Origin: Candidatus Dadabacteria bacterium
GTDB lineage: Bacteria; Desulfobacterota_D; UBA1144; Nemesobacterales; CSP1-2
NCBI GenBank assembly: GCA_963805855.1
Contig: CAWDVW010000007.1
Span: 160,001-224,000 of the forward strand
Length of the DNA: 64,000 bases
Direction of reading: 5' to 3'
Below, one piece after another: positions 1 to 64,000 of the stretch. Under the pieces are notes generated by a model that did not search any database, had not been told where the DNA came from, and saw only the letters and a list, made by a program, of their open reading frames with translations. How positions within the stretch are numbered: position 1 is the stretch's first letter; each line of letters begins with the position of its first letter. The position numbers and the translations under genes are program-made.

Positions 1-274
1 GCGTATTCTCCTCGTAATTGTAGATGTTAGATATTTCGGGGACAAAATTTTTACAGTTTCATGAATAGGTTTGTTTTTGTTAACCCTTTTCAGGATTAAA
101 AAAGGACTTAAACGGCCTTTCAAAAATTGTATTAAGAGGCTTAATGTCATAGGAAGTCATATGGACAAAATACATATTAAAGATTCTCTCCTCGAAATAT
201 GTGGCTTTTACGGCACTGACTTCTTGGACTTTTTTGAATTAGGGATACCTGCATCCAAAGGGAGTTTCAATATA

Positions 275-943
275 TTATGTTTCGAGCTCTTTTGATGCTA
301 TCTCGTGTATCATGTTTAATTGCTTTTCTTTTTCGGTTAATTGTTCATCTAGTTCATATATTTCTTTGCACTTCGTATCAATTGTTTCTTCATTGAATCG
401 TTGTCTATTTGTAACGTCTTCAATTATCGAGGGGACTCGTTTCTTATTAAAGGCATAAATGGTTTCAAGCTTTCCTTTTATTCTTTTTGTTATTTTATCG
501 TCATGGAGGTTGAATCTTGTGAGAACTCTGCCCAGCCATTGTGAAGGCTGTAGCTTATCAATTTTGGGCAAGATTTCTTTAACCTTTTCAAGTATTGAAG
601 AGGCAGAGATTCTAAAGTCTGAATTTGTTTCGTCGAGAAAATCAGTTTTTATATTCCCTTCACAGAGATTTTTTAACACTTCGAAGAGCGCGAATTCCCA
701 TTCACCCAGTTCCATTTCGTGCAGACCACTTTGTGATGAAGTTCTAATTCCGTACCTCGTCTGTGTATGGTACCGTGAATATATGATCTCTCCAAGTTCC
801 TCGAAAGCCTTTCTCTTCTTTTGTTCAATGCTGCTGATTTGCCCCTTAACTTTTTGGGTCTCAATCAACTCTTTTGACTTTACACCGACCGTGGTAATGC
901 TTCTATCTAAGCCTTGCTTTAACTTATCCAAAAAATCAGCCAT
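275..943 (-). CDS. Hypothetical coiled-coil protein with a possible internal winged-helix-like insertion
   Basis: 222-aa ORF preceded by AGAGGAGG RBS; amphipathic helical N- and C-termini flank a ~120-aa globular segment. Confidence 0.7.
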   Translation of the reverse strand: MADFLDKLKQGLDRSITTVGVKSKELIETQKVKGQISSIEQKKRKAFEELGEIIYSRYHTQTRYGIRTSSQSGLHEMELGEWEFALFEVLKNLCEGNIKTDFLDETNSDFRISASSILEKVKEILPKIDKLQPSQWLGRVLTRFNLHDDKITKRIKGKLETIYAFNKKRVPSIIEDVTNRQRFNEETIDTKCKEIYELDEQLTEKEKQLNMIHEIASKELET

Positions 944-1036
944 GCTGCTTTCCTCCTCTTATAAATATACAGATATAATGAGTAAATTGAAAAACCTACT
1001 GGTTCAACTTTAAGCTTTGATGACCGATCATTTAAA

Positions 1037-4000
1037 TTGAAGGTGTTCAAGCAAATGAGAATCGTTCAAACAGAGAGCGGTGAAAGTTTTGAGGGCGTTG
1101 TTGAAAAAGAGAATATAAACCTAGATGATCAGACCACATATTTTTTACTTCCGGATATACCCGCTATAGTTCAGGCGGAGAACCTTTTTCTTAAAAGAAA
1201 TGGTCTTTGGGGAGATAGACTGCTCACTTTTGGGAAATTGTCATTTATTTCTAACTTGAATTCTACTGAACGTCGCAATGTAATCTCCAGGATGGGAAGG
1301 CTCTTTATCATGGAGGAGATTGTAGATGAGATGAATGCAGGATTCTCTTATTTTAAAGACAAGTTTCTTGTAAAGGGGTTTTCCGAATCTCTGTTAAAAA
1401 TTATCGCGGAGTTAAAGCATGCGAAGATTACTCCGCAGGATTTGGCGGATATTAGCGAAAAGGAGGCTGAAGGCGATCTAAAGGACAAGCTAAAGGACCT
1501 GGCGCTAATTTTTAAGAGTTATCAAGGCGGACTGGAACGGGAAATTTTTATAGATGATATAGACAAACTAAAGCTTCTTTCAGAATCCACTTTGAAGGGC
1601 AGATTGTCGCTTATTCTTCCGGGTGCGAAGAAAATCGTTGTTTTCGGGTTTTATGATTTCACTCCATCTCAGCTAGAGGTTTTAGTAGCCATAGACAAGG
1701 CTGGATTTGATCTAGCTATATATATTCCCTCTCTGGATGAGGTGCCGGAATTCAAATCGGCAGTGACCGGTAAAATCGAGAATTGGTTTGGCAGAATTGA
1801 AATTGAAAGAATGGTTAAGACAAACCGGAACGGATGTGAAACAGAAATTCATTCTTTTCCGTCACTTCGAGATGAGTTGGAATTTTGTGCAACCGAGATT
1901 AAGGGCTTACTTCTCAGTGGAGCATATCGACCCGATGAAATAGGGATAGTATCAAGAACGATGGTAAATAAGGAGAGCCTGTACGCTGGCGAATTAGATA
2001 GACTAGATATTCCCTATTCTATTTCGACTGCAGAGAGATTGGGTGCGTCGGGACTGGGTCAGTTTCTCCTGACGCTTCTTCGTGTGAAATCCTCCGGCTT
2101 TGAGAAAAAACATTTTTTGAACCTGCTCAGAAATCCCTTTTTAGAGGCTTATTTTAAGCATGAACAGATTTATGACTTCGTGTGTCAGATTGATTTCAAA
2201 TCAAGCAGGACAAAAACATTAAGAGGGGTAAAAGCGTGGGATGAGCTGTTAAGAGATTCCTTTGAATATGACAATTTTGGGATTGTGGAAAGAGTTATAG
2301 AGTTAATATCTATAATTGATGGCAAGCTTAATTCCCTAAATGTTGGAGTATTGACAGAGGATGTAGCAAATCTAATGGACGAGCTTCTTGTTTATGAATC
2401 GGTAAGGGAATCTTCCAGTAATACAGATGATCATAATAACTGGGCACGTTTTCATAGTTTTATTAAGGAGCTCCGCTATCTTTCAAAATTTAGATTTAAG
2501 GGCATGAAGGTCGGGGGGTTAAGCGAATTCATAGATCTTTTGCTGGAGCTTTGGATTGAGGAGAAATTTTCACATTCTAGTGCCGAAAGTGCAGAAAGAG
2601 TGCAAATACTGGATGCATTAAAAACAAGAGGGACTACATTTCGGGTGTTATTTGTTTTAGGTGTTGCAGAAAAGAGTTTCCCGTTGCCGTTTATCAGGGA
2701 CCCAATTTTAAAAAATGACGAAAGGGCATATATCAATGATTACATGGGGAGTTGTTCTCTTTATGAGGAGTTCTATCACTATGAATCAGAAGATTTGTTA
2801 TTCAATTTGATCAGATCATCGGCTGAGAAAAAGCTTTATATCTCTTATTCCTACAGTGATGAAAAGGATCGATCGAACCTTCCTTCTTATCTGGTGTATG
2901 GGCTTGAGACGAAACTGGGGACCAAGGCCGAAAAGCATTTCCTCGAAGATCGATTCAAATCGCACAAGAATGTCTATACTAAATCTAATTTAGCTGAACA
3001 TCTTTTTTACCTATATAGCAAGCAGAATTTTGAGCTCCAGAACTACCTTGAATATTTACCTGAAAGCATAAAATACGTTTTGAGAGGCATAAACGCCGAA
3101 ACTAGGAGGCTGGAGATCAATGGTGTTTATTCAGAATTTGAGGGGAAGATTGACAATGCGGAACTGCTTCCTGAATTAAATGAATTTTCCCCGACAAAAC
3201 TGGAAACGTATGGCCAATGTCCATTCAGATTTTTTGCCAGCCATATTCTTAATTTAAAAAAGGCAGATGAAATCGAAGATGATGTCAACGCTTTAGACTT
3301 AGGCCTTTTTTATCATAGGATCTTAAGGGAATTTTTTCTTGCGTTAAGTAAAGAAAATGAGGGCAGGGTCGACGTAAGGGAAAAAAGCTATGAAGAGATT
3401 AGTGAATCTTTAAAGGCGCTTTTAAAAGAGAGGGATTTTAATGAGGAGTTTAGTTGGCTTTCTGAAGGTAAAAGGGCGCTAACTATAAAAAGAATAACCG
3501 AACAGGTTTTGCCTCAATTTATTCGGCATGAACTGATCCGTATAGGAGAATGGAACGAGTTAGGTTTTTTTCCAGCGAGGTTCGAAAAAGGAATAGATTT
3601 CGAAATAGACGATATAAAATTATCAGGGATAGTAGACAGAATTGATGTAGGAAATCGGGGATTGCTTATTATAGACTACAAATTGAGACCGTCATCGGTG
3701 AGAAAATTTTTTGATTTTCGAAACCTCCAGCTTCCACTTTATCTGTATGCATTCAGCAAACTCGGGGAAAAACCGGTTGGAGGCTTTTTCAGATTTCTGG
3801 AAAGGCCGGATAGTGAGATAGGATTTCAAGAGAATGGAAAAAAGAGTGTGGAAGATCAAATATCCTATGCTCAAAGGCAGGTTCGGATTTACGTAAGCCT
3901 GATGAGAAAGGGGTTCTTCCCTCCGGTTATCGACGAAAAGGGGTTGGGCTTTGAGAAAATGGAGGTCGAATTGAGAAAGGACGTTAGGGGTCCATGCGGG

Positions 4001-4246
4001 TGGTGTGAGTACTCAGACCTCTGCAGAGCGCCGGGGGGACCTTCAGGCGATTGTAAACTTGCAATGAATGTGCGGCAAAGTATCTGTATAAATGTTAACA
4101 AGAGTCAAGAATCGGATGCAGGATGCAGGAAACACGATACAAGTTGCAGTCAAACTGCGATAGATATCATGCGTCATGCATCTTGCATCCTGGATCGTGT
4201 ATCGGGTACGCGAATCTCTTTGCTATTTATAATTACACTAAGATGA
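1037..4246 (+). CDS. addB: AddB/RexB-like PD-(D/E)XK nuclease subunit with Fe-S staple; true stop probably at 4056
   Basis: FSPTKLETYGQCPFRFF, GIVDRID...IIDYK nuclease motif and PCGWCEYSDLCR cysteine cluster; directly upstream of an AddA-like helicase; no Walker A; ATG at 1055 is a plausible start. Confidence 0.85.
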   Translation: MKVFKQMRIVQTESGESFEGVVEKENINLDDQTTYFLLPDIPAIVQAENLFLKRNGLWGDRLLTFGKLSFISNLNSTERRNVISRMGRLFIMEEIVDEMNAGFSYFKDKFLVKGFSESLLKIIAELKHAKITPQDLADISEKEAEGDLKDKLKDLALIFKSYQGGLEREIFIDDIDKLKLLSESTLKGRLSLILPGAKKIVVFGFYDFTPSQLEVLVAIDKAGFDLAIYIPSLDEVPEFKSAVTGKIENWFGRIEIERMVKTNRNGCETEIHSFPSLRDELEFCATEIKGLLLSGAYRPDEIGIVSRTMVNKESLYAGELDRLDIPYSISTAERLGASGLGQFLLTLLRVKSSGFEKKHFLNLLRNPFLEAYFKHEQIYDFVCQIDFKSSRTKTLRGVKAWDELLRDSFEYDNFGIVERVIELISIIDGKLNSLNVGVLTEDVANLMDELLVYESVRESSSNTDDHNNWARFHSFIKELRYLSKFRFKGMKVGGLSEFIDLLLELWIEEKFSHSSAESAERVQILDALKTRGTTFRVLFVLGVAEKSFPLPFIRDPILKNDERAYINDYMGSCSLYEEFYHYESEDLLFNLIRSSAEKKLYISYSYSDEKDRSNLPSYLVYGLETKLGTKAEKHFLEDRFKSHKNVYTKSNLAEHLFYLYSKQNFELQNYLEYLPESIKYVLRGINAETRRLEINGVYSEFEGKIDNAELLPELNEFSPTKLETYGQCPFRFFASHILNLKKADEIEDDVNALDLGLFYHRILREFFLALSKENEGRVDVREKSYEEISESLKALLKERDFNEEFSWLSEGKRALTIKRITEQVLPQFIRHELIRIGEWNELGFFPARFEKGIDFEIDDIKLSGIVDRIDVGNRGLLIIDYKLRPSSVRKFFDFRNLQLPLYLYAFSKLGEKPVGGFFRFLERPDSEIGFQENGKKSVEDQISYAQRQVRIYVSLMRKGFFPPVIDEKGLGFEKMEVELRKDVRGPCGWCEYSDLCRAPGGPSGDCKLAMNVRQSICINVNKSQESDAGCRKHDTSCSQTAIDIMRHASCILDRVSGTRISLLFIITLR
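4115..4203. repeat. Inverted pair of imperfect heptamer tandem arrays
   Basis: gatgcag-gatgcag-gaaacac-gatacaa (4115-4142) and atgcatc-ttgcatc-ctggatc-gtgtatc (4176-4203), with inner hairpin ttgcagt/actgcga. Confidence 0.7.
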
Positions 4247-4280
4247 TTATACGTGACTAGAAGACCAAAGGGGAAAAGAG

Positions 4281-7200
4281 ATGAAAAGCAGAATCGAAGA
4301 GTTTATGAATTTGAACGATGAGCAGAGGGTGGCCCTAGACCTTAGCAGGGACATTGTTGTTGAAGCCGGAGCGGGCTCAGGAAAGACCAGAGCCCTTGTT
4401 GCTAGGTACCTTAAAATTCTTGAAGAGGGTAGGGCAAAAGTCGATGGAATTGTTGCTATCACTTTTACGGAAAATGCGGCATCGGAGATGAGGGAGAGAA
4501 TAAGAGACATAATTAATTCATATATTGAAAAATATGGTGAGACCAACAACATAAACGTGGAAGCCATAAAAAGACTTCCAAATGCACCCATAAGTACTAT
4601 TCATGGTTTCGCCGCAAGGATTCTAAAGGAAAATCCATTTGAGTCTCTGCTGCCACCCAGCTTTTCAATCATAGAAGGTATTGAACGGAGGTTGTTCATC
4701 GAAGAGGCTATTGATGAATTTATCATCAAGCTCTGGGAGTCTCGGGATGAACTTGTGTCTTGGGTACTGGCAGAGGAGGGCTATGACCGCAACAGGGTCA
4801 GGGAAAGGCTTTTTTCAATCATTTCTTTGTCTGGTAGGCTCCATATTGATCTTGAGCATCAATGTCAAGTCTTTTCAAAGGATAGAGAAGCTAGTCTTGA
4901 TGGCAGTCGTTTGGTAACTACCTTAATAGAAAGCGTGAAAACTGACTTGCCAGATTCATCCAACGGCTACGTGCAAAGTCGAATAGAATCAGTAAGGACT
5001 AATTCATCTTATCTCTTGAATCGGAAAAGCAACGCTGACAGGTCTACGCTTCTTTCTCATATTAAGAATAAGTTGGATATAAACAAAGGGATCTTAGGAC
5101 TTAAGGGTGCGAGTGGGATTGAAAAGGCAGTTGCCGCTTCCTTATTGGAAATGGTCAACAATATCTTGGATCTATATGATTCCGAATTGACTCGGAATTA
5201 TTTGAAATTGGCTTCACGAACATACTCATTTGTGACTAGTAAAAAAGCAAAGGCTTCTTACCTCGAATATGAGGATTTACTGAAAGTCTGTCGAAAATCA
5301 TTACTTAATAATCATAGCCTCCTGCGCCGCTACCGCCGTAAATTCAAGTTTATTATGGTGGATGAATTTCAGGACACGGATCCTACTCAGTTTGAGATCA
5401 TTAAACTTCTCTCCCAGGATTGCGGTGCCAATACGTTTATTGTAGGAGATCCCAAACAATCGATTTTTAGGTTCAGAGGAGGGGACCTGGGGGTTTTCAC
5501 CAATATAAAGAAAGATGCGGGCAGGATAGATAAATTCTTAAAAAATTACCGGTCTCGCCAATCTCTAATTGAATTCTACAACAGATTCTTCGAGAGGCTC
5601 TTTCATGAGGGCTATGAACATATGGAGGCTACGGTTGAAGCAAATAACGGCGAAAGAGTCATAGAGTTTATATTTAGTTTTGATGCTGACGCCTCGGTCT
5701 GGAGGAAGAAGGAGGCATCCAGTGTAATGAAAAGGATAATACAGTTACACGATCATGGCTATGACTACAAAGATATTTCAGTTCTTTGTCGATCGACAAG
5801 CAATATTTACTTGTTGGAAAATGAACTCCGCAAACACAATGTTCCCTACTACTCGTCCAGCGGCAGTGGATTCTTTGGTCGGCAAGAAATACGCGATGTT
5901 GCTGTCTTCATCAGGTATCTTCTAAACCCCAGCGATACGATTTCTGAGGCTTCTGTGCTGAGATCTCCCTTCCTTGGGGCCTCAGATGGTGAGTTGCTGG
6001 CGTACTATACAAATCGAAAGTCTGTTGAATATGTAAATGAGTATCTTTTGTTCTTATCAGAGCTGAGACAAGAAGCCCTATCTTTCACTCCGTCGGCTAT
6101 GCTGTTGTACATATTGGAAAAAACCTCCTATGCCGCTGCGTTACTGGCTCTCCCGGAAGGCTTAACGAGATATGCAAATATAAAAAAGCTGATGAACATT
6201 TTTGGCAGGTTAGAGGCGCTCGGCCATGGAATAGTTGAAATACTGGAATACATAGATAAGAGCATTTCAGAGGATAGCGAGCCCTTAGCACAGACAGAAC
6301 TGGAGGAGGAAGACTCGGTTAAGATCTTAACAGTTCACAAAGCAAAAGGGTTAGAATTCCCTATCGTGATTCTCATGGATTTGAACCATGGGCCAGGCGG
6401 CGGGAATGAAAGTGTTATTGCAAGGAGAGACAGTGGTTTCCTGGTTCGATATGAGGGCAGCTATTCTCAACTTTGGGAGACTATCAATGAACTTGAGCGC
6501 AGCGATAACCTGGAAGAAGAGAAGCGATCACTCTATGTCGCTAAGACAAGGGCAATGGATCTGCTCATTATTTCATTTGGTGGACAAATTAAAAAAGGCG
6601 GGAAAATTAAAATTAATGAGTCGTCGTTTGCAGGATTGTTCAATACCGTTTTTCAGATAGATTCGAATATAGATGATAAAAGCTTATGTACGCTGGGGTT
6701 GAATATACCGATATGGAAAACTGAGGATTCCCCTCCGTTAGTAGAAGAAAAAAGGATTAGCGGAGATGTTGAATTAGACACTTTCATTGAGAGATTTCCC
6801 GACGTCGATCGTGGTGGATCCTTGTCAGACGATGCAAAGGACGAAAGGATCATACAAAAGCTTGGAGGAAAACCTTCGCATTTGGAGATAGCGACGCTGA
6901 TGCACAGGTTTCTTCAGATATGGGACTTTAGTGGCGAAAGCATAAGAAATACAGCGAGCTATGTTCTAAATGAAAGTTACATTGTTAGCAATTCGGTCAT
7001 GAATAAACTAATTCAATTGGGCGAAGTCTTCTTAAGATCGGAGCTACTCGAACATATACGAAGGGCAGACTCGATTGAAAGGGAGGTTCCTTTTTATTTT
7101 GAAATTGCGGGTAAACCCGAAAGGAGGAAAATTGATCTATTGATAAGACAGAACAATAATATAAGGCTTTTTGATTACAAGTATACCGATCCGAAAAACA

Positions 7201-7334
7201 TCAAACCAAACGATATGGAGAAGTACAGGGGTCAGCTGGATCTCTACGGTAAAGCGATTGAAAAAAGGTTTGGAACGGCGCCAAGAGAGAAGTATCTGGT
7301 GTTTTTGCCAGAGATAGAGCTTATGAGCGTGTGA
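4281..7334 (+). CDS. addA: AddA/RexA-like UvrD helicase-nuclease
   Basis: AGAGSGKT Walker A, ITFTENAA, MVDEFQD, VGDPKQSIFRFRG, TVHKAKGLEF, YVAKTRA and C-terminal IDLL...DYK nuclease motif. Confidence 0.92.
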   Translation: MKSRIEEFMNLNDEQRVALDLSRDIVVEAGAGSGKTRALVARYLKILEEGRAKVDGIVAITFTENAASEMRERIRDIINSYIEKYGETNNINVEAIKRLPNAPISTIHGFAARILKENPFESLLPPSFSIIEGIERRLFIEEAIDEFIIKLWESRDELVSWVLAEEGYDRNRVRERLFSIISLSGRLHIDLEHQCQVFSKDREASLDGSRLVTTLIESVKTDLPDSSNGYVQSRIESVRTNSSYLLNRKSNADRSTLLSHIKNKLDINKGILGLKGASGIEKAVAASLLEMVNNILDLYDSELTRNYLKLASRTYSFVTSKKAKASYLEYEDLLKVCRKSLLNNHSLLRRYRRKFKFIMVDEFQDTDPTQFEIIKLLSQDCGANTFIVGDPKQSIFRFRGGDLGVFTNIKKDAGRIDKFLKNYRSRQSLIEFYNRFFERLFHEGYEHMEATVEANNGERVIEFIFSFDADASVWRKKEASSVMKRIIQLHDHGYDYKDISVLCRSTSNIYLLENELRKHNVPYYSSSGSGFFGRQEIRDVAVFIRYLLNPSDTISEASVLRSPFLGASDGELLAYYTNRKSVEYVNEYLLFLSELRQEALSFTPSAMLLYILEKTSYAAALLALPEGLTRYANIKKLMNIFGRLEALGHGIVEILEYIDKSISEDSEPLAQTELEEEDSVKILTVHKAKGLEFPIVILMDLNHGPGGGNESVIARRDSGFLVRYEGSYSQLWETINELERSDNLEEEKRSLYVAKTRAMDLLIISFGGQIKKGGKIKINESSFAGLFNTVFQIDSNIDDKSLCTLGLNIPIWKTEDSPPLVEEKRISGDVELDTFIERFPDVDRGGSLSDDAKDERIIQKLGGKPSHLEIATLMHRFLQIWDFSGESIRNTASYVLNESYIVSNSVMNKLIQLGEVFLRSELLEHIRRADSIEREVPFYFEIAGKPERRKIDLLIRQNNNIRLFDYKYTDPKNIKPNDMEKYRGQLDLYGKAIEKRFGTAPREKYLVFLPEIELMSV

Positions 7335-7351
7335 TAGACTATAATCAAACG

Positions 7352-7572
7352 CCGTCATGCCCGAGGACCCCTGCCGGGAACCTATCGGGACAGGGGTAAA
7401 GGGCTACACATTAAGAATGTAGGGGTCATCCCCCGGACGAGCCTGTACATTTGGGGCTTACGTGGGCATCAACCCTTACGATTAAGCCCAAGACCCATGA
7501 AAAAGCGATTTCTCACACTCGTTTCAACTGAGGGAGAATCGGATTCCCAGTAAAAGTATTTATGAATGACAC
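7352..7572. repeat. Cluster of degenerate palindromic (REP-like) sequences
   Basis: gtcatgcccg..., nested cccctgccggga/tcgggacagggg hairpin, gtagggg...cccttac, ggattccc...gaatgac. Confidence 0.45.
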
Positions 7573-7630
7573 AGTTGTATGGATTTCCGCTTTATCTTTG
7601 AGGAAGTATCTCGAAGTTATAAATAAATCC

Positions 7631-7660
7631 TTGACAACATTTTTCTTCCTGTGCCATAAT
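7631..7660 (+). promoter_or_regulatory. sigma70-type promoter upstream of the FMN reductase gene
   Basis: TTGACA-18 nt-CATAAT with extended -10 TG. Confidence 0.55.
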
Positions 7661-7806
7661 GGCATTTGACGGGGCTCCAACATTATAGAAACAGTCCGAT
7701 AACTTGATGCTGTGTTGGGTTCATGACTCTTTGATTGCTTAAATTTAGAAACTTGTTTCGATTAAGATTACTTGATCAGTAATGAAAAAGAACAGGAGGA
7801 CCAATT

Positions 7807-8376
7807 ATGGGTTCAGAAAGACCATTATTTATACCAGTGATTCTTGGAACTCCCAGGCAGGGGCGAATGAGTGAGAATGCGGCGAAGTTTATTCATGGCG
7901 AGGTGTCAAAGTGTGAAGGTGTTGAGACTGAGCTAATCGATGTCAGGGATGTTCCGCTTTCTTTAAACGATGCCGGAGAACAGATAAAGGATCCACATTT
8001 TTCAGAAACAGTCTCGAGGGCAGATGCTCTGATCCTTGTGGCCCCTGAATATAATCACGGTTATCCTGGCCCGATGAAGCATTTGCTGGATACCAATCTC
8101 AAGGAGTATATACATAAGGCCGTGGGAATCTGTGGGGTTTCGGCTGGTCCGTTTGGAGGCTCAAGGGTCATTGAAAACCTTCTACCAGTGATGAGAGAAT
8201 TGGGACTCGTTACCATTTTTTGGGATGTTAACTTCTCTCAAGTTCAAAATGTTTTCGACAGCAATGGGAAATTGCTAGATCAGGCCTTTGTAAGACGCGC
8301 AGAAAAATTTCTAAAGGAACTTATATGGATGGCCAAGGTCCTGAGATATGGTCGGGAGAACATATCCATTGATTGA
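7807..8376 (+). CDS. NADPH-dependent FMN reductase (flavodoxin-like fold)
   Basis: ILGTPRQGRMS, APEYNHGYPGPMKHLLD, GVSAGPFGG; AGGAGG RBS. Confidence 0.9.
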   Translation: MGSERPLFIPVILGTPRQGRMSENAAKFIHGEVSKCEGVETELIDVRDVPLSLNDAGEQIKDPHFSETVSRADALILVAPEYNHGYPGPMKHLLDTNLKEYIHKAVGICGVSAGPFGGSRVIENLLPVMRELGLVTIFWDVNFSQVQNVFDSNGKLLDQAFVRRAEKFLKELIWMAKVLRYGRENISID

Positions 8377-8449
8377 AAGCAGGGATTAAAAAATTAATGA
8401 AATGATAATCAAAAACAAATAAATTACATAAACCAAACGAGGAGGATAT

Positions 8450-8644
8450 ATGTCTGAATACATCAAGAGGCAATGTGATAAATGCGGCGTGGATATGAAC
8501 CATAATGCTGAGAAGATCGATTACACCGGCTGCCTGGATGATCCTGATTCTATGGACCTTGATCTTGGTGGCATACTTGAGGAGTTTTACACCTGTCCAG
8601 AGTGTGGAAAAACAGATATGTTTAAGGCACTGCCGGGTCAATAA
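8450..8644 (+). CDS. Small zinc-ribbon-type protein
   Basis: 64 aa with CDKC...CPECG pairs; GAGGAGG RBS. Confidence 0.75.
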   Translation: MSEYIKRQCDKCGVDMNHNAEKIDYTGCLDDPDSMDLDLGGILEEFYTCPECGKTDMFKALPGQ

Positions 8645-8757
8645 TAATCGAAACTAATTTACGTCGCAATGTGTTTAAAAAATATTGGGTTTCTCACGGA
8701 GTCGTGCATTGAAGTTCCTTCGTGATAGGATGTGGAAAATCTGGAGGTGATTAACAA

Positions 8758-10095
8758 ATGTCTCTGAAAAAGAATGATCTAGCTACCCTGAACGAGCAGC
8801 TAAAACATCATATGGGAATCATAATGAAATGCACCTTGCCATCGGCTAAATATGGCAAATTGCTTCTAGCGTCTCCACCTGATTCGAGATACCCGTACAT
8901 CTATCCAAGGGATACGAGTTGTGCGGTTCAATTGTTCAGGCGTCTGGCTGGCTCTCACAATGGTTACGACGTAGCTGATCAGTCGTTTGAGATCATCAAG
9001 TCGATGGCAACTTTCATGAAGGATTGCCTATCAACCTATGGGTGCTGGGGCCAGCGTTACAGCATAGAGGGAGATGACAAGAGTATATATAGACAAGAGG
9101 ACAACGTTGCGCACGGAATATCAATCATTTGCAATTATTTGTTGACCGCCAACTACTTAAAAAAAGACATCGAGAATCTGGAAGATTATCTACAATGTGT
9201 GAATAGTGCACTGGATTATAGCATGAAAAATTCGTACACAAAGGAATTAAACCTATTCTATTCAACTACCTCAATTCATGAGTCTTCCATGGAAGAGGGG
9301 TATACCTGCTGGGTTAACTTTTCCTATCTCTATGCCTTTTCGCTGGCCTGTGAAGTGGCCTCACTCTTAGATGAAAAGCACATCATATCGAGGGATCACC
9401 TGAGTTTCAGAAAACAGTTTCTGTATTCTGTCAGTGAACTCTTCATGTCGGGGCACAGATATGTGAGGCGCATAGAACCCCAGGGGAATATGGATATGCG
9501 TCCAGATTTCACTCTCCTGAGTCCATTTTATTATGGTTTTCTGCACTATAAGCCCGAGATGGAAAACAGTATCCAGTACATCGAAAAGCAGCTCTGGGAT
9601 CCGGAACTCGGAATGATCATGAGATACCTGCCCTTCTATAGGGATTTTGCAACTCATATCCATGCGGGGAATGGCCCCTGGACGCAGTACACTGGCATTC
9701 TGGCACAATATCACTATTGGAAGGATGATATCGAGCGGGGAGACGAGTTGCTTGGTATGATTGATAGATTCAAGGATGAGAAAGGGGACATTCCTGAGCA
9801 TCTGTCCACGGTTCAGAGGTATGAAGAGTTTATGGAGAAAGAATGGAAGACCGGGACAGATTTTAATAAGGAATTCTACAAGCCGATTCTGCTTGAGGAT
9901 GTTGACTTCAATAAGATCCTGGAGGAGGCTAACAATATGTCGAGATCATACGAAGAGACAGGTAAAAGGTGCACATTCAGAGACGAATCCAGCAGCGAGG
10001 GTGGTTACATTCAATTCTCGAAACCGCTTATGTGGTCGCACGTGGAGTATGCCCGCGCACTTCTAGTCAGGGCTGGTGATTGGTGGAACTTGTAG
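8758..10095 (+). CDS. Glycoside hydrolase family 15-like protein (glucoamylase/trehalase, six-hairpin)
   Basis: YPYIYPRD, GQRY, QED, GNGPW, IPEH and PLMWSH motifs; GGAGGTG RBS. Confidence 0.8.
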   Translation: MSLKKNDLATLNEQLKHHMGIIMKCTLPSAKYGKLLLASPPDSRYPYIYPRDTSCAVQLFRRLAGSHNGYDVADQSFEIIKSMATFMKDCLSTYGCWGQRYSIEGDDKSIYRQEDNVAHGISIICNYLLTANYLKKDIENLEDYLQCVNSALDYSMKNSYTKELNLFYSTTSIHESSMEEGYTCWVNFSYLYAFSLACEVASLLDEKHIISRDHLSFRKQFLYSVSELFMSGHRYVRRIEPQGNMDMRPDFTLLSPFYYGFLHYKPEMENSIQYIEKQLWDPELGMIMRYLPFYRDFATHIHAGNGPWTQYTGILAQYHYWKDDIERGDELLGMIDRFKDEKGDIPEHLSTVQRYEEFMEKEWKTGTDFNKEFYKPILLEDVDFNKILEEANNMSRSYEETGKRCTFRDESSSEGGYIQFSKPLMWSHVEYARALLVRAGDWWNL

Positions 10096-10611
10096 GGATA
10101 TCAGTAGGATATTAACCACACTTAATGTGACATATTAAGTAATTGATGTCCGGTTGACTTTATTAAATAATCTTATTGTCTTTCAAGATTTAGATTGGTT
10201 TATGTAGATTCGGATGTAAGATCCGACGTGAGGTGAAATTTAGACTAGAGCGGGCTTTTCCTGTTGGATGCAACGTTAATTAGGTATTAAATACAAAGAT
10301 TACTAAGGAGGGATTACAGGATTAACTATCTTTTTGTCATTGGCGGAATCTATCCAGAGCCTGTGTCACTTTGCTTCATGAGTTGCTTTAAAATATTTTG
10401 TACAAATTCTGATTGGTCTCCAAACGAGTTGTTTAAAGAAAATCAATTGGCAAGTGTTAATTCTAGATTTTCGAATTACATAAATATATTTATTTAATGT
10501 GATTAGTTAATAATGCAAGAGGATTGTGCTTCCTCTCTGTTTAAATAATTCAAAATTGTGTAATCTTTAAAAACAAATTTCCTGTAGTTTGCTACAGGCT
10601 GGTTATACACT

Positions 10612-10692
10612 GTCATTGCGAACGAAGTGAAGCAATCCCATTTTTGGGTTTGCTTCATCCCCTTCGAATTAACCCTGGGTTACTCGCAATGA
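10612..10692. repeat. Palindromic repeat element (GTCATTGCGA...TCGCAATGA type)
   Basis: Terminal inverted repeats tcattgcga/tcgcaatga with inner tgaagcaa/ttgcttca stem; degenerate relative near 26722. Confidence 0.65.
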
Positions 10693-10761
10693 AAATTAAT
10701 ATGGGGCTATAATAAGACCACCCTGTCGCTTTATAAAGGGTTGATGATTCGGTGATCATAA

Positions 10762-13700
10762 ATGAGAAAAGTTAAAAATAAGCAAAACCGGATAGAAAGT
10801 GAGCCAAATTCAACCAAGCGTATAAGCAGTAAGCCCTCTGAAAATTATTCAACGTCATCTAAAACTTTGATTAAGGGGAAGAGGAAAGTGAAAGATTCCA
10901 CAAATAAATTGATTGATATCGAAAAACGCCTTCGAAAACAGAATGAGGTCCTTGTGAAAATCGCTAAGAGCAGATTCATGGAGAAGGGGGATTTGACGAA
11001 TGCCCTGAGGGAAATAATAGAAGCATCTGCTAAGACGCTGGGAGTGGATAGAGTTAACGTATGGCTTTACAATTACGATCGCTCGAAGATATATTGCATT
11101 GACCATTATGAAATGAGTTCAAACCAACACTCAAAGGGACTTGAATTAGCTTCCGCGGATTATCCATCGTACTTTGAAGCATTGGAAAAAGAAAGAATCA
11201 TAGCTGCTCACGACGCACATACCGATCCCAAGACGAAAGAGTTTTCACAAACATATTTGCTACCAAACCGGATTGGTTCGCTCTTAGACGCTCCAGTATG
11301 GAAAGGCGGGAAAATGATTGGTCTGGTTTGTCACGAGCATGTAGGACCAGCGCGGACATGGACAAACGAGGATCAAGCCTTTGCGGCATCTATTGCTGAT
11401 TTTATATCGCTGGCTTTTGAATCTAGGGACCGCAAGCAAATAGAGGCGGAACTGGAGGAGTCCCATTCGCTTTTAATTGCGACCCTCGAATCTACCGCGG
11501 ACGGGATTCTAGTGGTTGATAGAGAAGGGAAAATAATAAGATTCAATAGAAAATTCGTCGATATGTGGAATATCCCTGATTCCATCATTGAGTCGAAAGA
11601 TGACAACAGGGCATTAGAATTCGTCTTGAAACAGCTAAAAGAACCGGAACGGTTTGTTTCAAAGGTAAAGGAATTATATGATCAACCGGAATCCGAAAGT
11701 TATGATCTGTTGGAGTTTAAGGATCGAAGGTACTTCGAGCGCTATTCTAAGCCACAGGTGATTGGCAATAATATACTCGGGAGGGTTTGGAGCTTTCGGG
11801 ATGTTACGAATCAAAAACGAGCGGAACAAGCTCTTCGTGAAAGCGAAGAGCGTTATCGTACGCTTGTTGAACATACCTATGATCTAATTAGCGAGGCTGG
11901 TATCGACGGACGCTTTTTGTATCTGAGCGCTAATCATAAAGAGATTCTTGGTTACGAACCAGAGGAGCTCGAGGGCAAAAATATTTTCGAAAATATTCAT
12001 CCAGATGATAGTGAAACCGTAAAGCGGGAATTTCAGAGAATAATGGAAACATTCTCCTCTGGTCATGTGGAATTCAGAATCAAACACAAAAACGGGCAGT
12101 GGAGATGGATTGAAAGCTCTGGCAAACCATTGAAGACTGCCAATGGAGAAGTCCGAGCTGTGATTGCCTCACGTGACATAACTGAGAAAAAGATTGCTGA
12201 AGAAGCACTCAAAGAGAGTCTTTCGCTGCTATCAAGAAAAAACCGATATGAGACTATTATAGGTTCTGTTACCCGGAGCGTTCACCAATCCATTGATTTT
12301 CAAGAAGTGCTAGAAAATGCAGTCGAATCCATGAGTAAAAACATAGCTGGAGCCGAAAATGTGGGGATCTGGCTTGTCGAGGGAAATGATGCCGGTTTGA
12401 AAGCCTATAGAGGGTTCCCCGATTGGTTTGTAGAGCGTTTAAGTAAAATTCCATACCCCAAAGGGGTAACCTGGAAGACTATCACGAATGACAAGCCATT
12501 ATATTCTGCGAATACAGAAAAAGATAAGGTGATGGGGCCCGCCGGGATTGAATTGGGTACAAAGAGTTATCTGTCCATGCCTATACACTTTGGGGGTAAA
12601 ACCGTAGGTGCGATAAACATAAATTCACTAAAGGAGAGTGCCTTTGACAAAGAAGAGTTAAATCTGCTTGCGATCATTTCACAGCAGATAGAAGTCGCGA
12701 TTAACAATGCTAAACAGGCTGAAGCATTGCTTGAATCGGACAGGGCGCTTAGGGAAAGCCTTGATCAATTATCTAAAAAGAACAGGTATGAGACTATAAT
12801 AAGCACCGTGACCAGGAGTGTTCACCAGTCAACGAATCTCGAGGACGTTATGGATAACGCCGTACAATCAATCAGCGAAAATATAGGTGGGGCAGACAGT
12901 GTAGCAATTTACATAGTGGAAGGTGAGGAGGCTGTGTTAAAAGCTCAACGGGGTTACAGTGATTGGTATATGCAGAGGGTTGGAAGAATTCCGTATCCAA
13001 AGGGATATGCCTGGAAGGTTATCATGGACGAGCGTTATAGATATTGTGCGGATGTGGATCAAGATACGGTTATTGGTCCCGCCGGTAGGGAGTTCGGCAT
13101 AAAGAGCTATTTATCCATGCCTATTCTATACGAAGGTAAGACGATCGGAGTGATAAATGTAAATTCGCTCCAGAAAGATGCCTTTGATGAGGATGAGTTG
13201 AAACTCCTGGAAATAGTGAGGGAGCAAATCACGGTAGCATTAAATAATGCCAGACAAAAAGGAGCGCTGGAAGAGGCGCTTTCAGAGGTCGAAAGATTAA
13301 AAGATCGGCTGGTGGACGAAAGTGAAAATATACATGGTGGTTTTGAAAGCAGCCACATTTTTAAAGATGTGAAAGGCAAAAGCATGTCACTTCAAAGGTC
13401 TCTTTTTAAGGTTTACCAATATGCATCATCTGATTCAGTACTATTGATTCAAGGTGAAGTTGGTACTGGAAAGGAACTGATAGCTAGATCTGTTCATGAG
13501 ATTAGCCCGAGGAGGCAGAGACCGTTTATTAGCGTAAACTGTGAAGAATTGTCTAAAGAAGCAATTGAGCTGGAGCTATTCGGACACGAGGCAAGGGGTT
13601 CGGCTACGGGCGCGCTCTCCATTAGGATTGGTCGATTTGAAATGGCAAATAATGGAACTATCTATCTGGAGGAGATTGGCGCAATACCACTGGAATTACA

Positions 13701-14118
13701 GTACAGCTTAGCTAGGATCTTTCAGGAAGGGGTTTTTAGTAGATCTTCAAATAACCGTCTGATTAAGGTTAATGTAAGGGTTATAGCTTCATCAAAAACC
13801 GATGTGGGTGAGCTCTTCCAGGAGGGCAAACTCGGTGAAGAGCTATACAATCAAATAAATAGTTTTCAGGTCACCATTCCGCCCCTCCGTGATCGCAAAG
13901 AGGATATTCCACTGCTTTCGAAACATTTCATTGATAAACATGGATATAAGCTGGAGAAAAAAATAGATTCAATACCCCATGAAGTTGTCGAATATCTCCA
14001 AGCCCATGATTGGCCTGGAAACGTCAGTGAACTGGACAGATTACTAGAGCAGGCAATATATCGTTCGAAGGGAACAACCCTGGAATTGCATGATTTGGCT
14101 GACCTTATTGTGAAATAA
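10762..14118 (+). CDS. GAF-PAS-PAS-GAF-GAF sensor with degenerate sigma54-activator-type AAA+ domain and no HTH
   Basis: N-terminal GAF (SLLDAPV...GLVCHEH), two PAS domains, two duplicated GAFs, GEVGTGKE Walker A, VNC, ELFGHE, IPPLRDRKEDI, WPGNV; ends shortly after the AAA+ lid. Confidence 0.88.
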   Translation: MRKVKNKQNRIESEPNSTKRISSKPSENYSTSSKTLIKGKRKVKDSTNKLIDIEKRLRKQNEVLVKIAKSRFMEKGDLTNALREIIEASAKTLGVDRVNVWLYNYDRSKIYCIDHYEMSSNQHSKGLELASADYPSYFEALEKERIIAAHDAHTDPKTKEFSQTYLLPNRIGSLLDAPVWKGGKMIGLVCHEHVGPARTWTNEDQAFAASIADFISLAFESRDRKQIEAELEESHSLLIATLESTADGILVVDREGKIIRFNRKFVDMWNIPDSIIESKDDNRALEFVLKQLKEPERFVSKVKELYDQPESESYDLLEFKDRRYFERYSKPQVIGNNILGRVWSFRDVTNQKRAEQALRESEERYRTLVEHTYDLISEAGIDGRFLYLSANHKEILGYEPEELEGKNIFENIHPDDSETVKREFQRIMETFSSGHVEFRIKHKNGQWRWIESSGKPLKTANGEVRAVIASRDITEKKIAEEALKESLSLLSRKNRYETIIGSVTRSVHQSIDFQEVLENAVESMSKNIAGAENVGIWLVEGNDAGLKAYRGFPDWFVERLSKIPYPKGVTWKTITNDKPLYSANTEKDKVMGPAGIELGTKSYLSMPIHFGGKTVGAININSLKESAFDKEELNLLAIISQQIEVAINNAKQAEALLESDRALRESLDQLSKKNRYETIISTVTRSVHQSTNLEDVMDNAVQSISENIGGADSVAIYIVEGEEAVLKAQRGYSDWYMQRVGRIPYPKGYAWKVIMDERYRYCADVDQDTVIGPAGREFGIKSYLSMPILYEGKTIGVINVNSLQKDAFDEDELKLLEIVREQITVALNNARQKGALEEALSEVERLKDRLVDESENIHGGFESSHIFKDVKGKSMSLQRSLFKVYQYASSDSVLLIQGEVGTGKELIARSVHEISPRRQRPFISVNCEELSKEAIELELFGHEARGSATGALSIRIGRFEMANNGTIYLEEIGAIPLELQYSLARIFQEGVFSRSSNNRLIKVNVRVIASSKTDVGELFQEGKLGEELYNQINSFQVTIPPLRDRKEDIPLLSKHFIDKHGYKLEKKIDSIPHEVVEYLQAHDWPGNVSELDRLLEQAIYRSKGTTLELHDLADLIVK

Positions 14119-14141
14119 GACACATAGAGAGAACGGGACAA

Positions 14142-16988
14142 ATGAAGAGAAGTAAGGATAGTTTTAATCGGTCTTTGCTTGACGCTTTTGATAATTTTGC
14201 ATCGCGCAACTGCTTCAAGGTAAAAAGGGGCTTCGGGTATCGAGATTATAATTATATGCAAATTCAAGGGTTCGTTTTTCGAATTGCGCTATTTTTACAA
14301 TCTCTCCGACTCGGCAAGGGCGAGAGGATTGCGATTGTTGCTGAAAATTCCCCTGAGTGGCTGGCGGTATTTATTGCTACTATGTTTTCAGGTTGCGTCG
14401 CCGTACCTCTATCGACAAGCCTCCGCTCGGACATGTTTAGATTAATACTAAAAGACTCAGGAGCCAGGGTTGCCGTAATTCAAGATCAACGATATTACAA
14501 TGAAATTCGCAACCATGAAGGGGAACTGCCTGATTTGAAAACAATCATTCTTGTTAACGAGTCGGTTGAATCCATGTCCGAGGTTATCTTGCTTAATTCA
14601 ATTCTAGAACAGTCGATCGCTCATAAAGATACGGCCGAAATTCGTACATTGGCAGAAGGAATTGACCCAAATGATTTCGCCCTAATTTTGTATACCGCAA
14701 AGGAAACCGATAAGCCAATGGGGGCGGCATTTAACCATTTCCAGATGTATACATCATTAGAGAATATGTCAAAATGGTTAAATTTTGAAGAGGATGATAT
14801 GGGCTTTACACTTCTCAACTGGGGAAACCCCATAAGTCTAAAGGTATCACTTGATTACTTTCTATCTGGTGTCAACAATTCTTTGGCCGAGAGTATTGAC
14901 ACCGTGTTTGAGAATCTCCAGGAAACGAGTCCTACCTTTGTCCTGACAATTCCATTTGCACTCGAGAATATATACAACAAGGTCATAACTGAGTTTAGTA
15001 AGTTTCACGGTTCGCGTCAAAGCATTTTTCTCTGGGCTTTAGCCACTAGTAAGGAGTATCATTCTGCAGGTCTGACGGCATCAAATGAATTACGTGAACG
15101 TTACAGGCGTGCTGACATGACATTTTTTAGTCAGATCAGGGGGATGTTAGGGGGTAGACTTCGTCGGATTTATTTGGCGGGTGCAAGTATATCTGAAGAG
15201 TTGGTAGATTTCGCAGAGGCTATAGGATTGAAGGCCTTCAATTTATATCATGTCACCGAGTCTGGCGGATTTCCCGCTCTTTGTGCTTCTGATGCAAACC
15301 GTCCCGGAACCTGTGGACAGGTGGCACCTGGTTTCCAAATTCGTATTGCCGATGATAGCGAGGTTCTGGTCCGGGGTGAAACTGTAATGAAACAGTACTG
15401 GAAGAAGCCCGAAGAAACCTCTCAAACGATCGATTCTGATGGTTGGTTACATACAGGGGACCTAGGACGCTTCGATTCCGATGGTTTTCTATATTTAACT
15501 GGATATAAACAGTCAGTGATTAAGTTGTCAAAAGGGCTAAAGATAATGCCAGATACGGTTGAAAAGGTATTAACCTCAAATCCGTACATTTATCAGGCTG
15601 TGGTATTAGGAGAAGGGAGACCCTATGTCTCGGCCCTCATCGTGCCAAATTATGAAGCACTTGCGGCGCACCTGCGTGAACATGCAGAAGGAGAGGTTGG
15701 AACGCTTAACATGTATCACCCTGAAGTCCATTCCCTCTTAGACAAAGTGGTTGCCGAAATTAATAGCAAATTAGACCCTTGGGAGCGAATAGAGGCTTAT
15801 ACACTTCTAGATCAGCCCTTTTCCGGGGAGAAGGGTGAGCTAACACAGTCCATGAAGGTCAACCGTAATGTAATTGCAGAACGCTATTCTGTCCATACAG
15901 AGGCGATGTATCCGATGACAATTAGATTGGAAGAGAGTGCGGTAACTCAGGTGGAACTAGAGCCTGAGCATCTTCGTGAATTGTTAGAGAAGCAAGACAT
16001 TCTTGACGCATGGATAAAGGACGCCGGTATTGGCTTCTTGTTCGACCTTGCAAGGGCGAAGCAAATCGACATCACCTCAATGGTCCATATTTGTGATACT
16101 GTTTCAGCAATTGCACAGATGCAGAGCGAAGAAAAGCCACTGTCCACTGCATTAATAGTCGGGGATCCTTCCAGAGTTTCACATGTCTTACCGGAAAGCG
16201 AGATTCAACTTCAAAGGTATGATCATATTCGCCGGATGCGTCAGGTAGTGATTACGCTTGCTAAGGTGGTAGACGGCGTGTTGTTTGCCTACGGTGTGGA
16301 TAAACTTGGTTACGTGAGGAAGATACATAAGCTAGATAGAGAACTGGATCACCCTGCCAGTTTTCTTCTTGGACCACAGTTCAGTCATCACGCAGCCATC
16401 TCTGAAAAATGTGATGCGGTTGTGTTCTTTGTGCCTAAAGGCGGTAGACAGGTACGAGTATTTGCAAATGGCCAACTCGTAGGTCGATACACAGATGGAA
16501 ACTGGTATTCGGAGAGTACACCGTATTTGGAGGAATCTGTCGCTAGACTGGCTGAACAAAAACAGATCGATTTGAAATTGTTAACAAGGATACTACGCTG
16601 TGCATTCCAGATGTCGGAGGAGAATTTAGGTGCAATTATAGTCCTGGGAGACTCGGAGGTAATTTTAAAACGCTCCGACCCCCCGGGGATAGCCGCCTTT
16701 GCAAACCTCCTCAGCACTCCTATAGAAAAGATATCCGATCGCGAATTGATCAACTTTGCCAAGCAGGACGGAGCAACAATTATAGATACAAATCAGGGTC
16801 TATTCAGGGCATGTATGGTTCTACTTAGACCTGAAGCCAATACCAAGGCTGATGTTGGAATCGGTAAAGGTGCTCGTCACAGCAGTGCTGCTAAGATGAG
16901 CGCTGAAGCAAATTGCTTGGCGATCACGGTTTCACAGGATGGTCCTATTACTTTGTACGACGCCGGAAAGAGGATATTATCTTTATAG
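14142..16988 (+). CDS. Long-chain acyl-CoA synthetase-like (AMP-binding) domain fused to tandem diadenylate-cyclase (DisA_N/DAC) folds
   Basis: ENSPEW, EVLVRGETVMKQYW, DGWLHTGDLG, GEGRPYVSALIVP, ELTQSMKVNR in the N-terminal part; KQDGATIID, GARHSSAAKMS, AITVSQDGPITLY in the C-terminal part. Confidence 0.85.
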   Translation: MKRSKDSFNRSLLDAFDNFASRNCFKVKRGFGYRDYNYMQIQGFVFRIALFLQSLRLGKGERIAIVAENSPEWLAVFIATMFSGCVAVPLSTSLRSDMFRLILKDSGARVAVIQDQRYYNEIRNHEGELPDLKTIILVNESVESMSEVILLNSILEQSIAHKDTAEIRTLAEGIDPNDFALILYTAKETDKPMGAAFNHFQMYTSLENMSKWLNFEEDDMGFTLLNWGNPISLKVSLDYFLSGVNNSLAESIDTVFENLQETSPTFVLTIPFALENIYNKVITEFSKFHGSRQSIFLWALATSKEYHSAGLTASNELRERYRRADMTFFSQIRGMLGGRLRRIYLAGASISEELVDFAEAIGLKAFNLYHVTESGGFPALCASDANRPGTCGQVAPGFQIRIADDSEVLVRGETVMKQYWKKPEETSQTIDSDGWLHTGDLGRFDSDGFLYLTGYKQSVIKLSKGLKIMPDTVEKVLTSNPYIYQAVVLGEGRPYVSALIVPNYEALAAHLREHAEGEVGTLNMYHPEVHSLLDKVVAEINSKLDPWERIEAYTLLDQPFSGEKGELTQSMKVNRNVIAERYSVHTEAMYPMTIRLEESAVTQVELEPEHLRELLEKQDILDAWIKDAGIGFLFDLARAKQIDITSMVHICDTVSAIAQMQSEEKPLSTALIVGDPSRVSHVLPESEIQLQRYDHIRRMRQVVITLAKVVDGVLFAYGVDKLGYVRKIHKLDRELDHPASFLLGPQFSHHAAISEKCDAVVFFVPKGGRQVRVFANGQLVGRYTDGNWYSESTPYLEESVARLAEQKQIDLKLLTRILRCAFQMSEENLGAIIVLGDSEVILKRSDPPGIAAFANLLSTPIEKISDRELINFAKQDGATIIDTNQGLFRACMVLLRPEANTKADVGIGKGARHSSAAKMSAEANCLAITVSQDGPITLYDAGKRILSL

Positions 16989-17254
16989 ATGCGGTGCCGT
17001 TCGGAACTTTTCACGAGAAAACAGAGAATCTTTTGTATAAGGGTTAAGCGGACTATTGTCTAAGTCGCTAATGGCCTTTAGCTCGCCCAAGGGCTTCCAA
17101 TGTAATTTTGCACGGAACCCTACTTTCCTGTGCATCGTTAACGGAAAGACTTCTTGTTTAGGGACTGACATACCGCGGGAGGGTTATTTATTGTTTTTTT
17201 TAACCGATTATGTATAAACATACAGACTAAACTGTAAAAAAGTGTAAATACCTT

Positions 17255-19634
17255 TTGCTATCTGTAATAACTAAATATACAAAATGGCTCCATACCCGCT
17301 GGCCGGCGGGCGTTGTAGAAAAACTACCCCTTGTTAATGAGGATTATTCAACTAATATTCCTGGACTGTACGTTGTCGGTGATTTAACGGGAATCCCTCT
17401 TCTTAAGTTTTCTTCCGATAGTGGGGCCAAGGTTGTCAAGAATATTCTAGCAGGTGAGGATTTTAAACGACAGAAATCCGAAGAGAAAACGAAGGGGCTA
17501 GTGGATTTAGTAATCGTTGGAGCAGGGGTGTCGGGAATGGCATCGGCGTTAGAGGCAAGGAAAGCAGGATTGAGCTTTGAGATCCTTGAAGCAACCGAGC
17601 CCTTCTCGACTATAGTAAATTTCCCTAAGGGTAAACCTATTTATACCTACCCTAGAGATATGACCCCAGCCGGTGATCTCCAATTTTCCGCTACTGTAAA
17701 GGAACCTCTGGTAGATGAGCTTAAAGAACAGACACTTCGAAGGGGTATAGAGCCTCGAATTGCAAGGGTTGAAAGAGTCATACGAAGGGATGATTTTTTT
17801 GAGGTTGTTATACCTGACGGAGAAAACCTGCTTGCTAAAAGGGTAATCATTGGGATTGGGCGTTCGGGAAATTTCAGGAAGCTCGGTGTTCCGGGAGAGG
17901 ATCTGGATAAGGTTTTTAATCGTCTGCATGATCCAAAGGATTTTTGTGGCCAAAATGTGTTGGTGGTGGGAGGCGGCGATACTGCCTTAGAGACAGCAAT
18001 CGCATTAGCGCAGTGCGGTGGCTATGTATCGTTGTCTTACAGGAAGGATGAATTCTCAAGGCCCAAACCAGAAAACATAGAACGGCTTAACAAATTGATT
18101 TCAAATCCCATGGCTGCTGTTGGGGTCGAGACCCCAACGTCAGAGCGCGTAACGACGAGTACGGGTGCTTTTATCCCTTCGGATCATGCACCAGGAAAAA
18201 TCAAATTGCTGTTGAAGACTAAGGTAAAGAGCGTCACCGAAAATGAAGTGTCACTTGTAGATGCTGATGGAAAGGGAGTATCTATTCCAAATCAAGCGGT
18301 ATTTACAATGATAGGTCGTGAGGCTCCACTGGATTTTATTCGTCGCAGCGGCATTAAGATCAAAGGTGAGATTGGCGCAAAAGGTTGGGTTGGCTTAACT
18401 CTCTTTTTGCTTTTTGTCACGTTTGTCTACCATTGGAAATCGGGGGGCTATTTATCAAGGTTTTTTGAAACACATAATTGGTTTCCTTACAATGTGCCAG
18501 ATTTTATTTATGGCTTGGGTGCATTTGTCGCTGATAAGGCTGCCGATCCTTCTACCCTATTAGGTACTTTGACGATAAACCTTGAAGAACCCGGCTTTTA
18601 TTATAGTTTAATGTACACGTCACTCATTATTATTTTTGGTATACTCAGAATCAAGCGACGAAAAACCCCTTACGTGACGGTACAGACTGTGTCTCTAACG
18701 TTTTTCCAGGTACTTCCTCTATTTTTATTACCATACATAATTTTGCCGTACATGGGCCACAATGGATTGTTCGACTCTGGGGTATTGAAATCTGTGGCCG
18801 ACTCCCTCTTTCCCGAAGTCAACTATGAGCACGGACGAGAATATTGGAGGGCATTCGGTTTTATACTTGCCTGGCCACTATTCATCTGGAATGTCTTTAG
18901 CTATCAGCCCATGTGGGGTTGGTTGATCATTAGTCTGGTCCAGACTTTTGTAATCATCCCCCTATTGATTTATTTTTGGGGTAAGGGCGCATATTGTGGT
19001 TGGATCTGTTCCTGTGGAGCTATGGCAGAGACCTTGGGTGACACACAAAGGCAGAAGATGCCACACGGTGCATTTTGGAATAGGTTGAACATGGTTGGAC
19101 AGGTAATATTGGCGGTGGCCTTTCTCATCTTAATATTTCGAATTGTCAGCTGGATATTGCCCGATACCTCAATTGGGAATCTCTTTAATCGAATCTATGA
19201 GGGGCTTCTTTATAATTGGAGTTTTTTCGGGATCCAGATTAATTACAAGTGGTTTGTTGATCTTTTCCTGGCTGGAATAATAGGGTATGGGGTGTATTTC
19301 TGGTTTAGTGGACGTGTATGGTGTAGGTTTGCCTGCCCACTGGCGGCTTTGATGCACATCTACGCGAGATTTAGCCGGTTTCGTATCCTTTCTGATAAGA
19401 AGAAAGTGTATTTCGTGTAATGTCTGCACATCGGTTTGCCATCAGGGAATAGATGTAATGAACTTTGCGAACAAAGGTATTCCAATGGAAGATCCGGAGT
19501 GCGTTAGGTGCAGTGCGTGCGTGCAATCTTGCCCGACGGGTGTTCTACAATTTGGCCAGGTAAATAGAAGAACCGGCGAGGTAATTAAGATAGACAGCCT
19601 CGGCGCGTCTCCTGTGCTGATGCGCGAGCAGTGA
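17255..19634 (+). CDS. TrxB-like FAD/NAD(P) oxidoreductase fused to a NapH/RdxA-type membrane polyferredoxin; one-base frameshift at ~19404
   Basis: VGAGVSG and VGGGDTA Rossmann motifs, several TM helices, YCGWICSCG, WCRFACP; the shifted frame continues CISCNVCTSVC and CVRCSACVQSCP to TGA at 19634. Confidence 0.85.
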
Positions 19635-19730
19635 TTTATATAAATTAAATTTGAGATAACGTTGATTAATCAATTAAAGAACCCTTTCTACTAGATATAA
19701 TATAGATTTTCTGGCGTTTAGGGAGCTTCA

Positions 19731-20657
19731 GTGCAGCCGATTATTTCAGTCAAAACTTTGAGCAAAACCTATGCCTCGGGTTTTGAGGCGCTAAAGAACG
19801 TCGATCTGGAGATTCGCCGGGAAGAAATCTTTGCACTCCTGGGTCCGAACGGCGCCGGAAAGACAACTCTTATCAGTATCATTTGCGGGATAGTCAATCC
19901 GTGCGGGGGCACTGTACTAGCGGATGGTCATGATATCGTTTCAGATTACCGAGCGGCAAGATCCAAGATAGGTCTGGTACCCCAGGAACTTACTACAGAT
20001 GTTTTCGAAACCGTGTGGGATACGATGAATTTCAGCCGCGGTCTCTTCGGAAAACCCCCGAACCCAGTTTATATTGAGAAGGTACTTCGGGATCTGTCAC
20101 TTTGGGATAGGAAGGACTCGAAGATTATGTCACTCTCGGGTGGCATGAAGCGCCGCGTATTGATCGCCAAGGCACTATCACACGAACCGAAGATACTTTT
20201 TCTCGATGAACCCACTGCCGGTGTCGACGTAGAACTGCGCCGCGATATGTGGGACATGGTGAGGAGTCTGAGAGAAGACGGTATGACTATAATCCTGACG
20301 ACGCATTATATAGGAGAGGCCGAGGAAATGGCCGACCGGATCGGGGTAATCAACAAGGGCGAGATTATTTTAGTGGAGGACAAGGCTGTATTAATGCAAA
20401 AACTGGGTAAGAAGCAGTTAAAGCTACACCTGCAGAATCCTATAAAATCAATTCCTGATGAACTGGCCGGACAGTCGCTTGAGCTTTCAGCCGACGGGAA
20501 TGAACTAATATACACCTTCGACACTCATGGTGACCAGACGGGTATTGCCGGGTTGCTAAGATGTCTGAATCAACATGGAATTGATTTCAGAGATCTCCAT
20601 TCCAGCCAAAGCTCTCTTGAGGAAATCTTCGTCGATCTGGTGAGTGAAAAAAAATGA
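19731..20657 (+). CDS. ABC transporter ATP-binding protein (YadG-like)
   Basis: [30 protein letters not shown]. Confidence 0.93.
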
Positions 20658-21415
20658 ACATCTATGCAATACGCTCAATTTATTTTTTCGAGATGGCACG
20701 CACCTGGAGGACGCTTTTCCAGAGCATAGCATCTCCGATCATTTCGACCTCGCTATACTTCGTGGTGTTTGGAGCGGCGATCGGATCACGCATGGGAGAG
20801 GTCGAGGGGGTTAGCTACGGCGCCTTCATAATTCCCGGTCTGATAATGCTGTTGCTTATGAGCGAGAGCATCGCCAATGCATCCTTTGGTATCTATTTAC
20901 CGAGGTTCGTGGGCACTATTTACGAAGTCCTTTCAGCGCCCATTTCCTACATCGAGATTTTAATTGGTTATGTAGGTGCTGCGGCTACCAAATCAATCAT
21001 CCTGGGATTGCTCATACTGGCTACGGCGCGGTTATTTGTTCCCTATCAGATTGCACATCCATTATGGATGATTGGCTTCCTTGTTCTTACCTCACTGACA
21101 TTCAGCCTCTTCGGCTTCATAATCGGCATTTGGGCGGACAGTTTCGAGAGACTACAGATTGTACCACTGATGATAATTACTCCGCTTACCTTCCTGGGCG
21201 GTACTTTTTACTCAATCAACATGCTGCCGCCTATATGGCAGAAGATCACGCTGTTTAATCCCGTGGTCTACCTGATCAGCGGTTTTAGATGGAGCTTTTA
21301 TGGAGTTTCCGACGTCAACGTGGTTGTCAGTTTGGGTATGACACTGCTATTTCTTACTTTATGTGTTGCAACCGTGTGGTGGATCTTCAAGACGGGTTAC
21401 CGCCTCAAGGCCTGA
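20654..21415 (+). CDS. ABC-2 type transporter permease (YadH-like)
   Basis: Six hydrophobic segments, [29 protein letters not shown] overlap with the ATPase gene. Confidence 0.92.
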
Positions 21416-21444
21416 GATATCGGATTTGAATTAGAGGGCAAATT

Positions 21445-21463
21445 AAAGGGGTGCATCCCCTTT
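21445..21463. terminator. Probable bidirectional terminator hairpin
   Basis: aaagggg-tgcat-ccccttt between convergent genes. Confidence 0.5.
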
Positions 21464-21612
21464 CTCTAAGAGGGATTTACTGTCTTGACTATCGCGTGGC
21501 ACTGCGTGAGTCAATTTTAGCGGAAAACTTAATAACTAAGTTTATTGCGACTTTCCATCGAGGCTTTAAACAACGCCGTCACAGGGAGATACAAATAATC
21601 TAAGGTTTACCA

Positions 21613-22218
21613 CTATTGCGCTTCAAATTTAAAGTACCCCTGAATCGCGTTGCGACCTTTAATATCCACGTTTAGCCCGAGTTCAGGACTGTCCATCTTG
21701 AATGAGCTGGCCTTGGCGACATAAGCAGGTGATCCAGGAATGGTGGTAAAAATGCTCTCTACCAGACGGGTCGGTTTGCCACCAGGGCCGCGATATGGTT
21801 CCATTTCTGCATAAACGGAATCACCAATTGCATATTTTCCTTTACCCTCATGGACTTCGAAGGTTATTGGTGCCCGCTTCACGTCAACAAATTTACCCAC
21901 GAGCTTTACGACATCGGCTACCGGTCCGCCTTTCTCTCCTTTATATACGCTCAGCAGGGCCATCTTCCTGCTCTTTGCTCGCATTTTCGTCAATGAAGAG
22001 ACAAACTCGCCAGTTTCCGTCCATTACATTTCCTGGTATAAACGTCGCGAATCCAAGCGTGAGACCCGAAACATCCACACCATCTATCTCGCCTTTGTCG
22101 AAGTGGTACGCCACCGATGCCTCGCAAGTGCCGTAGTCTGGATCCTCGCCGATCCAGCAAGGACAAAGGACCTCACAATTGCAAACTTCTAGAGACGTCC
22201 TTCAAGTGTGTAAGCCAT
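21613..22218 (-). CDS. DUF1326-family metal-binding protein, interrupted by two single-base frameshifts (~22190 and ~21960)
   Basis: GGAGGTG RBS and ATG at 22218; corrected translation MAYTLEGRLLEVCNCEVLCPCWIGEDPDYGTC...GVDVSGL...PGNVMDGNW...IDENASKEQ, continuing into the 126-aa ORF ending GRNAIQGYFKFEAQ. Confidence 0.8.
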
Positions 22219-22630
22219 ATCCACCTCCTGTATTGTCGTCGAAATCCGTCAAAACCTGCTGGAGTTACAGGTAAAGGATATGGGGTCAGGCATGAATAAA
22301 TGAGTTGTTTTTCTCTTGTTCTTCCTCGCAGGTATATTTTAATTCTCCTTATTTATTCCATTATCATTAATTTGTGCTCTCTTCTTGACGTTGAGGAGTA
22401 TTGATTCTCGGTGGGATTCGTGAGATTCGTAAGTCCACGCAGATCCCTCGATTTTTCGCCTCGCTCATAACCCAGGATTTAAAATTCCTCCCAATCACTG
22501 GTTTGTGGATTCCCGACAAAAATCGTCTGGAATGACAGAGCGGGGTAGCATTCAGGAAAGACGATTAAAGGATCACGCTCGATCTTTTTGTATTCTAGGA
22601 CACTTCAATATAATCTTAAATTCGATCGTC

Positions 22631-23326
22631 ATGAATGAAAAAATCATGGTAATCATCCCGGCCTTCAATGAAGCGGATTCAATTGTGAGGGTGATAAATG
22701 ATATCCCAAAAGGCCTGGTTTATGAGATAGTGGTGGTCAACAATGGCTCAAGAGATGGTACTGAGAGAAAAGCAAGAGATGCCGGGGCTACCGTGCTCAG
22801 CGAAGATAGAAGAGGATATGGATTTGCGTGCCTAAGCGGTATTGATTATGCAAAGTCCAAGCCTGAGGCTGAGAAGCCTTATATCATCGTATTCCTGGAT
22901 GGAGATTATTCCGATTTTCCCCAGGAGATGGAATATTTGGTTAAACCAATTTTGGAATCAGATTATGATTTGGTGATAGGCTCAAGAAGATCAGGTAGGA
23001 GCGAAAGGGGATCTATGTTGCCCCAGGCAGTCTTTGGAAATGCTTTAGCTACTGCTTTGATGAGGTTAATTCATGGAGCGAAATTCACTGACTTGGGGCC
23101 ATTTAGAGCAATAAAATTTGATAAACTTCTCGAATTGAATATGGAAGACAAAACCTTCGGATGGACTGCTGAGATGCAAGTGAAGGGCGCGAAAATGGGA
23201 CTCAAATACTGTGAAGTGCCTGTGAGTTATAGAAAGAGGATAGGAATTTCAAAAGTGACCGGAACCTTTTCAGGAACAATTAAGGCCGGGTATAAGATTT
23301 TATGGACGATTTTTAAACATGTGTGA
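22631..23326 (+). CDS. Glycosyltransferase family 2 (DPM-synthase-like)
   Basis: IIPAFNE, VVVNNGSRDGT, GYGFAC, FLDGDYSD, TDLGPFRAI; ATG at 22631. Confidence 0.9.
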   Translation: MNEKIMVIIPAFNEADSIVRVINDIPKGLVYEIVVVNNGSRDGTERKARDAGATVLSEDRRGYGFACLSGIDYAKSKPEAEKPYIIVFLDGDYSDFPQEMEYLVKPILESDYDLVIGSRRSGRSERGSMLPQAVFGNALATALMRLIHGAKFTDLGPFRAIKFDKLLELNMEDKTFGWTAEMQVKGAKMGLKYCEVPVSYRKRIGISKVTGTFSGTIKAGYKILWTIFKHV

Positions 23327-23518
23327 TTACTATTGATGTTAATTTCACGATGCTCATCTTAAGAAGAAAATCCCTTCCCCATTCTTAAGTGGGAGGAGAT
23401 CTTATGTCGTAAACAAAATGCTTAAGCTAGTTAGCAACTAAGAATCTAGTGCCCATTTGCCGAACAGGATTTGTCAGGTGCTTCATCATTAGGACTGACT
23501 GGGGAGCGGCCCCCACAT

Positions 23519-25057
23519 TTAATTTGCTTTCCGACTACGTACGGATTTTCCGAGGGCAATCAGAAACATGACGGCTTTCCCTTCGGCATGTGGCGAAAAA
23601 AATTCGGTAACTTCATCGTCAAAGAAGGTAAGTCCGCTTGCCCCTAGACCTAGCGAATATGCGGAGAGGTATAATTTACCCCCTAATATTCCAGCCTCGA
23701 GCTCGGCCGCTCTATATCCGCGATTTCCGTATTTTTCGAGTATTCGATCTAGGTCAGCAAGAAAGAACACATCTGCACTGGCATCTGCCGGTATGTCTTG
23801 ACCAAGCCCTAGATGACCGGCTTCTTTTCTGAAGTCACCTTCCTTCAACATTTCGAGTGATTGATCTCTTTGATTATAGAAATAAGATCCCTTACGTATG
23901 TATTCCACATCGTTTACTATGATGTATGCATCGTTAAGCGTAGCTCCGAACGGATTAAGGAAATCTGCCGAGATTCCAGTTGTCGCGCTGAACAGCATGT
24001 AAGAGAGCTGCTTAAATGTGATGGGTTCTCGGGAAAATTGCCGGGTAGAACCGCGGCTTAGGATCGTTTGTTCTATTGTCCTCGATTTATTGGCATCTCG
24101 GAGATAATCATTAACGTCGAGAGGAAAAAGCGGCGCCTTCGAATCTATTGACTCAGATTCGGTTGTGTTATTTCTCCAATCATGTACTTCCTGCTTTGAA
24201 GGAAGTGAAGAAGCCTCGTGCATTCTTCGTATAGATGGATAGTTGATCTCATTCCTGGATAGTGGAACTGTTTCATATGGTAAGTTTTCCAATTCGACTT
24301 GCTTGCTCTTGGCTTCCCGATTCGTTCTGCCCAGGGGAACAAGACTCACCGCCACTTCTCGATTGGTATCCAGATCAAGAAGTTTATTTACAGTTTCGTC
24401 TACAAATCCTGAAACGACCCGTGTGGGGATCTTGTAGGCATTTGCAGCCGTTATGAGATTGGCAACGATTGTGCCACCGTCCCAGAATGTGTGCCTGTAT
24501 GCTCGTGATTGATATTTCCAAGAATTTCTCCAAAATGTGCTTGTGCAAATAATTATTATAGGTGCTTCTAACGTCGAAGATTCATGAGAAGTCGCTTCAA
24601 TGAGTGTCCCTCTTAGATCTCCGTCCCGCAGTTTTCTGAGAGAAAACTCGTGCGGCCCGAAGTGATATACGCCCGCTTCGAGCCCGTGTATCTTCATTGT
24701 CACAACATACAGGTCAATATGGTATAGGGCACCTGTACAGGCGGCTGCTCTGAAATGAATTTCGCCACCGGGGTATCTCCTTTTCTTTGTTATTCCGGCT
24801 GAGAGGAAGAGAAGACGCCCTAAAGTCGAGAGGTCCGGAATTATTTCAATATCGTTATGGTCAGGCGCTGATAAAAGGGCTTCGAGTGTTGGTCTATCAG
24901 ACCATGGTAAATCGTTAGGGATCTTAATCGGATCAATGTCCTTATAGATTTTAAACGGAATTGGCTGGTTGTCCCAGTCCAGAAAATGAGGGGGCATTCC
25001 GGGGTGTTTTGTGATATTATGGAATCTCCAGGTCTCCTGAATTTTTCTATTATTCAT
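23519..25057 (-). CDS. SagB/ThcOx-family FMN-dependent dehydrogenase with tandem nitroreductase domains
   Basis: FRAAACTGALY, WKYQSRAYR, ILSRGSTRQF, YGNRGYR, LGASGLTFFDDEV. Confidence 0.85.
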   Translation of the reverse strand: MNNRKIQETWRFHNITKHPGMPPHFLDWDNQPIPFKIYKDIDPIKIPNDLPWSDRPTLEALLSAPDHNDIEIIPDLSTLGRLLFLSAGITKKRRYPGGEIHFRAAACTGALYHIDLYVVTMKIHGLEAGVYHFGPHEFSLRKLRDGDLRGTLIEATSHESSTLEAPIIIICTSTFWRNSWKYQSRAYRHTFWDGGTIVANLITAANAYKIPTRVVSGFVDETVNKLLDLDTNREVAVSLVPLGRTNREAKSKQVELENLPYETVPLSRNEINYPSIRRMHEASSLPSKQEVHDWRNNTTESESIDSKAPLFPLDVNDYLRDANKSRTIEQTILSRGSTRQFSREPITFKQLSYMLFSATTGISADFLNPFGATLNDAYIIVNDVEYIRKGSYFYNQRDQSLEMLKEGDFRKEAGHLGLGQDIPADASADVFFLADLDRILEKYGNRGYRAAELEAGILGGKLYLSAYSLGLGASGLTFFDDEVTEFFSPHAEGKAVMFLIALGKSVRSRKAN

Positions 25058-25085
25058 GGGTCATTCGAATGGTTTTATACTCTTA

Positions 25086-25454
25086 TCATAGACTAACCTT
25101 AAAGATCGCCATATATGCAGCAATAACCCCAAGAATAGGAATTATAACCCATAAGGATATTTTAAGCTCTGGCATTCTCCTGATGAGAATAACTATTACT
25201 GCGAGTATTATCCATACAGTGATTTTTACCCAAACCCAAAGAGGCCAGCTCTGAAAGGCACTGAATCCGAGGCGTGCTAAAAGACCAAACCCTGCGACCA
25301 GTATCACTATAACAGCAATTCCGTGTGTGAGTGCTATCAACTTTCTACTCACGGGGGTTTTCGTTGAAGATAATGTCAAATAGCCCCCCAAAGATAGGAA
25401 TAGAAGGATTACACCCAGTAGGTGTATCAATTTATAGGTTTCGTATGATAGCAT
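25086..25454 (-). CDS. Small four-TM membrane protein
   Basis: YKLIHLLG, HG, WVWVK motifs with four hydrophobic helices; GGGAGG RBS. Confidence 0.75.
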   Translation of the reverse strand: MLSYETYKLIHLLGVILLFLSLGGYLTLSSTKTPVSRKLIALTHGIAVIVILVAGFGLLARLGFSAFQSWPLWVWVKITVWIILAVIVILIRRMPELKISLWVIIPILGVIAAYMAIFKVSL

Positions 25455-25558
25455 TTTTCCTCCCTTAATTGTAAGATTGGTTTAATCACATAGAATTATA
25501 TTCTACTTACTGTTTAATAAAAATAGCCATAAAGATTTTAGATCAATTGGAGAATGGG

Positions 25559-26632
25559 ATGGATAAGACAGAGAAACTACTTAGGGATTTGACAGATGCA
25601 TCAGGGGTCCCGGGGTATGAGGCAGAAGTGCGTAGAGTAATACGCAGTTATTTAGAGCCTCACGGAGAGATCACACAGGACAAGATGGGCAGTCTGATCT
25701 GCAAGAAGGATGGCAGAACACCGCGACCCAAGGTTATGCTTGCGGGGCATATGGATGAGGTTGGCTTCATGGTGAAGCACATAACTTCGGAGGGATTTAT
25801 TAAATTTGCCACATTGGGTGGATGGTGGGACCAGGTCCTACTCGCCCAAAGGGTCGTCATCAAGACAAACTCGGGCGATGTGGTAGGGGTTATTGGCGCA
25901 AAACCTCCACATCTGCTATCTCAGGAAGAGAGGAATAAGATTGTCGACAAAAAAAACATGTACATCGACATCGGTGCTAGTTCTGAAAAGGAGGTGGCAA
26001 GCGCAGGGGTTCGAGTTGGTGATCCGATCGTGCCCAAGAGTGATTTTGCTGTGCTATCAAATCCAAAGACCTACATGGCAAAGGCCTTTGACGATCGCAT
26101 CGGTTGTGCGCTTGTAGTATCGGCACTGCAGAGTTTTGATCGAAAAGGTCATCCAAATACAATATATGGCGTGACGACCGTACAAGAAGAGGTAGGTGTG
26201 CGTGGTGCGTCAACGAGCGTTGAAATGGTGGATCCCGATGTGGCAATAATATTGGAGTCTGATATTGCCGGAGATGTTCCGGGGATCAAGCCAGAGGAGT
26301 CATCGACAAAGCTTGGTGCAGGGCCAACAGTGCTCGTTTATGACGCTCGCATGATACCAAACCTGAAACTCAGAGATTTCGTCATAGATGTCGCGCGAAA
26401 ATCAAAGATTCCGCTTCAGTTCACGGCAATGGAGGGTGGGGCGACTGATGGTTCTGTGATTCACTTGCATAAAACCGGGATCCCAACAGTCGTTCTCGGT
26501 GTGCCTACGAGGCATATACACAGTCACAGCGCGATCATTAGAAGAAATGACTTCGACAATTCGGTGAAGTTGCTCACAAGGTTGATTGAAAAGTTGGATA
26601 AGAAGACGGTTCACAGTCTGACCGAATGGTGA
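25559..26632 (+). CDS. M42 family metallo-aminopeptidase
   Basis: GVPGYE, AGHMDEVG, KAFDDRIG, QEEVGVRGA, GGATD, RHIHS. Confidence 0.93.
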   Translation: MDKTEKLLRDLTDASGVPGYEAEVRRVIRSYLEPHGEITQDKMGSLICKKDGRTPRPKVMLAGHMDEVGFMVKHITSEGFIKFATLGGWWDQVLLAQRVVIKTNSGDVVGVIGAKPPHLLSQEERNKIVDKKNMYIDIGASSEKEVASAGVRVGDPIVPKSDFAVLSNPKTYMAKAFDDRIGCALVVSALQSFDRKGHPNTIYGVTTVQEEVGVRGASTSVEMVDPDVAIILESDIAGDVPGIKPEESSTKLGAGPTVLVYDARMIPNLKLRDFVIDVARKSKIPLQFTAMEGGATDGSVIHLHKTGIPTVVLGVPTRHIHSHSAIIRRNDFDNSVKLLTRLIEKLDKKTVHSLTEW

Positions 26633-26985
26633 AATAAACATCGAGTTCATTTATATTTTCATCTTAACTCTATTAGAACACCGTTGAATTACTGGGAGCG
26701 ACCCCGGAGGGTTATCTGCGCGTCATTACGAGCAATTGTAGCAATTCCACTTTTTAGATTTTCCCTATTATTATGCTCTTGGAGAATTGAGATGAAACAC
26801 AAATATAAATATCCCCCTCATTTCATACTCGAGTGGTTTTTTTGTGGGTTTATGATTTAAAGCATCGATAACACCTTGAGTATTCAATGATCACAAGTGT
26901 ATAATATAAAACAGTCTGACATTTAAAATTAGCTTACGTTATTTGAATTTTTTTAAAATGTCATTTTTAAAGGGGGCACAATGCT

Positions 26986-27297
26986 ATGAAAAGATTTAAC
27001 ATCTTATTAATTGTTTTATTTTTGGGTTTTTCCTTTAATTTGCTTTCTGGATGCGAAGAGGGTGTAAAGAAGGAAGACTACGAAATGCTCAAAATAGAAC
27101 TACAAAAGGTTCAATCTGAAAAGTCAAACCTTGAGAAAAAGAATCAAGAACTTGAAAACGAATTAAGCGCCCTGAAGGATGAAAACCAGAAGTTACTCGC
27201 TGAAAATGAAGAGCTCAAATCAATGCAGCCTGAAACAGAACCGATGGAATCTCCCACTCCAGAACCATCAGTAACCCCTGTCCCTGAAGATGAATGA
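26986..27297 (+). CDS. Small coiled-coil lipoprotein
   Basis: Signal peptide with LSGC lipobox, heptad coiled coil, Pro/Glu/Thr tail. Confidence 0.75.
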   Translation: MKRFNILLIVLFLGFSFNLLSGCEEGVKKEDYEMLKIELQKVQSEKSNLEKKNQELENELSALKDENQKLLAENEELKSMQPETEPMESPTPEPSVTPVPEDE

Positions 27298-27864
27298 CAT
27301 TGAGCCTCACGCAGAGCTTTTGTACTGGTTAAATGGGGTTTAGAACGGTATCTATTGTTCGCTTCGGAAAGCATTCGCGTTGATATGTAGGCAACATCAA
27401 AAGGAAAGACCGCCGAAAAATCATGATCTCCCGGATGTTTCAAAGTGTTTTTGTCTCTGCCGTATGAAGTATGTAGTTAATCTTTACAGCCTCAGCTACG
27501 AACTTCCTTGTCATCCAATTAAGCCAATTGATATCGATTCGTGTTTCTAATTCGATTACATGATCTTCTTTGAAACAATTCCATAATTCCACGGGAACCT
27601 TTCTTGGCTTCGAATTCTTATCGACGCGTGTAGATAAATACAATTTCTCATGTCATTTGTACTCGCATAAGAAATTTATTTGAGCTCATCTGATTATAAG
27701 AGGATTATTTAAATCGAAAGAAGTTTTGTTTTCTAAAAAATCGCGGAGCTATTTTGATTATGTTGGAAATTTATTTTTTTCAGAATTCAAAAAATTCCTA
27801 TTGCATTATTAAAATAATTGTATTATATATAGCTTGTAAATCGTTTAACGGGAGGTGAGAACGA

Positions 27865-27936
27865 ATGGCAAAGGCAAAAGCCAAGCCAAAGGCCAAAGCC
27901 AAGGCTAAGAAGAGTGCAGCCAAGAAGAAGAAGTAA
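27865..27936 (+). CDS. 23-aa Lys/Ala-rich basic micropeptide (MAKAKAKPKAKAKAKKSAAKKKK)
   Basis: GGAGGTG RBS upstream of ATG 27865; synonymous codon variation across the AK repeats; promoter-like sequence upstream and hairpin downstream; below the ORF-track size cutoff. Confidence 0.75.
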   Translation: MAKAKAKPKAKAKAKKSAAKKKK

Positions 27937-27981
27937 GTACTGATTGGTTGTTTACTCAGTTAGTTTAGATTGGAAGTAAAA

Positions 27982-28026
27982 AGAGTTTATGCGTGTCACG
28001 TAACATGGTGACACGCATAGCTCTCT
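27982..28026. terminator. Strong hairpin downstream of the micropeptide gene
   Basis: atgcgtgtcac-8 nt-gtgacacgcat perfect 11-bp stem, extendable by agagttt/agctctct. Confidence 0.6.
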
Positions 28027-28246
28027 GATTCCGAGAGTATTCAAAAATAAATCGGATGACATATTAAGATCACGAATAGATAGTTTCTTCAATATCCTAC
28101 CTGAGACCTAACTCTAAAAAATCCCGAACGCAACATAGACAAAGGAGCTAAGCGTTAGCTTTTAGCTGAATTACCATTGCTATCGTAATGTTATTGTTCT
28201 GTTTGCACAATTATTTAATCGGAGGGTATCTTTAATAATATCGGAA

Positions 28247-30820
28247 ATGCGATATGAAACCCTGGTTGATTTCTTTAGCCAACTTGCCACTCAGCCGGGG
28301 GACTATATAACCTACGACAGCGGTTACCGTTCCAAAACATTCTCTTACTCGGACGTCGCGCGCGCCGCTAGAGAATTCGCCCTTCGACTAAGTGGTAACA
28401 ACATAAAAAAGGGTGATAATGTGGTTATATGGAGTGAGAACAGGCCCGAGTGGGTGATCGCATTTTGGGGGTGCCTGATTAGTGGTGCTGTACTGGTACC
28501 TGTAGATTACCAATCTTCCCCAGATTTTTTGAAAAGGGTCATAAGTATCGTCGAGGCTCCTCTGGTTCTCGTTGGAGAGGAGACTGCGATGCCTTTCCTA
28601 GATGGAGAGGTTGGAGTCTGGAGCCTGGCTGATATCGCGCGGCCAAACGGTTCGGCCGATTCGGAGTTTATTAAATATCATGACAACGCCGGGAGTCGTC
28701 GAGCGAATGATGGCGGGGACTATCAGGGCTCGTATCGCATTGCTCGAGACGATGTTGCAGAAATTATTTTCACTTCCGGTGCGACAGCCGAACCTAAAGG
28801 AGTAGTGCTTACTCATGCAAACATTATTGCAAACCTGACACCGATTGAGAACGAGGCTTCAAAATTCCGTAAATATCTGAGGCTGTTTTTACCAATACGG
28901 TTTCTCATTCTTCCTCCGCTTAGTCATCTCTTTGGCCAGGCGCTGGCGCTGTTTGTAGTACCGATGATCGGGGGAACTGTGATCTTTATGCATGGTTATA
29001 ACCCCTTTGATGTCGTGCGCCAGATTCGAAAGAGGAGAATATCGGTTTTGGTATGCGTTCCAAAGATGCTCGATGTCTTGCGGATGCATCTTGTCACCCA
29101 AAAGTTACGCGAATCAAAATTAGCTGACCGAAGCTTGCATATCGCAAGGCGCTGGCTTAAGCACTGGAGAGTTCATCGGTTATTCGGGCTTAAGTTTTGG
29201 AGCTTAATTGTTGGTGCGGCTCCACTTGATTCGGAGCTGGAAGAATTTTGGTCCCGTCTTGGATTCGTGGTTATTCAGGGTTATGGCCTTACGGAGAGCG
29301 CTCCGATAGTCACATTCAATAATCCCTTAAAGGTAAGCAGAGGATCGGTGGGAAAAGTGATTCCGGGTGTTGAGATAAAGATCGCGCCGGACGGTGAGAT
29401 ACTTATCCGAGGCGAGACGGTAACCCATGGGTATTTCAAGGCTCAAACTGAAACGGAAGAAGCCTTTGACGGAGGGTGGTTTCATACTGGTGACATCGGT
29501 TCTTTCGATGAGGAGGGTAATCTCTATATACATGGTCGTAAGAAGGAGATTATTGTCACTCCAGAGGGCATGAACGTGTTTCCAGAAGATGTTGAGCATG
29601 TGCTTAATGCTCTCCCCGGTGTTACCGAATCGGCGGTAATTGGAGTCAGGAGCGATGGAGAAGAGCGTGTACATGCCGTTGTGGTGCCAGACCGAAAGAG
29701 TCCCGATTATAAGGGCGTTATTGATATTGAAGGGCTTATGCGTACTGCAAACTCCCGTCTAGCGGATCATCAGAAGATACGGGGCATCACGGAGTGGCCT
29801 GGTGAAGGGCTCCCTCGCACCGAAGGAACACAAAAATTAAAAAGGCGGGAGGTCAAGCAATGGTATGAAAGCGGGAAGACGGGACATGAGATTTATGATG
29901 CCAGAGATTCGATTGATTCAATAATTGAGCGGGTCTATGGTGATAAAATTACGGGTCCTGCCGAGACAATTGAAGAGCTTGGTCTCAGCTCATTAGAGCG
30001 GGTAGAGCTATTGATGGAGATTGAGGATAAGTTTCAAACTCATTTGGATGAGGAGAGATTTACTCAAGCTCGAGATGTGGGAGAAATTCGCCGACTAATA
30101 GAGAATTCGCAAATCAGTCCTGCTGTCGAACCAGTAGAATTCCCAGCGTGGAACAGAAGCTGGATTGCTCGTGTGTTCAGACGTCTAAGCCTTGCGACAT
30201 GGGTCCTTCCGATATCCGGAATCTTCGCTTGGATTCGAGTCGACGGATTAGAAAATCTTAAATCGCTCGATGGGCCAGTAATTTTTGCATCCAATCACCA
30301 AAGCTCATTGGACGCTCCTGTGATTCTCCGCTCTCTACCTCCTCACCGACGTTATAAGGTAGCACCGGCAATGGGTAAGGAGTTTTTCAGGGCTCACTTC
30401 TACCCCAAGAAACACACACGATGGGAATGGTTTCTAAAAAGTATTGAGTATTATCTTGCCTCGTTACTATTTAATACCTTCCCTATTCCTCAGCGAGAGA
30501 CTGGAACCCGACAGACCCTCCGTTATATTGGTGAATTGGTAGACGAGGGAAACTCGATCCTTATTTTCCCCGAGGGCGAACGTACCGATAAAGGGGAGAT
30601 CAAGGAATTTCAGCCAGGGGTAGGTATGATTGCCTCGATGCTGAACATCCCTGTAGTGCCAGTTTACCTGGAAGGGGTTTTCAGGGTGTTGCATCGATCA
30701 TGGAGGTTTCCGAGGCCCGGTCGTGTGCGGGTGGTGTTTGGACCGCCCCTCCATCTCAGGGGTAAGGATTATCAATCGCTCGCAGGGGATGTTGAAAGCG
30801 CAGTAAGACAATTGCAATAA
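28247..30820 (+). CDS. Aas-like fusion of acyl-adenylate ligase, acyl carrier domain and PlsC acyltransferase
   Basis: Intact FTSGATAEPKG P-loop, QGYGLTE, FHTGDIG, GRKKE, TQKLKR; LGLSSLERVEL carrier motif; NHQSSLD and FPEGERT. Confidence 0.9.
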   Translation: MRYETLVDFFSQLATQPGDYITYDSGYRSKTFSYSDVARAAREFALRLSGNNIKKGDNVVIWSENRPEWVIAFWGCLISGAVLVPVDYQSSPDFLKRVISIVEAPLVLVGEETAMPFLDGEVGVWSLADIARPNGSADSEFIKYHDNAGSRRANDGGDYQGSYRIARDDVAEIIFTSGATAEPKGVVLTHANIIANLTPIENEASKFRKYLRLFLPIRFLILPPLSHLFGQALALFVVPMIGGTVIFMHGYNPFDVVRQIRKRRISVLVCVPKMLDVLRMHLVTQKLRESKLADRSLHIARRWLKHWRVHRLFGLKFWSLIVGAAPLDSELEEFWSRLGFVVIQGYGLTESAPIVTFNNPLKVSRGSVGKVIPGVEIKIAPDGEILIRGETVTHGYFKAQTETEEAFDGGWFHTGDIGSFDEEGNLYIHGRKKEIIVTPEGMNVFPEDVEHVLNALPGVTESAVIGVRSDGEERVHAVVVPDRKSPDYKGVIDIEGLMRTANSRLADHQKIRGITEWPGEGLPRTEGTQKLKRREVKQWYESGKTGHEIYDARDSIDSIIERVYGDKITGPAETIEELGLSSLERVELLMEIEDKFQTHLDEERFTQARDVGEIRRLIENSQISPAVEPVEFPAWNRSWIARVFRRLSLATWVLPISGIFAWIRVDGLENLKSLDGPVIFASNHQSSLDAPVILRSLPPHRRYKVAPAMGKEFFRAHFYPKKHTRWEWFLKSIEYYLASLLFNTFPIPQRETGTRQTLRYIGELVDEGNSILIFPEGERTDKGEIKEFQPGVGMIASMLNIPVVPVYLEGVFRVLHRSWRFPRPGRVRVVFGPPLHLRGKDYQSLAGDVESAVRQLQ

Positions 30821-30892
30821 CTTTAAGAAAATGTTTTGAATTTGTGGGAATCAAGGTCTAACAATATAAATAATAACCGGGTAAAGCAGGCG

Positions 30893-31516
30893 CTATTTCT
30901 TTGTTGATTCAGTACAGAAGTTTTCTATATCTTCGTTAGCCTCAGCATATCCTAATTCACCGGCCTTGGATAAGTCCGAGCAACCACTGTCTTTCCGGTC
31001 TGAAAGAATTTTTGCCACACCTCTATTGTAATATGCTTCTTCACTTTTGGGATCAAGCTGGATCGCTTTGTCAAAATCCTCTATAGCGCCTTTATATTCG
31101 CTCATATTCCCCTTTGCCAACCCTCTACCCACGTATGCCAATGCATCATTGGGGTCGAGCCCTATGGCAGTACTATAGTCCTGAATAGCACTCTTATAGT
31201 CCTTTATTGCGCCTTTCGCTTTACCTCTTCCTATGTAGGCCGACGCAAGACTGGGATTAAGTTCAATGGCCTTGCTGTAGTCCAGTATCGCTTCTTTATA
31301 CTGTTTCAGTCCAACCCTTGCTCCAGCTCGTGCTTCATATGCTTCTGCATATTTAGGGTTTTGCTCGATAGCCTTGTTGAAATCCTGTATGGCTCCCTGA
31401 TAATCGCCATTCAGAAATTTATCCACGCCCATTTCGGAATAGGATTCCGAGGTCTGTGAAAAGCCTGGCGGGACTGAATAAAATCTGAGAAGCAGTATAA
31501 TAAATATTATCTTCAT
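30893..31516 (-). CDS. Secreted tetratricopeptide repeat protein
   Basis: Signal-like N-terminus and 34-aa repeats of AY..RG.....Y..AI.D..KAI.L.P. Confidence 0.9.
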   Translation of the reverse strand: MKIIFIILLLRFYSVPPGFSQTSESYSEMGVDKFLNGDYQGAIQDFNKAIEQNPKYAEAYEARAGARVGLKQYKEAILDYSKAIELNPSLASAYIGRGKAKGAIKDYKSAIQDYSTAIGLDPNDALAYVGRGLAKGNMSEYKGAIEDFDKAIQLDPKSEEAYYNRGVAKILSDRKDSGCSDLSKAGELGYAEANEDIENFCTESTKK

Positions 31517-31720
31517 GGCGCTGGATTTTATCAGAAAAAGGAATTTACTCCAAGACGGACGGGATATCGAGTTCTATCCATTTTTTACCGGTTTGCTTCT
31601 CAACATCCAACCAATAATTCCGCAAATTCCAAATTACCAATCGTACCCAATTTTAGCTGGCCGTAAGTGATAGATAATGGTACGAATTGAAATTCTTCTG
31701 AATCCTCGTAATGAGGTCCA

Positions 31721-33022
31721 TCAAGTTTTTTCGGCGAGTTTGAGAGGCGGACTCCAATCAACAACACCCGGTACGCGCCGGCCCCAGGTATTTCCATGCT
31801 TATCTGGGCTGTCGGTAAGAAATCTTACAATCAATCTATGAATCATGTTCATATTGGGCAGAATTCCATGAAAACCCCCAATCTTATACAGGGCTTTATC
31901 TTCCAGCTCCCAGTATCCATAATCATCTGGCGATACGCAGACAAGATTCTCCTCATTTAAGAATTTGGGGATTGCACCTTCAAAGGGAACAGTCCCGTCT
32001 CCGGTAAATCTCCGTTCTTCTGTAGTATGATCTTTGGGATCCCAGTTATTCGTACGATCCGAAGATTGCAGAAAAAATTGAGGCGACTTGCCCCTTTTTA
32101 TGATCTTTAAACGGACTCGTGTAACAGAATCGACACCTAGGACGGCCAACCATCTCTCAGATGTTAATCCCGCATCAGCCAGTTTAAACTTGTTAATTCC
32201 TTCCCGATGTTGTTTAGCATCGGCCAATAATTTTGCGAATATCTTTTCAGCGAGCTGCATTGGTGGTTCTGTGGGGAGACCTTTCAATCGTGCCCATTCT
32301 TTGATTGTTTGAACTATGCCCGGTTGCCAGGCCTCTGCTTTGAATAATGAGTCGGGAATTCCCGGGTCGGTTTCGATCCCGTTTTTAAAACTTGGTAGCA
32401 AATGGTAGAGAGCCGGGGTGATTCGAGCGGCCTCGCGTTCCCTCGAACTGGGTGGAGAGGTGCCCAGGTCGGCTGTACCGGTGGTAATCTTAATAACTGC
32501 TTCAAAGGAGCCTTGATATGGCGTGGCCAAAGTTACTACTTTATTCACGGGTGAGCTTTCACCCCTCTTCCTCAGATAGCCTGTGATAATGAGTCCCCCC
32601 ATTGAATGTCCGATGAGATTTACCTTGGGATTTTGGGAATAACCGGCCTGGTGATAGTGCTTTAAAAGTTTTGTTCGGTCGATAACCTCTTCAACAAAAT
32701 CATCGAGCTGATCGTGGATGTCATCCAGTCTCATTCTCCAATCGTAGCTAAATGGATAAACGGGAACGGGTCGATCCTCTCTCGACCTAAGGTTATAGCG
32801 GAGCTCTTCTACGATCTCTTTATAGGCAATTTCATACAATTGATCAGGTTTTAGTCGAGAAGGTTCTTCTACTTCGTAACGCAGGTCATTTGGATGAAGT
32901 GCCACACGTTCATATTCTTTCCTTAAAACTGTCCATACATATTCGGGGGGTAGATTATATTGATCCTTCAAATAAACTGCGGTGATTCCCGGTATCAGAA
33001 TAACTGGGTCTATTAAGGCCAT
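31721..33022 (-). CDS. Lipase/LCAT-like alpha/beta hydrolase
   Basis: VILIPGI, FSYDWR, GHSMGG nucleophile elbow, LATPYQGS, GDGTVP. Confidence 0.85.
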   Translation of the reverse strand: MALIDPVILIPGITAVYLKDQYNLPPEYVWTVLRKEYERVALHPNDLRYEVEEPSRLKPDQLYEIAYKEIVEELRYNLRSREDRPVPVYPFSYDWRMRLDDIHDQLDDFVEEVIDRTKLLKHYHQAGYSQNPKVNLIGHSMGGLIITGYLRKRGESSPVNKVVTLATPYQGSFEAVIKITTGTADLGTSPPSSREREAARITPALYHLLPSFKNGIETDPGIPDSLFKAEAWQPGIVQTIKEWARLKGLPTEPPMQLAEKIFAKLLADAKQHREGINKFKLADAGLTSERWLAVLGVDSVTRVRLKIIKRGKSPQFFLQSSDRTNNWDPKDHTTEERRFTGDGTVPFEGAIPKFLNEENLVCVSPDDYGYWELEDKALYKIGGFHGILPNMNMIHRLIVRFLTDSPDKHGNTWGRRVPGVVDWSPPLKLAEKT

Positions 33023-33153
33023 TGGTCTGCTTTGTAATATTATATTTCAGAATAAACATACTAATCAATAGCGTGAATCCGATTGATCCAACTTGGAAAG
33101 CAATCTACAACTATCAATTGCATGCATTAAAATAAAAAAGTAATTTTATCAGC

Positions 33154-33882
33154 ATGAATGTTCAGAACAGGGTTGCGATTGTAACAGGCGCCTCGTCAGG
33201 AATTGGTCTTGCCATAGCAAAGCTATTAGTGGAGCGGGGCGCCAAAGTCGCTCTCGTTTCCCGTTCCAAAGAAAAGTTGGAAAGTATCTCGAAGTCGCTC
33301 CCCAATTCATTTGCAATTGCTGCAGATATGACAAAGGAAGGCGAAATTCGGAAAATGGTCGGAATGACAAAGGACCATTTCGGTCGCATTGATATTCTCA
33401 TAAACAACGCCGGGCAAGGATACGATGCTCCTGTCGAGAAAATCGATGTTGATACCTTCCGTCATGTCTTCGAACTTGACGTGGTGGGTCCTGTTATCGC
33501 AATGCAGAAGGTCATTCCCGTAATGAAGAGTCATGGCGGAGGGACAATCGTTAACATCAGTTCCGGCACCGCACTAATGTACCTGCCCAATATGGGCGCG
33601 TACTCATCTCTCAAACGGGCATTAGCTGCGATTAGCCTCACGGCAAGAGAGGAGTTAAAAGACGACAATATTGTCGTCAGTGTCGTGTATCCCTATATCA
33701 CACTCACTGAGTTTGAAAAGAATACCATTAAGGATGTTGCTGAAAGTGATGATGGTCAGGAAGGTGGACCCCCGTTTCCTCCCGACACTGCGGAGTATGT
33801 TGCGGAAAAAATACTTGAGGGTATGGAGAGTGGAGAGGTCGAAATCTTTGCACACGATTGGATGAAAAAGATGATAAGGTGA
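33154..33882 (+). CDS. Short-chain dehydrogenase/reductase
   Basis: TGASSGIG, NNAG, NISS, YSSLK. Confidence 0.92.
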   Translation: MNVQNRVAIVTGASSGIGLAIAKLLVERGAKVALVSRSKEKLESISKSLPNSFAIAADMTKEGEIRKMVGMTKDHFGRIDILINNAGQGYDAPVEKIDVDTFRHVFELDVVGPVIAMQKVIPVMKSHGGGTIVNISSGTALMYLPNMGAYSSLKRALAAISLTAREELKDDNIVVSVVYPYITLTEFEKNTIKDVAESDDGQEGGPPFPPDTAEYVAEKILEGMESGEVEIFAHDWMKKMIR

Positions 33883-33978
33883 AAAGGAAAAAATGAGTAC
33901 GAATCCCGTTGAAGGCTCTGGGTTGTTTCTGCGGTATTAGATAACCCCGCCTATCAAATAATATGACAAACTACGATA

Positions 33979-34000
33979 GGCGGGACATTCTTGTCCCGCC
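33979..34000. repeat. REP-like or terminator hairpin
   Basis: ggcgggaca-ttct-tgtcccgcc perfect 9-bp stem. Confidence 0.55.
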
Positions 34001-34218
34001 AATGTTTGGTGGAGTGAAGGGTGCTCTTTCCCCTTTCTACAAAAAAATGCGTTGTCGGCGGTAATTCTCACCTTCCAATACGTCTTCGATCACTCCATTT
34101 ACAATCCCATGTTATTCATATCACGGAGAATAAATAAAAAAATCTTTCCCTTGTGTATTTTGTTATCAACTGATAGCCTGAAAGCTAAGACTTGATTCGA
34201 TTCATATGTATTCTCAGT

Positions 34219-34911
34219 ATGAAACAGGTATCAACTTTTGGTGAACGCGCGTTCCAATTCTATACCTCTCTTGAACTGTGCAATAAACTGCCGCGGGGTG
34301 TGGTCGCCCTTAATCCATACCGTACGCCGCGTATTCCAGATTACATAAGATTGTTTTTGCGTAAGTTCTTTTCGGACAACCAGAAACGAGTGCTTGTCTT
34401 TGGGATTAATCCAGGAAGATTTGGTGCAGGTATTACTGGCGTCACTTTCACCGATCCAATAGCGCTCGAATCATTTTGCGGCGTTGCGAACGACCTACCA
34501 AAAAAGAGGGAACTTTCTTCGGTGTTTATTTACGAATTCATCAAATTATGGGGCGGTCCAGAGAAGTTTTATGGAGATTTTTTCCTAACGGCTGTTTCTC
34601 CGTTAGGATTTGTCAAAGACGGCAGGAACTTTAACTTCTATGATCATCCGGCTCTTCTCCGCGATATCAAACCGTTCCTTATCCGGTCGATCGAATCTCA
34701 ATTGGGGTTCGGAGCATGTCGCGAAGCAGCCATCGTGCTAGGCACGGGAAAGATTAAGCAAGTCTTCGAAGACCTCAACCGCGAATGTAGCTTTTTCAAA
34801 ATTGTCCACGCCGTAGAACATCCTCGATTTATCATGCAGTACCGACGCCGAAATGTTGGCGATTATCTCCGAAAATATTCTGAGCTGTTTGAGCGAGCTC
34901 TTAGAGAATAA
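34219..34911 (+). CDS. Uracil-DNA glycosylase superfamily protein (SMUG2/DUF4918-like)
   Basis: GINPGRFGAGITGVTFTDP, ELSSVF, SPLGF, EHPRFIMQY. Confidence 0.85.
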   Translation: MKQVSTFGERAFQFYTSLELCNKLPRGVVALNPYRTPRIPDYIRLFLRKFFSDNQKRVLVFGINPGRFGAGITGVTFTDPIALESFCGVANDLPKKRELSSVFIYEFIKLWGGPEKFYGDFFLTAVSPLGFVKDGRNFNFYDHPALLRDIKPFLIRSIESQLGFGACREAAIVLGTGKIKQVFEDLNRECSFFKIVHAVEHPRFIMQYRRRNVGDYLRKYSELFERALRE

Positions 34912-35011
34912 GTAAATCTCAGCTCGGAGTTTTCCTTGCGCTTCTGAGGAATTCTAAAGCCGCAAACATCTTCGGTCAAAAGGACCAGTAAAAGGTATTG
35001 AGCAGAATAAA

Positions 35012-35701
35012 TCACAACCATTCGAAGGCTTTCTCAATTGCTGGATGACCACGTTTTTGCATTATCTGCCCATGCGCCATAATTACACGATCAAACTCCC
35101 ACGAAAGAATTTTATCAATAGATGATTTTGCTTGCTCCCTGCTTCTGATGAGAAGGTATCGTTCTACTCGTGGAACACCGAAATTCTCGTAAACGCCATC
35201 CAGCCAAACAAATATCTTTGTCCACATTGGTAGCTCGGCTCTAAAATTGCAGATTAGATCGGTCAGTATGAGCGTGTGGCTCGAAATGTGAAAAAATACT
35301 ACTTCGTTAAGCATTGGCATCCCCCCAAATACTAAATGCTTTAACCCATCCTGACAGCCATACGTTTTTCCGTCCGTAAGTGCCCCATTAAAGGATAGAT
35401 CTGAGCGCTTCTTTTGAAGGCCACGTGCGGCAATAATCTCTGTCTTAGGGTAAGCGCTAAAATAATCTTTTAGGTAAACATGATGGAATCTATTTGGCGC
35501 GACCACGTACCGAACGGGGGCTATTGCGTCTAGATGTTTGCACGTTTCGCAAGTTAGCTGGATTGGTGAATGCAGAAAAAGATCGCCGGTCTCAAGACGG
35601 ACTATCGTCATCCGAACACCTATTTCTATACCCAGGAATCTGTGGGGTTGATCGAATATCCAGAGATTTGGGGCCAGTAAGGTTAGTTTATTTCTCAGCA
35701 T
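35012..35701 (-). CDS. DUF4336-family metallo-beta-lactamase-like protein
   Basis: RMTIVRL, HSPI, APNRFHH, EVVFFH...TLILTD, WEFDRVIMAHG. Confidence 0.85.
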   Translation of the reverse strand: MLRNKLTLLAPNLWIFDQPHRFLGIEIGVRMTIVRLETGDLFLHSPIQLTCETCKHLDAIAPVRYVVAPNRFHHVYLKDYFSAYPKTEIIAARGLQKKRSDLSFNGALTDGKTYGCQDGLKHLVFGGMPMLNEVVFFHISSHTLILTDLICNFRAELPMWTKIFVWLDGVYENFGVPRVERYLLIRSREQAKSSIDKILSWEFDRVIMAHGQIMQKRGHPAIEKAFEWL

Positions 35702-35912
35702 AATGCTATTACCATACGAGAACTCTCTGTGAGTTAAATCTTCAAGAATTACCGTTAAATATAATCCTATAGGGTATGTATTAAAGGAAAAAATGATCAC
35801 GGCCGTGTAGGCTCCGCCACTCTAGTTTCTTTATAAAGGAGGATTAAGAAAGATTCTCCGAAGCCTTATCGTTGCCTTTCCTTAATCGAAGCTCCACAAG
35901 TCACCAGGATAT

Positions 35913-35935
35913 GTAGCGGAGGACTTTAGTCCTCC
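35913..35935. repeat. GTAG-type REP-like palindrome
   Basis: gtagc-ggaggact-tt-agtcctcc. Confidence 0.55.
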
Positions 35936-36062
35936 ATTTATCCTGTAATTACTAACGAAAACAAAGGCTGGGATGAAAAACCCGGAGTTTAAAGAAAACT
36001 AAAGACTGAAAATAATTCATTTATTCACGCCACACCCCATATACATATACATTGTAGCGAAT

Positions 36063-36380
36063 ATGGTATCGAAGGAAGAGCAATACGCACGCAGCTGCTA
36101 TGCAGAAGTCGCATTAGTACCGCACTCGTCGATGGCACAATGGGTAAGGGAAGCTGATAAAATTATTTTGATTGATGGTTGTTTCTTGAAATGCATCGGT
36201 AGGGTTTTGAAAAACCTAGTTGATGAGCGGAAAATAGTTCACATCGATGCCCTGTCTTTGTACAAGAAGTACGCAGAGATTTTCTCTATAGATGACGTGC
36301 CCGAAGCAGAACGGAAAGAGGTAGCCAGCCAGGTTGCCGGTAAAATTCTTAGCATGCTCGACGAAAGGAAGGAACCGTGA
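36063..36380 (+). pseudogene. DGC-domain (putative zinc-binding) protein, apparently N-terminally truncated
   Basis: ARSC...IILIDGCFLKC is present, but the usual upstream Cys-containing segment and a clear RBS are not. Confidence 0.55.
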
Positions 36381-36551
36381 AAGATGTAAGGCTCGAATAA
36401 AAAGGAGGCTGACACCTTTTTCGACACCTTTTCGAATTCACCTTAATGCATCTCATCAACAACACCAGCTTCCATCAGTTCTCCAGCAATCAAATCCATG
36501 CCCCTCTGAGCTGGGTCATCGCCCGCTGTGGTATAATCCGCATAAAGTTAC

Positions 36552-37145
36552 ATGATCGCAGATGCGGCAAGGAGATTACAAATGATGAACAACACAAAAA
36601 AGAGAACTGATTGGAAACAGAAAGTTATCCACGAACTGCTAGAGTACTGGATAAATGTCATTTATTTAGCTTTTTTTTTCGGCGTGTTTACATCGTACCG
36701 AAGATTAATACTGGCCCAGTATCAGATCAGCTACTTTGAGTACGGAGTCAGTATAATACAAGCGCTAGTGTTAGGCAAAGTCATTATGATAGGGAATGCT
36801 TTGAGAATTGGCCAAAGGTTTCAAGGAATGCCTTTGATTTTTCCAACCATATTCAGGGCGTTTATTTTTAGCATTTGGGTGATTCTCTATAAGATTCTCG
36901 AGCATACCGTCGTAGGACTTGCACATGGAAAAGGCCTAGCGGGAGGATTCAACGAGCTTATAGGGCAGGGCAGCTATGAATTGATTGCTGGATCTCTGGT
37001 CACATTTTTCGCTTTTATACCCTTCTTTGCTGTCAAGGAATTAGGACGGGTGATGGGTGCAGGTAAATTAGCTGAACTGTTTTTCCGAAGACGAATTGCT
37101 AAGGAATCCAATTTCGATATTGCAGCAACTCCTCCTTCTCCTTGA
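36552..37145 (+). CDS. Hypothetical integral membrane protein
   Basis: Four hydrophobic helices, ALVLGKVI, FIPFFA; start could be the ATG at 36582/36585 after AGGAG. Confidence 0.75.
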   Translation: MIADAARRLQMMNNTKKRTDWKQKVIHELLEYWINVIYLAFFFGVFTSYRRLILAQYQISYFEYGVSIIQALVLGKVIMIGNALRIGQRFQGMPLIFPTIFRAFIFSIWVILYKILEHTVVGLAHGKGLAGGFNELIGQGSYELIAGSLVTFFAFIPFFAVKELGRVMGAGKLAELFFRRRIAKESNFDIAATPPSP

Positions 37146-37422
37146 GGGAATAAGTGTTGTGCAAGAAAATACGCTACTAGAACCCATCAGTCGAGAGGTA
37201 TTCATAACGATCTGATCTCCCCCCATGATAGGTCTATAACTTTAGTTAGATTTTGGATAGAATCCCTTATATACAAGAGTCAACTTGAATAGCCAGGAAG
37301 CATTGCATTCTCGATATTACAACTTAAGCCAACCTTGACAAAAGGGGAGCAGTACATAAGAGGGTAAACACAATTTTAGACCGTGTCCCACTCTCGGACT
37401 CTCCCGTTTCTCTGATTGGCAG

Positions 37423-37684
37423 TTAACTCAAGATATCTTTCTTCATCTGTTCGAATTCATCTTTAGTGATTTCGCCTCTCGCATACCGCTTTTTTAATAT
37501 GTCTAATGCACTTTCCGACTCCCCACCTTGGCCATAGTACCTACCAGGACCTGACCATGGAGGCCAACAACCCCATCGTCGCCGGGCAAATAAAAACACA
37601 ACAATCATGATCACGGCGAACATAAGCATTGGGAATATCCACAGTACCAGCCCAAGGCCACCACATTGTCTGTTCTGGTCCCAT
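37423..37684 (-). CDS. Single-TM SHOCT-domain protein; one-base frameshift at ~37645
   Basis: GGAGG RBS and ATG at 37684 (MGPEQTMWWPWAG/WIFPMLMF...); C-terminal ALDILKKRYARGEITKDEFEQMKKDI. Confidence 0.8.
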
Positions 37685-37789
37685 CTTTTACCTCCATTCT
37701 CGTTAATCTTTGCTCAAACAGCACCTGACATAAATTCCGCAACTTTCTGACTGGGTTGAACTTATGCCATTCCCATCTTATGCTTGTAC

Positions 37790-38089
37790 TTACTCACCTA
37801 CATTTTGCGTAAACAAGATGGAAGCCATTTTCAATACAAAATCTTTTTTATCTTCTTCTGAGAGTTTTGGCAGCATCAGTTCAAGACAATGAGGCATCAT
37901 CTTCATCATCATTTGTGGCATCATTGGCATCTCACCTTCTTTACAAGAACCGCTCTTTATTTCTTCCGCCATCTTATGCTTCTCTTCCGCTGTCATATCG
38001 GCGCTGCACTTTGACATCATTTTGTCCATCATTTCATTCATGTCTTCTTTACCCATGTGTTCCTTTATGTTCCCCATGATTTCTTTCAT
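37790..38089 (-). CDS. Methionine-rich small protein
   Basis: 99 aa from ATG 38089 with GGGGGTG RBS; 20 Met, 3 Cys, 3 His; an in-frame upstream ATG at 38167 has its own RBS. Confidence 0.75.
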   Translation of the reverse strand: MKEIMGNIKEHMGKEDMNEMMDKMMSKCSADMTAEEKHKMAEEIKSGSCKEGEMPMMPQMMMKMMPHCLELMLPKLSEEDKKDFVLKMASILFTQNVGE

Positions 38090-38126
38090 TTTTTCACCCC
38101 CCAAATATCGTTTTATTACTCTTGAC

Positions 38127-38142
38127 TGCACAAAGTACGCCA
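38127..38142 (-). promoter_or_regulatory. sigma54 (-24/-12) promoter, proximal copy
   Basis: Minus strand TGGCGTACTTTGTGCA: GG-N10-GC. Confidence 0.55.
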
Positions 38143-38203
38143 AAACTAGTAATACAACCAGTTTCATTTTTTCACCCCCTAAATATCTTTTTTTACTCTT
38201 AAG

Positions 38204-38219
38204 TGCATAAAGTGTGCCA
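38204..38219 (-). promoter_or_regulatory. sigma54 (-24/-12) promoter, distal copy
   Basis: Minus strand TGGCACACTTTATGCA: GG-N10-GC, close to the TGGCAC-N5-TTGC consensus; rpoN is present in the window. Confidence 0.7.
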
Positions 38220-38526
38220 GAACTATTAATACCGTATTTAGCAGGTGCTAGATAAATGAACACTTGATTTGAGAATAGAGATGTTGACTTGTGTCAGATT
38301 ATCGAACAGAGACGGGCTCTAGCAGCACCCTTTTTTGTTCAGTAGACCTAAGCAAGATTCTAGGTCATTCAGATATTAATTTAACAATTAGAACTTACTT
38401 CCACCCGGAAAATTCCCTAAGAGAAGCAGTTGAAAAATTAGCGAATTTCACTACCAACTGAAGCAAAAATCGTAGCAATGAATTGTCCAATAGTTGAGGG
38501 TCTATCATAACTTCTCGACATTATTG

Positions 38527-38600
38527 CGTCCCCGACTGGATTCGAACCAGTGGCCTCAGGATTAGGAATCCTGCGCTCTATCCTGCTGAGCTACGGGGAC
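38527..38600 (-). tRNA. tRNA-Arg (anticodon CCT); CCA not encoded
   Basis: GTCCCCG acceptor stem, TAGCTCAG..GGATAGAGC D arm, CAGGA-TTCCTAA-TCCTG anticodon arm, GGTTCGAATCC T arm. Confidence 0.97.
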
Positions 38601-38727
38601 GATTCGAAGATTTAAGCCATTATTATTAACAGATATAAATCGCTGCTTCAATAGCAAGTCTATTTTTGAGCGCTCTTTAGTCAATTGAAAATCGGTTTAA
38701 AAACGCGAAAGTAACAATTTTGAGTAG

Positions 38728-38767
38728 AAAAAAAACCCAGAGGCCTTTTTGTTTGAGGCCTCTGGGT
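38728..38767 (-). terminator. Intrinsic terminator
   Basis: ACCCAGAGGCCT/AGGCCTCTGGGT 12-bp stem running into a U8 tract on the minus strand. Confidence 0.85.
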
Positions 38768-38827
38768 CAGGCGCAGAAGGGTGGGGTGAGAAGGAAGAAA
38801 ATATGAGGAACAGGTTAATGGCAATTT

Positions 38828-38866
38828 TTTAAGGAATTACTAAGGTAAGGTTAAGCTGGCGTTAAG
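38828..38866 (-). promoter_or_regulatory. Four direct repeats at 11-bp period, resembling an OmpR/PhoB-type operator
   Basis: Minus strand CTTAACgccag CTTAACcttac CTTAGTaattc CTTAAA. Confidence 0.5.
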
Positions 38867-39022
38867 TCGATTTCCGAGAAAAACGAGCTTATAAACCCCT
38901 TCAAACAAGTTATCAATGCGCCGCTCGGGCTGGAGGTGTAATTCATGGATTTTTAGACTCTTTGGGTAGGTCACGAGTATTGCTCGTGACTATAGATTAT
39001 CTTACTTGTCTTTCTAACTTCT

Positions 39023-39180
39023 TTGTCTTGATACAAAGAAGCAAACATCAAGGTTGCCCAGGAAGGTTGCTAAAAACTCCTGAACCTCCGACTACAAAAA
39101 GGTAATTCAACCACAACCCGCAAATTATTTCGCAGTCTTTATTCCTGATTTTCTTAACGCAATTTTTGGAAGGCCAATTA
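39023..39180. repeat. ~155-nt dispersed structured repeat, copy 1
   Basis: Shares a 31-nt identical head (ttgtcttgatacaaagaagcaaacatcaagg) and the cttaacgcaatttttggaa.gccaatta tail with the copy at 42194. Confidence 0.85.
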
Positions 39181-39229
39181 TAGATAGATTAGTCATCTGC
39201 TTGTTCGAGGGCTATTGTTTTTCCTTTAC

Positions 39230-39568
39230 TTAAGGCTGTTCGTTTATGTCTTCCTCGATTGCATCGATTTCATCTTCGGTTTGCTCCTGATATTCAACAT
39301 CCTGCTCTTCATGGCTGAGTTCGTAGTCCAGCTCGTCCTCTTCACTTCCGCCTACAAACTCGTTCTGTTCTTCGTCGTAGGCCTCGTCCTGTTCTTCATC
39401 ACCATGATAAAGGTCCTCGTTAACCTGATTTTGCTCCTCCTCGAGACTATCTTCTATCGCGATCGATTGATCGGGTTCTTGGCGATTCTCCGAAAAGGAA
39501 AATTCGAGGGTAGTAATAGTCAATATTAAAGACAGTACAGACAGAACGATAAGGTTAAATGTACTCAT
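39230..39568 (-). CDS. Secreted, highly acidic low-complexity protein
   Basis: AAGGAG RBS, hydrophobic signal peptide; about 38 of 86 residues after the signal are D/E. Confidence 0.75.
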   Translation of the reverse strand: MSTFNLIVLSVLSLILTITTLEFSFSENRQEPDQSIAIEDSLEEEQNQVNEDLYHGDEEQDEAYDEEQNEFVGGSEEDELDYELSHEEQDVEYQEQTEDEIDAIEEDINEQP

Positions 39569-39664
39569 ATATTAACTCCTTTTGCGTAATGTAATAACAT
39601 ATACCCTGGTTTCATCAAATATCCACCATTAACGATACCATAAAATAAAATTTGGATGTATCGT

Positions 39665-40375
39665 CTACATTACAAGACCCTTAAGTAAATGTCCCACCAA
39701 ATATGCGATCGCAGCCGCGGCACCACCCATAAATAATGTTCCTACTCCCGAGATGATCCAATTGGTTTCTAAAATCTTGCCTTTGATCGAGCCAACTATG
39801 AACAGCGCGCAGGACGTCAGAAGGAATGATATCGGAAAGGTTTGCGCGGCTATTAAGTCAAAAAAGTGAGAAAATAAGTATGCGAGAAGTGGGATTATGC
39901 CGATTATGTTAAAAGCGAAAAAGGTTACAAAGGCGCCTTTTAATGGTGATTTCTGCTCTTCAATAATCCCCAGCTCATCCTTCATCATTGTGTCTATCCA
40001 GATCCTTCTATCACTCGTAATAATCTCAACGGCATCATCGAGCTGCTTCCCTCTGAACCCTTTATCCCTAAATATCTCTCTGATCTCGTGTTTCTCTATC
40101 TCTGGCTCTTCGTCTATGTGAGCCTCCTCTATTCTTTTTGCTTTCTGAACATATTCATGTGTTGATTTCAGGCTCATGTAATTCCCTACGGCCATCGAAA
40201 ACCCGTCGGCCAGGAGATTGGCGAAGCCCAAAATAAGTACGATGGATGCGGAAAGCGATGCCCCTTCGACACCCGAGACGACAGCGAAAGTTGTGACGGT
40301 TCCATCCAGACCTGCAAACACGAAGTCGGATATGTAGGTGCCGCTTGATGATCCCGTGTATATATTCTCTGACAT
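39665..40375 (-). CDS. VIT1/CCC1 family iron/manganese transporter
   Basis: DFVFAGLDGTVTTFAVVSG, ANLLADGFSMAVGNY, MMKDELG. Confidence 0.92.
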   Translation of the reverse strand: MSENIYTGSSSGTYISDFVFAGLDGTVTTFAVVSGVEGASLSASIVLILGFANLLADGFSMAVGNYMSLKSTHEYVQKAKRIEEAHIDEEPEIEKHEIREIFRDKGFRGKQLDDAVEIITSDRRIWIDTMMKDELGIIEEQKSPLKGAFVTFFAFNIIGIIPLLAYLFSHFFDLIAAQTFPISFLLTSCALFIVGSIKGKILETNWIISGVGTLFMGGAAAAIAYLVGHLLKGLVM

Positions 40376-40515
40376 GCCAAATAAAAATCTATCCGTCTAG
40401 GAGAGATAAAACAATAGATTTTACACGACATTCTCTGGAGGTCGAGGCATTCGGGTAGGTATTAGAATCATGTTGTTGTATAATAACTACAATAGTTTTA
40501 GGACACTCAGAATTT

Positions 40516-41883
40516 ATGCAAATCGGTAAGGACTCGCACTTTCATCAAATTGGAGACATAGATCAGCCAATACCTGTTTCTGAGTACATTGAGTTTTTAA
40601 ATGAAAGCCTTCGGGGTTTTCATGCAAGTATTATCGGAGAGGTGGGACAGGTAAGTAAGAGTTCAAGAGGGCATGTCTACTTTTCGTTAAAGGATCAAAA
40701 AAAGGAAAGTGTCATCTATTGTGTGATATGGAAGGCTAATTATGAGCTATATGGCATCGAATTAGAAGACGGAATGGAGGTTGTTGCTACTGGTTATCCG
40801 GATATATACGAGCCGACAGGGAGGCTGACCTTTAAGGCAGATGCAATCGAACTTGTGGGTGAGGGTGCATTAAAAAAGGCGTATGAGGAATTGAAAAAGA
40901 AATTAGCAGGCGAGGGAATTTTTGATATAGGTAAGAAGAGACCTATACCAGATTATCCAAATCGAATCGGCGTCATAACATCTATCCATGGCGCAGTCAT
41001 TCATGATTTCATTAACAATCTGGGTAAGTATGGGTTCCATGTAAAGATAATGGATTCAAGGGTTGAGGGCCAGCGCGCGGTTAAGGAGCTTTTACTTTCT
41101 ATGAGGTCTTTCAGAAAGCAAGATATTGACGCACTTGTAATTATACGTGGAGGAGGCTCGCTTGAATCCCTGATGGCCTTCAACAATGAGTCTCTGGTGA
41201 GAGAGGTTTCAAGTTTTCCAGTTCCGGTGATAGCCGGAATAGGTCATCATCTGGATGTGCCTCTCGTATCACTGGCTGCGGATGCCATGGAGTCCACACC
41301 GACAGCTACGGCCAATCTGTTAAACGAGTCGTGGGAGCAGGCTGAAAATACAGTCGAAAGATATCAGAGGGATATTTTTGAACAATACAGCTATGGATTA
41401 AGGGAAACACAGATGCGATTAGAGGAGTCCATATCTGGGGTTCAGCGAGGATTGAATGTAATATTCGATTTTCATAGAGAGCTCGAGCGCGCATTAAAGA
41501 CTAGCATCGCCAAAGTCGGGTATTCAATCTTAATGGATAGAAGGTTTATAAAGAATGCTGTAGTATCGGTAAATAGGGGGTTTTTACGTTTAGTTAAGAC
41601 TTTTGAAGATTACATCATAAGCATTTGGCGGACTTCTCTGCACCCAGATTTCATATCTGAATTATCTTTTATAAACCAAAAGCTTGATTTTTTTGAAAAG
41701 ACGGTGCGCTTGAACGATCCGACTCGGCAGCTTCGTCTCGGCTACAGTATTACGAGACATAAAGGAAAGGTGGTGAGGGGTACAAGAGACGTTCAAATAG
41801 GGGCGTCTTTGAATACTCAGGTCTCAGATGGCGTGATCGATTCCATTGTTAAAGGTGTGCACAAAAATGAGCAAGAAAACTGA
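40516..41883 (+). CDS. xseA: Exodeoxyribonuclease VII large subunit
   Basis: GHVYFSLKD OB fold, IGVITS..GAVIHD, IIRGGGSLE, IAGIGH, TPTA, LRLGYS. Confidence 0.95.
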   Translation: MQIGKDSHFHQIGDIDQPIPVSEYIEFLNESLRGFHASIIGEVGQVSKSSRGHVYFSLKDQKKESVIYCVIWKANYELYGIELEDGMEVVATGYPDIYEPTGRLTFKADAIELVGEGALKKAYEELKKKLAGEGIFDIGKKRPIPDYPNRIGVITSIHGAVIHDFINNLGKYGFHVKIMDSRVEGQRAVKELLLSMRSFRKQDIDALVIIRGGGSLESLMAFNNESLVREVSSFPVPVIAGIGHHLDVPLVSLAADAMESTPTATANLLNESWEQAENTVERYQRDIFEQYSYGLRETQMRLEESISGVQRGLNVIFDFHRELERALKTSIAKVGYSILMDRRFIKNAVVSVNRGFLRLVKTFEDYIISIWRTSLHPDFISELSFINQKLDFFEKTVRLNDPTRQLRLGYSITRHKGKVVRGTRDVQIGASLNTQVSDGVIDSIVKGVHKNEQEN

Positions 41884-42139
41884 TAAAAAAGGTCTCAATA
41901 ATAATCTGAAAAGGCTTTCCGAGATAGCCGAGTGGTTTGATACACAGGAAGAGGTCGATGTTGAAGAGGGACTTGAGAAGGTGAAAGAAGCGGCAAAGCT
42001 TATAAAGCTTAGCAAAGAGCGTCTTAAAGAGATTGAGAATGAGTTTGAAGAGATCAAGAGGGAGATTGATGAAGAGATCGGGATTGAAGAAACGATTGAA
42101 GAGGGTGTGAACGAAGAGGGGGAGGAGGATGAAACATAA
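41867..42139 (+). CDS. xseB: Exodeoxyribonuclease VII small subunit with acidic tail
   Basis: Overlaps the xseA end; LKRLSEIAEWF...DVEEGLEKVKEA...L helical pattern. Confidence 0.85.
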   Translation: MSKKTDKKGLNNNLKRLSEIAEWFDTQEEVDVEEGLEKVKEAAKLIKLSKERLKEIENEFEEIKREIDEEIGIEETIEEGVNEEGEEDET

Positions 42140-42193
42140 TGCGGTAATTTAGAACAAGATATCGCTTTGGTATTGCGGGTTTTTAATTCTTCC

Positions 42194-42347
42194 TTGTCTT
42201 GATACAAAGAAGCAAACATCAAGGCATTCCAAAAATTCGCTAAAAATCATAAACTCCGACTAAAAAATTTAATCCAACCGCAACCCACAAATTTTTTTTA
42301 CGTCTTCGTTTCTGATTGTCTTAACGCAATTTTTGGAATGCCAATTA
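42194..42347. repeat. ~155-nt dispersed structured repeat, copy 2
   Basis: Homologous to 39023-39180; long stem ggcattccaaaaatt/aatttttggaatgcc. Confidence 0.85.
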
Positions 42348-42421
42348 AGATCTAAGAGGCTGTTACGACATCATTTCGCATCAACAGCGCTGAAACTCAA
42401 AAAGCCGTAAACCGTGGTTTT

Positions 42422-42874
42422 TTAGGGCTCTTTCCTGGGCTTATGGATCTGTGTTCTCTTTTCGTCAAAAATATGAATAACATCCCATCCGGTTTTTGTT
42501 AGAATAAAAGCAATCGAGCCGCGGTGGCAGCGAAACCAGAGGATCTCTGCACACATTATCGCTGTTCTTTTCTGTTTAGCTATTTTAATCAATTTATCTA
42601 ACGCCAATTTAAAGTCTTCCGAGTCCATATATTTCTCATATCCGCCCTCTCTAAAACCACCAAGTTCTTCAATCCAATAATACTGAATGCCACTTTCCGG
42701 GAGTTTAATTTCGAGATTCTTCTTATTGAACTGTGGATTTCGCCTTGAGCTAGGAAAGTGTCTGACATCGACGAGGGCTAATACGTTATGGCATCTTAAC
42801 AGCGCAACGAGTTCGTCGAGGTCTCGAGTAGAGTGCCCTATTGTAAATATTGTGCTTTGAACTTTTACGCTCAT
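42422..42874 (-). CDS. DUF488 family protein
   Basis: IFTIGHSTR, LVDVRHFPSSR, ELGG, IMCAE..WFRCHR. Confidence 0.9.
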   Translation of the reverse strand: MSVKVQSTIFTIGHSTRDLDELVALLRCHNVLALVDVRHFPSSRRNPQFNKKNLEIKLPESGIQYYWIEELGGFREGGYEKYMDSEDFKLALDKLIKIAKQKRTAIMCAEILWFRCHRGSIAFILTKTGWDVIHIFDEKRTQIHKPRKEP

Positions 42875-42959
42875 CTGACCGTTAGCTATTACTACGCTAT
42901 ATAAAACTTATAGTATATTGTTTGTCCATATCTGATAACTTATATAATAAGAGACAGGC

Positions 42960-44015
42960 ATGACTGACATCTTATCAATCGCGAAGCAATTCGACATCGG
43001 CGATGTAGACAATATAACACCTTACGGTAAAGGCAGGATTAATGAGACTTTTCTGGTAACAACATTTTCAAAAAATGGGGAGGGATCTATCGATAATAGG
43101 TATATATTGCAAAAGCTGCACCAGATTTTTACACCTGCTGTGCTGGAGGATATTGAGGTAATTACGAGTCGGTTGGAAAAAGAGGATATTGTTACGCCTA
43201 AGCTAATTCGTACTATGAAAGGAGATTTGAGTATCAATTCTGAAGGCGAGACCTGGCGTATGCTCACATATATAGGGGCCAAGACATATGAATACGGTAT
43301 CGATAATCAAATGGCAGAAAGCGCTGCCGCCTTGATTGGGAAATTTCATAACGCATTAACCGGGTTGGATTATAAGTTTCTTCATAAGATACCCAATTTT
43401 CATGATACCCGGTCGATTATGGAGAACTTAACGAGGATTAATCTGCTATATCAAAATACCGATAAGTATAAGACTCTTTCCCCACTGACTGAGGAGATAT
43501 TGATACAGTATGAAAAGATTAAGGATTCGATCAAAGGTTTGCCTGAACGTATCATACACGGGGACCTTAAGCTGAATAACATTCGATTTGATGACAGAGT
43601 TAAAAAGGCAATTGCCATTGTTGATCTCGATACATTAGGGACCGGCAAGATTGTCATAGATATTGGAGATGCGATCAGAAGCTGGTGTCATAGGTTGATA
43701 GACCTAGATGGAGAAGACGATCTATTCGATCTTGATATGTTTAGGAGTATTATGTCAGGCTACCTGAGGACCGCGGTTTTTATGACAAGAGAGGAAATTG
43801 AATCTGTTCCGGATGGTGTGGTCATGATGATGTTAGAGCTTTCCGCTAGATATATTACAGATGCTTATGAAGAATCTTATTTTAGGCTAGACTCTGAAAA
43901 ATATTCAAATCTCTTCGAGCAAAATAAAACGAAGGCATTTGCTCAGATGCGTCTCTTTAATGACTTTCAGGAGAAGATAGACAAAGTGGAAAATATTTTG
44001 ATTCGTTCGAAATAA
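42960..44015 (+). CDS. Aminoglycoside-phosphotransferase-fold kinase (N-acetylhexosamine kinase-like)
   Basis: GRINETF, IPNFHDT, RIIHGDLKLNN, VDLDT, DIGDAIRS. Confidence 0.85.
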   Translation: MTDILSIAKQFDIGDVDNITPYGKGRINETFLVTTFSKNGEGSIDNRYILQKLHQIFTPAVLEDIEVITSRLEKEDIVTPKLIRTMKGDLSINSEGETWRMLTYIGAKTYEYGIDNQMAESAAALIGKFHNALTGLDYKFLHKIPNFHDTRSIMENLTRINLLYQNTDKYKTLSPLTEEILIQYEKIKDSIKGLPERIIHGDLKLNNIRFDDRVKKAIAIVDLDTLGTGKIVIDIGDAIRSWCHRLIDLDGEDDLFDLDMFRSIMSGYLRTAVFMTREEIESVPDGVVMMMLELSARYITDAYEESYFRLDSEKYSNLFEQNKTKAFAQMRLFNDFQEKIDKVENILIRSK

Positions 44016-44121
44016 CAGAACGTGATCTTCAGATTAATTTCGAAACGCTGCCGAATCCCTTATTGAAAACATCAAGAAATCAGACATACTCAATCAGGCA
44101 AAAAAGGAGGAAGGCTGACCA

Positions 44122-45126
44122 ATGCCCGATGATAAACCGATCCTAGTTACAGGTGACCGCCCAACCGGACGCCTTCATTTAGGACACTTTGTAGGCTCAC
44201 TGTTAAATCGAATAAAGTATCAGGATGAATATAAGTGCTATTTTTTAATAGCTGATCTCCATATGCTCACTACACATTACGACCGGGTTAAAGAGGTGGA
44301 GGATAACGTTTTACAATTGGTAATTGATTGGTTGAGTGTTGGGTTGGACCCAAGCCGATCCACATTCTATGTTCAGTCACAGGTTCCCTATATAACAGAG
44401 CTCTATACAATTCTTTCAATGTTCTGTGCCGTTCCGAGGTCTCAAAGGATTCCAACGCTTAAAGAAAAGGCCCAGGACATGGGGGTGGGGGAGAACTATT
44501 CCGTAGGTTTACTCGGATATCCAATTTTGATGGCGGCAGACATATTGATGTTCAAGGCTACGAAAGTTCCGGTAGGAGAGGATCAGCTAAGCCATCTGGA
44601 ATTAACTCGTGAACTTGCGAGGAGGTTCAATTATTTGTACGGAGAATTTTTTGTAGAACCTGAGGCAATCGTTAGTGAGACTCCGCGTCTTGTTGGGACC
44701 GATGGGGATCGGAAGATGAGTAAAAGCCTCGACAATTGTATCTATCTTTCGGATGACTCGGGGACAGTCGAAAAAAGGGTCAGAAGTATGTATACGGATC
44801 CAAATCGTATAAGAGCCGATATCCCAGGTACGGTAGAGGGTAATCCCGTTTTCATTTATCATGATGCTTTTAATCCGAATAAAGAGGAAGTTGAGGATTT
44901 AAAGGCTCGCTATCGCGGAGGCAATGTCGGAGATGTAGAGGTAAAGAAAAAGCTTGCAGCTGCTATAAATAACTTGCTAGAGCCAATTCGTGAGAAGCGC
45001 AGCTACTATGAGAACCGAATGGATGAAGTCAGGGAAATTCTTCATAATGGGATTCTACGGGCAAACGAAATTGCTAAAATGAATATGGATACAATTATTA
45101 AAAAGATGGGCTTGTATCGTGCTTGA
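44122..45126 (+). CDS. trpS: Tryptophan--tRNA ligase
   Basis: [34 protein letters not shown]. Confidence 0.97.
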
Positions 45127-45326
45127 GTGGCTTCTCGGGGTCTTTACTTGATGAGACTTTGTATAAAAATTTATCTTTTGACCATTGTTAGTGCTAGGTG
45201 ATGGTATGTATCGGTTGAGGCTTGAATGTCACACTTGCTTTTTCCCTTTTGCTTGTTAGAATTACGTCGCATCCAACTCTTGTGAATCACAAATAAGACC
45301 TAAAACGGCGTTTAAAAGGAGAGAAA

Positions 45327-46685
45327 ATGGTTAAGGGAGAACGGCTTTCCAAGCCATCAAAAACATCTGATATCGAAAGTATCGATATGGAAACTATTGC
45401 TTATGAGGAGAGTAGTAGAGGAATTGATGAACCACTTCCGTTAGGTGTAGTGCCCGATTTGGAAGTGCTGCCCAAATATATGCATGCGTGGGTAATACGG
45501 AAGGAAAGGCATGGTGACCCTAAGAAATCTTTCAAAAAAGAGATAGTTCCGGTTCCCGATATTGGGCCTAACGAAGTTCTAGTCATGGTCATGGCTGCAG
45601 GGGTAAATTACAATGGTGTATGGGCTGGGCTTGGAGAACCTATCTCTGTTTTAGATATCCATAAACACGATTATCACGTTGCCGGTAGTGATGCCTCTGG
45701 AATTGTGTGGAGGGTTGGATCTAATGTTAAGAGTTGGAAACCAGGGGATGAAGTTATTTTACATTGTAACGTAGAGAGCGAGGAGCACTCCACAAGAACA
45801 GAGTCCCCATCCGACTTTATATCCTATGATCCGATGGCAAGTGCCGGGCAGAAGATCTGGGGATACGAAACTCCTGACGGCTCATTCGCTCAATTTACAA
45901 AAGTACAGGCCCAGCAGGTATTACCTAAGCCAGATCATCTTACGTGGGAAGAATCTGCCTCATATGGTTTATGCTATTTTACCGCTTATAGAATGCTTAT
46001 TACGCAGGCTAAGCTGCAGCCAAGCGAGGTAGCGTTGATTTGGGGTGGAGCAGGCGGCCTGGGAGTATTTGCTATACAGATTTGTAGGATGCTCGGCGCC
46101 GACGCGATCGCGGTAGTGTCGTCAAAGGACAAAAAGGAACTCTGTATGGAGCTTGGTGCAAAAGGAGTAATAAACAGGCTTGATTTCCCTCATCTGATGT
46201 ATAAACATGGCGAAACCCCTGAAGAGCACGCGAATAGATTTAACGATATGAAACGCTTCGGGCGCGCTATTTGGGACATACTTGGAGAGAGGAGGAACCC
46301 GAACGTTGTTTTTGAGCACGTTGGAGAGGCAACATTTCCGACAAGCGTTTTTGTATGCAGCAGGTTTGGTCGAATTGTTATCTGCGCCGGTACTACGGGT
46401 TATAACCTGATGTTTGATGTAAGACATCTATGGATGCATCAGAAAAGGATAATCGGGTCTCATTTTGCCAATGCTTTAGAGTGCCTGCGAGCCAACGATT
46501 TGGTAACGAAGGGCATTATAAAGCCGGTGATTTCCGAAACTCTAACGTACGATGATATTCCCAGGGCACACCAGCTGATGTATGACAATAAGCATTCGGG
46601 CAAGATGGGGGTGCTGGTACAAGCAAGAAGGAAGGGGATGACAAACACGAAGGATGCGGTTAAAGCTCTTAAAAGTGTTTCTTGA
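45327..46685 (+). CDS. ccr: Crotonyl-CoA carboxylase/reductase
   Basis: MAAGVNYNGVWA, YHVAGSDASG, IWGYETPDGSFAQF, WGGAGGLG, FEHVG, CAGTTGY, LWMHQKRIIGSHFAN. Confidence 0.9.
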   Translation: MVKGERLSKPSKTSDIESIDMETIAYEESSRGIDEPLPLGVVPDLEVLPKYMHAWVIRKERHGDPKKSFKKEIVPVPDIGPNEVLVMVMAAGVNYNGVWAGLGEPISVLDIHKHDYHVAGSDASGIVWRVGSNVKSWKPGDEVILHCNVESEEHSTRTESPSDFISYDPMASAGQKIWGYETPDGSFAQFTKVQAQQVLPKPDHLTWEESASYGLCYFTAYRMLITQAKLQPSEVALIWGGAGGLGVFAIQICRMLGADAIAVVSSKDKKELCMELGAKGVINRLDFPHLMYKHGETPEEHANRFNDMKRFGRAIWDILGERRNPNVVFEHVGEATFPTSVFVCSRFGRIVICAGTTGYNLMFDVRHLWMHQKRIIGSHFANALECLRANDLVTKGIIKPVISETLTYDDIPRAHQLMYDNKHSGKMGVLVQARRKGMTNTKDAVKALKSVS

Positions 46686-46708
46686 TTGTTTGTGTTTTGG
46701 ACTATTCG

Positions 46709-47374
46709 TTAATTCCCGAGATAGGTTGTATTAATGTAACTGCCTTTCAGTTTCTCTTTTATTTTGACCAATAATACCGTCTCTATATAATTATTTGATT
46801 TGACCTCTCCCGCAAAATTTGCGGAATCTAAATATGGCCTGATAACATAATCAATATCGACCTTAGTTTTAGTGTTAGATAAACTGGTTACTTTTATTCT
46901 CATGATTTCCTGTGAAAATACAGGCCTGTGAGCATTGGAGTTGATATCATAAAATGCAACTTTGTTAAGGTAATCATCGATATCTGGAAAACTCTGAATG
47001 TCCCCGGTTGGCCATGTAAATGTCCTGATGATATTGCCCGACTTTTTATACACGTAAGCCTCTTTCAAAACTATTTCACCGGTCTTTTCGTCCACAAAAG
47101 CCGCGGGCCATTTTATCCACTGAACTCCTTCTAGTGTCGCGAACCACACATCTGTGAATGATGCATTAAATACATTATCCTCTTCGACTGTTTCTTCTTT
47201 ACCTGGTAAGGACGGCTTTTTTTCTTTAGTTGCAGGCGGGACTGTTCTTTCGGTTTTACGTTCATATTTTCTAGTTTGAGTACCTTTATCTGGCTTAACA
47301 TCTCTATAGGGATAAAAGGTGCTGCAACTCGCAATTAAGCAAATCATGGCGACTATGAGAATTATCTTGCCCAT
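46709..47374 (-). CDS. Hypothetical lipoprotein
   Basis: IASC lipobox, Lys/Pro linker, FNASFTDVW-type globular domain. Confidence 0.7.
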   Translation of the reverse strand: MGKIILIVAMICLIASCSTFYPYRDVKPDKGTQTRKYERKTERTVPPATKEKKPSLPGKEETVEEDNVFNASFTDVWFATLEGVQWIKWPAAFVDEKTGEIVLKEAYVYKKSGNIIRTFTWPTGDIQSFPDIDDYLNKVAFYDINSNAHRPVFSQEIMRIKVTSLSNTKTKVDIDYVIRPYLDSANFAGEVKSNNYIETVLLVKIKEKLKGSYINTTYLGN

Positions 47375-47526
47375 TTTATGTATCCCAACCTTAATTTAAT
47401 ATCTTATCACAAATAAATCTATACTTTAATTCTTTTGATTTCACGGAGAATCTTAATTATTATTCTGGGTGAGTTTTATGTTACAAAACGTTTGTATTAT
47501 CTGAGTAAAAAGTAGGTGTCCAAAAG

Positions 47527-48519
47527 CTGAAGAATTTCATTTTCCTTCAAATACTGATTGTCGTCTTTCTTATTTCGTGTGCCCAACAGTATGGAAAAAC
47601 CATAACAGATCAGGACTCTTTTACACTATTTCCGATTGAGATTGATGGAAAATGGGGATATATAGACAGAAGGGGAGGAAGAATAATAAGTGCAAAATAT
47701 GAAGGGGCATTTAAGTTTTCAGACGGAAGAGCGCTGGTGAAGTCAGATGGCAAGTGGGGTTACATAAATCGTTGGGAGGTTTTTGCCGTTAAGCCGGAGT
47801 TTATTGAAGCACACGAGTTTTCTGAAGGACTTGCCCATGTAAAGATAGGGGATAGCTATGGATATATAAATAAGTCAGGAAATTTCGTCATCGAACCGAG
47901 ATTCGAAGCCGCTTCTAACTTCTCTGAAGGTTTAGCAAGTGTTAAGATCAATGGCTGGTGGGGTTATATAGATAAGGACGGCTATATGGTAATACCTTCT
48001 AATTTCGGTGAGGCTTACAGCTTTTCTGGTGGATTGGCTTTAGTCGTGATAGACGGGAAGGGTGGATACATCGATAGGACTGGTAATGTCGCAATAGATC
48101 CAATATACGATTGGGCGGAGGGGTTTTCGGAGGGCCTTGCCTGTGTCAAATCAGACGGGAAGTACGTTTATATCGGCCAAACGGGCAAGGTGATAATCGA
48201 TCCGAGTGTCGAAGAAGCAAGGCACTTCTCAGAAGGATTTGCCGTTGTAATAAATGGAGGTAAGCAGGGATTTATTGATAAGAACGGTAAAATAGTTATA
48301 GAGCCGGTGTACCAAAAGGTCGGGGATTTTTCGGAGGGACTTGCTTCGGTGTTAATTGACGGGAAATGGGGGTATATTGACAAAACAGGGCAAATCGAAA
48401 TAACGCCACAATTCAAAACGGCAATAAAATTCGACGGTGGATTAGCATTGGTAGAAATTGATGATAAGACTTGGGGTTATATAGATAGAAATGGAACATT
48501 TGTTTGGAGATCGAAATAA
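47527..48519 (+). CDS. WG-repeat (KWG) lipoprotein
   Basis: Repeated FSEGLA.V..GKWGYID; the frame is open upstream of the ORF-track start (47737) and encodes a further repeat plus an LISC lipobox signal; start uncertain (CTG 47527, or GTG 47516 with an indel). Confidence 0.85.
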   Translation: MKNFIFLQILIVVFLISCAQQYGKTITDQDSFTLFPIEIDGKWGYIDRRGGRIISAKYEGAFKFSDGRALVKSDGKWGYINRWEVFAVKPEFIEAHEFSEGLAHVKIGDSYGYINKSGNFVIEPRFEAASNFSEGLASVKINGWWGYIDKDGYMVIPSNFGEAYSFSGGLALVVIDGKGGYIDRTGNVAIDPIYDWAEGFSEGLACVKSDGKYVYIGQTGKVIIDPSVEEARHFSEGFAVVINGGKQGFIDKNGKIVIEPVYQKVGDFSEGLASVLIDGKWGYIDKTGQIEITPQFKTAIKFDGGLALVEIDDKTWGYIDRNGTFVWRSK

Positions 48520-48627
48520 TTCGGCTTTCCATTGGGTTGGTGATTATCTATTGCATCCGCAAAAGTCAATCTTAGATATTGCTTAGAATTCGGAGGCCTT
48601 CGGTATTATTTATCTTAAATCATTAAC

Positions 48628-49533
48628 TTAAAACGAAGAAGGATTTTCGGGAATAGAAGTTTCTCGCTTAACACTTCTTTGTGTATAGAAAAGCCACGTT
48701 GTCGATATCAGTATGAGTGAAATTCCGAGAAGTGTAGTTAGTCTAAAGGAATGTTGCCAGAAAATGAGATCATAAGAAGCCGCAAATCCGACTTTTACAT
48801 AACCTGCGGCCGCAATTCTTGGGGCTTTATCGAGTGCAAAGGCTTTGGTCATTCCAAGCTGCCCGATAGTTCCTAAAACCCCTACCCCTAAGAGCATAAT
48901 CACGATCTTCGGGTTTCCCAAGACTGCGAGATTAACATCATTTTTGAATAATACCAACGATAAAAACGCTATAAGTGTAGCGGTTCCTGAGAAGTGGGTA
49001 ACAATAACGCGCGGATCGATATCCCGAAGTAGCCTAAGGCAAATCATTACCACTGCTCCAGCAAATGCTGCTAGGAGCGCGATTAATACAGCATAATTTC
49101 TGCTACTAAAATATGGCTGTTCCAACAGTATCACCCCGAACATGCTGAGAATCAGGATCACCCATAATCTACCGCTTGAGCGCTCCCCGATTATGTATCC
49201 TGCTATCAATGTGACCAGGATTGGCCGCGTTTCTGTTATGACGGCAACATCTGAAATCGGCAGGTGTGTGAGGGCATAGAACGTACAAAGCATCGCAGCG
49301 CTGCCCATCATACTTCTCAACCACAGAAGGGGTTTGTTGAATAGGAATGGCATTAGCGTCGCCCGGGCTGCCAGGTAGGATGCTAATACGAACGAAAGCA
49401 GCATCCTAAAAAGTGCTATAAGCATCCAATCGCATTGCTTGCCTAGGGCGAAAGTAAGAGCACCCATCGAGGCAAATGAAAAACCTCCAATGACCATCCA
49501 AAACATTCCATGATAGTCGGCGCTATTCTTCAT
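48628..49533 (-). CDS. DMT/EamA family transporter
   Basis: Ten hydrophobic segments in two EamA repeats; FYALTHLP, GQLGMTKAF. Confidence 0.88.
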   Translation of the reverse strand: MKNSADYHGMFWMVIGGFSFASMGALTFALGKQCDWMLIALFRMLLSFVLASYLAARATLMPFLFNKPLLWLRSMMGSAAMLCTFYALTHLPISDVAVITETRPILVTLIAGYIIGERSSGRLWVILILSMFGVILLEQPYFSSRNYAVLIALLAAFAGAVVMICLRLLRDIDPRVIVTHFSGTATLIAFLSLVLFKNDVNLAVLGNPKIVIMLLGVGVLGTIGQLGMTKAFALDKAPRIAAAGYVKVGFAASYDLIFWQHSFRLTTLLGISLILISTTWLFYTQRSVKRETSIPENPSSF

Positions 49534-49789
49534 CCGGTATATTAATTGATTAATGAAGATCATTTATTTAATTATAGTGACACGATGCGGTATGTTAGAG
49601 TTGAATTTTAAAAAGGTTATTTGTCAAAATGAATTAGACTTAGAAATGCAATATGTCGCGCGTCTCAGGCCATAAAGTCCTGTATTGTTGGATATTAGAT
49701 TTCTCTAAAATAATATTTCTAGGGCAATTAAAGAACCGTCCATCCTGATAAATCCCCCATTCGCAGTGCCTTTTTAGCAACCGGAATAT

Positions 49790-50593
49790 TTAGGTTGCAC
49801 TAAAATCATATTCAAGTAGGAAGTTCAAAACTATTCTGTTAAACTCCTCTGGTTTTTCTATTGAAGGGGCATGCCCGGACCCCTTAATTATAGCAAGCCT
49901 AGACCCTTTGATTCCTTCATTAAGCAATTTAGAGTACTTCATCGGAATAAGGATGTCCTCTTCTCCGACGATGATCAGTGTTGGGGCTTTAATTTCTGAA
50001 AGTCTGTCGTTCGTGTTGTGCTTCAGGCAGCCGTGAGCAAGGTTTATAATAGCGTTCGCGGGGTTAATTTCTGAGCTCACATTTTTCATTTGCGCCAGGA
50101 TCTCTTTATTTTGTTTTATGAAATCTTCAGAAAATATAAATGGTATGGAAACATCATACCTAAATTCGCTTCCACCAATCTCTGTCGCTTTTATCCAGAG
50201 TGTAATGATTGAATCAAGAAGCGTGTCAATGTAACTGCAGGTATCAACGAGCACTAACGCACCTACCTTTTCCGGGAAATTTAGGGCAAAATGCTGGGCA
50301 ATCATACCGCCATTCGAAAGACCTACTACATGCGCCTTCTGAATATCGAGTTTATCCATGAGATTCTTTAGATCCTCTGCGTGCATAGGTTGGGAATATT
50401 CCATATCCGGTTTGTCAGATTTTCCCTGTCCTCTGCAGTCGTATCTCAGGACTTTGTGTATTTTTGAGAATTCTTGCACCTGGAAGTACCAGCCATTTAT
50501 ATCCATCGTTAGTCCATTGATGAATACTACTACGGAACCGTTTCCTTCGAGTTCGTAATTTAGATTAATCGAATTTACACTTAGCCTAGGCAT
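49790..50593 (-). CDS. Alpha/beta hydrolase (enol-lactonase-like)
   Basis: YDCRGQGKSD, GLSNGG, GEED, SGH. Confidence 0.9.
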   Translation of the reverse strand: MPRLSVNSINLNYELEGNGSVVVFINGLTMDINGWYFQVQEFSKIHKVLRYDCRGQGKSDKPDMEYSQPMHAEDLKNLMDKLDIQKAHVVGLSNGGMIAQHFALNFPEKVGALVLVDTCSYIDTLLDSIITLWIKATEIGGSEFRYDVSIPFIFSEDFIKQNKEILAQMKNVSSEINPANAIINLAHGCLKHNTNDRLSEIKAPTLIIVGEEDILIPMKYSKLLNEGIKGSRLAIIKGSGHAPSIEKPEEFNRIVLNFLLEYDFSAT

Positions 50594-50675
50594 GGTTCCC
50601 CTTTGTCATTTGGATATTTTATGAGGATCTTCAGGCAACTAATTTTGTGTAGACACGTGAAAGATAACGATACAT

Positions 50676-51521
50676 TTATGGTAACTTGCCTCTTATTTTG
50701 CGATTCCAGGAGGTATCTATTTCTGATAGCAGCCCTGTTAAGTCATTTATTACGTAATCTGGGATAAGATCGCCGCTATAAAGATCCGCCTCTTTTGTGG
50801 AGCCACTGAGCACAAGAATAGTTTTGATACCTGCTCTTTTGCCTCCAATTATATCGGAGTCCAGTCTGTCCCCGATCACCCCGGTCCTCTCTTTTGGACC
50901 TAAGTGCTTTCTTGTCATTGCCACTTCGAATATTATCTTCTCCGGTTTTCCGCCAATAATTGCTTTTTGTCCTGATGCAACCTCAATTGAGGCAAGCAAT
51001 GCACCTGTTGCAGGAACTAAGCCTTCCTCCGTGGGTATATATGGATCTCGGCTTGTTGCGTAGAAGTATGCACCATTCCTGATTGCAAGGGATGATATTT
51101 TAATTTCCTCATAATGAAAACCCGGGTGGCCGCCAATTATCACGAAATCAGCACCTTTGGCCTCCTCGCCCGCAACGAGTTCGAGGCCTGTCGTCTTGAT
51201 TTCGTCTTTTAGCGCCTTGCTACCAACTACGTAGGCTTTTCTATGTCTTACATCTTTGTGTTTTGACTTTATGTAATATGCTATTGCCGCACATGAAGTT
51301 ATTATATCCTGCGGTTTGGCCGGGAAACCAAATTTGTTTAGTTTTTCTGAATAATCATCAACCGAACTTCTCGGATCATTTGTGAGAAATATCAAAGTTT
51401 TGCGAAGGTCTTTCAAAATTAGGAGGGTTTCTATCGAGCCAGAAATAGGTTTTTCGCCGATATAGACAACTCCATCTAAATCTACAAGAAAGTGGTCAAA
51501 TTTATCAGAGAGTTTCATCAA
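50676..51521 (-). CDS. HAD-IIA hydrolase (NagD-like)
   Basis: DLDGVVY, FLTND, GKP, IGDRLDSDI, LVLSG. Confidence 0.92.
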   Translation of the reverse strand: MMKLSDKFDHFLVDLDGVVYIGEKPISGSIETLLILKDLRKTLIFLTNDPRSSVDDYSEKLNKFGFPAKPQDIITSCAAIAYYIKSKHKDVRHRKAYVVGSKALKDEIKTTGLELVAGEEAKGADFVIIGGHPGFHYEEIKISSLAIRNGAYFYATSRDPYIPTEEGLVPATGALLASIEVASGQKAIIGGKPEKIIFEVAMTRKHLGPKERTGVIGDRLDSDIIGGKRAGIKTILVLSGSTKEADLYSGDLIPDYVINDLTGLLSEIDTSWNRKIRGKLP

Positions 51522-51594
51522 GTAAACAAAACGAATGAATGTTTTATTGTACTGAGGTATATTTGGAATTTAATTTTAGAAATGTCGATAAAGA

Positions 51595-51918
51595 TTATTC
51601 CCAGATAAACTTCTTTAATAATTCTTGTTTGTCATGTTCTGTAACCGTTCGTTTTATGCGGATAGTTTTCATCTCATGATCCTCTACTAATTCAAGACCC
51701 ATAAAATTTAGAATGTCAGTAGCGGCTTGTCTGTACCCCTCATAGAATTCCTGTATTTCACCAGCTGCTCTGACGGTTGCGGAGTCAAGATATAGGGCAA
51801 TGGCCGCAAATTCCTTTGGGACATCGTTTCCGATCTCAAGCGAGTAATCTTCGAGAGTTTCAACCAAAATGTATCTTTCCCACATTTCTACTACTTTATC
51901 AAAATCCTCTATTTTCAT
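51595..51918 (-). CDS. Hypothetical acidic protein
   Basis: 107-aa ORF with protein-like composition, co-oriented with its neighbours. Confidence 0.65.
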   Translation of the reverse strand: MKIEDFDKVVEMWERYILVETLEDYSLEIGNDVPKEFAAIALYLDSATVRAAGEIQEFYEGYRQAATDILNFMGLELVEDHEMKTIRIKRTVTEHDKQELLKKFIWE

Positions 51919-52049
51919 TCTCTGCTGATCCTTATTTTAGATTTTCTATAGGATGTTCTGTAAAACACCGTATATAAATTGTATAACATAATATTTAAAC
52001 TATAAAAAGTTAACAACCACTGGCGACTTAACCTAATCGCTGGCTAATC

Positions 52050-52460
52050 TCATTGCCTTTTATCAAGTAGCTTACTCGCAACGATAATATTGTCTCTACC
52101 AGCAGTCTCGGCAATTTTAACTGCTTCATCCAGCGTTACGGAGGAAGAAAGTGTGGCAAGCTTAAGCAGCATGGGTAAATTTACTCCTGAAATAACTTCA
52201 ACCCTCTTATCCTCTAAAAAAGTGAAACTGATATTTGAGGGTGTACCGCCGAACATGTCGGTCACAAGAAGGATACCATCTCCCTCGTCCACCTTTTTTA
52301 TGGCTTTTTTTATGTTCTGGGTAAAGGTCTCAAATTCCATTCCCTGATCAAGACATAAGCCTTCAATCTTCACATTTGGGTTTCCGGAAATAACAAATTT
52401 TACGACCGAAATGAGCTCATCGGCTAATTTGCCATGCGTAACTACGACTATTCCTACCAT
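52050..52460 (-). CDS. PTS EIIA, mannose/fructose type
   Basis: VVTHG, TDMFGGTPSN, GVNLPML. Confidence 0.92.
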   Translation of the reverse strand: MVGIVVVTHGKLADELISVVKFVISGNPNVKIEGLCLDQGMEFETFTQNIKKAIKKVDEGDGILLVTDMFGGTPSNISFTFLEDKRVEVISGVNLPMLLKLATLSSSVTLDEAVKIAETAGRDNIIVASKLLDKRQ

Positions 52461-52469
52461 ATTTTCGCC

Positions 52470-53324
52470 TTAGTTTTTGAGTATATCTCTGTGACTCACC
52501 ATCGGGGAAAAGTGTTTTAGCCTTTTTGAAATTTCATTAACCATGACAACGGATCTGTGTTTACCTCCGGTGCACCCGACTGCTATTGTTAGATAAGATT
52601 TACCTTCCTTTTTGTATCTGGGGATTAAGAATTCAAAAAGGTCAACTACCTTGTCGATGAACTTTGTTGTATCTTCCTGCTCAGTGACGAAATCTATTAC
52701 TTCCTTATCTAATCCGTTTAAATCTTTTAGGTGTTCGATAAAATATGGATTTGTGAGAAATCTGACATCCATTACTATATCTGCGTCATAGGGATAACCA
52801 TAACTCGTCCCGAATGACATTAAAGTAACATAAATATTATTGTTGGTCGATTCGCCAAATCTATCTTGGACCAGTGCCCTTAGTTCATGTACGTTTAAAG
52901 AAGACGTGTCGATTAAGTGGTCCGCAATCTTAGACACTATCGACAGTCTCTCTCTTTCCATGGCAATCACCTCAAGTATGTTACCATCTGTGGAAAGGGG
53001 GTGTTTTCTCCTGGTGTTCTTATACCGTTTAACAAGTGCTTCATCTGAAGAATCTAAAAATAGTATCTCAAAATTATATCCCTTCTCTCTGAGTTCTCTT
53101 ATCATGTTTATGGAATAATTGAAGAAATCTCCCTCTCTTATGTCTATCACAAGGGCGGCTTTCGCCATCTGACCTAAGTACGTAGAGCGTAGATCAATAA
53201 AATTAACAAGCAGCGGAGGGGGCAGATTATCAACACAATAATAGCCAACGTCTTCGAGTGCCCTCATTGCCGTGCTTTTTCCTGAGCCCGACATTCCACT
53301 TAAAATCAAAAGACGATCCATCAT
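52470..53324 (-). CDS. rapZ: RNase adapter RapZ (YvcJ family)
   Basis: GMSGSGKS, YCVDNLP, DVRFL.NPY, GCTGGKHRSV, HRD. Confidence 0.95.
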   Translation of the reverse strand: MMDRLLILSGMSGSGKSTAMRALEDVGYYCVDNLPPPLLVNFIDLRSTYLGQMAKAALVIDIREGDFFNYSINMIRELREKGYNFEILFLDSSDEALVKRYKNTRRKHPLSTDGNILEVIAMERERLSIVSKIADHLIDTSSLNVHELRALVQDRFGESTNNNIYVTLMSFGTSYGYPYDADIVMDVRFLTNPYFIEHLKDLNGLDKEVIDFVTEQEDTTKFIDKVVDLFEFLIPRYKKEGKSYLTIAVGCTGGKHRSVVMVNEISKRLKHFSPMVSHRDILKN

Positions 53325-53346
53325 TATCCCTTTTTCGATAGCTTAA

Positions 53347-54282
53347 TTATCTGGTGAAATCTCCCACAGGAGCTGACTTATGCCTTTTTTTAATGAGTTG
53401 ATTTCTTACAGCGACGTCGACCACCGTAGAGGTATTCCTTCCCGGGCTTACCGGTATAACAAGATATGGCACTTCGACATCCATCACTTTATAACTTCTC
53501 TGATCCAGTCCCAGACGATCATAGTTTTCTTCAGGGTTCCATTGAGACATCTCTATTACCATATCAATTTCCCTTTTATCCATAACTGATGTGGTTCCAA
53601 ATAAGTCCTTTATATTAACTATTCCTATCCCTCGAATCTCCATTAAGTGCCGTATATTTCCTGGACCACTCCCCATCAATGTCGATATGCCGATCTTCCT
53701 TATTTCAACTATGTCATCTGCAATCAATTTAGATCCTCTTAAAATCAGGTCGAGTGCACATTCGCTTTTACCGATGCCGCTTTTACCTAGTATTAGTACC
53801 CCTAGACTATGTATATCTATTAACACTCCGTGCTTGGTTATAAAAGGTGCAAGCCTTTCTTCAAGGATATAATTTAGCGTTGAGATCAGTCGTCCCGTGT
53901 ACAAATCGGTGACGAATAATGGGACTTTTCTTTTTTGAAATGTTCTCTTCAGTAGGTCTGGCGGATTCAATCCCTTAGAGATGATATAACAAGGGATATC
54001 CTTCTCCGCGAGAACATCAGCAATCTTTTTCTGTTTGACCGGTGGAAGGCGGTCAAGGAAATTTAACTCTGTTCTACCAAAGATTTGTATTTTCCCATCT
54101 TCTAGCTGGATATTGGATTCGATCATCCTTAGACCAGGTTTCTGAACCCTGTCTAATTTGATATTTCGATTAAGCCCTTTCTTGCCGGCAACTAAGTTGA
54201 GTCCTAGATCTTTCCTCCATGAATTATATAACTCTTGAACCTTAAAAGCGGTATTTGCATTAGATCTTTGCATCTTCTTCAA
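53347..54282 (-). CDS. hprK: HPr kinase/phosphorylase
   Basis: HGVL, GKSGIGKSECAL, LIADD, MEIRGIGI, YDRLG, PVSPGRN. Confidence 0.95.
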   Translation of the reverse strand: MKKMQRSNANTAFKVQELYNSWRKDLGLNLVAGKKGLNRNIKLDRVQKPGLRMIESNIQLEDGKIQIFGRTELNFLDRLPPVKQKKIADVLAEKDIPCYIISKGLNPPDLLKRTFQKRKVPLFVTDLYTGRLISTLNYILEERLAPFITKHGVLIDIHSLGVLILGKSGIGKSECALDLILRGSKLIADDIVEIRKIGISTLMGSGPGNIRHLMEIRGIGIVNIKDLFGTTSVMDKREIDMVIEMSQWNPEENYDRLGLDQRSYKVMDVEVPYLVIPVSPGRNTSTVVDVAVRNQLIKKRHKSAPVGDFTR

Positions 54283-54685
54283 TAATCATATTATATAGCT
54301 CTTCTTCTGTTTGCGCGTCCATTAGTCGAGAGCGGAATTCAGGATTTTTAAAGATCCGGGAAATTCTAGCCAAGAGCTTTAGATGTACACCCGAGGAACT
54401 TTCGGGAGCTAATAACAATATAAAAAGATGAGTAGGATTACCATCCAGTGACTCGAAATCGATTCCTTCAACACTCCTAGCAAAAGCCGCTACTATATTT
54501 GATAGACCGCTTATCTTGCCATGGGGTATGGCTACGCCTTCATCGACCGCGGTGCTGCATAGTTTTTCACGCTCGAGGAGCACTGAAACGAGGTTATCTC
54601 TGCTTAAATTTAGATACTGTTCGGTTACTCGTTCCGCGAGTTCCCGAATTGCATCCGGTTTAGACTTAGCTTTAAGGTTTAACAT
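54260..54685 (-). CDS. ptsN: PTS EIIA(Ntr)-type protein
   Basis: EREKLCSTAV..GVAIPHG, IDFESLDG, HLKLLARISR; the N-terminus may extend about 12 codons upstream (GIADVL). Confidence 0.9.
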   Translation of the reverse strand: MLNLKAKSKPDAIRELAERVTEQYLNLSRDNLVSVLLEREKLCSTAVDEGVAIPHGKISGLSNIVAAFARSVEGIDFESLDGNPTHLFILLLAPESSSGVHLKLLARISRIFKNPEFRSRLMDAQTEEELYNMIIEEDAKI

Positions 54686-54738
54686 TGCTAATTCCTTCCC
54701 TAAAACATCCGCTATCCCTAAAACCCTTTTTTGAGCGA

Positions 54739-55281
54739 CTATGGGGTTATTAATTCTATGGTTCCCCCTTTTGTTTTATGCAGAATATTCATCGCTCCGG
54801 TTTCGCTATTTTTAAATGCGACAAATCCAAACTGTGACACATTTAACTGCAGCAATGCTTCTTCAACCGACATTGGTTTTTTGGGGAGCTTCCTGACCCA
54901 AATAGTACCAGCCTCTGTGTTTTCAGTTGGCTGATCCGATATCAGAGCAGGTTTTATTTTTATACTTTCTCTCCTTTTTGTTTTAATCTTTTTATCAGTT
55001 TGCTTTTTTAGTTGTTTAATTATTGAGTTGATGGATTTGTCAATAGCCAAATGCATAGCCTCCGAATTGACGGATGACGTTGCTTTAAAATTACCGCTGG
55101 TTAAAATCCCTTCGACAGAGTTTCTGAATTTCTCTACGGATAGAACAAATCTCAGTTCTGAAGGATCCTTAGCGGGATTTATGTATCGGTTAAATCTTTT
55201 GACCCTTTTCAGAATATATTGTCGCAAGCTTTCAGATTGTTTTTGATCGTTTATGTGTCTTACTGTTATCGTGATCTTCAT
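54739..55281 (-). CDS. hpf: Long-form ribosome hibernation promoting factor
   Basis: MKITITVRH N-terminal domain, KPMSVEEALLQL C-terminal domain; follows rpoN. Confidence 0.88.
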   Translation of the reverse strand: MKITITVRHINDQKQSESLRQYILKRVKRFNRYINPAKDPSELRFVLSVEKFRNSVEGILTSGNFKATSSVNSEAMHLAIDKSINSIIKQLKKQTDKKIKTKRRESIKIKPALISDQPTENTEAGTIWVRKLPKKPMSVEEALLQLNVSQFGFVAFKNSETGAMNILHKTKGGTIELITP

Positions 55282-55285
55282 TTCC

Positions 55286-56785
55286 TCATCCCTTTATTGA
55301 TGTTCGCTCATGTGAAGGCGGAATTTTCATCATTTTTCTATACTTAGAAATCGTTCTTCGAGCGAGCTTTATTTTCTTTCGTTCGAGTATCCTTGATATA
55401 TCCTCGTCCGAATATGGGCTTTCTGGTAATTCGTTATCGATAATATCCCTAAGAATCGACTTTACGCGCTCGAATGAGATGCTTTCTCCAACCAAAGTTT
55501 CTATTTTCCTCGAAAATAGAGATTTAAGCTCAATTAGTCCTTGTGGGGTGTAAATATACCTCCTACTCGTTATTCGACTTACTGTTGATTCGTGCACATT
55601 AACATCTTCATGCTGTGCTATGTCTTTTAACCTTAGAGGTTTTATATGTTCCCGACCGTGTTCGAAAAAATCCTTCTGATGATCGATGATCTTGGCTATG
55701 ACTTTCCTGATTGCCGAATCGCGTTCTTCGAGACACTTAATTATTCTCTGAGCTGACTCAAGCTTTTCTTTAATGTATTTTTTTACATCTGAAGGCAGTT
55801 TCCCCTTATTTAAAAGGTTTTTATAATAATGGCTAACCCTCACTTTCGGCCTGTCTCTATTTAACTGTAATTGCAGTTCATCTCCGACCTTATATATATA
55901 AAAATCAGGAACTATGTGTTTCTCCGAATCTTTGGAGTAAAACGGTCGTCCGGGTTTTGGTTCGAGCCTTGAGATTACATGTACGGCTTTCTTTGCTTCT
56001 TGTTCTTTAATACCCAAGCTGTTAGCGATTTCGTCATATCGTTTCTTACTGACATCATCCAGGTGATTATTTACTATGCTTGTTTCCACTCCGCTATCGT
56101 GATACCCAAGTTCCTTCAGTTGAATTAGTAGCGATTCTTTTAAGTCTCTGGCACACACACCCGGAGGGTCAAAGGAGGATTGAATTTTTTTTAGTACAGC
56201 CTCGATCGTACTAATGTCGATGTCCATCGGCCCTGGAGTATATTCTGGACCATCGTCTTCAACCGACAGATTTGACTCCGAGCCTCGATCCGCTTCGCGA
56301 ATCGATTTGCCTAACATTGAAACAATTTCATCTAACCCCGCCTCAAGATAACCATCTTCGTTTATGTTGCCGATTATGATGGATGCGATATGCCTTTCAA
56401 AAGCTGTTAAATCTAAAAGCGCAAGCTGCCACCTCAGGTAGTCTATAAGAGAGTCAGTCGAAGAAACGCTGTTTTCCCAAGAATAGTCATCTTCACTATC
56501 ATTGCTGAAATCTCTAGTAAAAGGTATGTCATCGTTTATACTTGGCATGGGTCCTGTGTCTTCGAGTTTAGAATCTACCTGACCTTCTGAACTGCTTTCT
56601 CCCTTATCACTTATTTCTTGGATCTCTTCCAACGCTGGATTTTCAAGCAGTTGTTCTTCGAGATACTCAGAAAGTTCAATGGTGGTCATTTGTATGAGCC
56701 TTAAGAATAACTGCAGGTCTTGGGTTAAAATGAGACGTTGTTGCTGGAGAAGCCTTGGAGTAGTTTTTAATTCGATTGAACTCAT
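55286..56785 (-). CDS. rpoN: RNA polymerase sigma-54 factor
   Basis: Gln/Leu-rich region I, ENPALE, DPPGVCARDL, HESTVSR, RpoN box ARRTISKYR. Confidence 0.96.
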   Translation of the reverse strand: MSSIELKTTPRLLQQQRLILTQDLQLFLRLIQMTTIELSEYLEEQLLENPALEEIQEISDKGESSSEGQVDSKLEDTGPMPSINDDIPFTRDFSNDSEDDYSWENSVSSTDSLIDYLRWQLALLDLTAFERHIASIIIGNINEDGYLEAGLDEIVSMLGKSIREADRGSESNLSVEDDGPEYTPGPMDIDISTIEAVLKKIQSSFDPPGVCARDLKESLLIQLKELGYHDSGVETSIVNNHLDDVSKKRYDEIANSLGIKEQEAKKAVHVISRLEPKPGRPFYSKDSEKHIVPDFYIYKVGDELQLQLNRDRPKVRVSHYYKNLLNKGKLPSDVKKYIKEKLESAQRIIKCLEERDSAIRKVIAKIIDHQKDFFEHGREHIKPLRLKDIAQHEDVNVHESTVSRITSRRYIYTPQGLIELKSLFSRKIETLVGESISFERVKSILRDIIDNELPESPYSDEDISRILERKKIKLARRTISKYRKMMKIPPSHERTSIKG

Positions 56786-56954
56786 TGTTGAATTCTACAT
56801 TTTCGTTTAATGTATTTATTAGATAGATTAAATCTTTACTTCCTAAACTTCCAGCACCCTCGGTTTCGGATTTATCAATATTCCTGATAGATTGCGATTA
56901 AAGCTTACCATTATATAATTTACTGTAAAGATAAATATCAAGAGGGTTGGGTCA

Positions 56955-57179
56955 ATGGAAATTCAGTCTTTAGGGAAAATAATACTTTTAATGGGAATAT
57001 TTCTTGTGGTGTTTGGGTCGCTTATTTTATTATCCCCGAAGATCCCCTTCATCGGAAGGTTGCCTGGGGATATCCTTATAAAACGAGATAACTTTACATT
57101 TTTTTTCCCTCTAGCTTCCTCGATCGTTATCAGTTTGATAATAACGATAATTTTGAATCTCCTATTGGGAAGGAGGTAA
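56955..57179 (+). CDS. DUF2905 family membrane protein
   Basis: GRLPGDI...NFTFFFPLAS between two TM helices. Confidence 0.9.
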   Translation: MEIQSLGKIILLMGIFLVVFGSLILLSPKIPFIGRLPGDILIKRDNFTFFFPLASSIVISLIITIILNLLLGRR

Positions 57180-57651
57180 TATCTAAACAAATTCTTTCAT
57201 TAGGTTCTTGGATGATTTCAAACTCAATGACGTTGAATTTGGTATACTTTCTCCCAACGATTTCGGATCCTAGGTGTGTGCAGGTTGTTTTTTGTAACAT
57301 GACGTCATCTGACGCTACCAACGACTGGCTTACTGTTTAATAAAAATAAGACGGTCTATCAATAACTATTTGCTATTTTTTGTTGTTGGTGGATTGAACC
57401 TCGGAATTGTTAAATAAATATTTTAAAAACTGTGGATCAATCTTGTGAAGATAAGTTTTCCGTTTAAGAATTGTGGAAAAAGATGGGGCGTCTGGCTTAA
57501 TATATGACTTTAAGTCTGATACTTAACCTCCAGAAATAAATATATAGTTAAATTAAATTCTACGAGCGATTTCGATTGCCTGATATTAAGACATCCGATA
57601 AAGTTATTTTAGCTTAAAGACAAGGGATTTTCCTGGCGAGATAATTATTTA

Positions 57652-58275
57652 TCAGGTATCAATTTCTGGAATTGCCCATTTCCGTTGATGCCAGATTTTC
57701 TCTTCATATGCTATGATTTTATCCTCATGTTGTAGGGTATGAGCGATATCATCCAGTCCTTCCAGCAGAGTCCTCTTCTTGAATGAATCTATTTCAAAAT
57801 TGATAACCCATCCCTCATAATCAGCTATGGTCTGTCGCTCCAAATCTACCGTCAGCGAGTACTCGTTTTTAGAGTGAACTTTCAGAAAAAGCTCATCAAC
57901 TGTACTCTTATGAAGAGTGATTGGGAGTATGGCATTTTTGAAACAATTGTTATAGAAAATATCGGCAAATGATGGGGCGATAATAACTTCAAATCCGTAT
58001 TCCCTTAGAGCCCAGGGCGCGTGTTCCCTGGAGCTTCCGCTGCCAAAGTTGTCTCTTGCAAGTAGTATCTTTGCTCCTTTATACCGTTTCTTATTCAATA
58101 CAAACTCTGGATTTAAAGATCCATCGTCGGTATATCTCCAGTCATAGAAGAGGAACTCGCCGAAACCGGTTCGTTCGATGCGCTTCAGAAACTGTTTGGG
58201 AATGATTTGATCGGTATCCACATTTATTTTGTCTAGGGGAACTACAATACTTGAGACAATCGATAATGGTTCCAT
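57652..58275 (-). CDS. leuD: 3-isopropylmalate dehydratase small subunit
   Basis: NVDTDQIIPKQFL, NFGSGSSREHAPWAL, SFADIFYNN, GLDDI. Confidence 0.97.
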   Translation of the reverse strand: MEPLSIVSSIVVPLDKINVDTDQIIPKQFLKRIERTGFGEFLFYDWRYTDDGSLNPEFVLNKKRYKGAKILLARDNFGSGSSREHAPWALREYGFEVIIAPSFADIFYNNCFKNAILPITLHKSTVDELFLKVHSKNEYSLTVDLERQTIADYEGWVINFEIDSFKKRTLLEGLDDIAHTLQHEDKIIAYEEKIWHQRKWAIPEIDT

Positions 58276-58286
58276 AATTTTTCCTT

Positions 58287-59711
58287 TTAAAGATCTCTGT
58301 CTAAGTCCCAATTCCGTATATCTATAAAATGTCCCTCAATTGCCGCTGCAGCGGCCATTATCGGACTTACTAAATGGGTTCTACCGCCTTTTCCCTGACG
58401 CCCCTCGAAATTTCTGTTTGAAGTGCTTGCACATCTCTCCCCGGGCGCAAGTATATCGGGATTCATCCCTAGACACATGCTGCACCCAGATTCGCGCCAT
58501 TCAAATCCCGCCTCTGTGAAGATCTTGTCAAGTCCTAACTTCTCGGCTTCAGATTTAACCATCTGAGATCCCGGCACCACCATTGCCCTTATGTTTGAGG
58601 CCACTTTTTTGCCCTTTACCACTTTCGCCGCCGCGGTTAAATCTTCAAGTCTGGAATTCGTGCAGGAACCAATAAACACCCTATCTAAGGCAATTTCTTG
58701 AATTGGTGTCTTTGGCTTAAGCCCCATATACTCTAGAGCGCTTTTGGCCGCCTTTCGAATTGCCGGATCAGAAAACGAAGTTGGGTCGGGAACAATTCCG
58801 ACTACGTCTGTCACCATTCCCGGATTAGTTCCCCAACTCACTTGAGGAGCCATGACAGATGCGTCGAAGGTAACCGACTTATCGAATACCGCGCCATCAT
58901 CTGTCTTCAGTTTTTGCCATTCTGAAACTGCTTCCTCAAATTCAATGCCTTTTGGAGCATAAAGTCTCCCGTCAATGTACTCGAAGGTCTTTTCATCGGG
59001 AGCGATCATTCCTGCTCGTGCGCCCGCTTCTATTGACATATTGCAAATTGTCATCCGTTCTTCCATTGATAGAGCCTCGATAGCTTTTCCTCTATACTCA
59101 ATAACCGTTCCAGTTGCACCCGCTGTTCCTATGTAGCCAATAATACTCAGGATTATATCTTTAGCTGTTACTCCTCTTGATCTGGCTCCGTTTACTTTGA
59201 CCTCAAAAACGCTGGGTCGGCTTTGCCTGAGACATTGAGTTGCGAGCACGTGTTCTACTTCGCTCGTGCCAATACCAAAAGCTAGGGCTCCAAAGGCACC
59301 ATGAGTTGAAGTATGACTGTCGCCGCAAACGATTGTCATTCCGGGCTTGGTGAGTCCAAGTTCTGGTCCAATTACATGCACGATCCCCTGTAAATGACTA
59401 TTTATGCTGAGGCCAAATAATTCGATTCCAAATTCTTTACAATTTGCTCTTAGCGTATCCATCTGCTTCTTTGATATGGGATCATCAATCGGTAAGTTTC
59501 TTGCGCTTGTTGGTACATTATGGTCCTTGGTTGCGAAGGTCAGGTCTGGCCTTCTTAGCATTCTTCCTGAAAGGCGGAGGCCTTCGAAGGCTTGTGGTGA
59601 GGTGACCTCGTGGACAAGGTGTAAGTCAATATAGAGAAGAGTTGGTTGACCCTCTTCCTCATAAACGACGTGGGATTTCCAAATTTTATCAAACAGTGTT
59701 TCGGTTGCCAT
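58287..59711 (-). CDS. leuC: 3-isopropylmalate dehydratase large subunit
   Basis: [47 protein letters not shown]. Confidence 0.98.
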
Positions 59712-59950
59712 ATGTCAGTCGGGTAATTTTGCTTTAACTCGTAATTATACATGAAAAATTTTTAAGTCTAATTTCGGCCATTCTGGCCGGGATCAAAATG
59801 GGGACTAGACAGGTTTGACGATCGTAAATAAACCATGTATTTAACACAGACGAAAGTCGGCGTTTTATTGCGCGGGCAGTCGTCACGGATAATTACAAAA
59901 TCTTTGCTTGAACAAAAGCAGCGCAGAACACTGGTTGCATGCAATTATTT

Positions 59951-59978
59951 GTAGAGACGCAAAATTTTGCGTCTCTAC
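59951..59978. repeat. GTAG-type REP, perfect 28-bp palindrome
   Basis: gtagagacgcaaaa/ttttgcgtctctac. Confidence 0.8.
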
Positions 59979-60033
59979 GATTTAATGTGAATGCTGGATT
60001 TCCCATGCTGAAGTTGAATCAGCATCTGGAGGT

Positions 60034-61344
<1,311 letters not shown>

Positions 61345-61534
61345 TTACCATAATACTATACGGCTAGCAAATTTTCATGGGCGATAGCGAATTTATCGGT
61401 GATAATGGTTATTTCTGACATCCTGTGGATACTTCGTAATCTTGAAATTATAATGGTAAAGGAATCGGACGGTTTCCGAAGAGAATTATATTTAGTCTAC
61501 ATAGCATATTTGGTTAATAAAAACAAGAAATAAT

Positions 61535-62656
61535 ATGAAGGTCCTAATGCTCAGTTATGAATTTCCCCCATTGGGAGGGGGTGGAGCCAAGGTCGTTTAT
61601 GGATTAACAAATGAACTGGCCAGGCTGGGACATGAGGTTGATATTGTTACCATGGGATTTAGAAACCTGCCTAAACATGAAAAATTAGACGATACTAATA
61701 TCTATAGAGTTCCTTGTCTTAGAACTAGCGAGTCAATTTGCTCAACACCCGAAATGGTCTCATACGCATTGTCTGCAATTCCGTTTGTTTTAAGACTTAT
61801 AAAGAGCAAACATTATGATATCAATCATACCCATTTTATCTTCCCGGATGGTCTAGTCTCCTATCTGATGAAGAAGATAACAAGACTACCCTACATTATC
61901 ACGGCACATGGTTCTGATGTGCCCGGTTATAATCCCGATCGATTTAGAATTGAGCATAAGATTCTTTCACCGCTCTGGAAAAAGATTGTTAAGGATGCGG
62001 ATCAACTTGTTTGCCTTAGCGAAACCCTTAAATCACTCGTGAATGAACATTACTCCGGTGATAATGTCTCTGTGATCCCAAATGCAATAGATTTGGATAG
62101 ATTTGAGCCAGTCAAAAAAAAGCATAAAAAAATACTTATTGTAAGCAGGATGTTTGAAAGAAAAGGAATCCAACACTTTCTAAAGGCCTTGGATGGATTA
62201 GAAAATAACCATGATATAAACATAGTTGGTGACGGCCCCTATTTGCAAACCCTTAAACAGATGGTTGATGGCCAGAGTAAAAAGATTAAGTTTTGGGGAT
62301 GGCTTGACCATACATCAAGTGAATTAAGGGACTTATATCAGACTTCTAGCGTTTTTGTGTTTCCGTCTGAGTCTGAGAATTTTCCAATTGTCCTCTTGGA
62401 GGCAATGGCAGCGGGTTTAGCAATAATTACAACGAAAAATACAGGGTGTGAGGAGGTGGTTGGAGATTCGGCCTTATTGGTTGAATCAAGAAATCCCATA
62501 GCTATAAGTGGGGCGTTAACTATGCTTATCGATAATCCTGGGTTATGTAGGGAGTTGGGAAAGGCAGCGAGAAGTAGAGTCGAGAACAATTTCAATTGGA
62601 CTGCTGTTGCTGGGCAATATACTAAGTTGTATAAGAAATATGCAATTAACCAGTAG
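61535..62656 (+). CDS. Glycosyltransferase family 4
   Basis: EFPPLGGG, TAHGSD, IPNAID, VGDGP, ENFPIVLLEAMAAG. Confidence 0.92.
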   Translation: MKVLMLSYEFPPLGGGGAKVVYGLTNELARLGHEVDIVTMGFRNLPKHEKLDDTNIYRVPCLRTSESICSTPEMVSYALSAIPFVLRLIKSKHYDINHTHFIFPDGLVSYLMKKITRLPYIITAHGSDVPGYNPDRFRIEHKILSPLWKKIVKDADQLVCLSETLKSLVNEHYSGDNVSVIPNAIDLDRFEPVKKKHKKILIVSRMFERKGIQHFLKALDGLENNHDINIVGDGPYLQTLKQMVDGQSKKIKFWGWLDHTSSELRDLYQTSSVFVFPSESENFPIVLLEAMAAGLAIITTKNTGCEEVVGDSALLVESRNPIAISGALTMLIDNPGLCRELGKAARSRVENNFNWTAVAGQYTKLYKKYAINQ

Positions 62657-62679
62657 TCTTATATATGATATAATACAAA

Positions 62680-63598
62680 TTGAGTTTTTTATTTGATTTC
62701 AGTATGTTAAAAAGTTTTAAAATTGACTTTATTGGTATTGGGGCACCCAAATCAGGTTCGACCTGGTTATTTAATTGCTTAGGATTACATCCAAGGATAT
62801 GTTTATCAGTACCGAAAGAAATAAAATATTTCAATCACATAGACTATACGAAATATATTCGTAACTTTCAGGATAATAATTTAGTAAATAAAAATCATTA
62901 TAAACCACTTTCTTGGTATGAAAGATGTTTTAAACATTGCCATCAAGATTCTATTAAAGGAGAGTTTACACCATCATACCTCTTCGATGATAACGCTCCT
63001 TTATTAATCAGAAAGAACTTCCCCGATATTAAATTGATAGCATGCCTTAGAAATCCTATTGATAGAGCCTATTCAAGTTATTGGGCAAAAAGAAATTATA
63101 CGAAAAAGGAAAAATTATCCTTTGAAGAAGCGATAAAAGAGGGTCTAATGTATATCGAAGGCGGTTTGTATCACAAACATTTAACTCGATATCTAAACTG
63201 TTTTAGAAAGGAGCGAATTCTCATATTATTATTCGATGATATTGTTTTATGGCCAGAGAAAGAAATAAAAAAAGTATTTGAATTTCTAGATGTGGACTCA
63301 ACAGTCAAACTGAATTTGGGGGCAGTATCAATTAACAAAGTCTAAGAAAAGTTGGATTCCTTTCATTAGTTTAATCATGAAAGACTTTCCTAATTTATTA
63401 ATTGATAAGAATCTAGGGCACTTGTTACATATGGCTAGAATGGTTGGTATGAGGGAGTTTTTTTTTGGTCTGACGACAAGTCCTTTCACATATCCAGAAA
63501 TGAATCCCAATACAAGGCAATATTTGAGAAGCGTATTTGATGATGACATAAGGCAATTAGAAAAACTCTTAAATCGTGATTTATCTCAGTGGAAATAA
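62680..63598 (+). CDS. PAPS-dependent sulfotransferase; one-base frameshift at ~63338 splits it into two ORFs
   Basis: IGAPKSGSTWL 5'-PSB, KEIKYF, GEFTPSY, LRNPIDRAYS 3'-PB; the shifted frame continues KSKKSWIPF... to DIRQLEKLLNRDLSQWK. Confidence 0.85.
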
Positions 63599-63793
63599 AA
63601 AATACTGTCGGACAGATTGGTTGTTTCAATCTGAAAATTGCTAATCATAATTTAAAGACAGAGTGTGATAATTTCAAATATTTCATTTAATAATTACACT
63701 TTTGGGTTAAGTGTCGAAAAATTAAAAGATCACACGTGGCAAAATGCTCAGGTGATTAGAGAGTTTGTGCGAAAGGCATAGTCAAAAGTTATT

Positions 63794-64000
63794 ATGAGAA
63801 TATGTTTAATCTGCGTTGAGATATTCGCTTGGGGAAAGTATGGAGGGTTTGGACAAGCTACGCGGATAATTGGTCGTGAACTGGCGAAACGGGGAATTGA
63901 GGTTTTTGCCGTCGTTCCAAGGCGAAAAGGCCAGAAACCCGTAGAAGAGTTAGATGGGATTACTGTTTTAAGCTTTCAACCCAATTTCCCTTGGTCTTCA
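63794..64000 (+). CDS. Glycosyltransferase family 4, N-terminal fragment (runs off the window)
   Basis: MRICLICVEIFAWGKYGGFGQATRIIGRELAKRGIEVFAVVP... Confidence 0.75.
   Translation, partial: MRICLICVEIFAWGKYGGFGQATRIIGRELAKRGIEVFAVVPRRKGQKPVEELDGITVLSFQPNFPWSS

Follow-up and report, generated by a model that had tools for sequence, protein, structure and literature searches.

Diadenylate cyclases (DACs) that are regulated by a partner protein are already known as a kind. CdaA (DacA) is set by proteins of its own operon, CdaR and GlmM, and DisA is a soluble multi-domain DAC under the control of its partner RadA. Beyond these few CdaA and DisA partners, the switching of c-di-AMP synthesis by signals is poorly understood. 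Among the enzymes of c-di-GMP metabolism, degenerate GGDEF domains are found beside an active EAL or GGDEF domain. Some sigma54 activators, such as H. pylori FlgR and Chlamydia CtcC, carry the AAA+ domain and no C-terminal HTH; they keep GAFTGA and the ATPase motifs and activate sigma54. The atypical EBPs TyrR, HupR, HsfA, PhhR, NtrX and VpsR have lost GAFTGA, and some of them have also lost Walker B residues; they are described as transcription regulators bound at promoters, with a C-terminal HTH in VpsR, and the TyrR/VpsR/NtrX type is marked by a retained DNA-binding domain that works at sigma70 promoters (PMC6158489).

Here we describe a gene pair located in a window of 64,000 nucleotides from a Candidatus Dadabacteria genome (contig CAWDVW010000007.1, positions 160,001 to 224,000). 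On balance, the two genes probably constitute a lineage-specific module in which a PAS/GAF sensor would control c-di-AMP synthesis by means of a hydrolysis-dead AAA+ domain.

The gene pair and the degenerate AAA+ domain

The original prediction, made from the letters alone, described two long co-oriented genes with 23 nt between them, and both open reading frames are indeed intact and located on the + strand. The terminator scan found no terminator-like site between the genes. Their features, in coordinates of the window, are the following.

10762..14118, + strand: gene 1, 1118 aa, putative cytoplasmic multi-sensor with a degenerate sigma54-activator-type AAA+ domain and no HTH (ORF, translation, Pfam)
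10990..11415, + strand: GAF domain 1, aa 77-218 (best stretch of PF01590)
11482..11829, + strand: PAS domain 1, aa 241-356 (PF12860 at 242-356, PF13188 at 241-282)
11848..12192, + strand: PAS domain 2, aa 363-477 (PF00989 at 363-468, PF08448 at 370-477)
12235..12741, + strand: GAF domain 2, about aa 492-660, with approximate boundaries (third Pfam GAF stretch; limits from tblastn segments 492-676)
12832..13248, + strand: GAF domain 3, aa 691-829 (PF13185 at 691-827, PF13492 at 693-829)
13375..13872, + strand: degenerate bEBP-type AAA+ core, aa 872-1037 (Sigma54_activat, PF00158; alignments)
13888..14106, + strand: AAA+ lid (AAA_lid_14), aa 1043-1115 (PF25601; alignment)
14119..14141, + strand: intergenic spacer of 23 nt with a purine-rich stretch ahead of the ATG (sequence)
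14142..16988, + strand: gene 2, 948 aa, putative diadenylate cyclase composed of ANL, linker, DAC' and DAC (ORF, translation, Pfam)
14232..15401, + strand: larger ANL subdomain (AMP-binding, PF00501), aa 31-420, whose P-loop at aa 184-194, YTAKETDKPMG, is non-canonical
15513..15911, + strand: ANL C-terminal subdomain, aa 458-590 (PF23562, AMP-binding_C_3)
15963..16058, + strand: helical linker, aa 608-639 (two helices in the model, H9-29 and H32-40; the junction of the natural fusions is at about aa 632)
16059..16523, + strand: DAC', a degenerate DAC fold, aa 640-794 (Pfam DAC E 0.13; hhalign E 0.011 over 113 columns; segment folded alone)
16536..16985, + strand: catalytic-type DAC, aa 799-948 (PF02457, Pfam 822-943; motifs QDGATII, GKGARHSSA and VSQDG)

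The domains of gene 1 follow the order GAF-PAS-PAS-GAF-GAF and precede the sigma54-activator AAA+ domain and its lid (Pfam). The AAA+ domain matched PF00158 with 153.6 bits (cut-off 20.2). The genome has 11 strong matches to this family, of which gene 1 scores lowest; the remaining 10, all canonical paralogues, scored 218-253 bits. The protein ends at aa 1118, 3 residues past the lid, and no HTH was present among the 15 Pfam families that matched it at E<=0.01. The NifA, NtrC and other NCBIfam models reached gene 1 only through its AAA+ part, with scores below their cut-offs.

The motifs were read from an alignment of gene 1 with the 10 canonical sigma54 activators encoded, together with rpoN, in the same genome. 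Walker A is retained as GEVGTGKE. The GAFTGA loop, which is KGAFTGA or a near variant in the canonical paralogues, reads EARGSATGA, with an insertion of one residue and without the Phe. The DE of Walker B is EE, both arginine fingers are gone (LGEELYNQI in place of FRxDLYYRL) and the sensor II Arg is replaced by Ser. The one-residue insertion in the GAFTGA loop, the loss of both arginine fingers, the absence of an HTH and the retention of Walker A are common to gene 1 and the seven orthologues aligned with it (8/8). Walker B varies among them, being DE in G007, EE in G000 and G006, and RN, KD or KN in the rest. In all aligned orthologues the modified L1 loop follows a distinct conserved pattern, A-L/I-S-L/I-x-I/V-G. 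Pfam and the alignments therefore agree with the five GAF/PAS domains, the altered AAA+ domain and the lack of an HTH that had been predicted. Two canonical paralogues, L032 (824 aa) and L033 (699 aa), match the GAF-AAA+ part of gene 1 and share 40-41% identity with its AAA+ domain; identity to some of its own orthologues is 34-39%. The convergent neighbor L027 (1062 aa, GAF-AAA+) was considered as the missing half of gene 1 and rejected, since GAFTGA, DE and the two Arg fingers are all present and mark it as an ordinary activator.

The frames of gene 1 and gene 2 stay open in orthologues at 51-92% identity, so their degeneracy is due neither to chance nor to decay. This observation is in line with the prediction that the losses were selective rather than a sign of pseudogenes, and supports the view, drawn from sequence comparison, that both proteins keep degenerate enzyme domains under selection.

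DNA runs that hold the stretch come from salt-marsh, mangrove, marsh and soil metagenomes, and the one that holds it best may be the source sample. In the salt-marsh metatranscriptome X20, three 151-nt contigs mapped to gene 1 and one to gene 2 at a depth of 2-3, with DNA carry-over possible; among the few contigs of X20, no RNA contig or read bridged positions 14118-14142. No regulatory RNA was detected over 9800-17400 (Rfam, E<=1), hence no c-di-AMP riboswitch, and no sigma54 promoter was detected upstream of gene 1 (TGGCAC-N5-TTGCW, <=2 mismatches), the matches to this pattern being 21 observed versus 21.8 expected. The sigma70 and terminator scans gave counts within about 1 to 1.5 SD of the shuffled expectation.

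A putative cyclase with two DAC folds

The N-terminal part of gene 2 matched PF00501 with 135.1 bits (against 29.9) and PF23562 with 43.6 bits (against 20.8). The best NCBIfam model was FadD11, at 205.8 bits versus a cut-off of 950, and all 25 models listed were below their cut-offs. The P-loop YTAKETDKPMG deviates at four positions from what we take to be the PROSITE pattern PS00455, and the A3 P-loop was non-canonical in all 20 gene 2 homologues inspected. Conservation of other motifs was counted in a MAFFT alignment of the 112 full-length members of the family. The A10 Lys, present in gene 2 as K572, is found in only 43 of them, and motifs A5 (Y, E, GG) and A7 (GD) are retained in 105-112. 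The acyl-CoA-synthetase fold with an altered P-loop was thus recognized correctly in the original prediction, as was the presence of more than one DAC fold behind it: residues 640-800 match only DAC chains, and residues 799-948 match DisA and CdaA.

The first of these folds, DAC', is seen only by profile and fold. BLASTP detected no relation between DAC' and DAC (E 15), and a PDB sequence search with gene 2 residues 600-948 returned a single chance-level match. When residues 640-800 were folded alone the model had a pLDDT of 80.6, and a search of 48,161 chains gave Z>=5 for six of them, all DAC domains (Z 9.1-11.5), followed by a next best value of 3.8. DAC' has VDG in place of DGA and PQFSHHAA in place of GxRHR, and the SEE-type acidic motif is absent. 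The DAC' motifs VDG and FRHHAAIS are conserved across the gene 2 family; in G000 the Arg, nearly invariant in the family, is replaced by Ser.

The terminal DAC matched PF02457 with 60.6 bits (cut-off 27), and its fold (799-948) superposed on those of DisA, CdaA, CdaM and DacM with Z 13-17 and rmsd 2.6-3.3 Å over 123-142 residues. As had been predicted, it is the sole domain whose catalytic signature appears intact, with DGA in 112/112 members, G-x-R-H-S-S-A in 109-112/112, and D-G, G-x-R-H and S-x-D in 112/112. Family-specific variants, RHS for RHR and SQD for SEE, are found in all 112; the third residue of RHR is R, A or M (RHR, RHA, RHM) in the other DACs of the same genome. In a preprint, only D, G, G and R are given as universally conserved among DACs, and these four residues are all present in the gene 2 DAC and invariant across the family. 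The domain looks competent, and its product would be c-di-AMP. The same genome also holds a CdaA-CdaR operon and two further DAC genes, so the gene 2 cyclase would be an accessory one.

The DAC'-DAC tandem is the most conserved part of gene 2: in blocks of 50 residues, its identity to the query is 62-80%, versus 32-67% for the ANL part. It was found alone (342-350 aa, on long contigs), after an ANL part (about 950 aa) and after PAS-GAF-PAS. Judging from these contexts, it behaves as a portable output module.

Distribution, adjacency and natural fusions

Gene 2 is not confined to this locus. Its family comprises at least 304 homologue clusters at 90% identity, mostly from Chloroflexota, with MAG labels that include Anaerolineae, Caldilineaceae, Chloroflexota, Thermodesulfobacteriota and Dadabacteria. 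Among 120 genomes of the window's phylum, 14 had a match to gene 2, full-length in 10. A gene 1 orthologue lies 18-58 nt upstream on the same strand in nine of these 10 (G000, G006, G007, G072, G077, G091, G095, G096 and G090, the last one partly seen at a contig edge). These nine span two families of one order, and the counts are not independent of kinship. Identity among the carriers is 51-91% for gene 2 and 51-92% for gene 1. The pair is the only conserved unit; G000, G007 and the second family each have different genes around it.

Genome G011, which belongs to the phylum and is 99% complete, has gene 2 without gene 1, and the gene 1 query matched only AAA+ there. Outside the phylum, a gene-1-type AAA+ protein was found upstream of gene 2 at none of the 11 loci with upstream sequence (mostly Chloroflexota-labelled), where the neighbors included Ser/Thr kinases at four and histidine kinases at three. 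Conservation of the adjacency in relatives held within the phylum and failed beyond it, and gene 1 is thus a lineage-specific add-on rather than the defining partner of gene 2.

In two species (G003 and G013), proteins of 785-787 aa consist of the sensor half of gene 1 fused to the DAC'-DAC tandem of gene 2. Their residues from about 23 to 470 are collinear with residues from about 4 to about 483 of the gene 1 orthologues (46-64% identity), and residues 470-787 are collinear with residues 632-948 of gene 2 (64-80% identity). The junction is clean and located at a domain boundary. Identity between PAS 1 of gene 1 and the first PAS of the fusions is 64-67%, and PAS 2 shares 69-73% identity with their last PAS, which ends at the junction. 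Since the AAA+ and ANL domains are absent from these proteins, both are dispensable, and the fusions say nothing about the role of either.

Possible roles of the pair and comparison with known systems

In the mechanism that we propose, gene 2 would belong to a widespread, uncharacterised family of diadenylate cyclases, with an output unit made of a dead DAC' and a live DAC. The ANL part, which has lost the canonical adenylation P-loop and retained the nucleotide-pocket motifs, is most likely a ligand-binding regulator and not an enzyme. Gene 1 would provide a second input in trans, with PAS/GAF domains that may sense small molecules or redox state, and the signal would be relayed through its activator-derived AAA+ domain. 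This domain probably still binds ATP and oligomerises, and would carry out no ATP hydrolysis, sigma54 contact or DNA binding. We infer that the two genes are co-transcribed and that the signal passes from gene 1 to gene 2; gene 1 would switch c-di-AMP synthesis through its binding to gene 2, for example by governing the meeting of DACs between chains. In a more specific version, put forward tentatively as one that may well prove wrong, the stripped AAA+ ring would be a ligand-gated scaffold that brings ANL-DAC'-DAC cyclases together or holds them apart, and DAC' would be an in-built pseudo-partner that keeps DAC masked as long as no signal comes by way of the ANL part, gene 1 or a fused PAS. 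If gene 1 acts as such a scaffold, PAS/GAF signals would be written into c-di-AMP and not into transcription. Co-folding covered the C-terminal part of each protein, from the ANL C-terminal subdomain onwards in gene 2 (residues 458-948) and from GAF domain 3 onwards in gene 1 (residues 690-1118), and gave scores of 0.24 and 0.23, where the mark was 0.32.

The signal could travel in the opposite direction, with gene 1 as a receiver that binds the cyclic dinucleotide made by gene 2 in a GAF or in the degenerate AAA+ domain and exerts feedback on the cyclase or works on a different target. Binding of cyclic nucleotides is a classical property of GAF domains, and a conserved operon is as compatible with a synthase and its receptor as with a sensor and its synthase. 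However, gene 1 has no recognisable output domain (HTH, enzyme), which leaves it nothing to control but gene 2, and the fusions place PAS-GAF-PAS N-terminal to the cyclase, the usual position of an input. Furthermore, judged by eye, gene 1 reads IFKD at what is presumably the position of the FleQ LFRS. There is a precedent in the activator-type AAA+ proteins FleQ, FlrA and VpsR, which are described as cyclic-dinucleotide receptors that bind c-di-GMP (PMC6158489); even so, we regard a receiver role as unlikely. It is quite unlikely that gene 2 is something other than a c-di-AMP synthase, that is, a protein that makes or senses a linear or mixed dinucleotide or an acyl-adenylate-derived product, or that responds to ATP/AMP levels without catalysis. 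The RHS and SQD variants give the whole family its own predicted active site, the adenine/ribose motifs A5 and A7 of the ANL part are retained, and the in-chain DAC' could cover the surface at which pairing with another active DAC normally takes place. Against this stand the invariant D, G, G and R, the closeness of the fold to DisA and CdaA at the Z scores given above, and the fact that the third RHR residue already varies in the genome's other DACs.

A function of gene 1 away from gene 2 would be to act as a decoy for sigma54 control: lacking the arginine fingers, the GAFTGA loop and a DNA-binding domain, it could enter the rings of canonical GAF-AAA+ activators and poison them in response to PAS/GAF signals, with adjacency reflecting co-regulation. 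Its AAA+ domain is closer to L032 and L033 than to some of its own orthologues, the genome provides rpoN and 10 potential targets, and all orthologues retain Walker A. This explanation seems improbable to us, as the adjacency to gene 2 is held over two families while the surroundings change, two species have the sensor half joined to the cyclase, and the conserved L1 loop suggests a new surface for contacts and not decay. We find it highly improbable that the genes are merely syntenic in a few related genomes and have no functional link. The nine genomes are kin from a single order, gene 2 homologues elsewhere adjoin many kinds of signalling genes, and G011 carries gene 2 alone; but the short same-strand spacing is kept in 9/9 genomes, the pair is conserved where the flanking genes are not, and the fusions retained exactly the sensor and the cyclase.

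The module that we favor would have several implications. The gene 2 family is a large, unstudied group of cyclases whose regulatory logic may be readable as interchangeable N-terminal sensors before DAC'-DAC, and the occurrence of the sensor as a separate protein, fused or absent is a natural experiment on which parts carry the signal. As far as searched, the gene 1 AAA+ domain would be the first of activator type under selection without a transcription-related feature. If the pairing is functional, the fields of sigma54 activators and cyclic dinucleotides would be linked, and if the masking or scaffold reading is true, DAC'-DAC would be a general, portable output module such as has yet to be described for c-di-AMP. 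No description of a tandem DAC'-DAC or of an ANL-DAC fusion was found in the c-di-AMP and DAC literature searched. A J Bacteriol survey of 2023, which lies outside that search, reportedly sorts DACs into 22 families, and the gene 2 architecture may already be catalogued there.

With respect to the partner-regulated DACs, the pair would be a variant. It resembles CdaA in that a protein of the same operon is proposed to set the cyclase, and superposition of the gene 2 DAC on CdaA gives Z 13-15.5. In contrast, gene 2 has no CdaA_N membrane domain, has RHS instead of RHR, and carries DAC' and ANL before the DAC; its partner is a cytoplasmic PAS/GAF/pseudo-AAA+ protein and not YbbR or GlmM. In this genome, a CdaA_N-DAC gene adjoins a YbbR/CdaR gene, and CdaA_N is present in two other DAC genes. 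The best structural match of the gene 2 DAC is DisA of M. tuberculosis (9y4s; Z 16.9, rmsd 2.6 Å, 131 residues), and DisA of T. maritima matched with Z 15.3. The DAC is N-terminal in DisA and C-terminal in gene 2, which has no DisA linker or HhH and no sign of DNA scanning. None of the class-specific domains of CdaA, DisA and CdaS (CdaA_N; linker and HhH; N-terminal helices, respectively) was found in gene 2 with Pfam. DacZ/CdaZ has a pyruvate-kinase-C-like domain before the DAC. The preceding domain of gene 2 folds as a DAC and has only a weak DAC match in Pfam; the chains listed for it at Z>=5 are six DACs, with no pyruvate kinase among them.

Gene 1 shares the GAFTGA and Walker B losses of the atypical EBPs and, unlike them as they are described, has no DNA-binding domain; in gene 1 and the seven orthologues aligned with it, the chain stops directly behind the lid, and both arginine fingers are missing as well. 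FlgR and CtcC have no C-terminal HTH, like gene 1, which lacks the GAFTGA and ATPase motifs that they keep. The ANL part of gene 2 shares PF00501 and PF23562 (aa 31-590), A5 and A7 with FadD11-like acyl-CoA synthetases, and differs in A3, the variable A10 Lys, the low score and the fusion to a cyclase. As for the degenerate-GGDEF tandems, the fold and the messenger differ from those of DAC'-DAC, but by analogy both arrangements combine a dead and a live copy, with the dead copy strongly conserved.

Gene neighborhood and conservation of the pair

Gene 1 and gene 2 are intact open reading frames on the same strand, and a terminator scan found no terminator-like site in the 23-nt gap between them. 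The same window encodes rpoN (near 55.3-55.8 kb, minus strand). The features of the region are the following.

1037-7334 (+): gene pair, AddB-like (PDDEXK_1, ADDB_N) and AddA-like (UvrD helicase plus nuclease)
8758-10095 (+): 445-aa ORF just upstream, without a Pfam family at E<=0.001
10096-10761: intergenic stretch upstream of gene 1, 666 nt, AT-rich and unusually long, with a 7-bp-stem hairpin at 10581-10598
10762-14118: gene 1, many-domain sensor of 1118 aa
14142-16988: gene 2, putative diadenylate cyclase of 948 aa
about 55304-55780 (-): rpoN, 502-aa frame, the sole Sigma54_DBD match of the genome, about 38 kb downstream of the pair

Neither an Rfam family nor a riboswitch was detected in the region, including the 666-nt stretch, and a search of the region for a sigma54 promoter signal returned none. 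The 445-aa ORF recurs in the same position in a close relative (locus L005, 448 aa) and was not seen in more distant loci.

The genome that holds the window (G000; 3.1 Mb in 9 contigs, 94% complete) has as its closest public relatives MAGs labelled Thermodesulfobacteriota, Dadabacteria or Deltaproteobacteria. It contains four DAC genes, a number judged high for its size. Those other than gene 2 are L001 (G000:C7:460165-463518), L002 (G000:C6) and L003 (G000:C7:510177-513551). One codes for a CdaA_N-DAC protein of 277 aa and is followed directly by a YbbR/CdaR gene, a second for a CdaA_N-DAC protein of 400 aa with the motif RHA, and another for a DAC-only protein of 201 aa with RHM.

Conservation was assessed in the 120 searchable species genomes of the phylum, all of which belong to one order. 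Gene 2 matches were found in 14 of them (10 full-length, 2 fragments and 2 fusions). In nine of the ten full-length carriers a co-oriented gene 1 orthologue precedes gene 2 by 18-58 nt; one of these nine loci is seen only in part, at a contig edge. The exception is genome G011 (99% complete), where the gene 1 query gave AAA+-only matches and nothing more. The conservation of the adjacency, on which the original prediction depended, was borne out within the phylum and does not extend to the 11 non-phylum loci with upstream sequence. Around the pair the gene content varies: G000, G007 and the second family of the phylum each have other flanking genes, so that what is conserved is the pair itself. 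In that second family (L009:9094-9930 (-), with equivalents in loci L010, L013, L015 and L024), gene 2 is always followed by a DUF2092 periplasmic protein and by a protein of 410-428 aa that matches no Pfam family; neither follows it in G000 or G007. One metatranscriptome contained short contigs in both genes and none over the gap. A co-fold of gene 2 residues 458-948 with gene 1 residues 690-1118 gave no verdict either way.

Domain composition and motifs of the two proteins

Gene 2 matches the Pfam families AMP-binding (residues 31-420), AMP-binding_C_3 (458-590) and DAC (822-943). A model of residues 600-948 based on 54 sequences (pLDDT 82.8, pTM 0.79) consists of helices followed by two alpha/beta domains that have the same order of secondary-structure elements. 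Residues 799-948 match the structures of DisA, CdaA, CdaM and DacM with Z of 13-17. Residues 640-800, referred to as DAC', folded alone with a pLDDT of 80.6. When this model was compared with 48,161 representative chains, it matched DAC domains only (six chains at Z 9.1-11.5, ahead of the following hit at 3.8); Foldseek concurred in a DAC-like fold. These results indicated that gene 2 has more than one DAC fold, as had been proposed. At the sequence level the support for DAC' is weak, both in Pfam (DAC, E 0.13 over the whole profile) and in hhalign (E 0.011, in register over 113 columns). DAC' shows VDG in place of DGA and PQFSHHAA in place of GxRHRxA, and the acidic SEE-type motif is absent.

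The motifs anticipated for the terminal DAC are conserved across the 112 full-length family members aligned, with QDGAT in all 112 and G-A-R-H-S-S-A in 109-112. Since the other three DAC genes of the genome carry RHR, RHA and RHM, and a 2026 preprint names D, G, G and R as the sole residues conserved in every DAC, RHS instead of RHR is not in itself a mark of a dead enzyme, as far as sequence can tell. Conservation is highest in the C-terminal third, where blocks of 50 residues are 62-80% identical to the query, vs 32-67% in the ANL region. The P-loop, noticed as altered in the acyl-CoA-synthetase fold, is variable in the family and non-canonical in 20/20 homologues inspected. The A10 lysine is found in 43/112 members; for the nucleotide pocket, motifs A5 (Y, E, GG) and A7 (GD) are retained by 105-112 members.

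The Pfam matches of gene 1 comprise three GAF stretches, two PAS domains, a Sigma54_activat AAA+ core (872-1037) and a lid (1043-1115); no HTH family is among them, and the protein stops 3 residues past the lid. The NCBIfam models of NifA, FhlA, NorR and NtrC match it up to the AAA+ part only, far under their cut-offs. In a genome-wide profile search, the ten canonical activators (the sigma54-activator paralogues of the genome) scored 218-253 bits against Sigma54_activat, whereas gene 1 was an outlier at 158 bits. Alignment with these ten proteins showed that Walker A is kept (GEVGTGKE). The GAFTGA loop, KGAFTGA or a near variant in the canonical ten, reads EARGSATGA, which is one residue longer and lacks the Phe; the Walker B region reads YLEEIG instead of FLDEIG; LGEELYNQI replaces FRxDLYYRL, with both arginine fingers lost; and GNVREL has become GNVSEL. 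The altered catalytic and sigma-contact motifs and the missing HTH of the original prediction were thus recovered by Pfam and alignment.

The inserted loop residue, the two lost arginine fingers and the missing HTH recur, together with the kept Walker A, in seven gene 1 orthologues of other genomes. Walker B is DE in G007, EE in G000 and G006, and RN, KD or KN in the rest, and the altered loop follows a separate pattern that the orthologues conserve, A-L/I-S-L/I-x-I/V-G. Because of these shared changes and the conserved loop, gene 1 is a maintained protein and not a decaying pseudogene, in line with the original suspicion of selective losses. Judging by these motifs, the AAA+ domain may have kept ATP binding and should not hydrolyze ATP, contact sigma54 or bind DNA.

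Natural fusions and the wider gene 2 family

The fusion proteins of genomes G003 and G013 (785-787 aa) consist of Pfam PAS-GAF-PAS followed by DAC. Their residues ~23-470 are collinear with ~4 to ~483 of the gene 1 orthologues (46-64% identity, up to 73% in a single PAS), and residues 470-787 with gene 2 632-948 (64-80%). The junction is clean, the linker ahead of DAC' beginning directly where the last PAS stops, and since it is common to both proteins, they represent one event and not two. The simplest origin would be an in-frame deletion in an ancestral gene 1-gene 2 operon by which GAF-AAA+ and ANL were lost together. That the fusion persists in two genera speaks for sensor-to-cyclase as the working logic, with AAA+ and ANL as a probable dispensable bridge or extra inputs. 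The fusion is silent on AAA+-ANL contact because any such deletion must take out both. One of the two fusion contigs, L028 (JBLNAE010000259.1), bears the public label Ignavibacteriales and was returned as a contig of G013, a genome of the same family as the window, which casts doubt on either the label or the binning.

A search with gene 2 residues 600-948 returned at least 304 clusters of near-length homologues. Each of the 120 clusters listed has PF02457 and PF23562, and PF00501 is missing from just two, which are shorter (532 and 534 aa); most are 930-1000 aa, and their source names are only "AMP-binding protein", "long-chain acyl-CoA synthetase" and "diadenylate cyclase". A search for shorter proteins returned many contig-end fragments and complete DAC'-DAC proteins of 342-350 aa on long contigs (47-52% identity, 99-100% coverage). 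These stand-alone proteins (P0165, P0167, P0168, P0175, P0177 and P0183), whose contigs reach 10.4 Mb in length, are named "DisA nucleotide-binding domain protein", and P0168, P0175 and P0183 are labelled Chloroflexi or Ardenticatenaceae.

The neighbors of gene 2 were surveyed at 26 public loci. A gene 1 homologue lies directly upstream only in own-phylum loci, and none of the 11 non-phylum loci having upstream sequence (mostly Chloroflexota-labelled) has a gene-1-type AAA+ match there. The AMP-binding plus DAC fusions that had been singled out for searching are widespread, but not their gene 1 neighbor. Four non-phylum loci have Ser/Thr kinase neighbors, with a Pkinase-AAA_16-TPR_MalT-GerE protein of ~1190 aa just downstream in three, which suggests that the cyclase family has a further conserved partnership of another kind. 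In Chloroflexota-labelled loci this protein (L016:3972-7550, L023:10848-14420, L026:5626-9183) lies 12-113 nt downstream of the gene 2 homologue, and a 640-680-aa Ser/Thr kinase often precedes that homologue (L014:551-2602, L023:5986-7902, L026:104-2062). Further neighbors are hybrid histidine kinases, pentapeptide-repeat proteins and tandem gene 2 paralogues. Tandem pairs of full-length ANL-DAC'-DAC paralogues, about 50% identical to the query, occur at L008:131-6023 (Anaerolineae) and at L018:7986-13851 and L020:3-3756 (Caldilineaceae).

Alternative readings and comparison with known systems

We lean, with slightly better than even confidence, toward a lineage-specific pair in which the gene 1 sensor controls c-di-AMP synthesis by gene 2. 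From the observed architecture, motif states, conservation, adjacency and fusion we infer both the product of gene 2 and its binding by gene 1. Gene 2 would form c-di-AMP once two chains bring their live DAC domains together, an encounter that DAC' and the N-terminal part (ANL, PAS-GAF-PAS or absent) would govern by way of the helical linker. In the lineage of the window, gene 1 would bind gene 2 and add PAS/GAF inputs, its hydrolysis-dead AAA+ domain probably serving as an ATP-dependent oligomerization or docking module.

Gene 1 could instead be a receptor of the gene 2 product, as the activator-type proteins FleQ, FlrA and VpsR are for c-di-GMP (PMC6158489). We consider this unlikely: gene 1 shows no output domain, and the PAS-GAF-PAS part of the fusions lies N-terminal to the cyclase, where inputs are usually found. 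Marginally less likely still is that gene 2 makes or senses something other than c-di-AMP: RHS replaces RHR across the family, but the D, G, G and R shared by all DACs are present and invariant. A role of gene 1 as a decoy subunit of the canonical activators, with which its AAA+ domain aligns, seems rather improbable next to its pairing with a cyclase gene. Mere synteny is the least credible explanation, the flanking genes having changed around a constant pair.

The literature compared, which covered main texts and few subscription papers, contained no description of ANL-DAC or tandem DAC proteins. A 2023 survey outside that literature sorts DACs into 22 families, and so the gene 2 architecture may already be catalogued. 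Atypical activators without GAFTGA include TyrR, HupR, HsfA, PhhR, NtrX and VpsR; they keep DNA binding, since PMC6158489 describes them as promoter-bound transcription regulators, whereas gene 1 has no HTH. The general kind, a DAC cyclase under fused or adjacent partners, is already known from CdaA-CdaR-GlmM, DisA, CdaS and DacZ. In contrast to these, gene 2 has a tandem DAC'-DAC, its fused regulator is an ANL pseudo-enzyme, and its lineage partner is an activator-type AAA+ protein devoid of any transcription feature.

Follow-up and report, generated by a model that had tools for sequence, protein, structure and literature searches.

The window analysed here, a 64,000-nucleotide stretch of a Candidatus Dadabacteria contig, carries at 14142..16988 (+) an ORF of 948 aa in which Pfam, homologs and a structural model (pLDDT 85.1, pTM 0.80 at full length) place a degenerate ANL domain, a helical linker, a pseudo-DAC and a DAC. 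The protein thus ends in a pair of diadenylate cyclase (DAC) folds, the first of which (copy 1) lacks the key catalytic residues and the second of which (copy 2) keeps them. All strings quoted in the initial annotation are present in the translation of this ORF. Homolog searches returned 304 matches; the close-homolog counts given below (n=121) derive from the best 120 of these and are tilted toward conservation, and the distant-homolog counts refer to 103 sequences.

Located 23 bp before the ORF start, at 10762..14118 (+), is a gene for a GAF/PAS and sigma54-type AAA+ protein without the GAFTGA loop or a C-terminal HTH. The same arrangement was found in 7/66 related loci, and this protein is likely an operon partner in this lineage only. 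A promoter and terminator scan gave results at chance level.

The N-terminal ANL, or AMP-binding, domain occupies aa ~8-592 (14163..15917, +) and matched Pfam PF00501 (E 3.6e-39) and PF23562. Among the matches listed by Foldseek for the full-length model there were only ANL enzymes, and the best NCBIfam model for this domain was FadD11, at 205.8 bits against a cut-off of 950. The fold and sequence of aa 1-592 are like those of FadD11-like long-chain acyl-CoA synthetases (PF00501 + PF23562), with TGDxG kept, but the studied domain differs in its degenerate P-loop, A8 and mostly also A10 Lys region, and in its fusion to a DAC pair. For the P-loop we take the consensus to be [YF][TS]SG[TS]TG, and the labels A3, A8 and A10 are likewise presumed. 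Across the full-length homologs the canonical P-loop occurs in 0/116, [GD]RxK[DE] in 0/116 and TGDxG in 112/116.

Database names of the protein are often long-chain acyl-CoA synthetase. Such names would favour a working fatty-acyl-CoA ligase to which a DAC has been added, a candidate that was rejected on the 0/116 counts for both the P-loop and [GD]RxK[DE], set beside an intact P-loop in 3/6 other ANL ORFs of the genome; together with the conflict-signalling role discussed below, we regard it as highly improbable. From its sequence, the domain is a probable ligand sensor.

Following the ANL domain, a conserved helical segment at aa 606-639 (15957..16058, +; mean conservation 0.80) contains helices 608-628 and 631-639 in the model. 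Stand-alone forms of the DAC pair start at this segment, which is a possible oligomerisation helix. The cores of the two DAC copies are joined by only ~20 residues, modelled as a hairpin and one helix (aa 787-810). Mean conservation was 0.797 for copy 1, 0.795 for copy 2 and 0.62 for the ligase domain, and the equal values for the two copies indicate that copy 1 is maintained and not decaying.

Catalytic motifs of copy 2

Copy 2 (aa 811-948; 16572..16985, +) is a DAC domain whose catalytic motifs are intact. It matched Pfam DAC PF02457 at E 1.4e-16 and 60.6 bits (cut-off 27) over residues 822-943, with partial DacZ and DisA matches in NCBIfam. Single-sequence phmmer searches of the PDB, with the module or with copy 2 as query, did not retrieve a DAC, and a profile was needed to find solved CdaA and DisA chains, to whose motifs those of copy 2 align. 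The DGA motif, D876-G877-A878, lies at 16767..16775 (+) and is kept in 121/121 close homologs. The RHR-type motif, G910-A-R912-H913-S-S915-A916, lies at 16869..16889 (+), with G910, R912, H913, S914, S915 and A916 each in 121/121; the positions initially given for these motifs (D876 at 16767, R912 at 16875) are right. In a published alignment of curated DACs (PMC13640721), four residues are invariant: D, G, G and R. All four (D876, G877, G910, R912), plus H913 and S931, are present in copy 2 in 121/121 close homologs. In the wider family the full D/G/G/R set is found in 56/103 sequences, or in 75/103 if Lys is allowed, and because the full set is limited to 56/103, some of these relatives may be inactive or of other chemistry.

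The initial annotation had remarked on RHS in place of the canonical RHR. Among the 22 DAC rows examined, 13 of the 20 others in which the motif can be read also lack the third Arg, and the suggestion that RHS signals new chemistry was rejected on this ground; as judged from the alignment, RHS in copy 2 is ordinary variation and not altered chemistry.

A different route to an unusual product would be for a copy 2/copy 2 pair to make a mixed dinucleotide, e.g. 3'3'-cUA, through the lid-loop mechanism of PanS, whose DACs make cUA via a longer flexible lid (bioRxiv 2026.08.10.743927). The D-to-R spacing of copy 2 is 35 in 87/121 and 36 in 34/121 close homologs, which is toward the 37 of PanS and above the 34 of the genome's DacZ-type DAC, the 33 of TmDisA and the 32 of BsCdaA. 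Additionally, the TmDisA base-choice positions T107/T111 correspond in copy 2 to the smaller residues A911/S915. However, the added residues of copy 2 align just before G910, outside the PanS lid segment, and the A/S pair resembles that of AbPanS (A/T), which yielded c-di-AMP only, more than that of EcPanS (G/A, mixed). No 2TM-beta effector or CD-NTase was detected among 119 flanking ORFs (E<=1e-25) either, and we consider a mixed product distinctly unlikely.

Fold and degenerate motifs of copy 1

Copy 1 (aa 640-792; 16059..16517, +) is a pseudo-DAC, identified by profile, model and structure matches as having the DAC fold without the catalytic Arg, His and Ser. On its own it gave a weak match to Pfam DAC PF02457 (E 0.057, 13.5 bits, model positions 7-118 of 119); none of the Pfam models tried covers the pseudo-DAC, and an NCBIfam scan of copy 1 alone gave no DAC match. 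An AlphaFold2 model of copy 1 alone had a pLDDT of 90.6, and DACs made up 15/15 of its Foldseek matches at E<=0.001. When the model was compared by VIA-align to 48,161 chains, 6 matches had Z>=5 and every one was a DAC (Z 10.3-13.3, rmsd 2.8-3.5 A, 129-138 aligned), the best match outside these six having a Z of 4.3. Copy 1 is hence predicted to adopt the DAC fold. The initial proposal of one degenerate and one catalytic-looking DAC was borne out in this way, by Foldseek and VIA-align for copy 1 and by Pfam for copy 2; of the two outcomes named as speaking against it, neither was seen, the fold predicted for copy 1 being that of a DAC and copy 2 matching the DisA_N family.

Profile-profile comparison of the two copies (hhalign, 111-row alignment) gave a probability of 98.9% and E 3.1e-16 over 135 columns, and in 8 control pairings, made with four segments of the ligase domain, the probability stayed at <=6.7%, which together indicate a duplication beyond chance. 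When the comparison was restricted to the 121 close homologs it lost significance (3.9%, E 0.011), and the signal therefore needs the distant relatives.

None of the catalytic motif set is present in copy 1. An HMM alignment pairs the LDGA of DacZ-type DACs with residues 713-716, so that L714-F715-A716 (16281..16289, +) stands in register with the catalytic DGA and the Asp is lost. At the RHR position, G744-P-Q746-F747-S748 (16371..16385, +), the RH is replaced by QF, as the initial annotation had correctly noted in reporting copy 1 without RH; among close homologs column 746 is Q in 97 and R in 19 of 121 and column 747 is F in 118/121, and RH occurs in 0/103 distant homologs. Pro takes the place of the catalytic Ser.

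Three residues upstream of the DGA register lies a conserved Asx-Gly, D711-G712 (16272..16277, +). The by-eye pairing of this DG with the DGA of copy 2 was probably off by three residues, according to the profile alignment and to spacing: the span from D711 to D720 is 10 residues in 100/103, compared to an equivalent of 7 in 103/103 for copy 2. D711 is Asp in 120/121 and G712 Gly in 121/121 close homologs; in distant homologs the first column holds D in 62, N in 24 and S in 6 of 103, and the second G in 93/103. Since it sits upstream of the register and is Asn in 24/103 distant sequences, D711-G712 is probably a structural turn.

According to PMC6741144, the Asp of the DGA motif acts on the ATP that the partner domain holds; in view of this and of its conservation in 120/121, D711 may have a role in trans. 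A composite site could follow, in which D711 acts on the ATP of copy 2 and a single bond is made, giving a linear dinucleotide or AMP transfer to another acceptor. The conservation of D711-G712 is in keeping with such a site, as is an Arg at the third RHR position of copy 1 in 107/121, where copy 2 has Ser. Against it stand the offset of D711 from the register, the Asn found there in distant homologs and in 3/10 close stand-alone forms with intact copy 2, and the invariance of copy 2's own Asp, which a symmetric site between two copy 2 domains would require. We hold the composite site to be very unlikely. The initial annotation had offered copy 1 either as a scaffold or allosteric site or as half of an asymmetric composite site with a non-canonical product; the latter is not supported (RH in 0/103, DG off register, Asn 24 and Ser 6 of 103), and the former is the inference favoured here.

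Copy 1 could also serve as a tethered decoy, occupying copy 2 head-to-head and blocking its pairing until freed by a ligand on the ligase-like domain, with c-di-AMP as the product. Polar residues near the motifs of copy 1 are kept, namely D711, R748 (107/121) and H750 (118/121), together with a conserved basic stretch, H695/R697/R698; GlmM is reported to inhibit CdaA by blocking head-to-head pairing (PMC8573169). The RH-region and Ser positions of copy 1, however, vary freely among distant members. Both termini of DisA point away from the active face, and with a linker of ~20 residues, which seems short for the purpose, head-to-head pairing in cis seems strained. The decoy arrangement is accordingly viewed as quite unlikely.

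Relation to known cyclases and distribution of the module

The closest DAC type for both copies is DacZ/CdaZ (NCBIfam NF041371; H. volcanii DacZ). With the copy 1 profile the genome's DacZ-type DAC reached 46.7 bits and a PK_C-DAC protein 26.2, while CdaA types stayed at <=12.7; the corresponding contrast for the copy 2 profile was about 74 versus 34-53 bits. Like DacZ, the protein is soluble and ends in a DAC preceded by an N-terminal regulatory region, but it has no pyruvate-kinase-C-like (PK_C-like) domain; its N-terminus is a 590-aa ANL domain, and the domain before copy 2 is itself a DAC fold. The NF041371 model scored 38.9 bits, short of its cut-off of 430, and for copy 2 alone the DisA and DacZ models were near equal (34.0 vs 33.7 bits).

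CdaG/DS-2C proteins (DACNG-DACNH-DAC; PF21752, PF21750; NF053872) also place a DAC after a dead domain described as very distantly DAC-related (PMC13640721), and still make c-di-AMP. In contrast, copy 1 has no match to DACNH, DACNG or DACNV and stands far nearer to DACs than DACNH does, and there is no CBASS context among the immediately flanking ORFs. DACNG and DACNH were absent from the protein (E<=1), from 77 relatives (E<=0.01) and from its own genome; DACNH occurs in 1/120 genomes of the phylum, which is not among the 14 carriers. The copy 1 profile did not match one DS-2C protein (E 4.6). The possibility that copy 1 is DACNH was rejected, there being no DACNH match in the protein or its relatives.

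CdaA/DacA and DisA (PDB 6HVL, 6GYW, 3C1Y) share the fold, the DGA and RH motifs and the head-to-head requirement, and CdaA also forms a non-catalytic dimer; the studied protein differs in having no matched TM anchor or DisA HhH and in carrying a second, degenerate DAC fold in the same chain. PanS (Panoptoo/PanDA; a minimal DAC making 3'3'-cUA or c-di-AMP) shows that a DAC can lack the canonical RHR and that breaking symmetry can lead to a non-canonical product, but it is a constitutive homodimer with chains of ~150 aa and a 2TM-beta effector as its partner, features not seen in this 948-aa protein.

The pseudo-DAC/DAC pair recurs as one unit behind PRTase-CE, Lon_C-like, CHAT, CBS, REC or HTH domains, or alone; PRTase-CE was present in 25 and CHAT in 4 of the 77 scanned relatives. 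It appears to have a single origin and to have been reused behind at least 8 kinds of N-terminal domain. Carriers are patchy, with 14/120 genomes in its own phylum and 2/301 in the phylum of an Anaerolineales genome (G121). Three other DACs are encoded in its own genome, and a canonical DAC was also found in 5/5 other carrier genomes tested, so that an accessory role fits.

Signalling genes are frequent neighbours: 119 flanking ORFs included 11 Ser/Thr kinases and 8 sigma54-type AAA+ proteins, and proteins of the SpoIIE, histidine kinase, Usp, class III cyclase and EAL kinds are also seen nearby. A part in anti-phage or conflict signalling, like that of CdaG/DS-2C or PanS, would be in line with the PRTase-CE and CHAT fusions and the patchy spread, and is covered by the highly improbable grade given above. 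PADLOC had no match for the protein, and the flanking ORFs gave no matches beyond generic kinase, AAA+ or ABC models and a single CARF-beta-galactosidase model, with no CBASS model among the 119 at E<=1e-25. Additionally, the gene's GC of 0.445 is close to the 0.435 of the genome, and a plasmid collection gave no match.

Candidate mechanism and its implications

The reading we favour, with moderate confidence and from sequence comparison, is a ligand-regulated accessory c-di-AMP synthase in which copy 2 pairs head-to-head between chains and copy 1 is a built-in scaffold and relay. The ligase-like domain would bind an adenylate, acyl-adenylate or acyl-CoA-type ligand without turnover; copy 1 would pack against copy 2 as in the CdaA non-catalytic dimers and relay the ligand signal; this relay would set whether the copy 2 domains of two chains meet; and two ATP would then be joined to 3'3'-c-di-AMP. 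The pseudo-DAC/DAC pair would be the portable unit, with the N-terminal domain as its exchangeable input. In favour of this synthase, copy 1 lacks the Arg whose replacement kills activity in DacM (R143A), EcPanS (R105A) and M. tuberculosis DacA, where an RHR-to-AAA triple mutant loses activity and ATP binding. Known DACs are described as forming a stable non-catalytic dimer with the active sites apart, catalysis needing higher oligomers (PMC8573169). Control by signals is suggested by the many input domains of the module and its frequent signalling neighbours, and A911/S915 argue for c-di-AMP. Support also comes from the complete catalytic set of copy 2 in close homologs, from the sustained conservation of copy 1 and from CdaG-type c-di-AMP synthesis beside a dead DAC-related domain. 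The lengthened D-to-R spacing, nearing that of cUA-making PanS, counts against the proposal, as do the conservation of D711 and the incomplete D/G/G/R set in part of the wider family.

A bolder version would see a portable single-chain heterodimeric synthase of a signal other than c-di-AMP, either a linear dinucleotide or AMP adduct via a D711-copy 2 half-site or a mixed cyclic dinucleotide via the lengthened copy 2 loop, switched by a dead ligase that senses acyl-adenylate or acyl-CoA. If true, it would couple the state of lipid activation to a novel second messenger, and we judge it unlikely.

A homodimer prediction for aa 601-948 with ATP and Mg scored 0.02 (mark 0.42) and reported no interface; it counts neither for nor against pairing. 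Mean-field coevolution analysis (336 module sequences, effective 188, 309 columns) did not recover the expected strand pairings, and the inter-copy pairs were thus discarded as noise.

For the question of which signals control most diadenylate cyclases, this family is a suitable test case, being soluble and single-chain and having a recognisable ligand-binding fold at its input, and a ligase-like input would give a testable link from fatty-acid or adenylate metabolism to c-di-AMP. A structure would reveal the way in which an inactive DAC copy governs an active one, an analogue among DACs of pseudo-kinase or degenerate-GGDEF pairs, and since the pseudo-DAC apparently arose once and was reused, one structure would inform the whole clade. 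These prospects are tempered by CdaG, where a dead DAC-like domain is already known to precede a DAC, and by the likeliest product being, from the motifs, ordinary c-di-AMP. Galperin 2023 reportedly classifies DACs into 22 families. Literature searches did not find an ANL-fused or tandem pseudo-DAC/DAC protein, which may be covered by that classification or by Extended Data Fig. 1 of PMC13640721, where undescribed DAC architectures are displayed.

In the ESM Atlas the single lead was weak (0.75, below the mark of 0.9) and consisted of a cluster with DACNV on 37% of its members; the DACNV model had no match at the locus. In a quick tree of 39 hand-picked rows out of 111 module rows, copy 2 was not resolved as a single clade, and one sequence, L095, groups with CdaA.

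Two DAC folds and their catalytic residues

A single forward-strand ORF (14142-16988 of the window) encodes a 948-aa protein in which an acyl-CoA-ligase-like, AMP-binding (ANL) domain at aa 31-590 (Pfam) is followed by two DAC copies that lie in the last 290 codons. Copy 2 (aa 811-948) was matched by the Pfam DAC model at aa 822-943 with E 1.4e-16, and copy 1 (aa 640-792) alone reached E 0.057 while spanning nearly the whole model. Profile-profile comparison of the two copies, using profiles made from 111 module sequences (both copies), gave a probability of 98.9% (E 3.1e-16, 135 columns, 17% identity), against at most 6.7% for ligase-domain control segments in the same comparison and 3.9% with profiles from close homologs alone. 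The full-length AlphaFold2 model, built from 42 homologs, was confident (pLDDT 85.1, pTM 0.80), with a helix-strand order common to aa 644-790 and aa 811-947. Folded by itself, copy 1 was modelled by AlphaFold2 at pLDDT 90.6 and matched the structures of DisA, CdaA, CdaS and CdaM; all 15 Foldseek matches at E<=0.001 were DACs, as were all six VIA matches with Z>=5 among 48,161 chains (Z 10.3-13.3; next 4.3). Copy 1 is a DAC fold and the pseudo-DAC/DAC pair is a real feature; the proposal in the initial annotation of two DAC folds in one chain is borne out by the Pfam match of copy 2 and the DAC-only top structural matches of copy 1. The motifs and coordinates quoted there were also right when checked against the ORF translation.

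Amongst close homologs (the query and the best 120 of 304), copy 2 residues D876, G877, A878, G910, R912, H913, S914, S915, A916 and S931 were each found in 121/121. According to excerpts of a preprint (PMC13640721), curated DACs share D, G, G and R without exception. The RHS of copy 2 in place of RHR is unremarkable: of 22 other DAC rows examined, 20 have a readable motif, and 13 of these lack the third Arg, among them two of the three further DACs in this genome. At the RH positions of copy 1, the 121 close homologs carry Q (97) or R (19), then F (118), with Pro in all of them at the position of the copy 2 Ser; none of 103 distant sequences from the wider module family has RH in copy 1. The earlier observation that copy 1 lacks RH and copy 2 keeps DGA and RH was confirmed for this protein. 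Among the 103 distant members, copy 2 is complete in only 56. According to published excerpts, activity is abolished by Arg replacement in DacM and EcPanS and by the RHR triple mutation in M. tuberculosis DacA.

The copy 1 DG and a possible composite site

A composite half-site of copy 1 and copy 2 was suggested because copy 1 carries a DG. Passages of PMC6741144 report that the Asp of DGA makes contact with the ATP on the partner domain and that the canonical motif is DGA followed by three hydrophobic residues; 120 of the 121 close homologs retain D711. The span from the DG Asp to the Asp ending the next strand is, however, 7 residues in copy 2 of all 103 distant sequences and 10 in copy 1 of 100 of them; 98 of the 103 also have one additional residue ahead of the copy 1 DG. 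Additionally, LDGA of DacZ-type enzymes falls, by HMM alignment, on copy 1 positions 713-716, which read V-L-F-A in the 948-aa protein and, in the distant family, a polar residue, then Gly (34/103), then Ala (49/103); copy 1 of eight distant members reads DGx[DE]G. At the D711 position, 24 of the 103 distant sequences have Asn and 6 have Ser; among 10 close stand-alone forms whose copy 2 motifs are intact, 3 have Asn there. Judged from these alignments, the copy 1 DG is probably out of catalytic register and its pairing with the copy 2 DGA probably does not hold up; a composite site is quite unlikely, and D711 would form an Asx-Gly turn within a four-residue insertion rather than a metal ligand.

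Copy 1 of the ANL-fused family also contains a near-invariant basic stretch (window 16224-16235, aa H695-R698), with H695 in 119, R697 in 120 and R698 in 121 of 121 sequences, alongside R726, R772 and R782. The stand-alone forms do not retain R698, so this residue may touch a ligand or the ANL domain.

Role of the module and its fusion partners

The ANL domain is FadD11-like, yet lies far under every NCBIfam cut-off shown. With the usual motif definitions, neither a canonical P-loop nor [GD]RxK[DE] was found in this domain in any of 116 full-length homologs, LT[PA][ST]xK was found in 10 and TGDxG in 112; of the six other ANL ORFs in this genome, three have an intact P-loop. Mean conservation was 0.62 for the ANL domain versus 0.80 for either DAC copy. 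We infer that the domain may bind a ligand without catalysis.

DAC catalysis needs two domains head-to-head, and CdaA additionally assembles into a stable dimer whose active sites point away from each other, further oligomerisation being required (excerpts of PMC8573169). The simplest fit, which we hold with somewhat better than even confidence, is that copy 1 would stand in cis as the non-catalytic partner and couple ANL input to the pairing of copy 2 domains from different chains, with the paired domains producing c-di-AMP. That copy 1 serves instead as a tethered decoy is rather unlikely. For synthesis of cUA by a copy 2/copy 2 site, PanS offers a precedent (excerpts of bioRxiv 10.64898/2026.08.10.743927), and the copy 2 D-to-R spacing of 35-36 is near that of PanS, but such synthesis is also unlikely, A911 and S915 resembling AbPanS, which is described in the excerpted source as making c-di-AMP only.

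A scan of 1.84 billion representatives returned 332 module matches, and 77 taken from the best 150 of these were scanned with Pfam for N-terminal partners. These were PRTase-CE (25), Lon_C/ChlI-like and/or zf-HC2 (22), none detected (17), CHAT (4), ANL (3), HTH (2), and CBS, REC, LRR and TPR (1 each); DACNG, DACNH and DACNV matched 0/77. Close stand-alone forms are 342-350 aa long with 47-51% identity, some on long contigs, and the pair is a portable module. In a quick version of the tree of DAC rows, all 39 copy 1 rows fell to the same side of a branch with SH-aLRT 99; copy 2 did not form a resolved clade. The ANL-fused, Lon_C-fused and PRTase-CE groups are seen among the copy 1 rows and again among the copy 2 rows, a pattern that fits one duplication passed on as a unit. 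The PRTase-CE- and CHAT/caspase-like-fused branches (P0153-type and P0240-type proteins) may be conflict systems. In several PRTase-CE members, Lys replaces the copy 2 catalytic Arg, and five zf-HC2/Lon_C-fused proteins (P0175, P0180, P0189, P0211, P0225) have lost RH in copy 2 too, leaving two degenerate DAC folds.

Both copy profiles score highest on DacZ-type DACs and lower on CdaA. The principle of a dead DAC ahead of a DAC is not new, since CdaG/DS-2C already has a dead DAC-related domain in that position (excerpts of PMC13640721). The DacZ-related copy 1 is a different domain, and its profile did not match a DS-2C protein. No report on this pseudo-DAC or on the ANL fusion was found in the literature searched, which covered the main DAC classification through citing passages.

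Distribution and gene neighbourhood

The 66 loci in the genome collection are mostly from Anaerolineae and Ca. Dadabacteria/Thermodesulfobacteriota, with some from Acidobacteriota and Spirochaetia; they were retrieved with copy 2 patterns, which makes copy 2 conservation among them circular. In the same phylum, 14 of the 120 genomes contain the module; in the phylum of an Anaerolineales carrier, 2 of 301 genomes contain a full-length match. A canonical DAC was present in all five other carrier genomes tested, and the GC content of the gene agrees with its genome. No neighbour gene is common to all loci. The 119 immediately flanking ORFs matched kinase models (11) and sigma54-type AAA+ models (8), and no CBASS or 2TM-beta model at E<=1e-25; 34 hand-picked co-oriented neighbours include SpoIIE (3), a histidine kinase, Usp, a class III cyclase and an EAL protein. 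The ANL-fused branch looks like general signal transduction rather than defence, and a defence component or active ligase is very unlikely.

Upstream on the same strand (window 10762-14118, +) lies a gene for a GAF/PAS and sigma54-type AAA+ protein, also found in L005, L009, L010, L012, L019, L020 and L026, 22-62 bp upstream in six of these loci and directly upstream in L012. Because its GAFTGA loop is lost, its Walker B altered and its end reached ahead of any HTH, the protein probably does not activate transcription and may serve as a partner sensor.

Tandem full-length ANL-pseudoDAC-DAC paralogs, with copy 2 motifs intact in both, occur at three Anaerolineae/Caldilineaceae loci (L014:131-6020, L027:3-3753, L034:4113-9975), and several Chloroflexota genomes carry 2-3 copies of the gene. 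A convergent, stand-alone DacZ-type DAC gene adjoins it in one relative (L074/L100, G007:C28:51477-53050). The genome studied here also encodes a DacZ-type DAC of ~200 aa without a PK_C-like domain and with the motif RHM (L003, G000:C7:511566-512162), a type that 24 of the 120 phylum genomes carry. Further upstream, a 445-aa ORF (window 8758-10095, +), also in L005, had no Pfam, NCBIfam or PADLOC match. Downstream (window 17255-19420, +), a YpdA/thioredoxin-reductase-like flavoprotein is fused to a membrane 4Fe-4S (NosR/NapH-like) region, and a frameshift is possible there because the stop at 19420 shortens the ferredoxin part relative to the longer L005 homolog.
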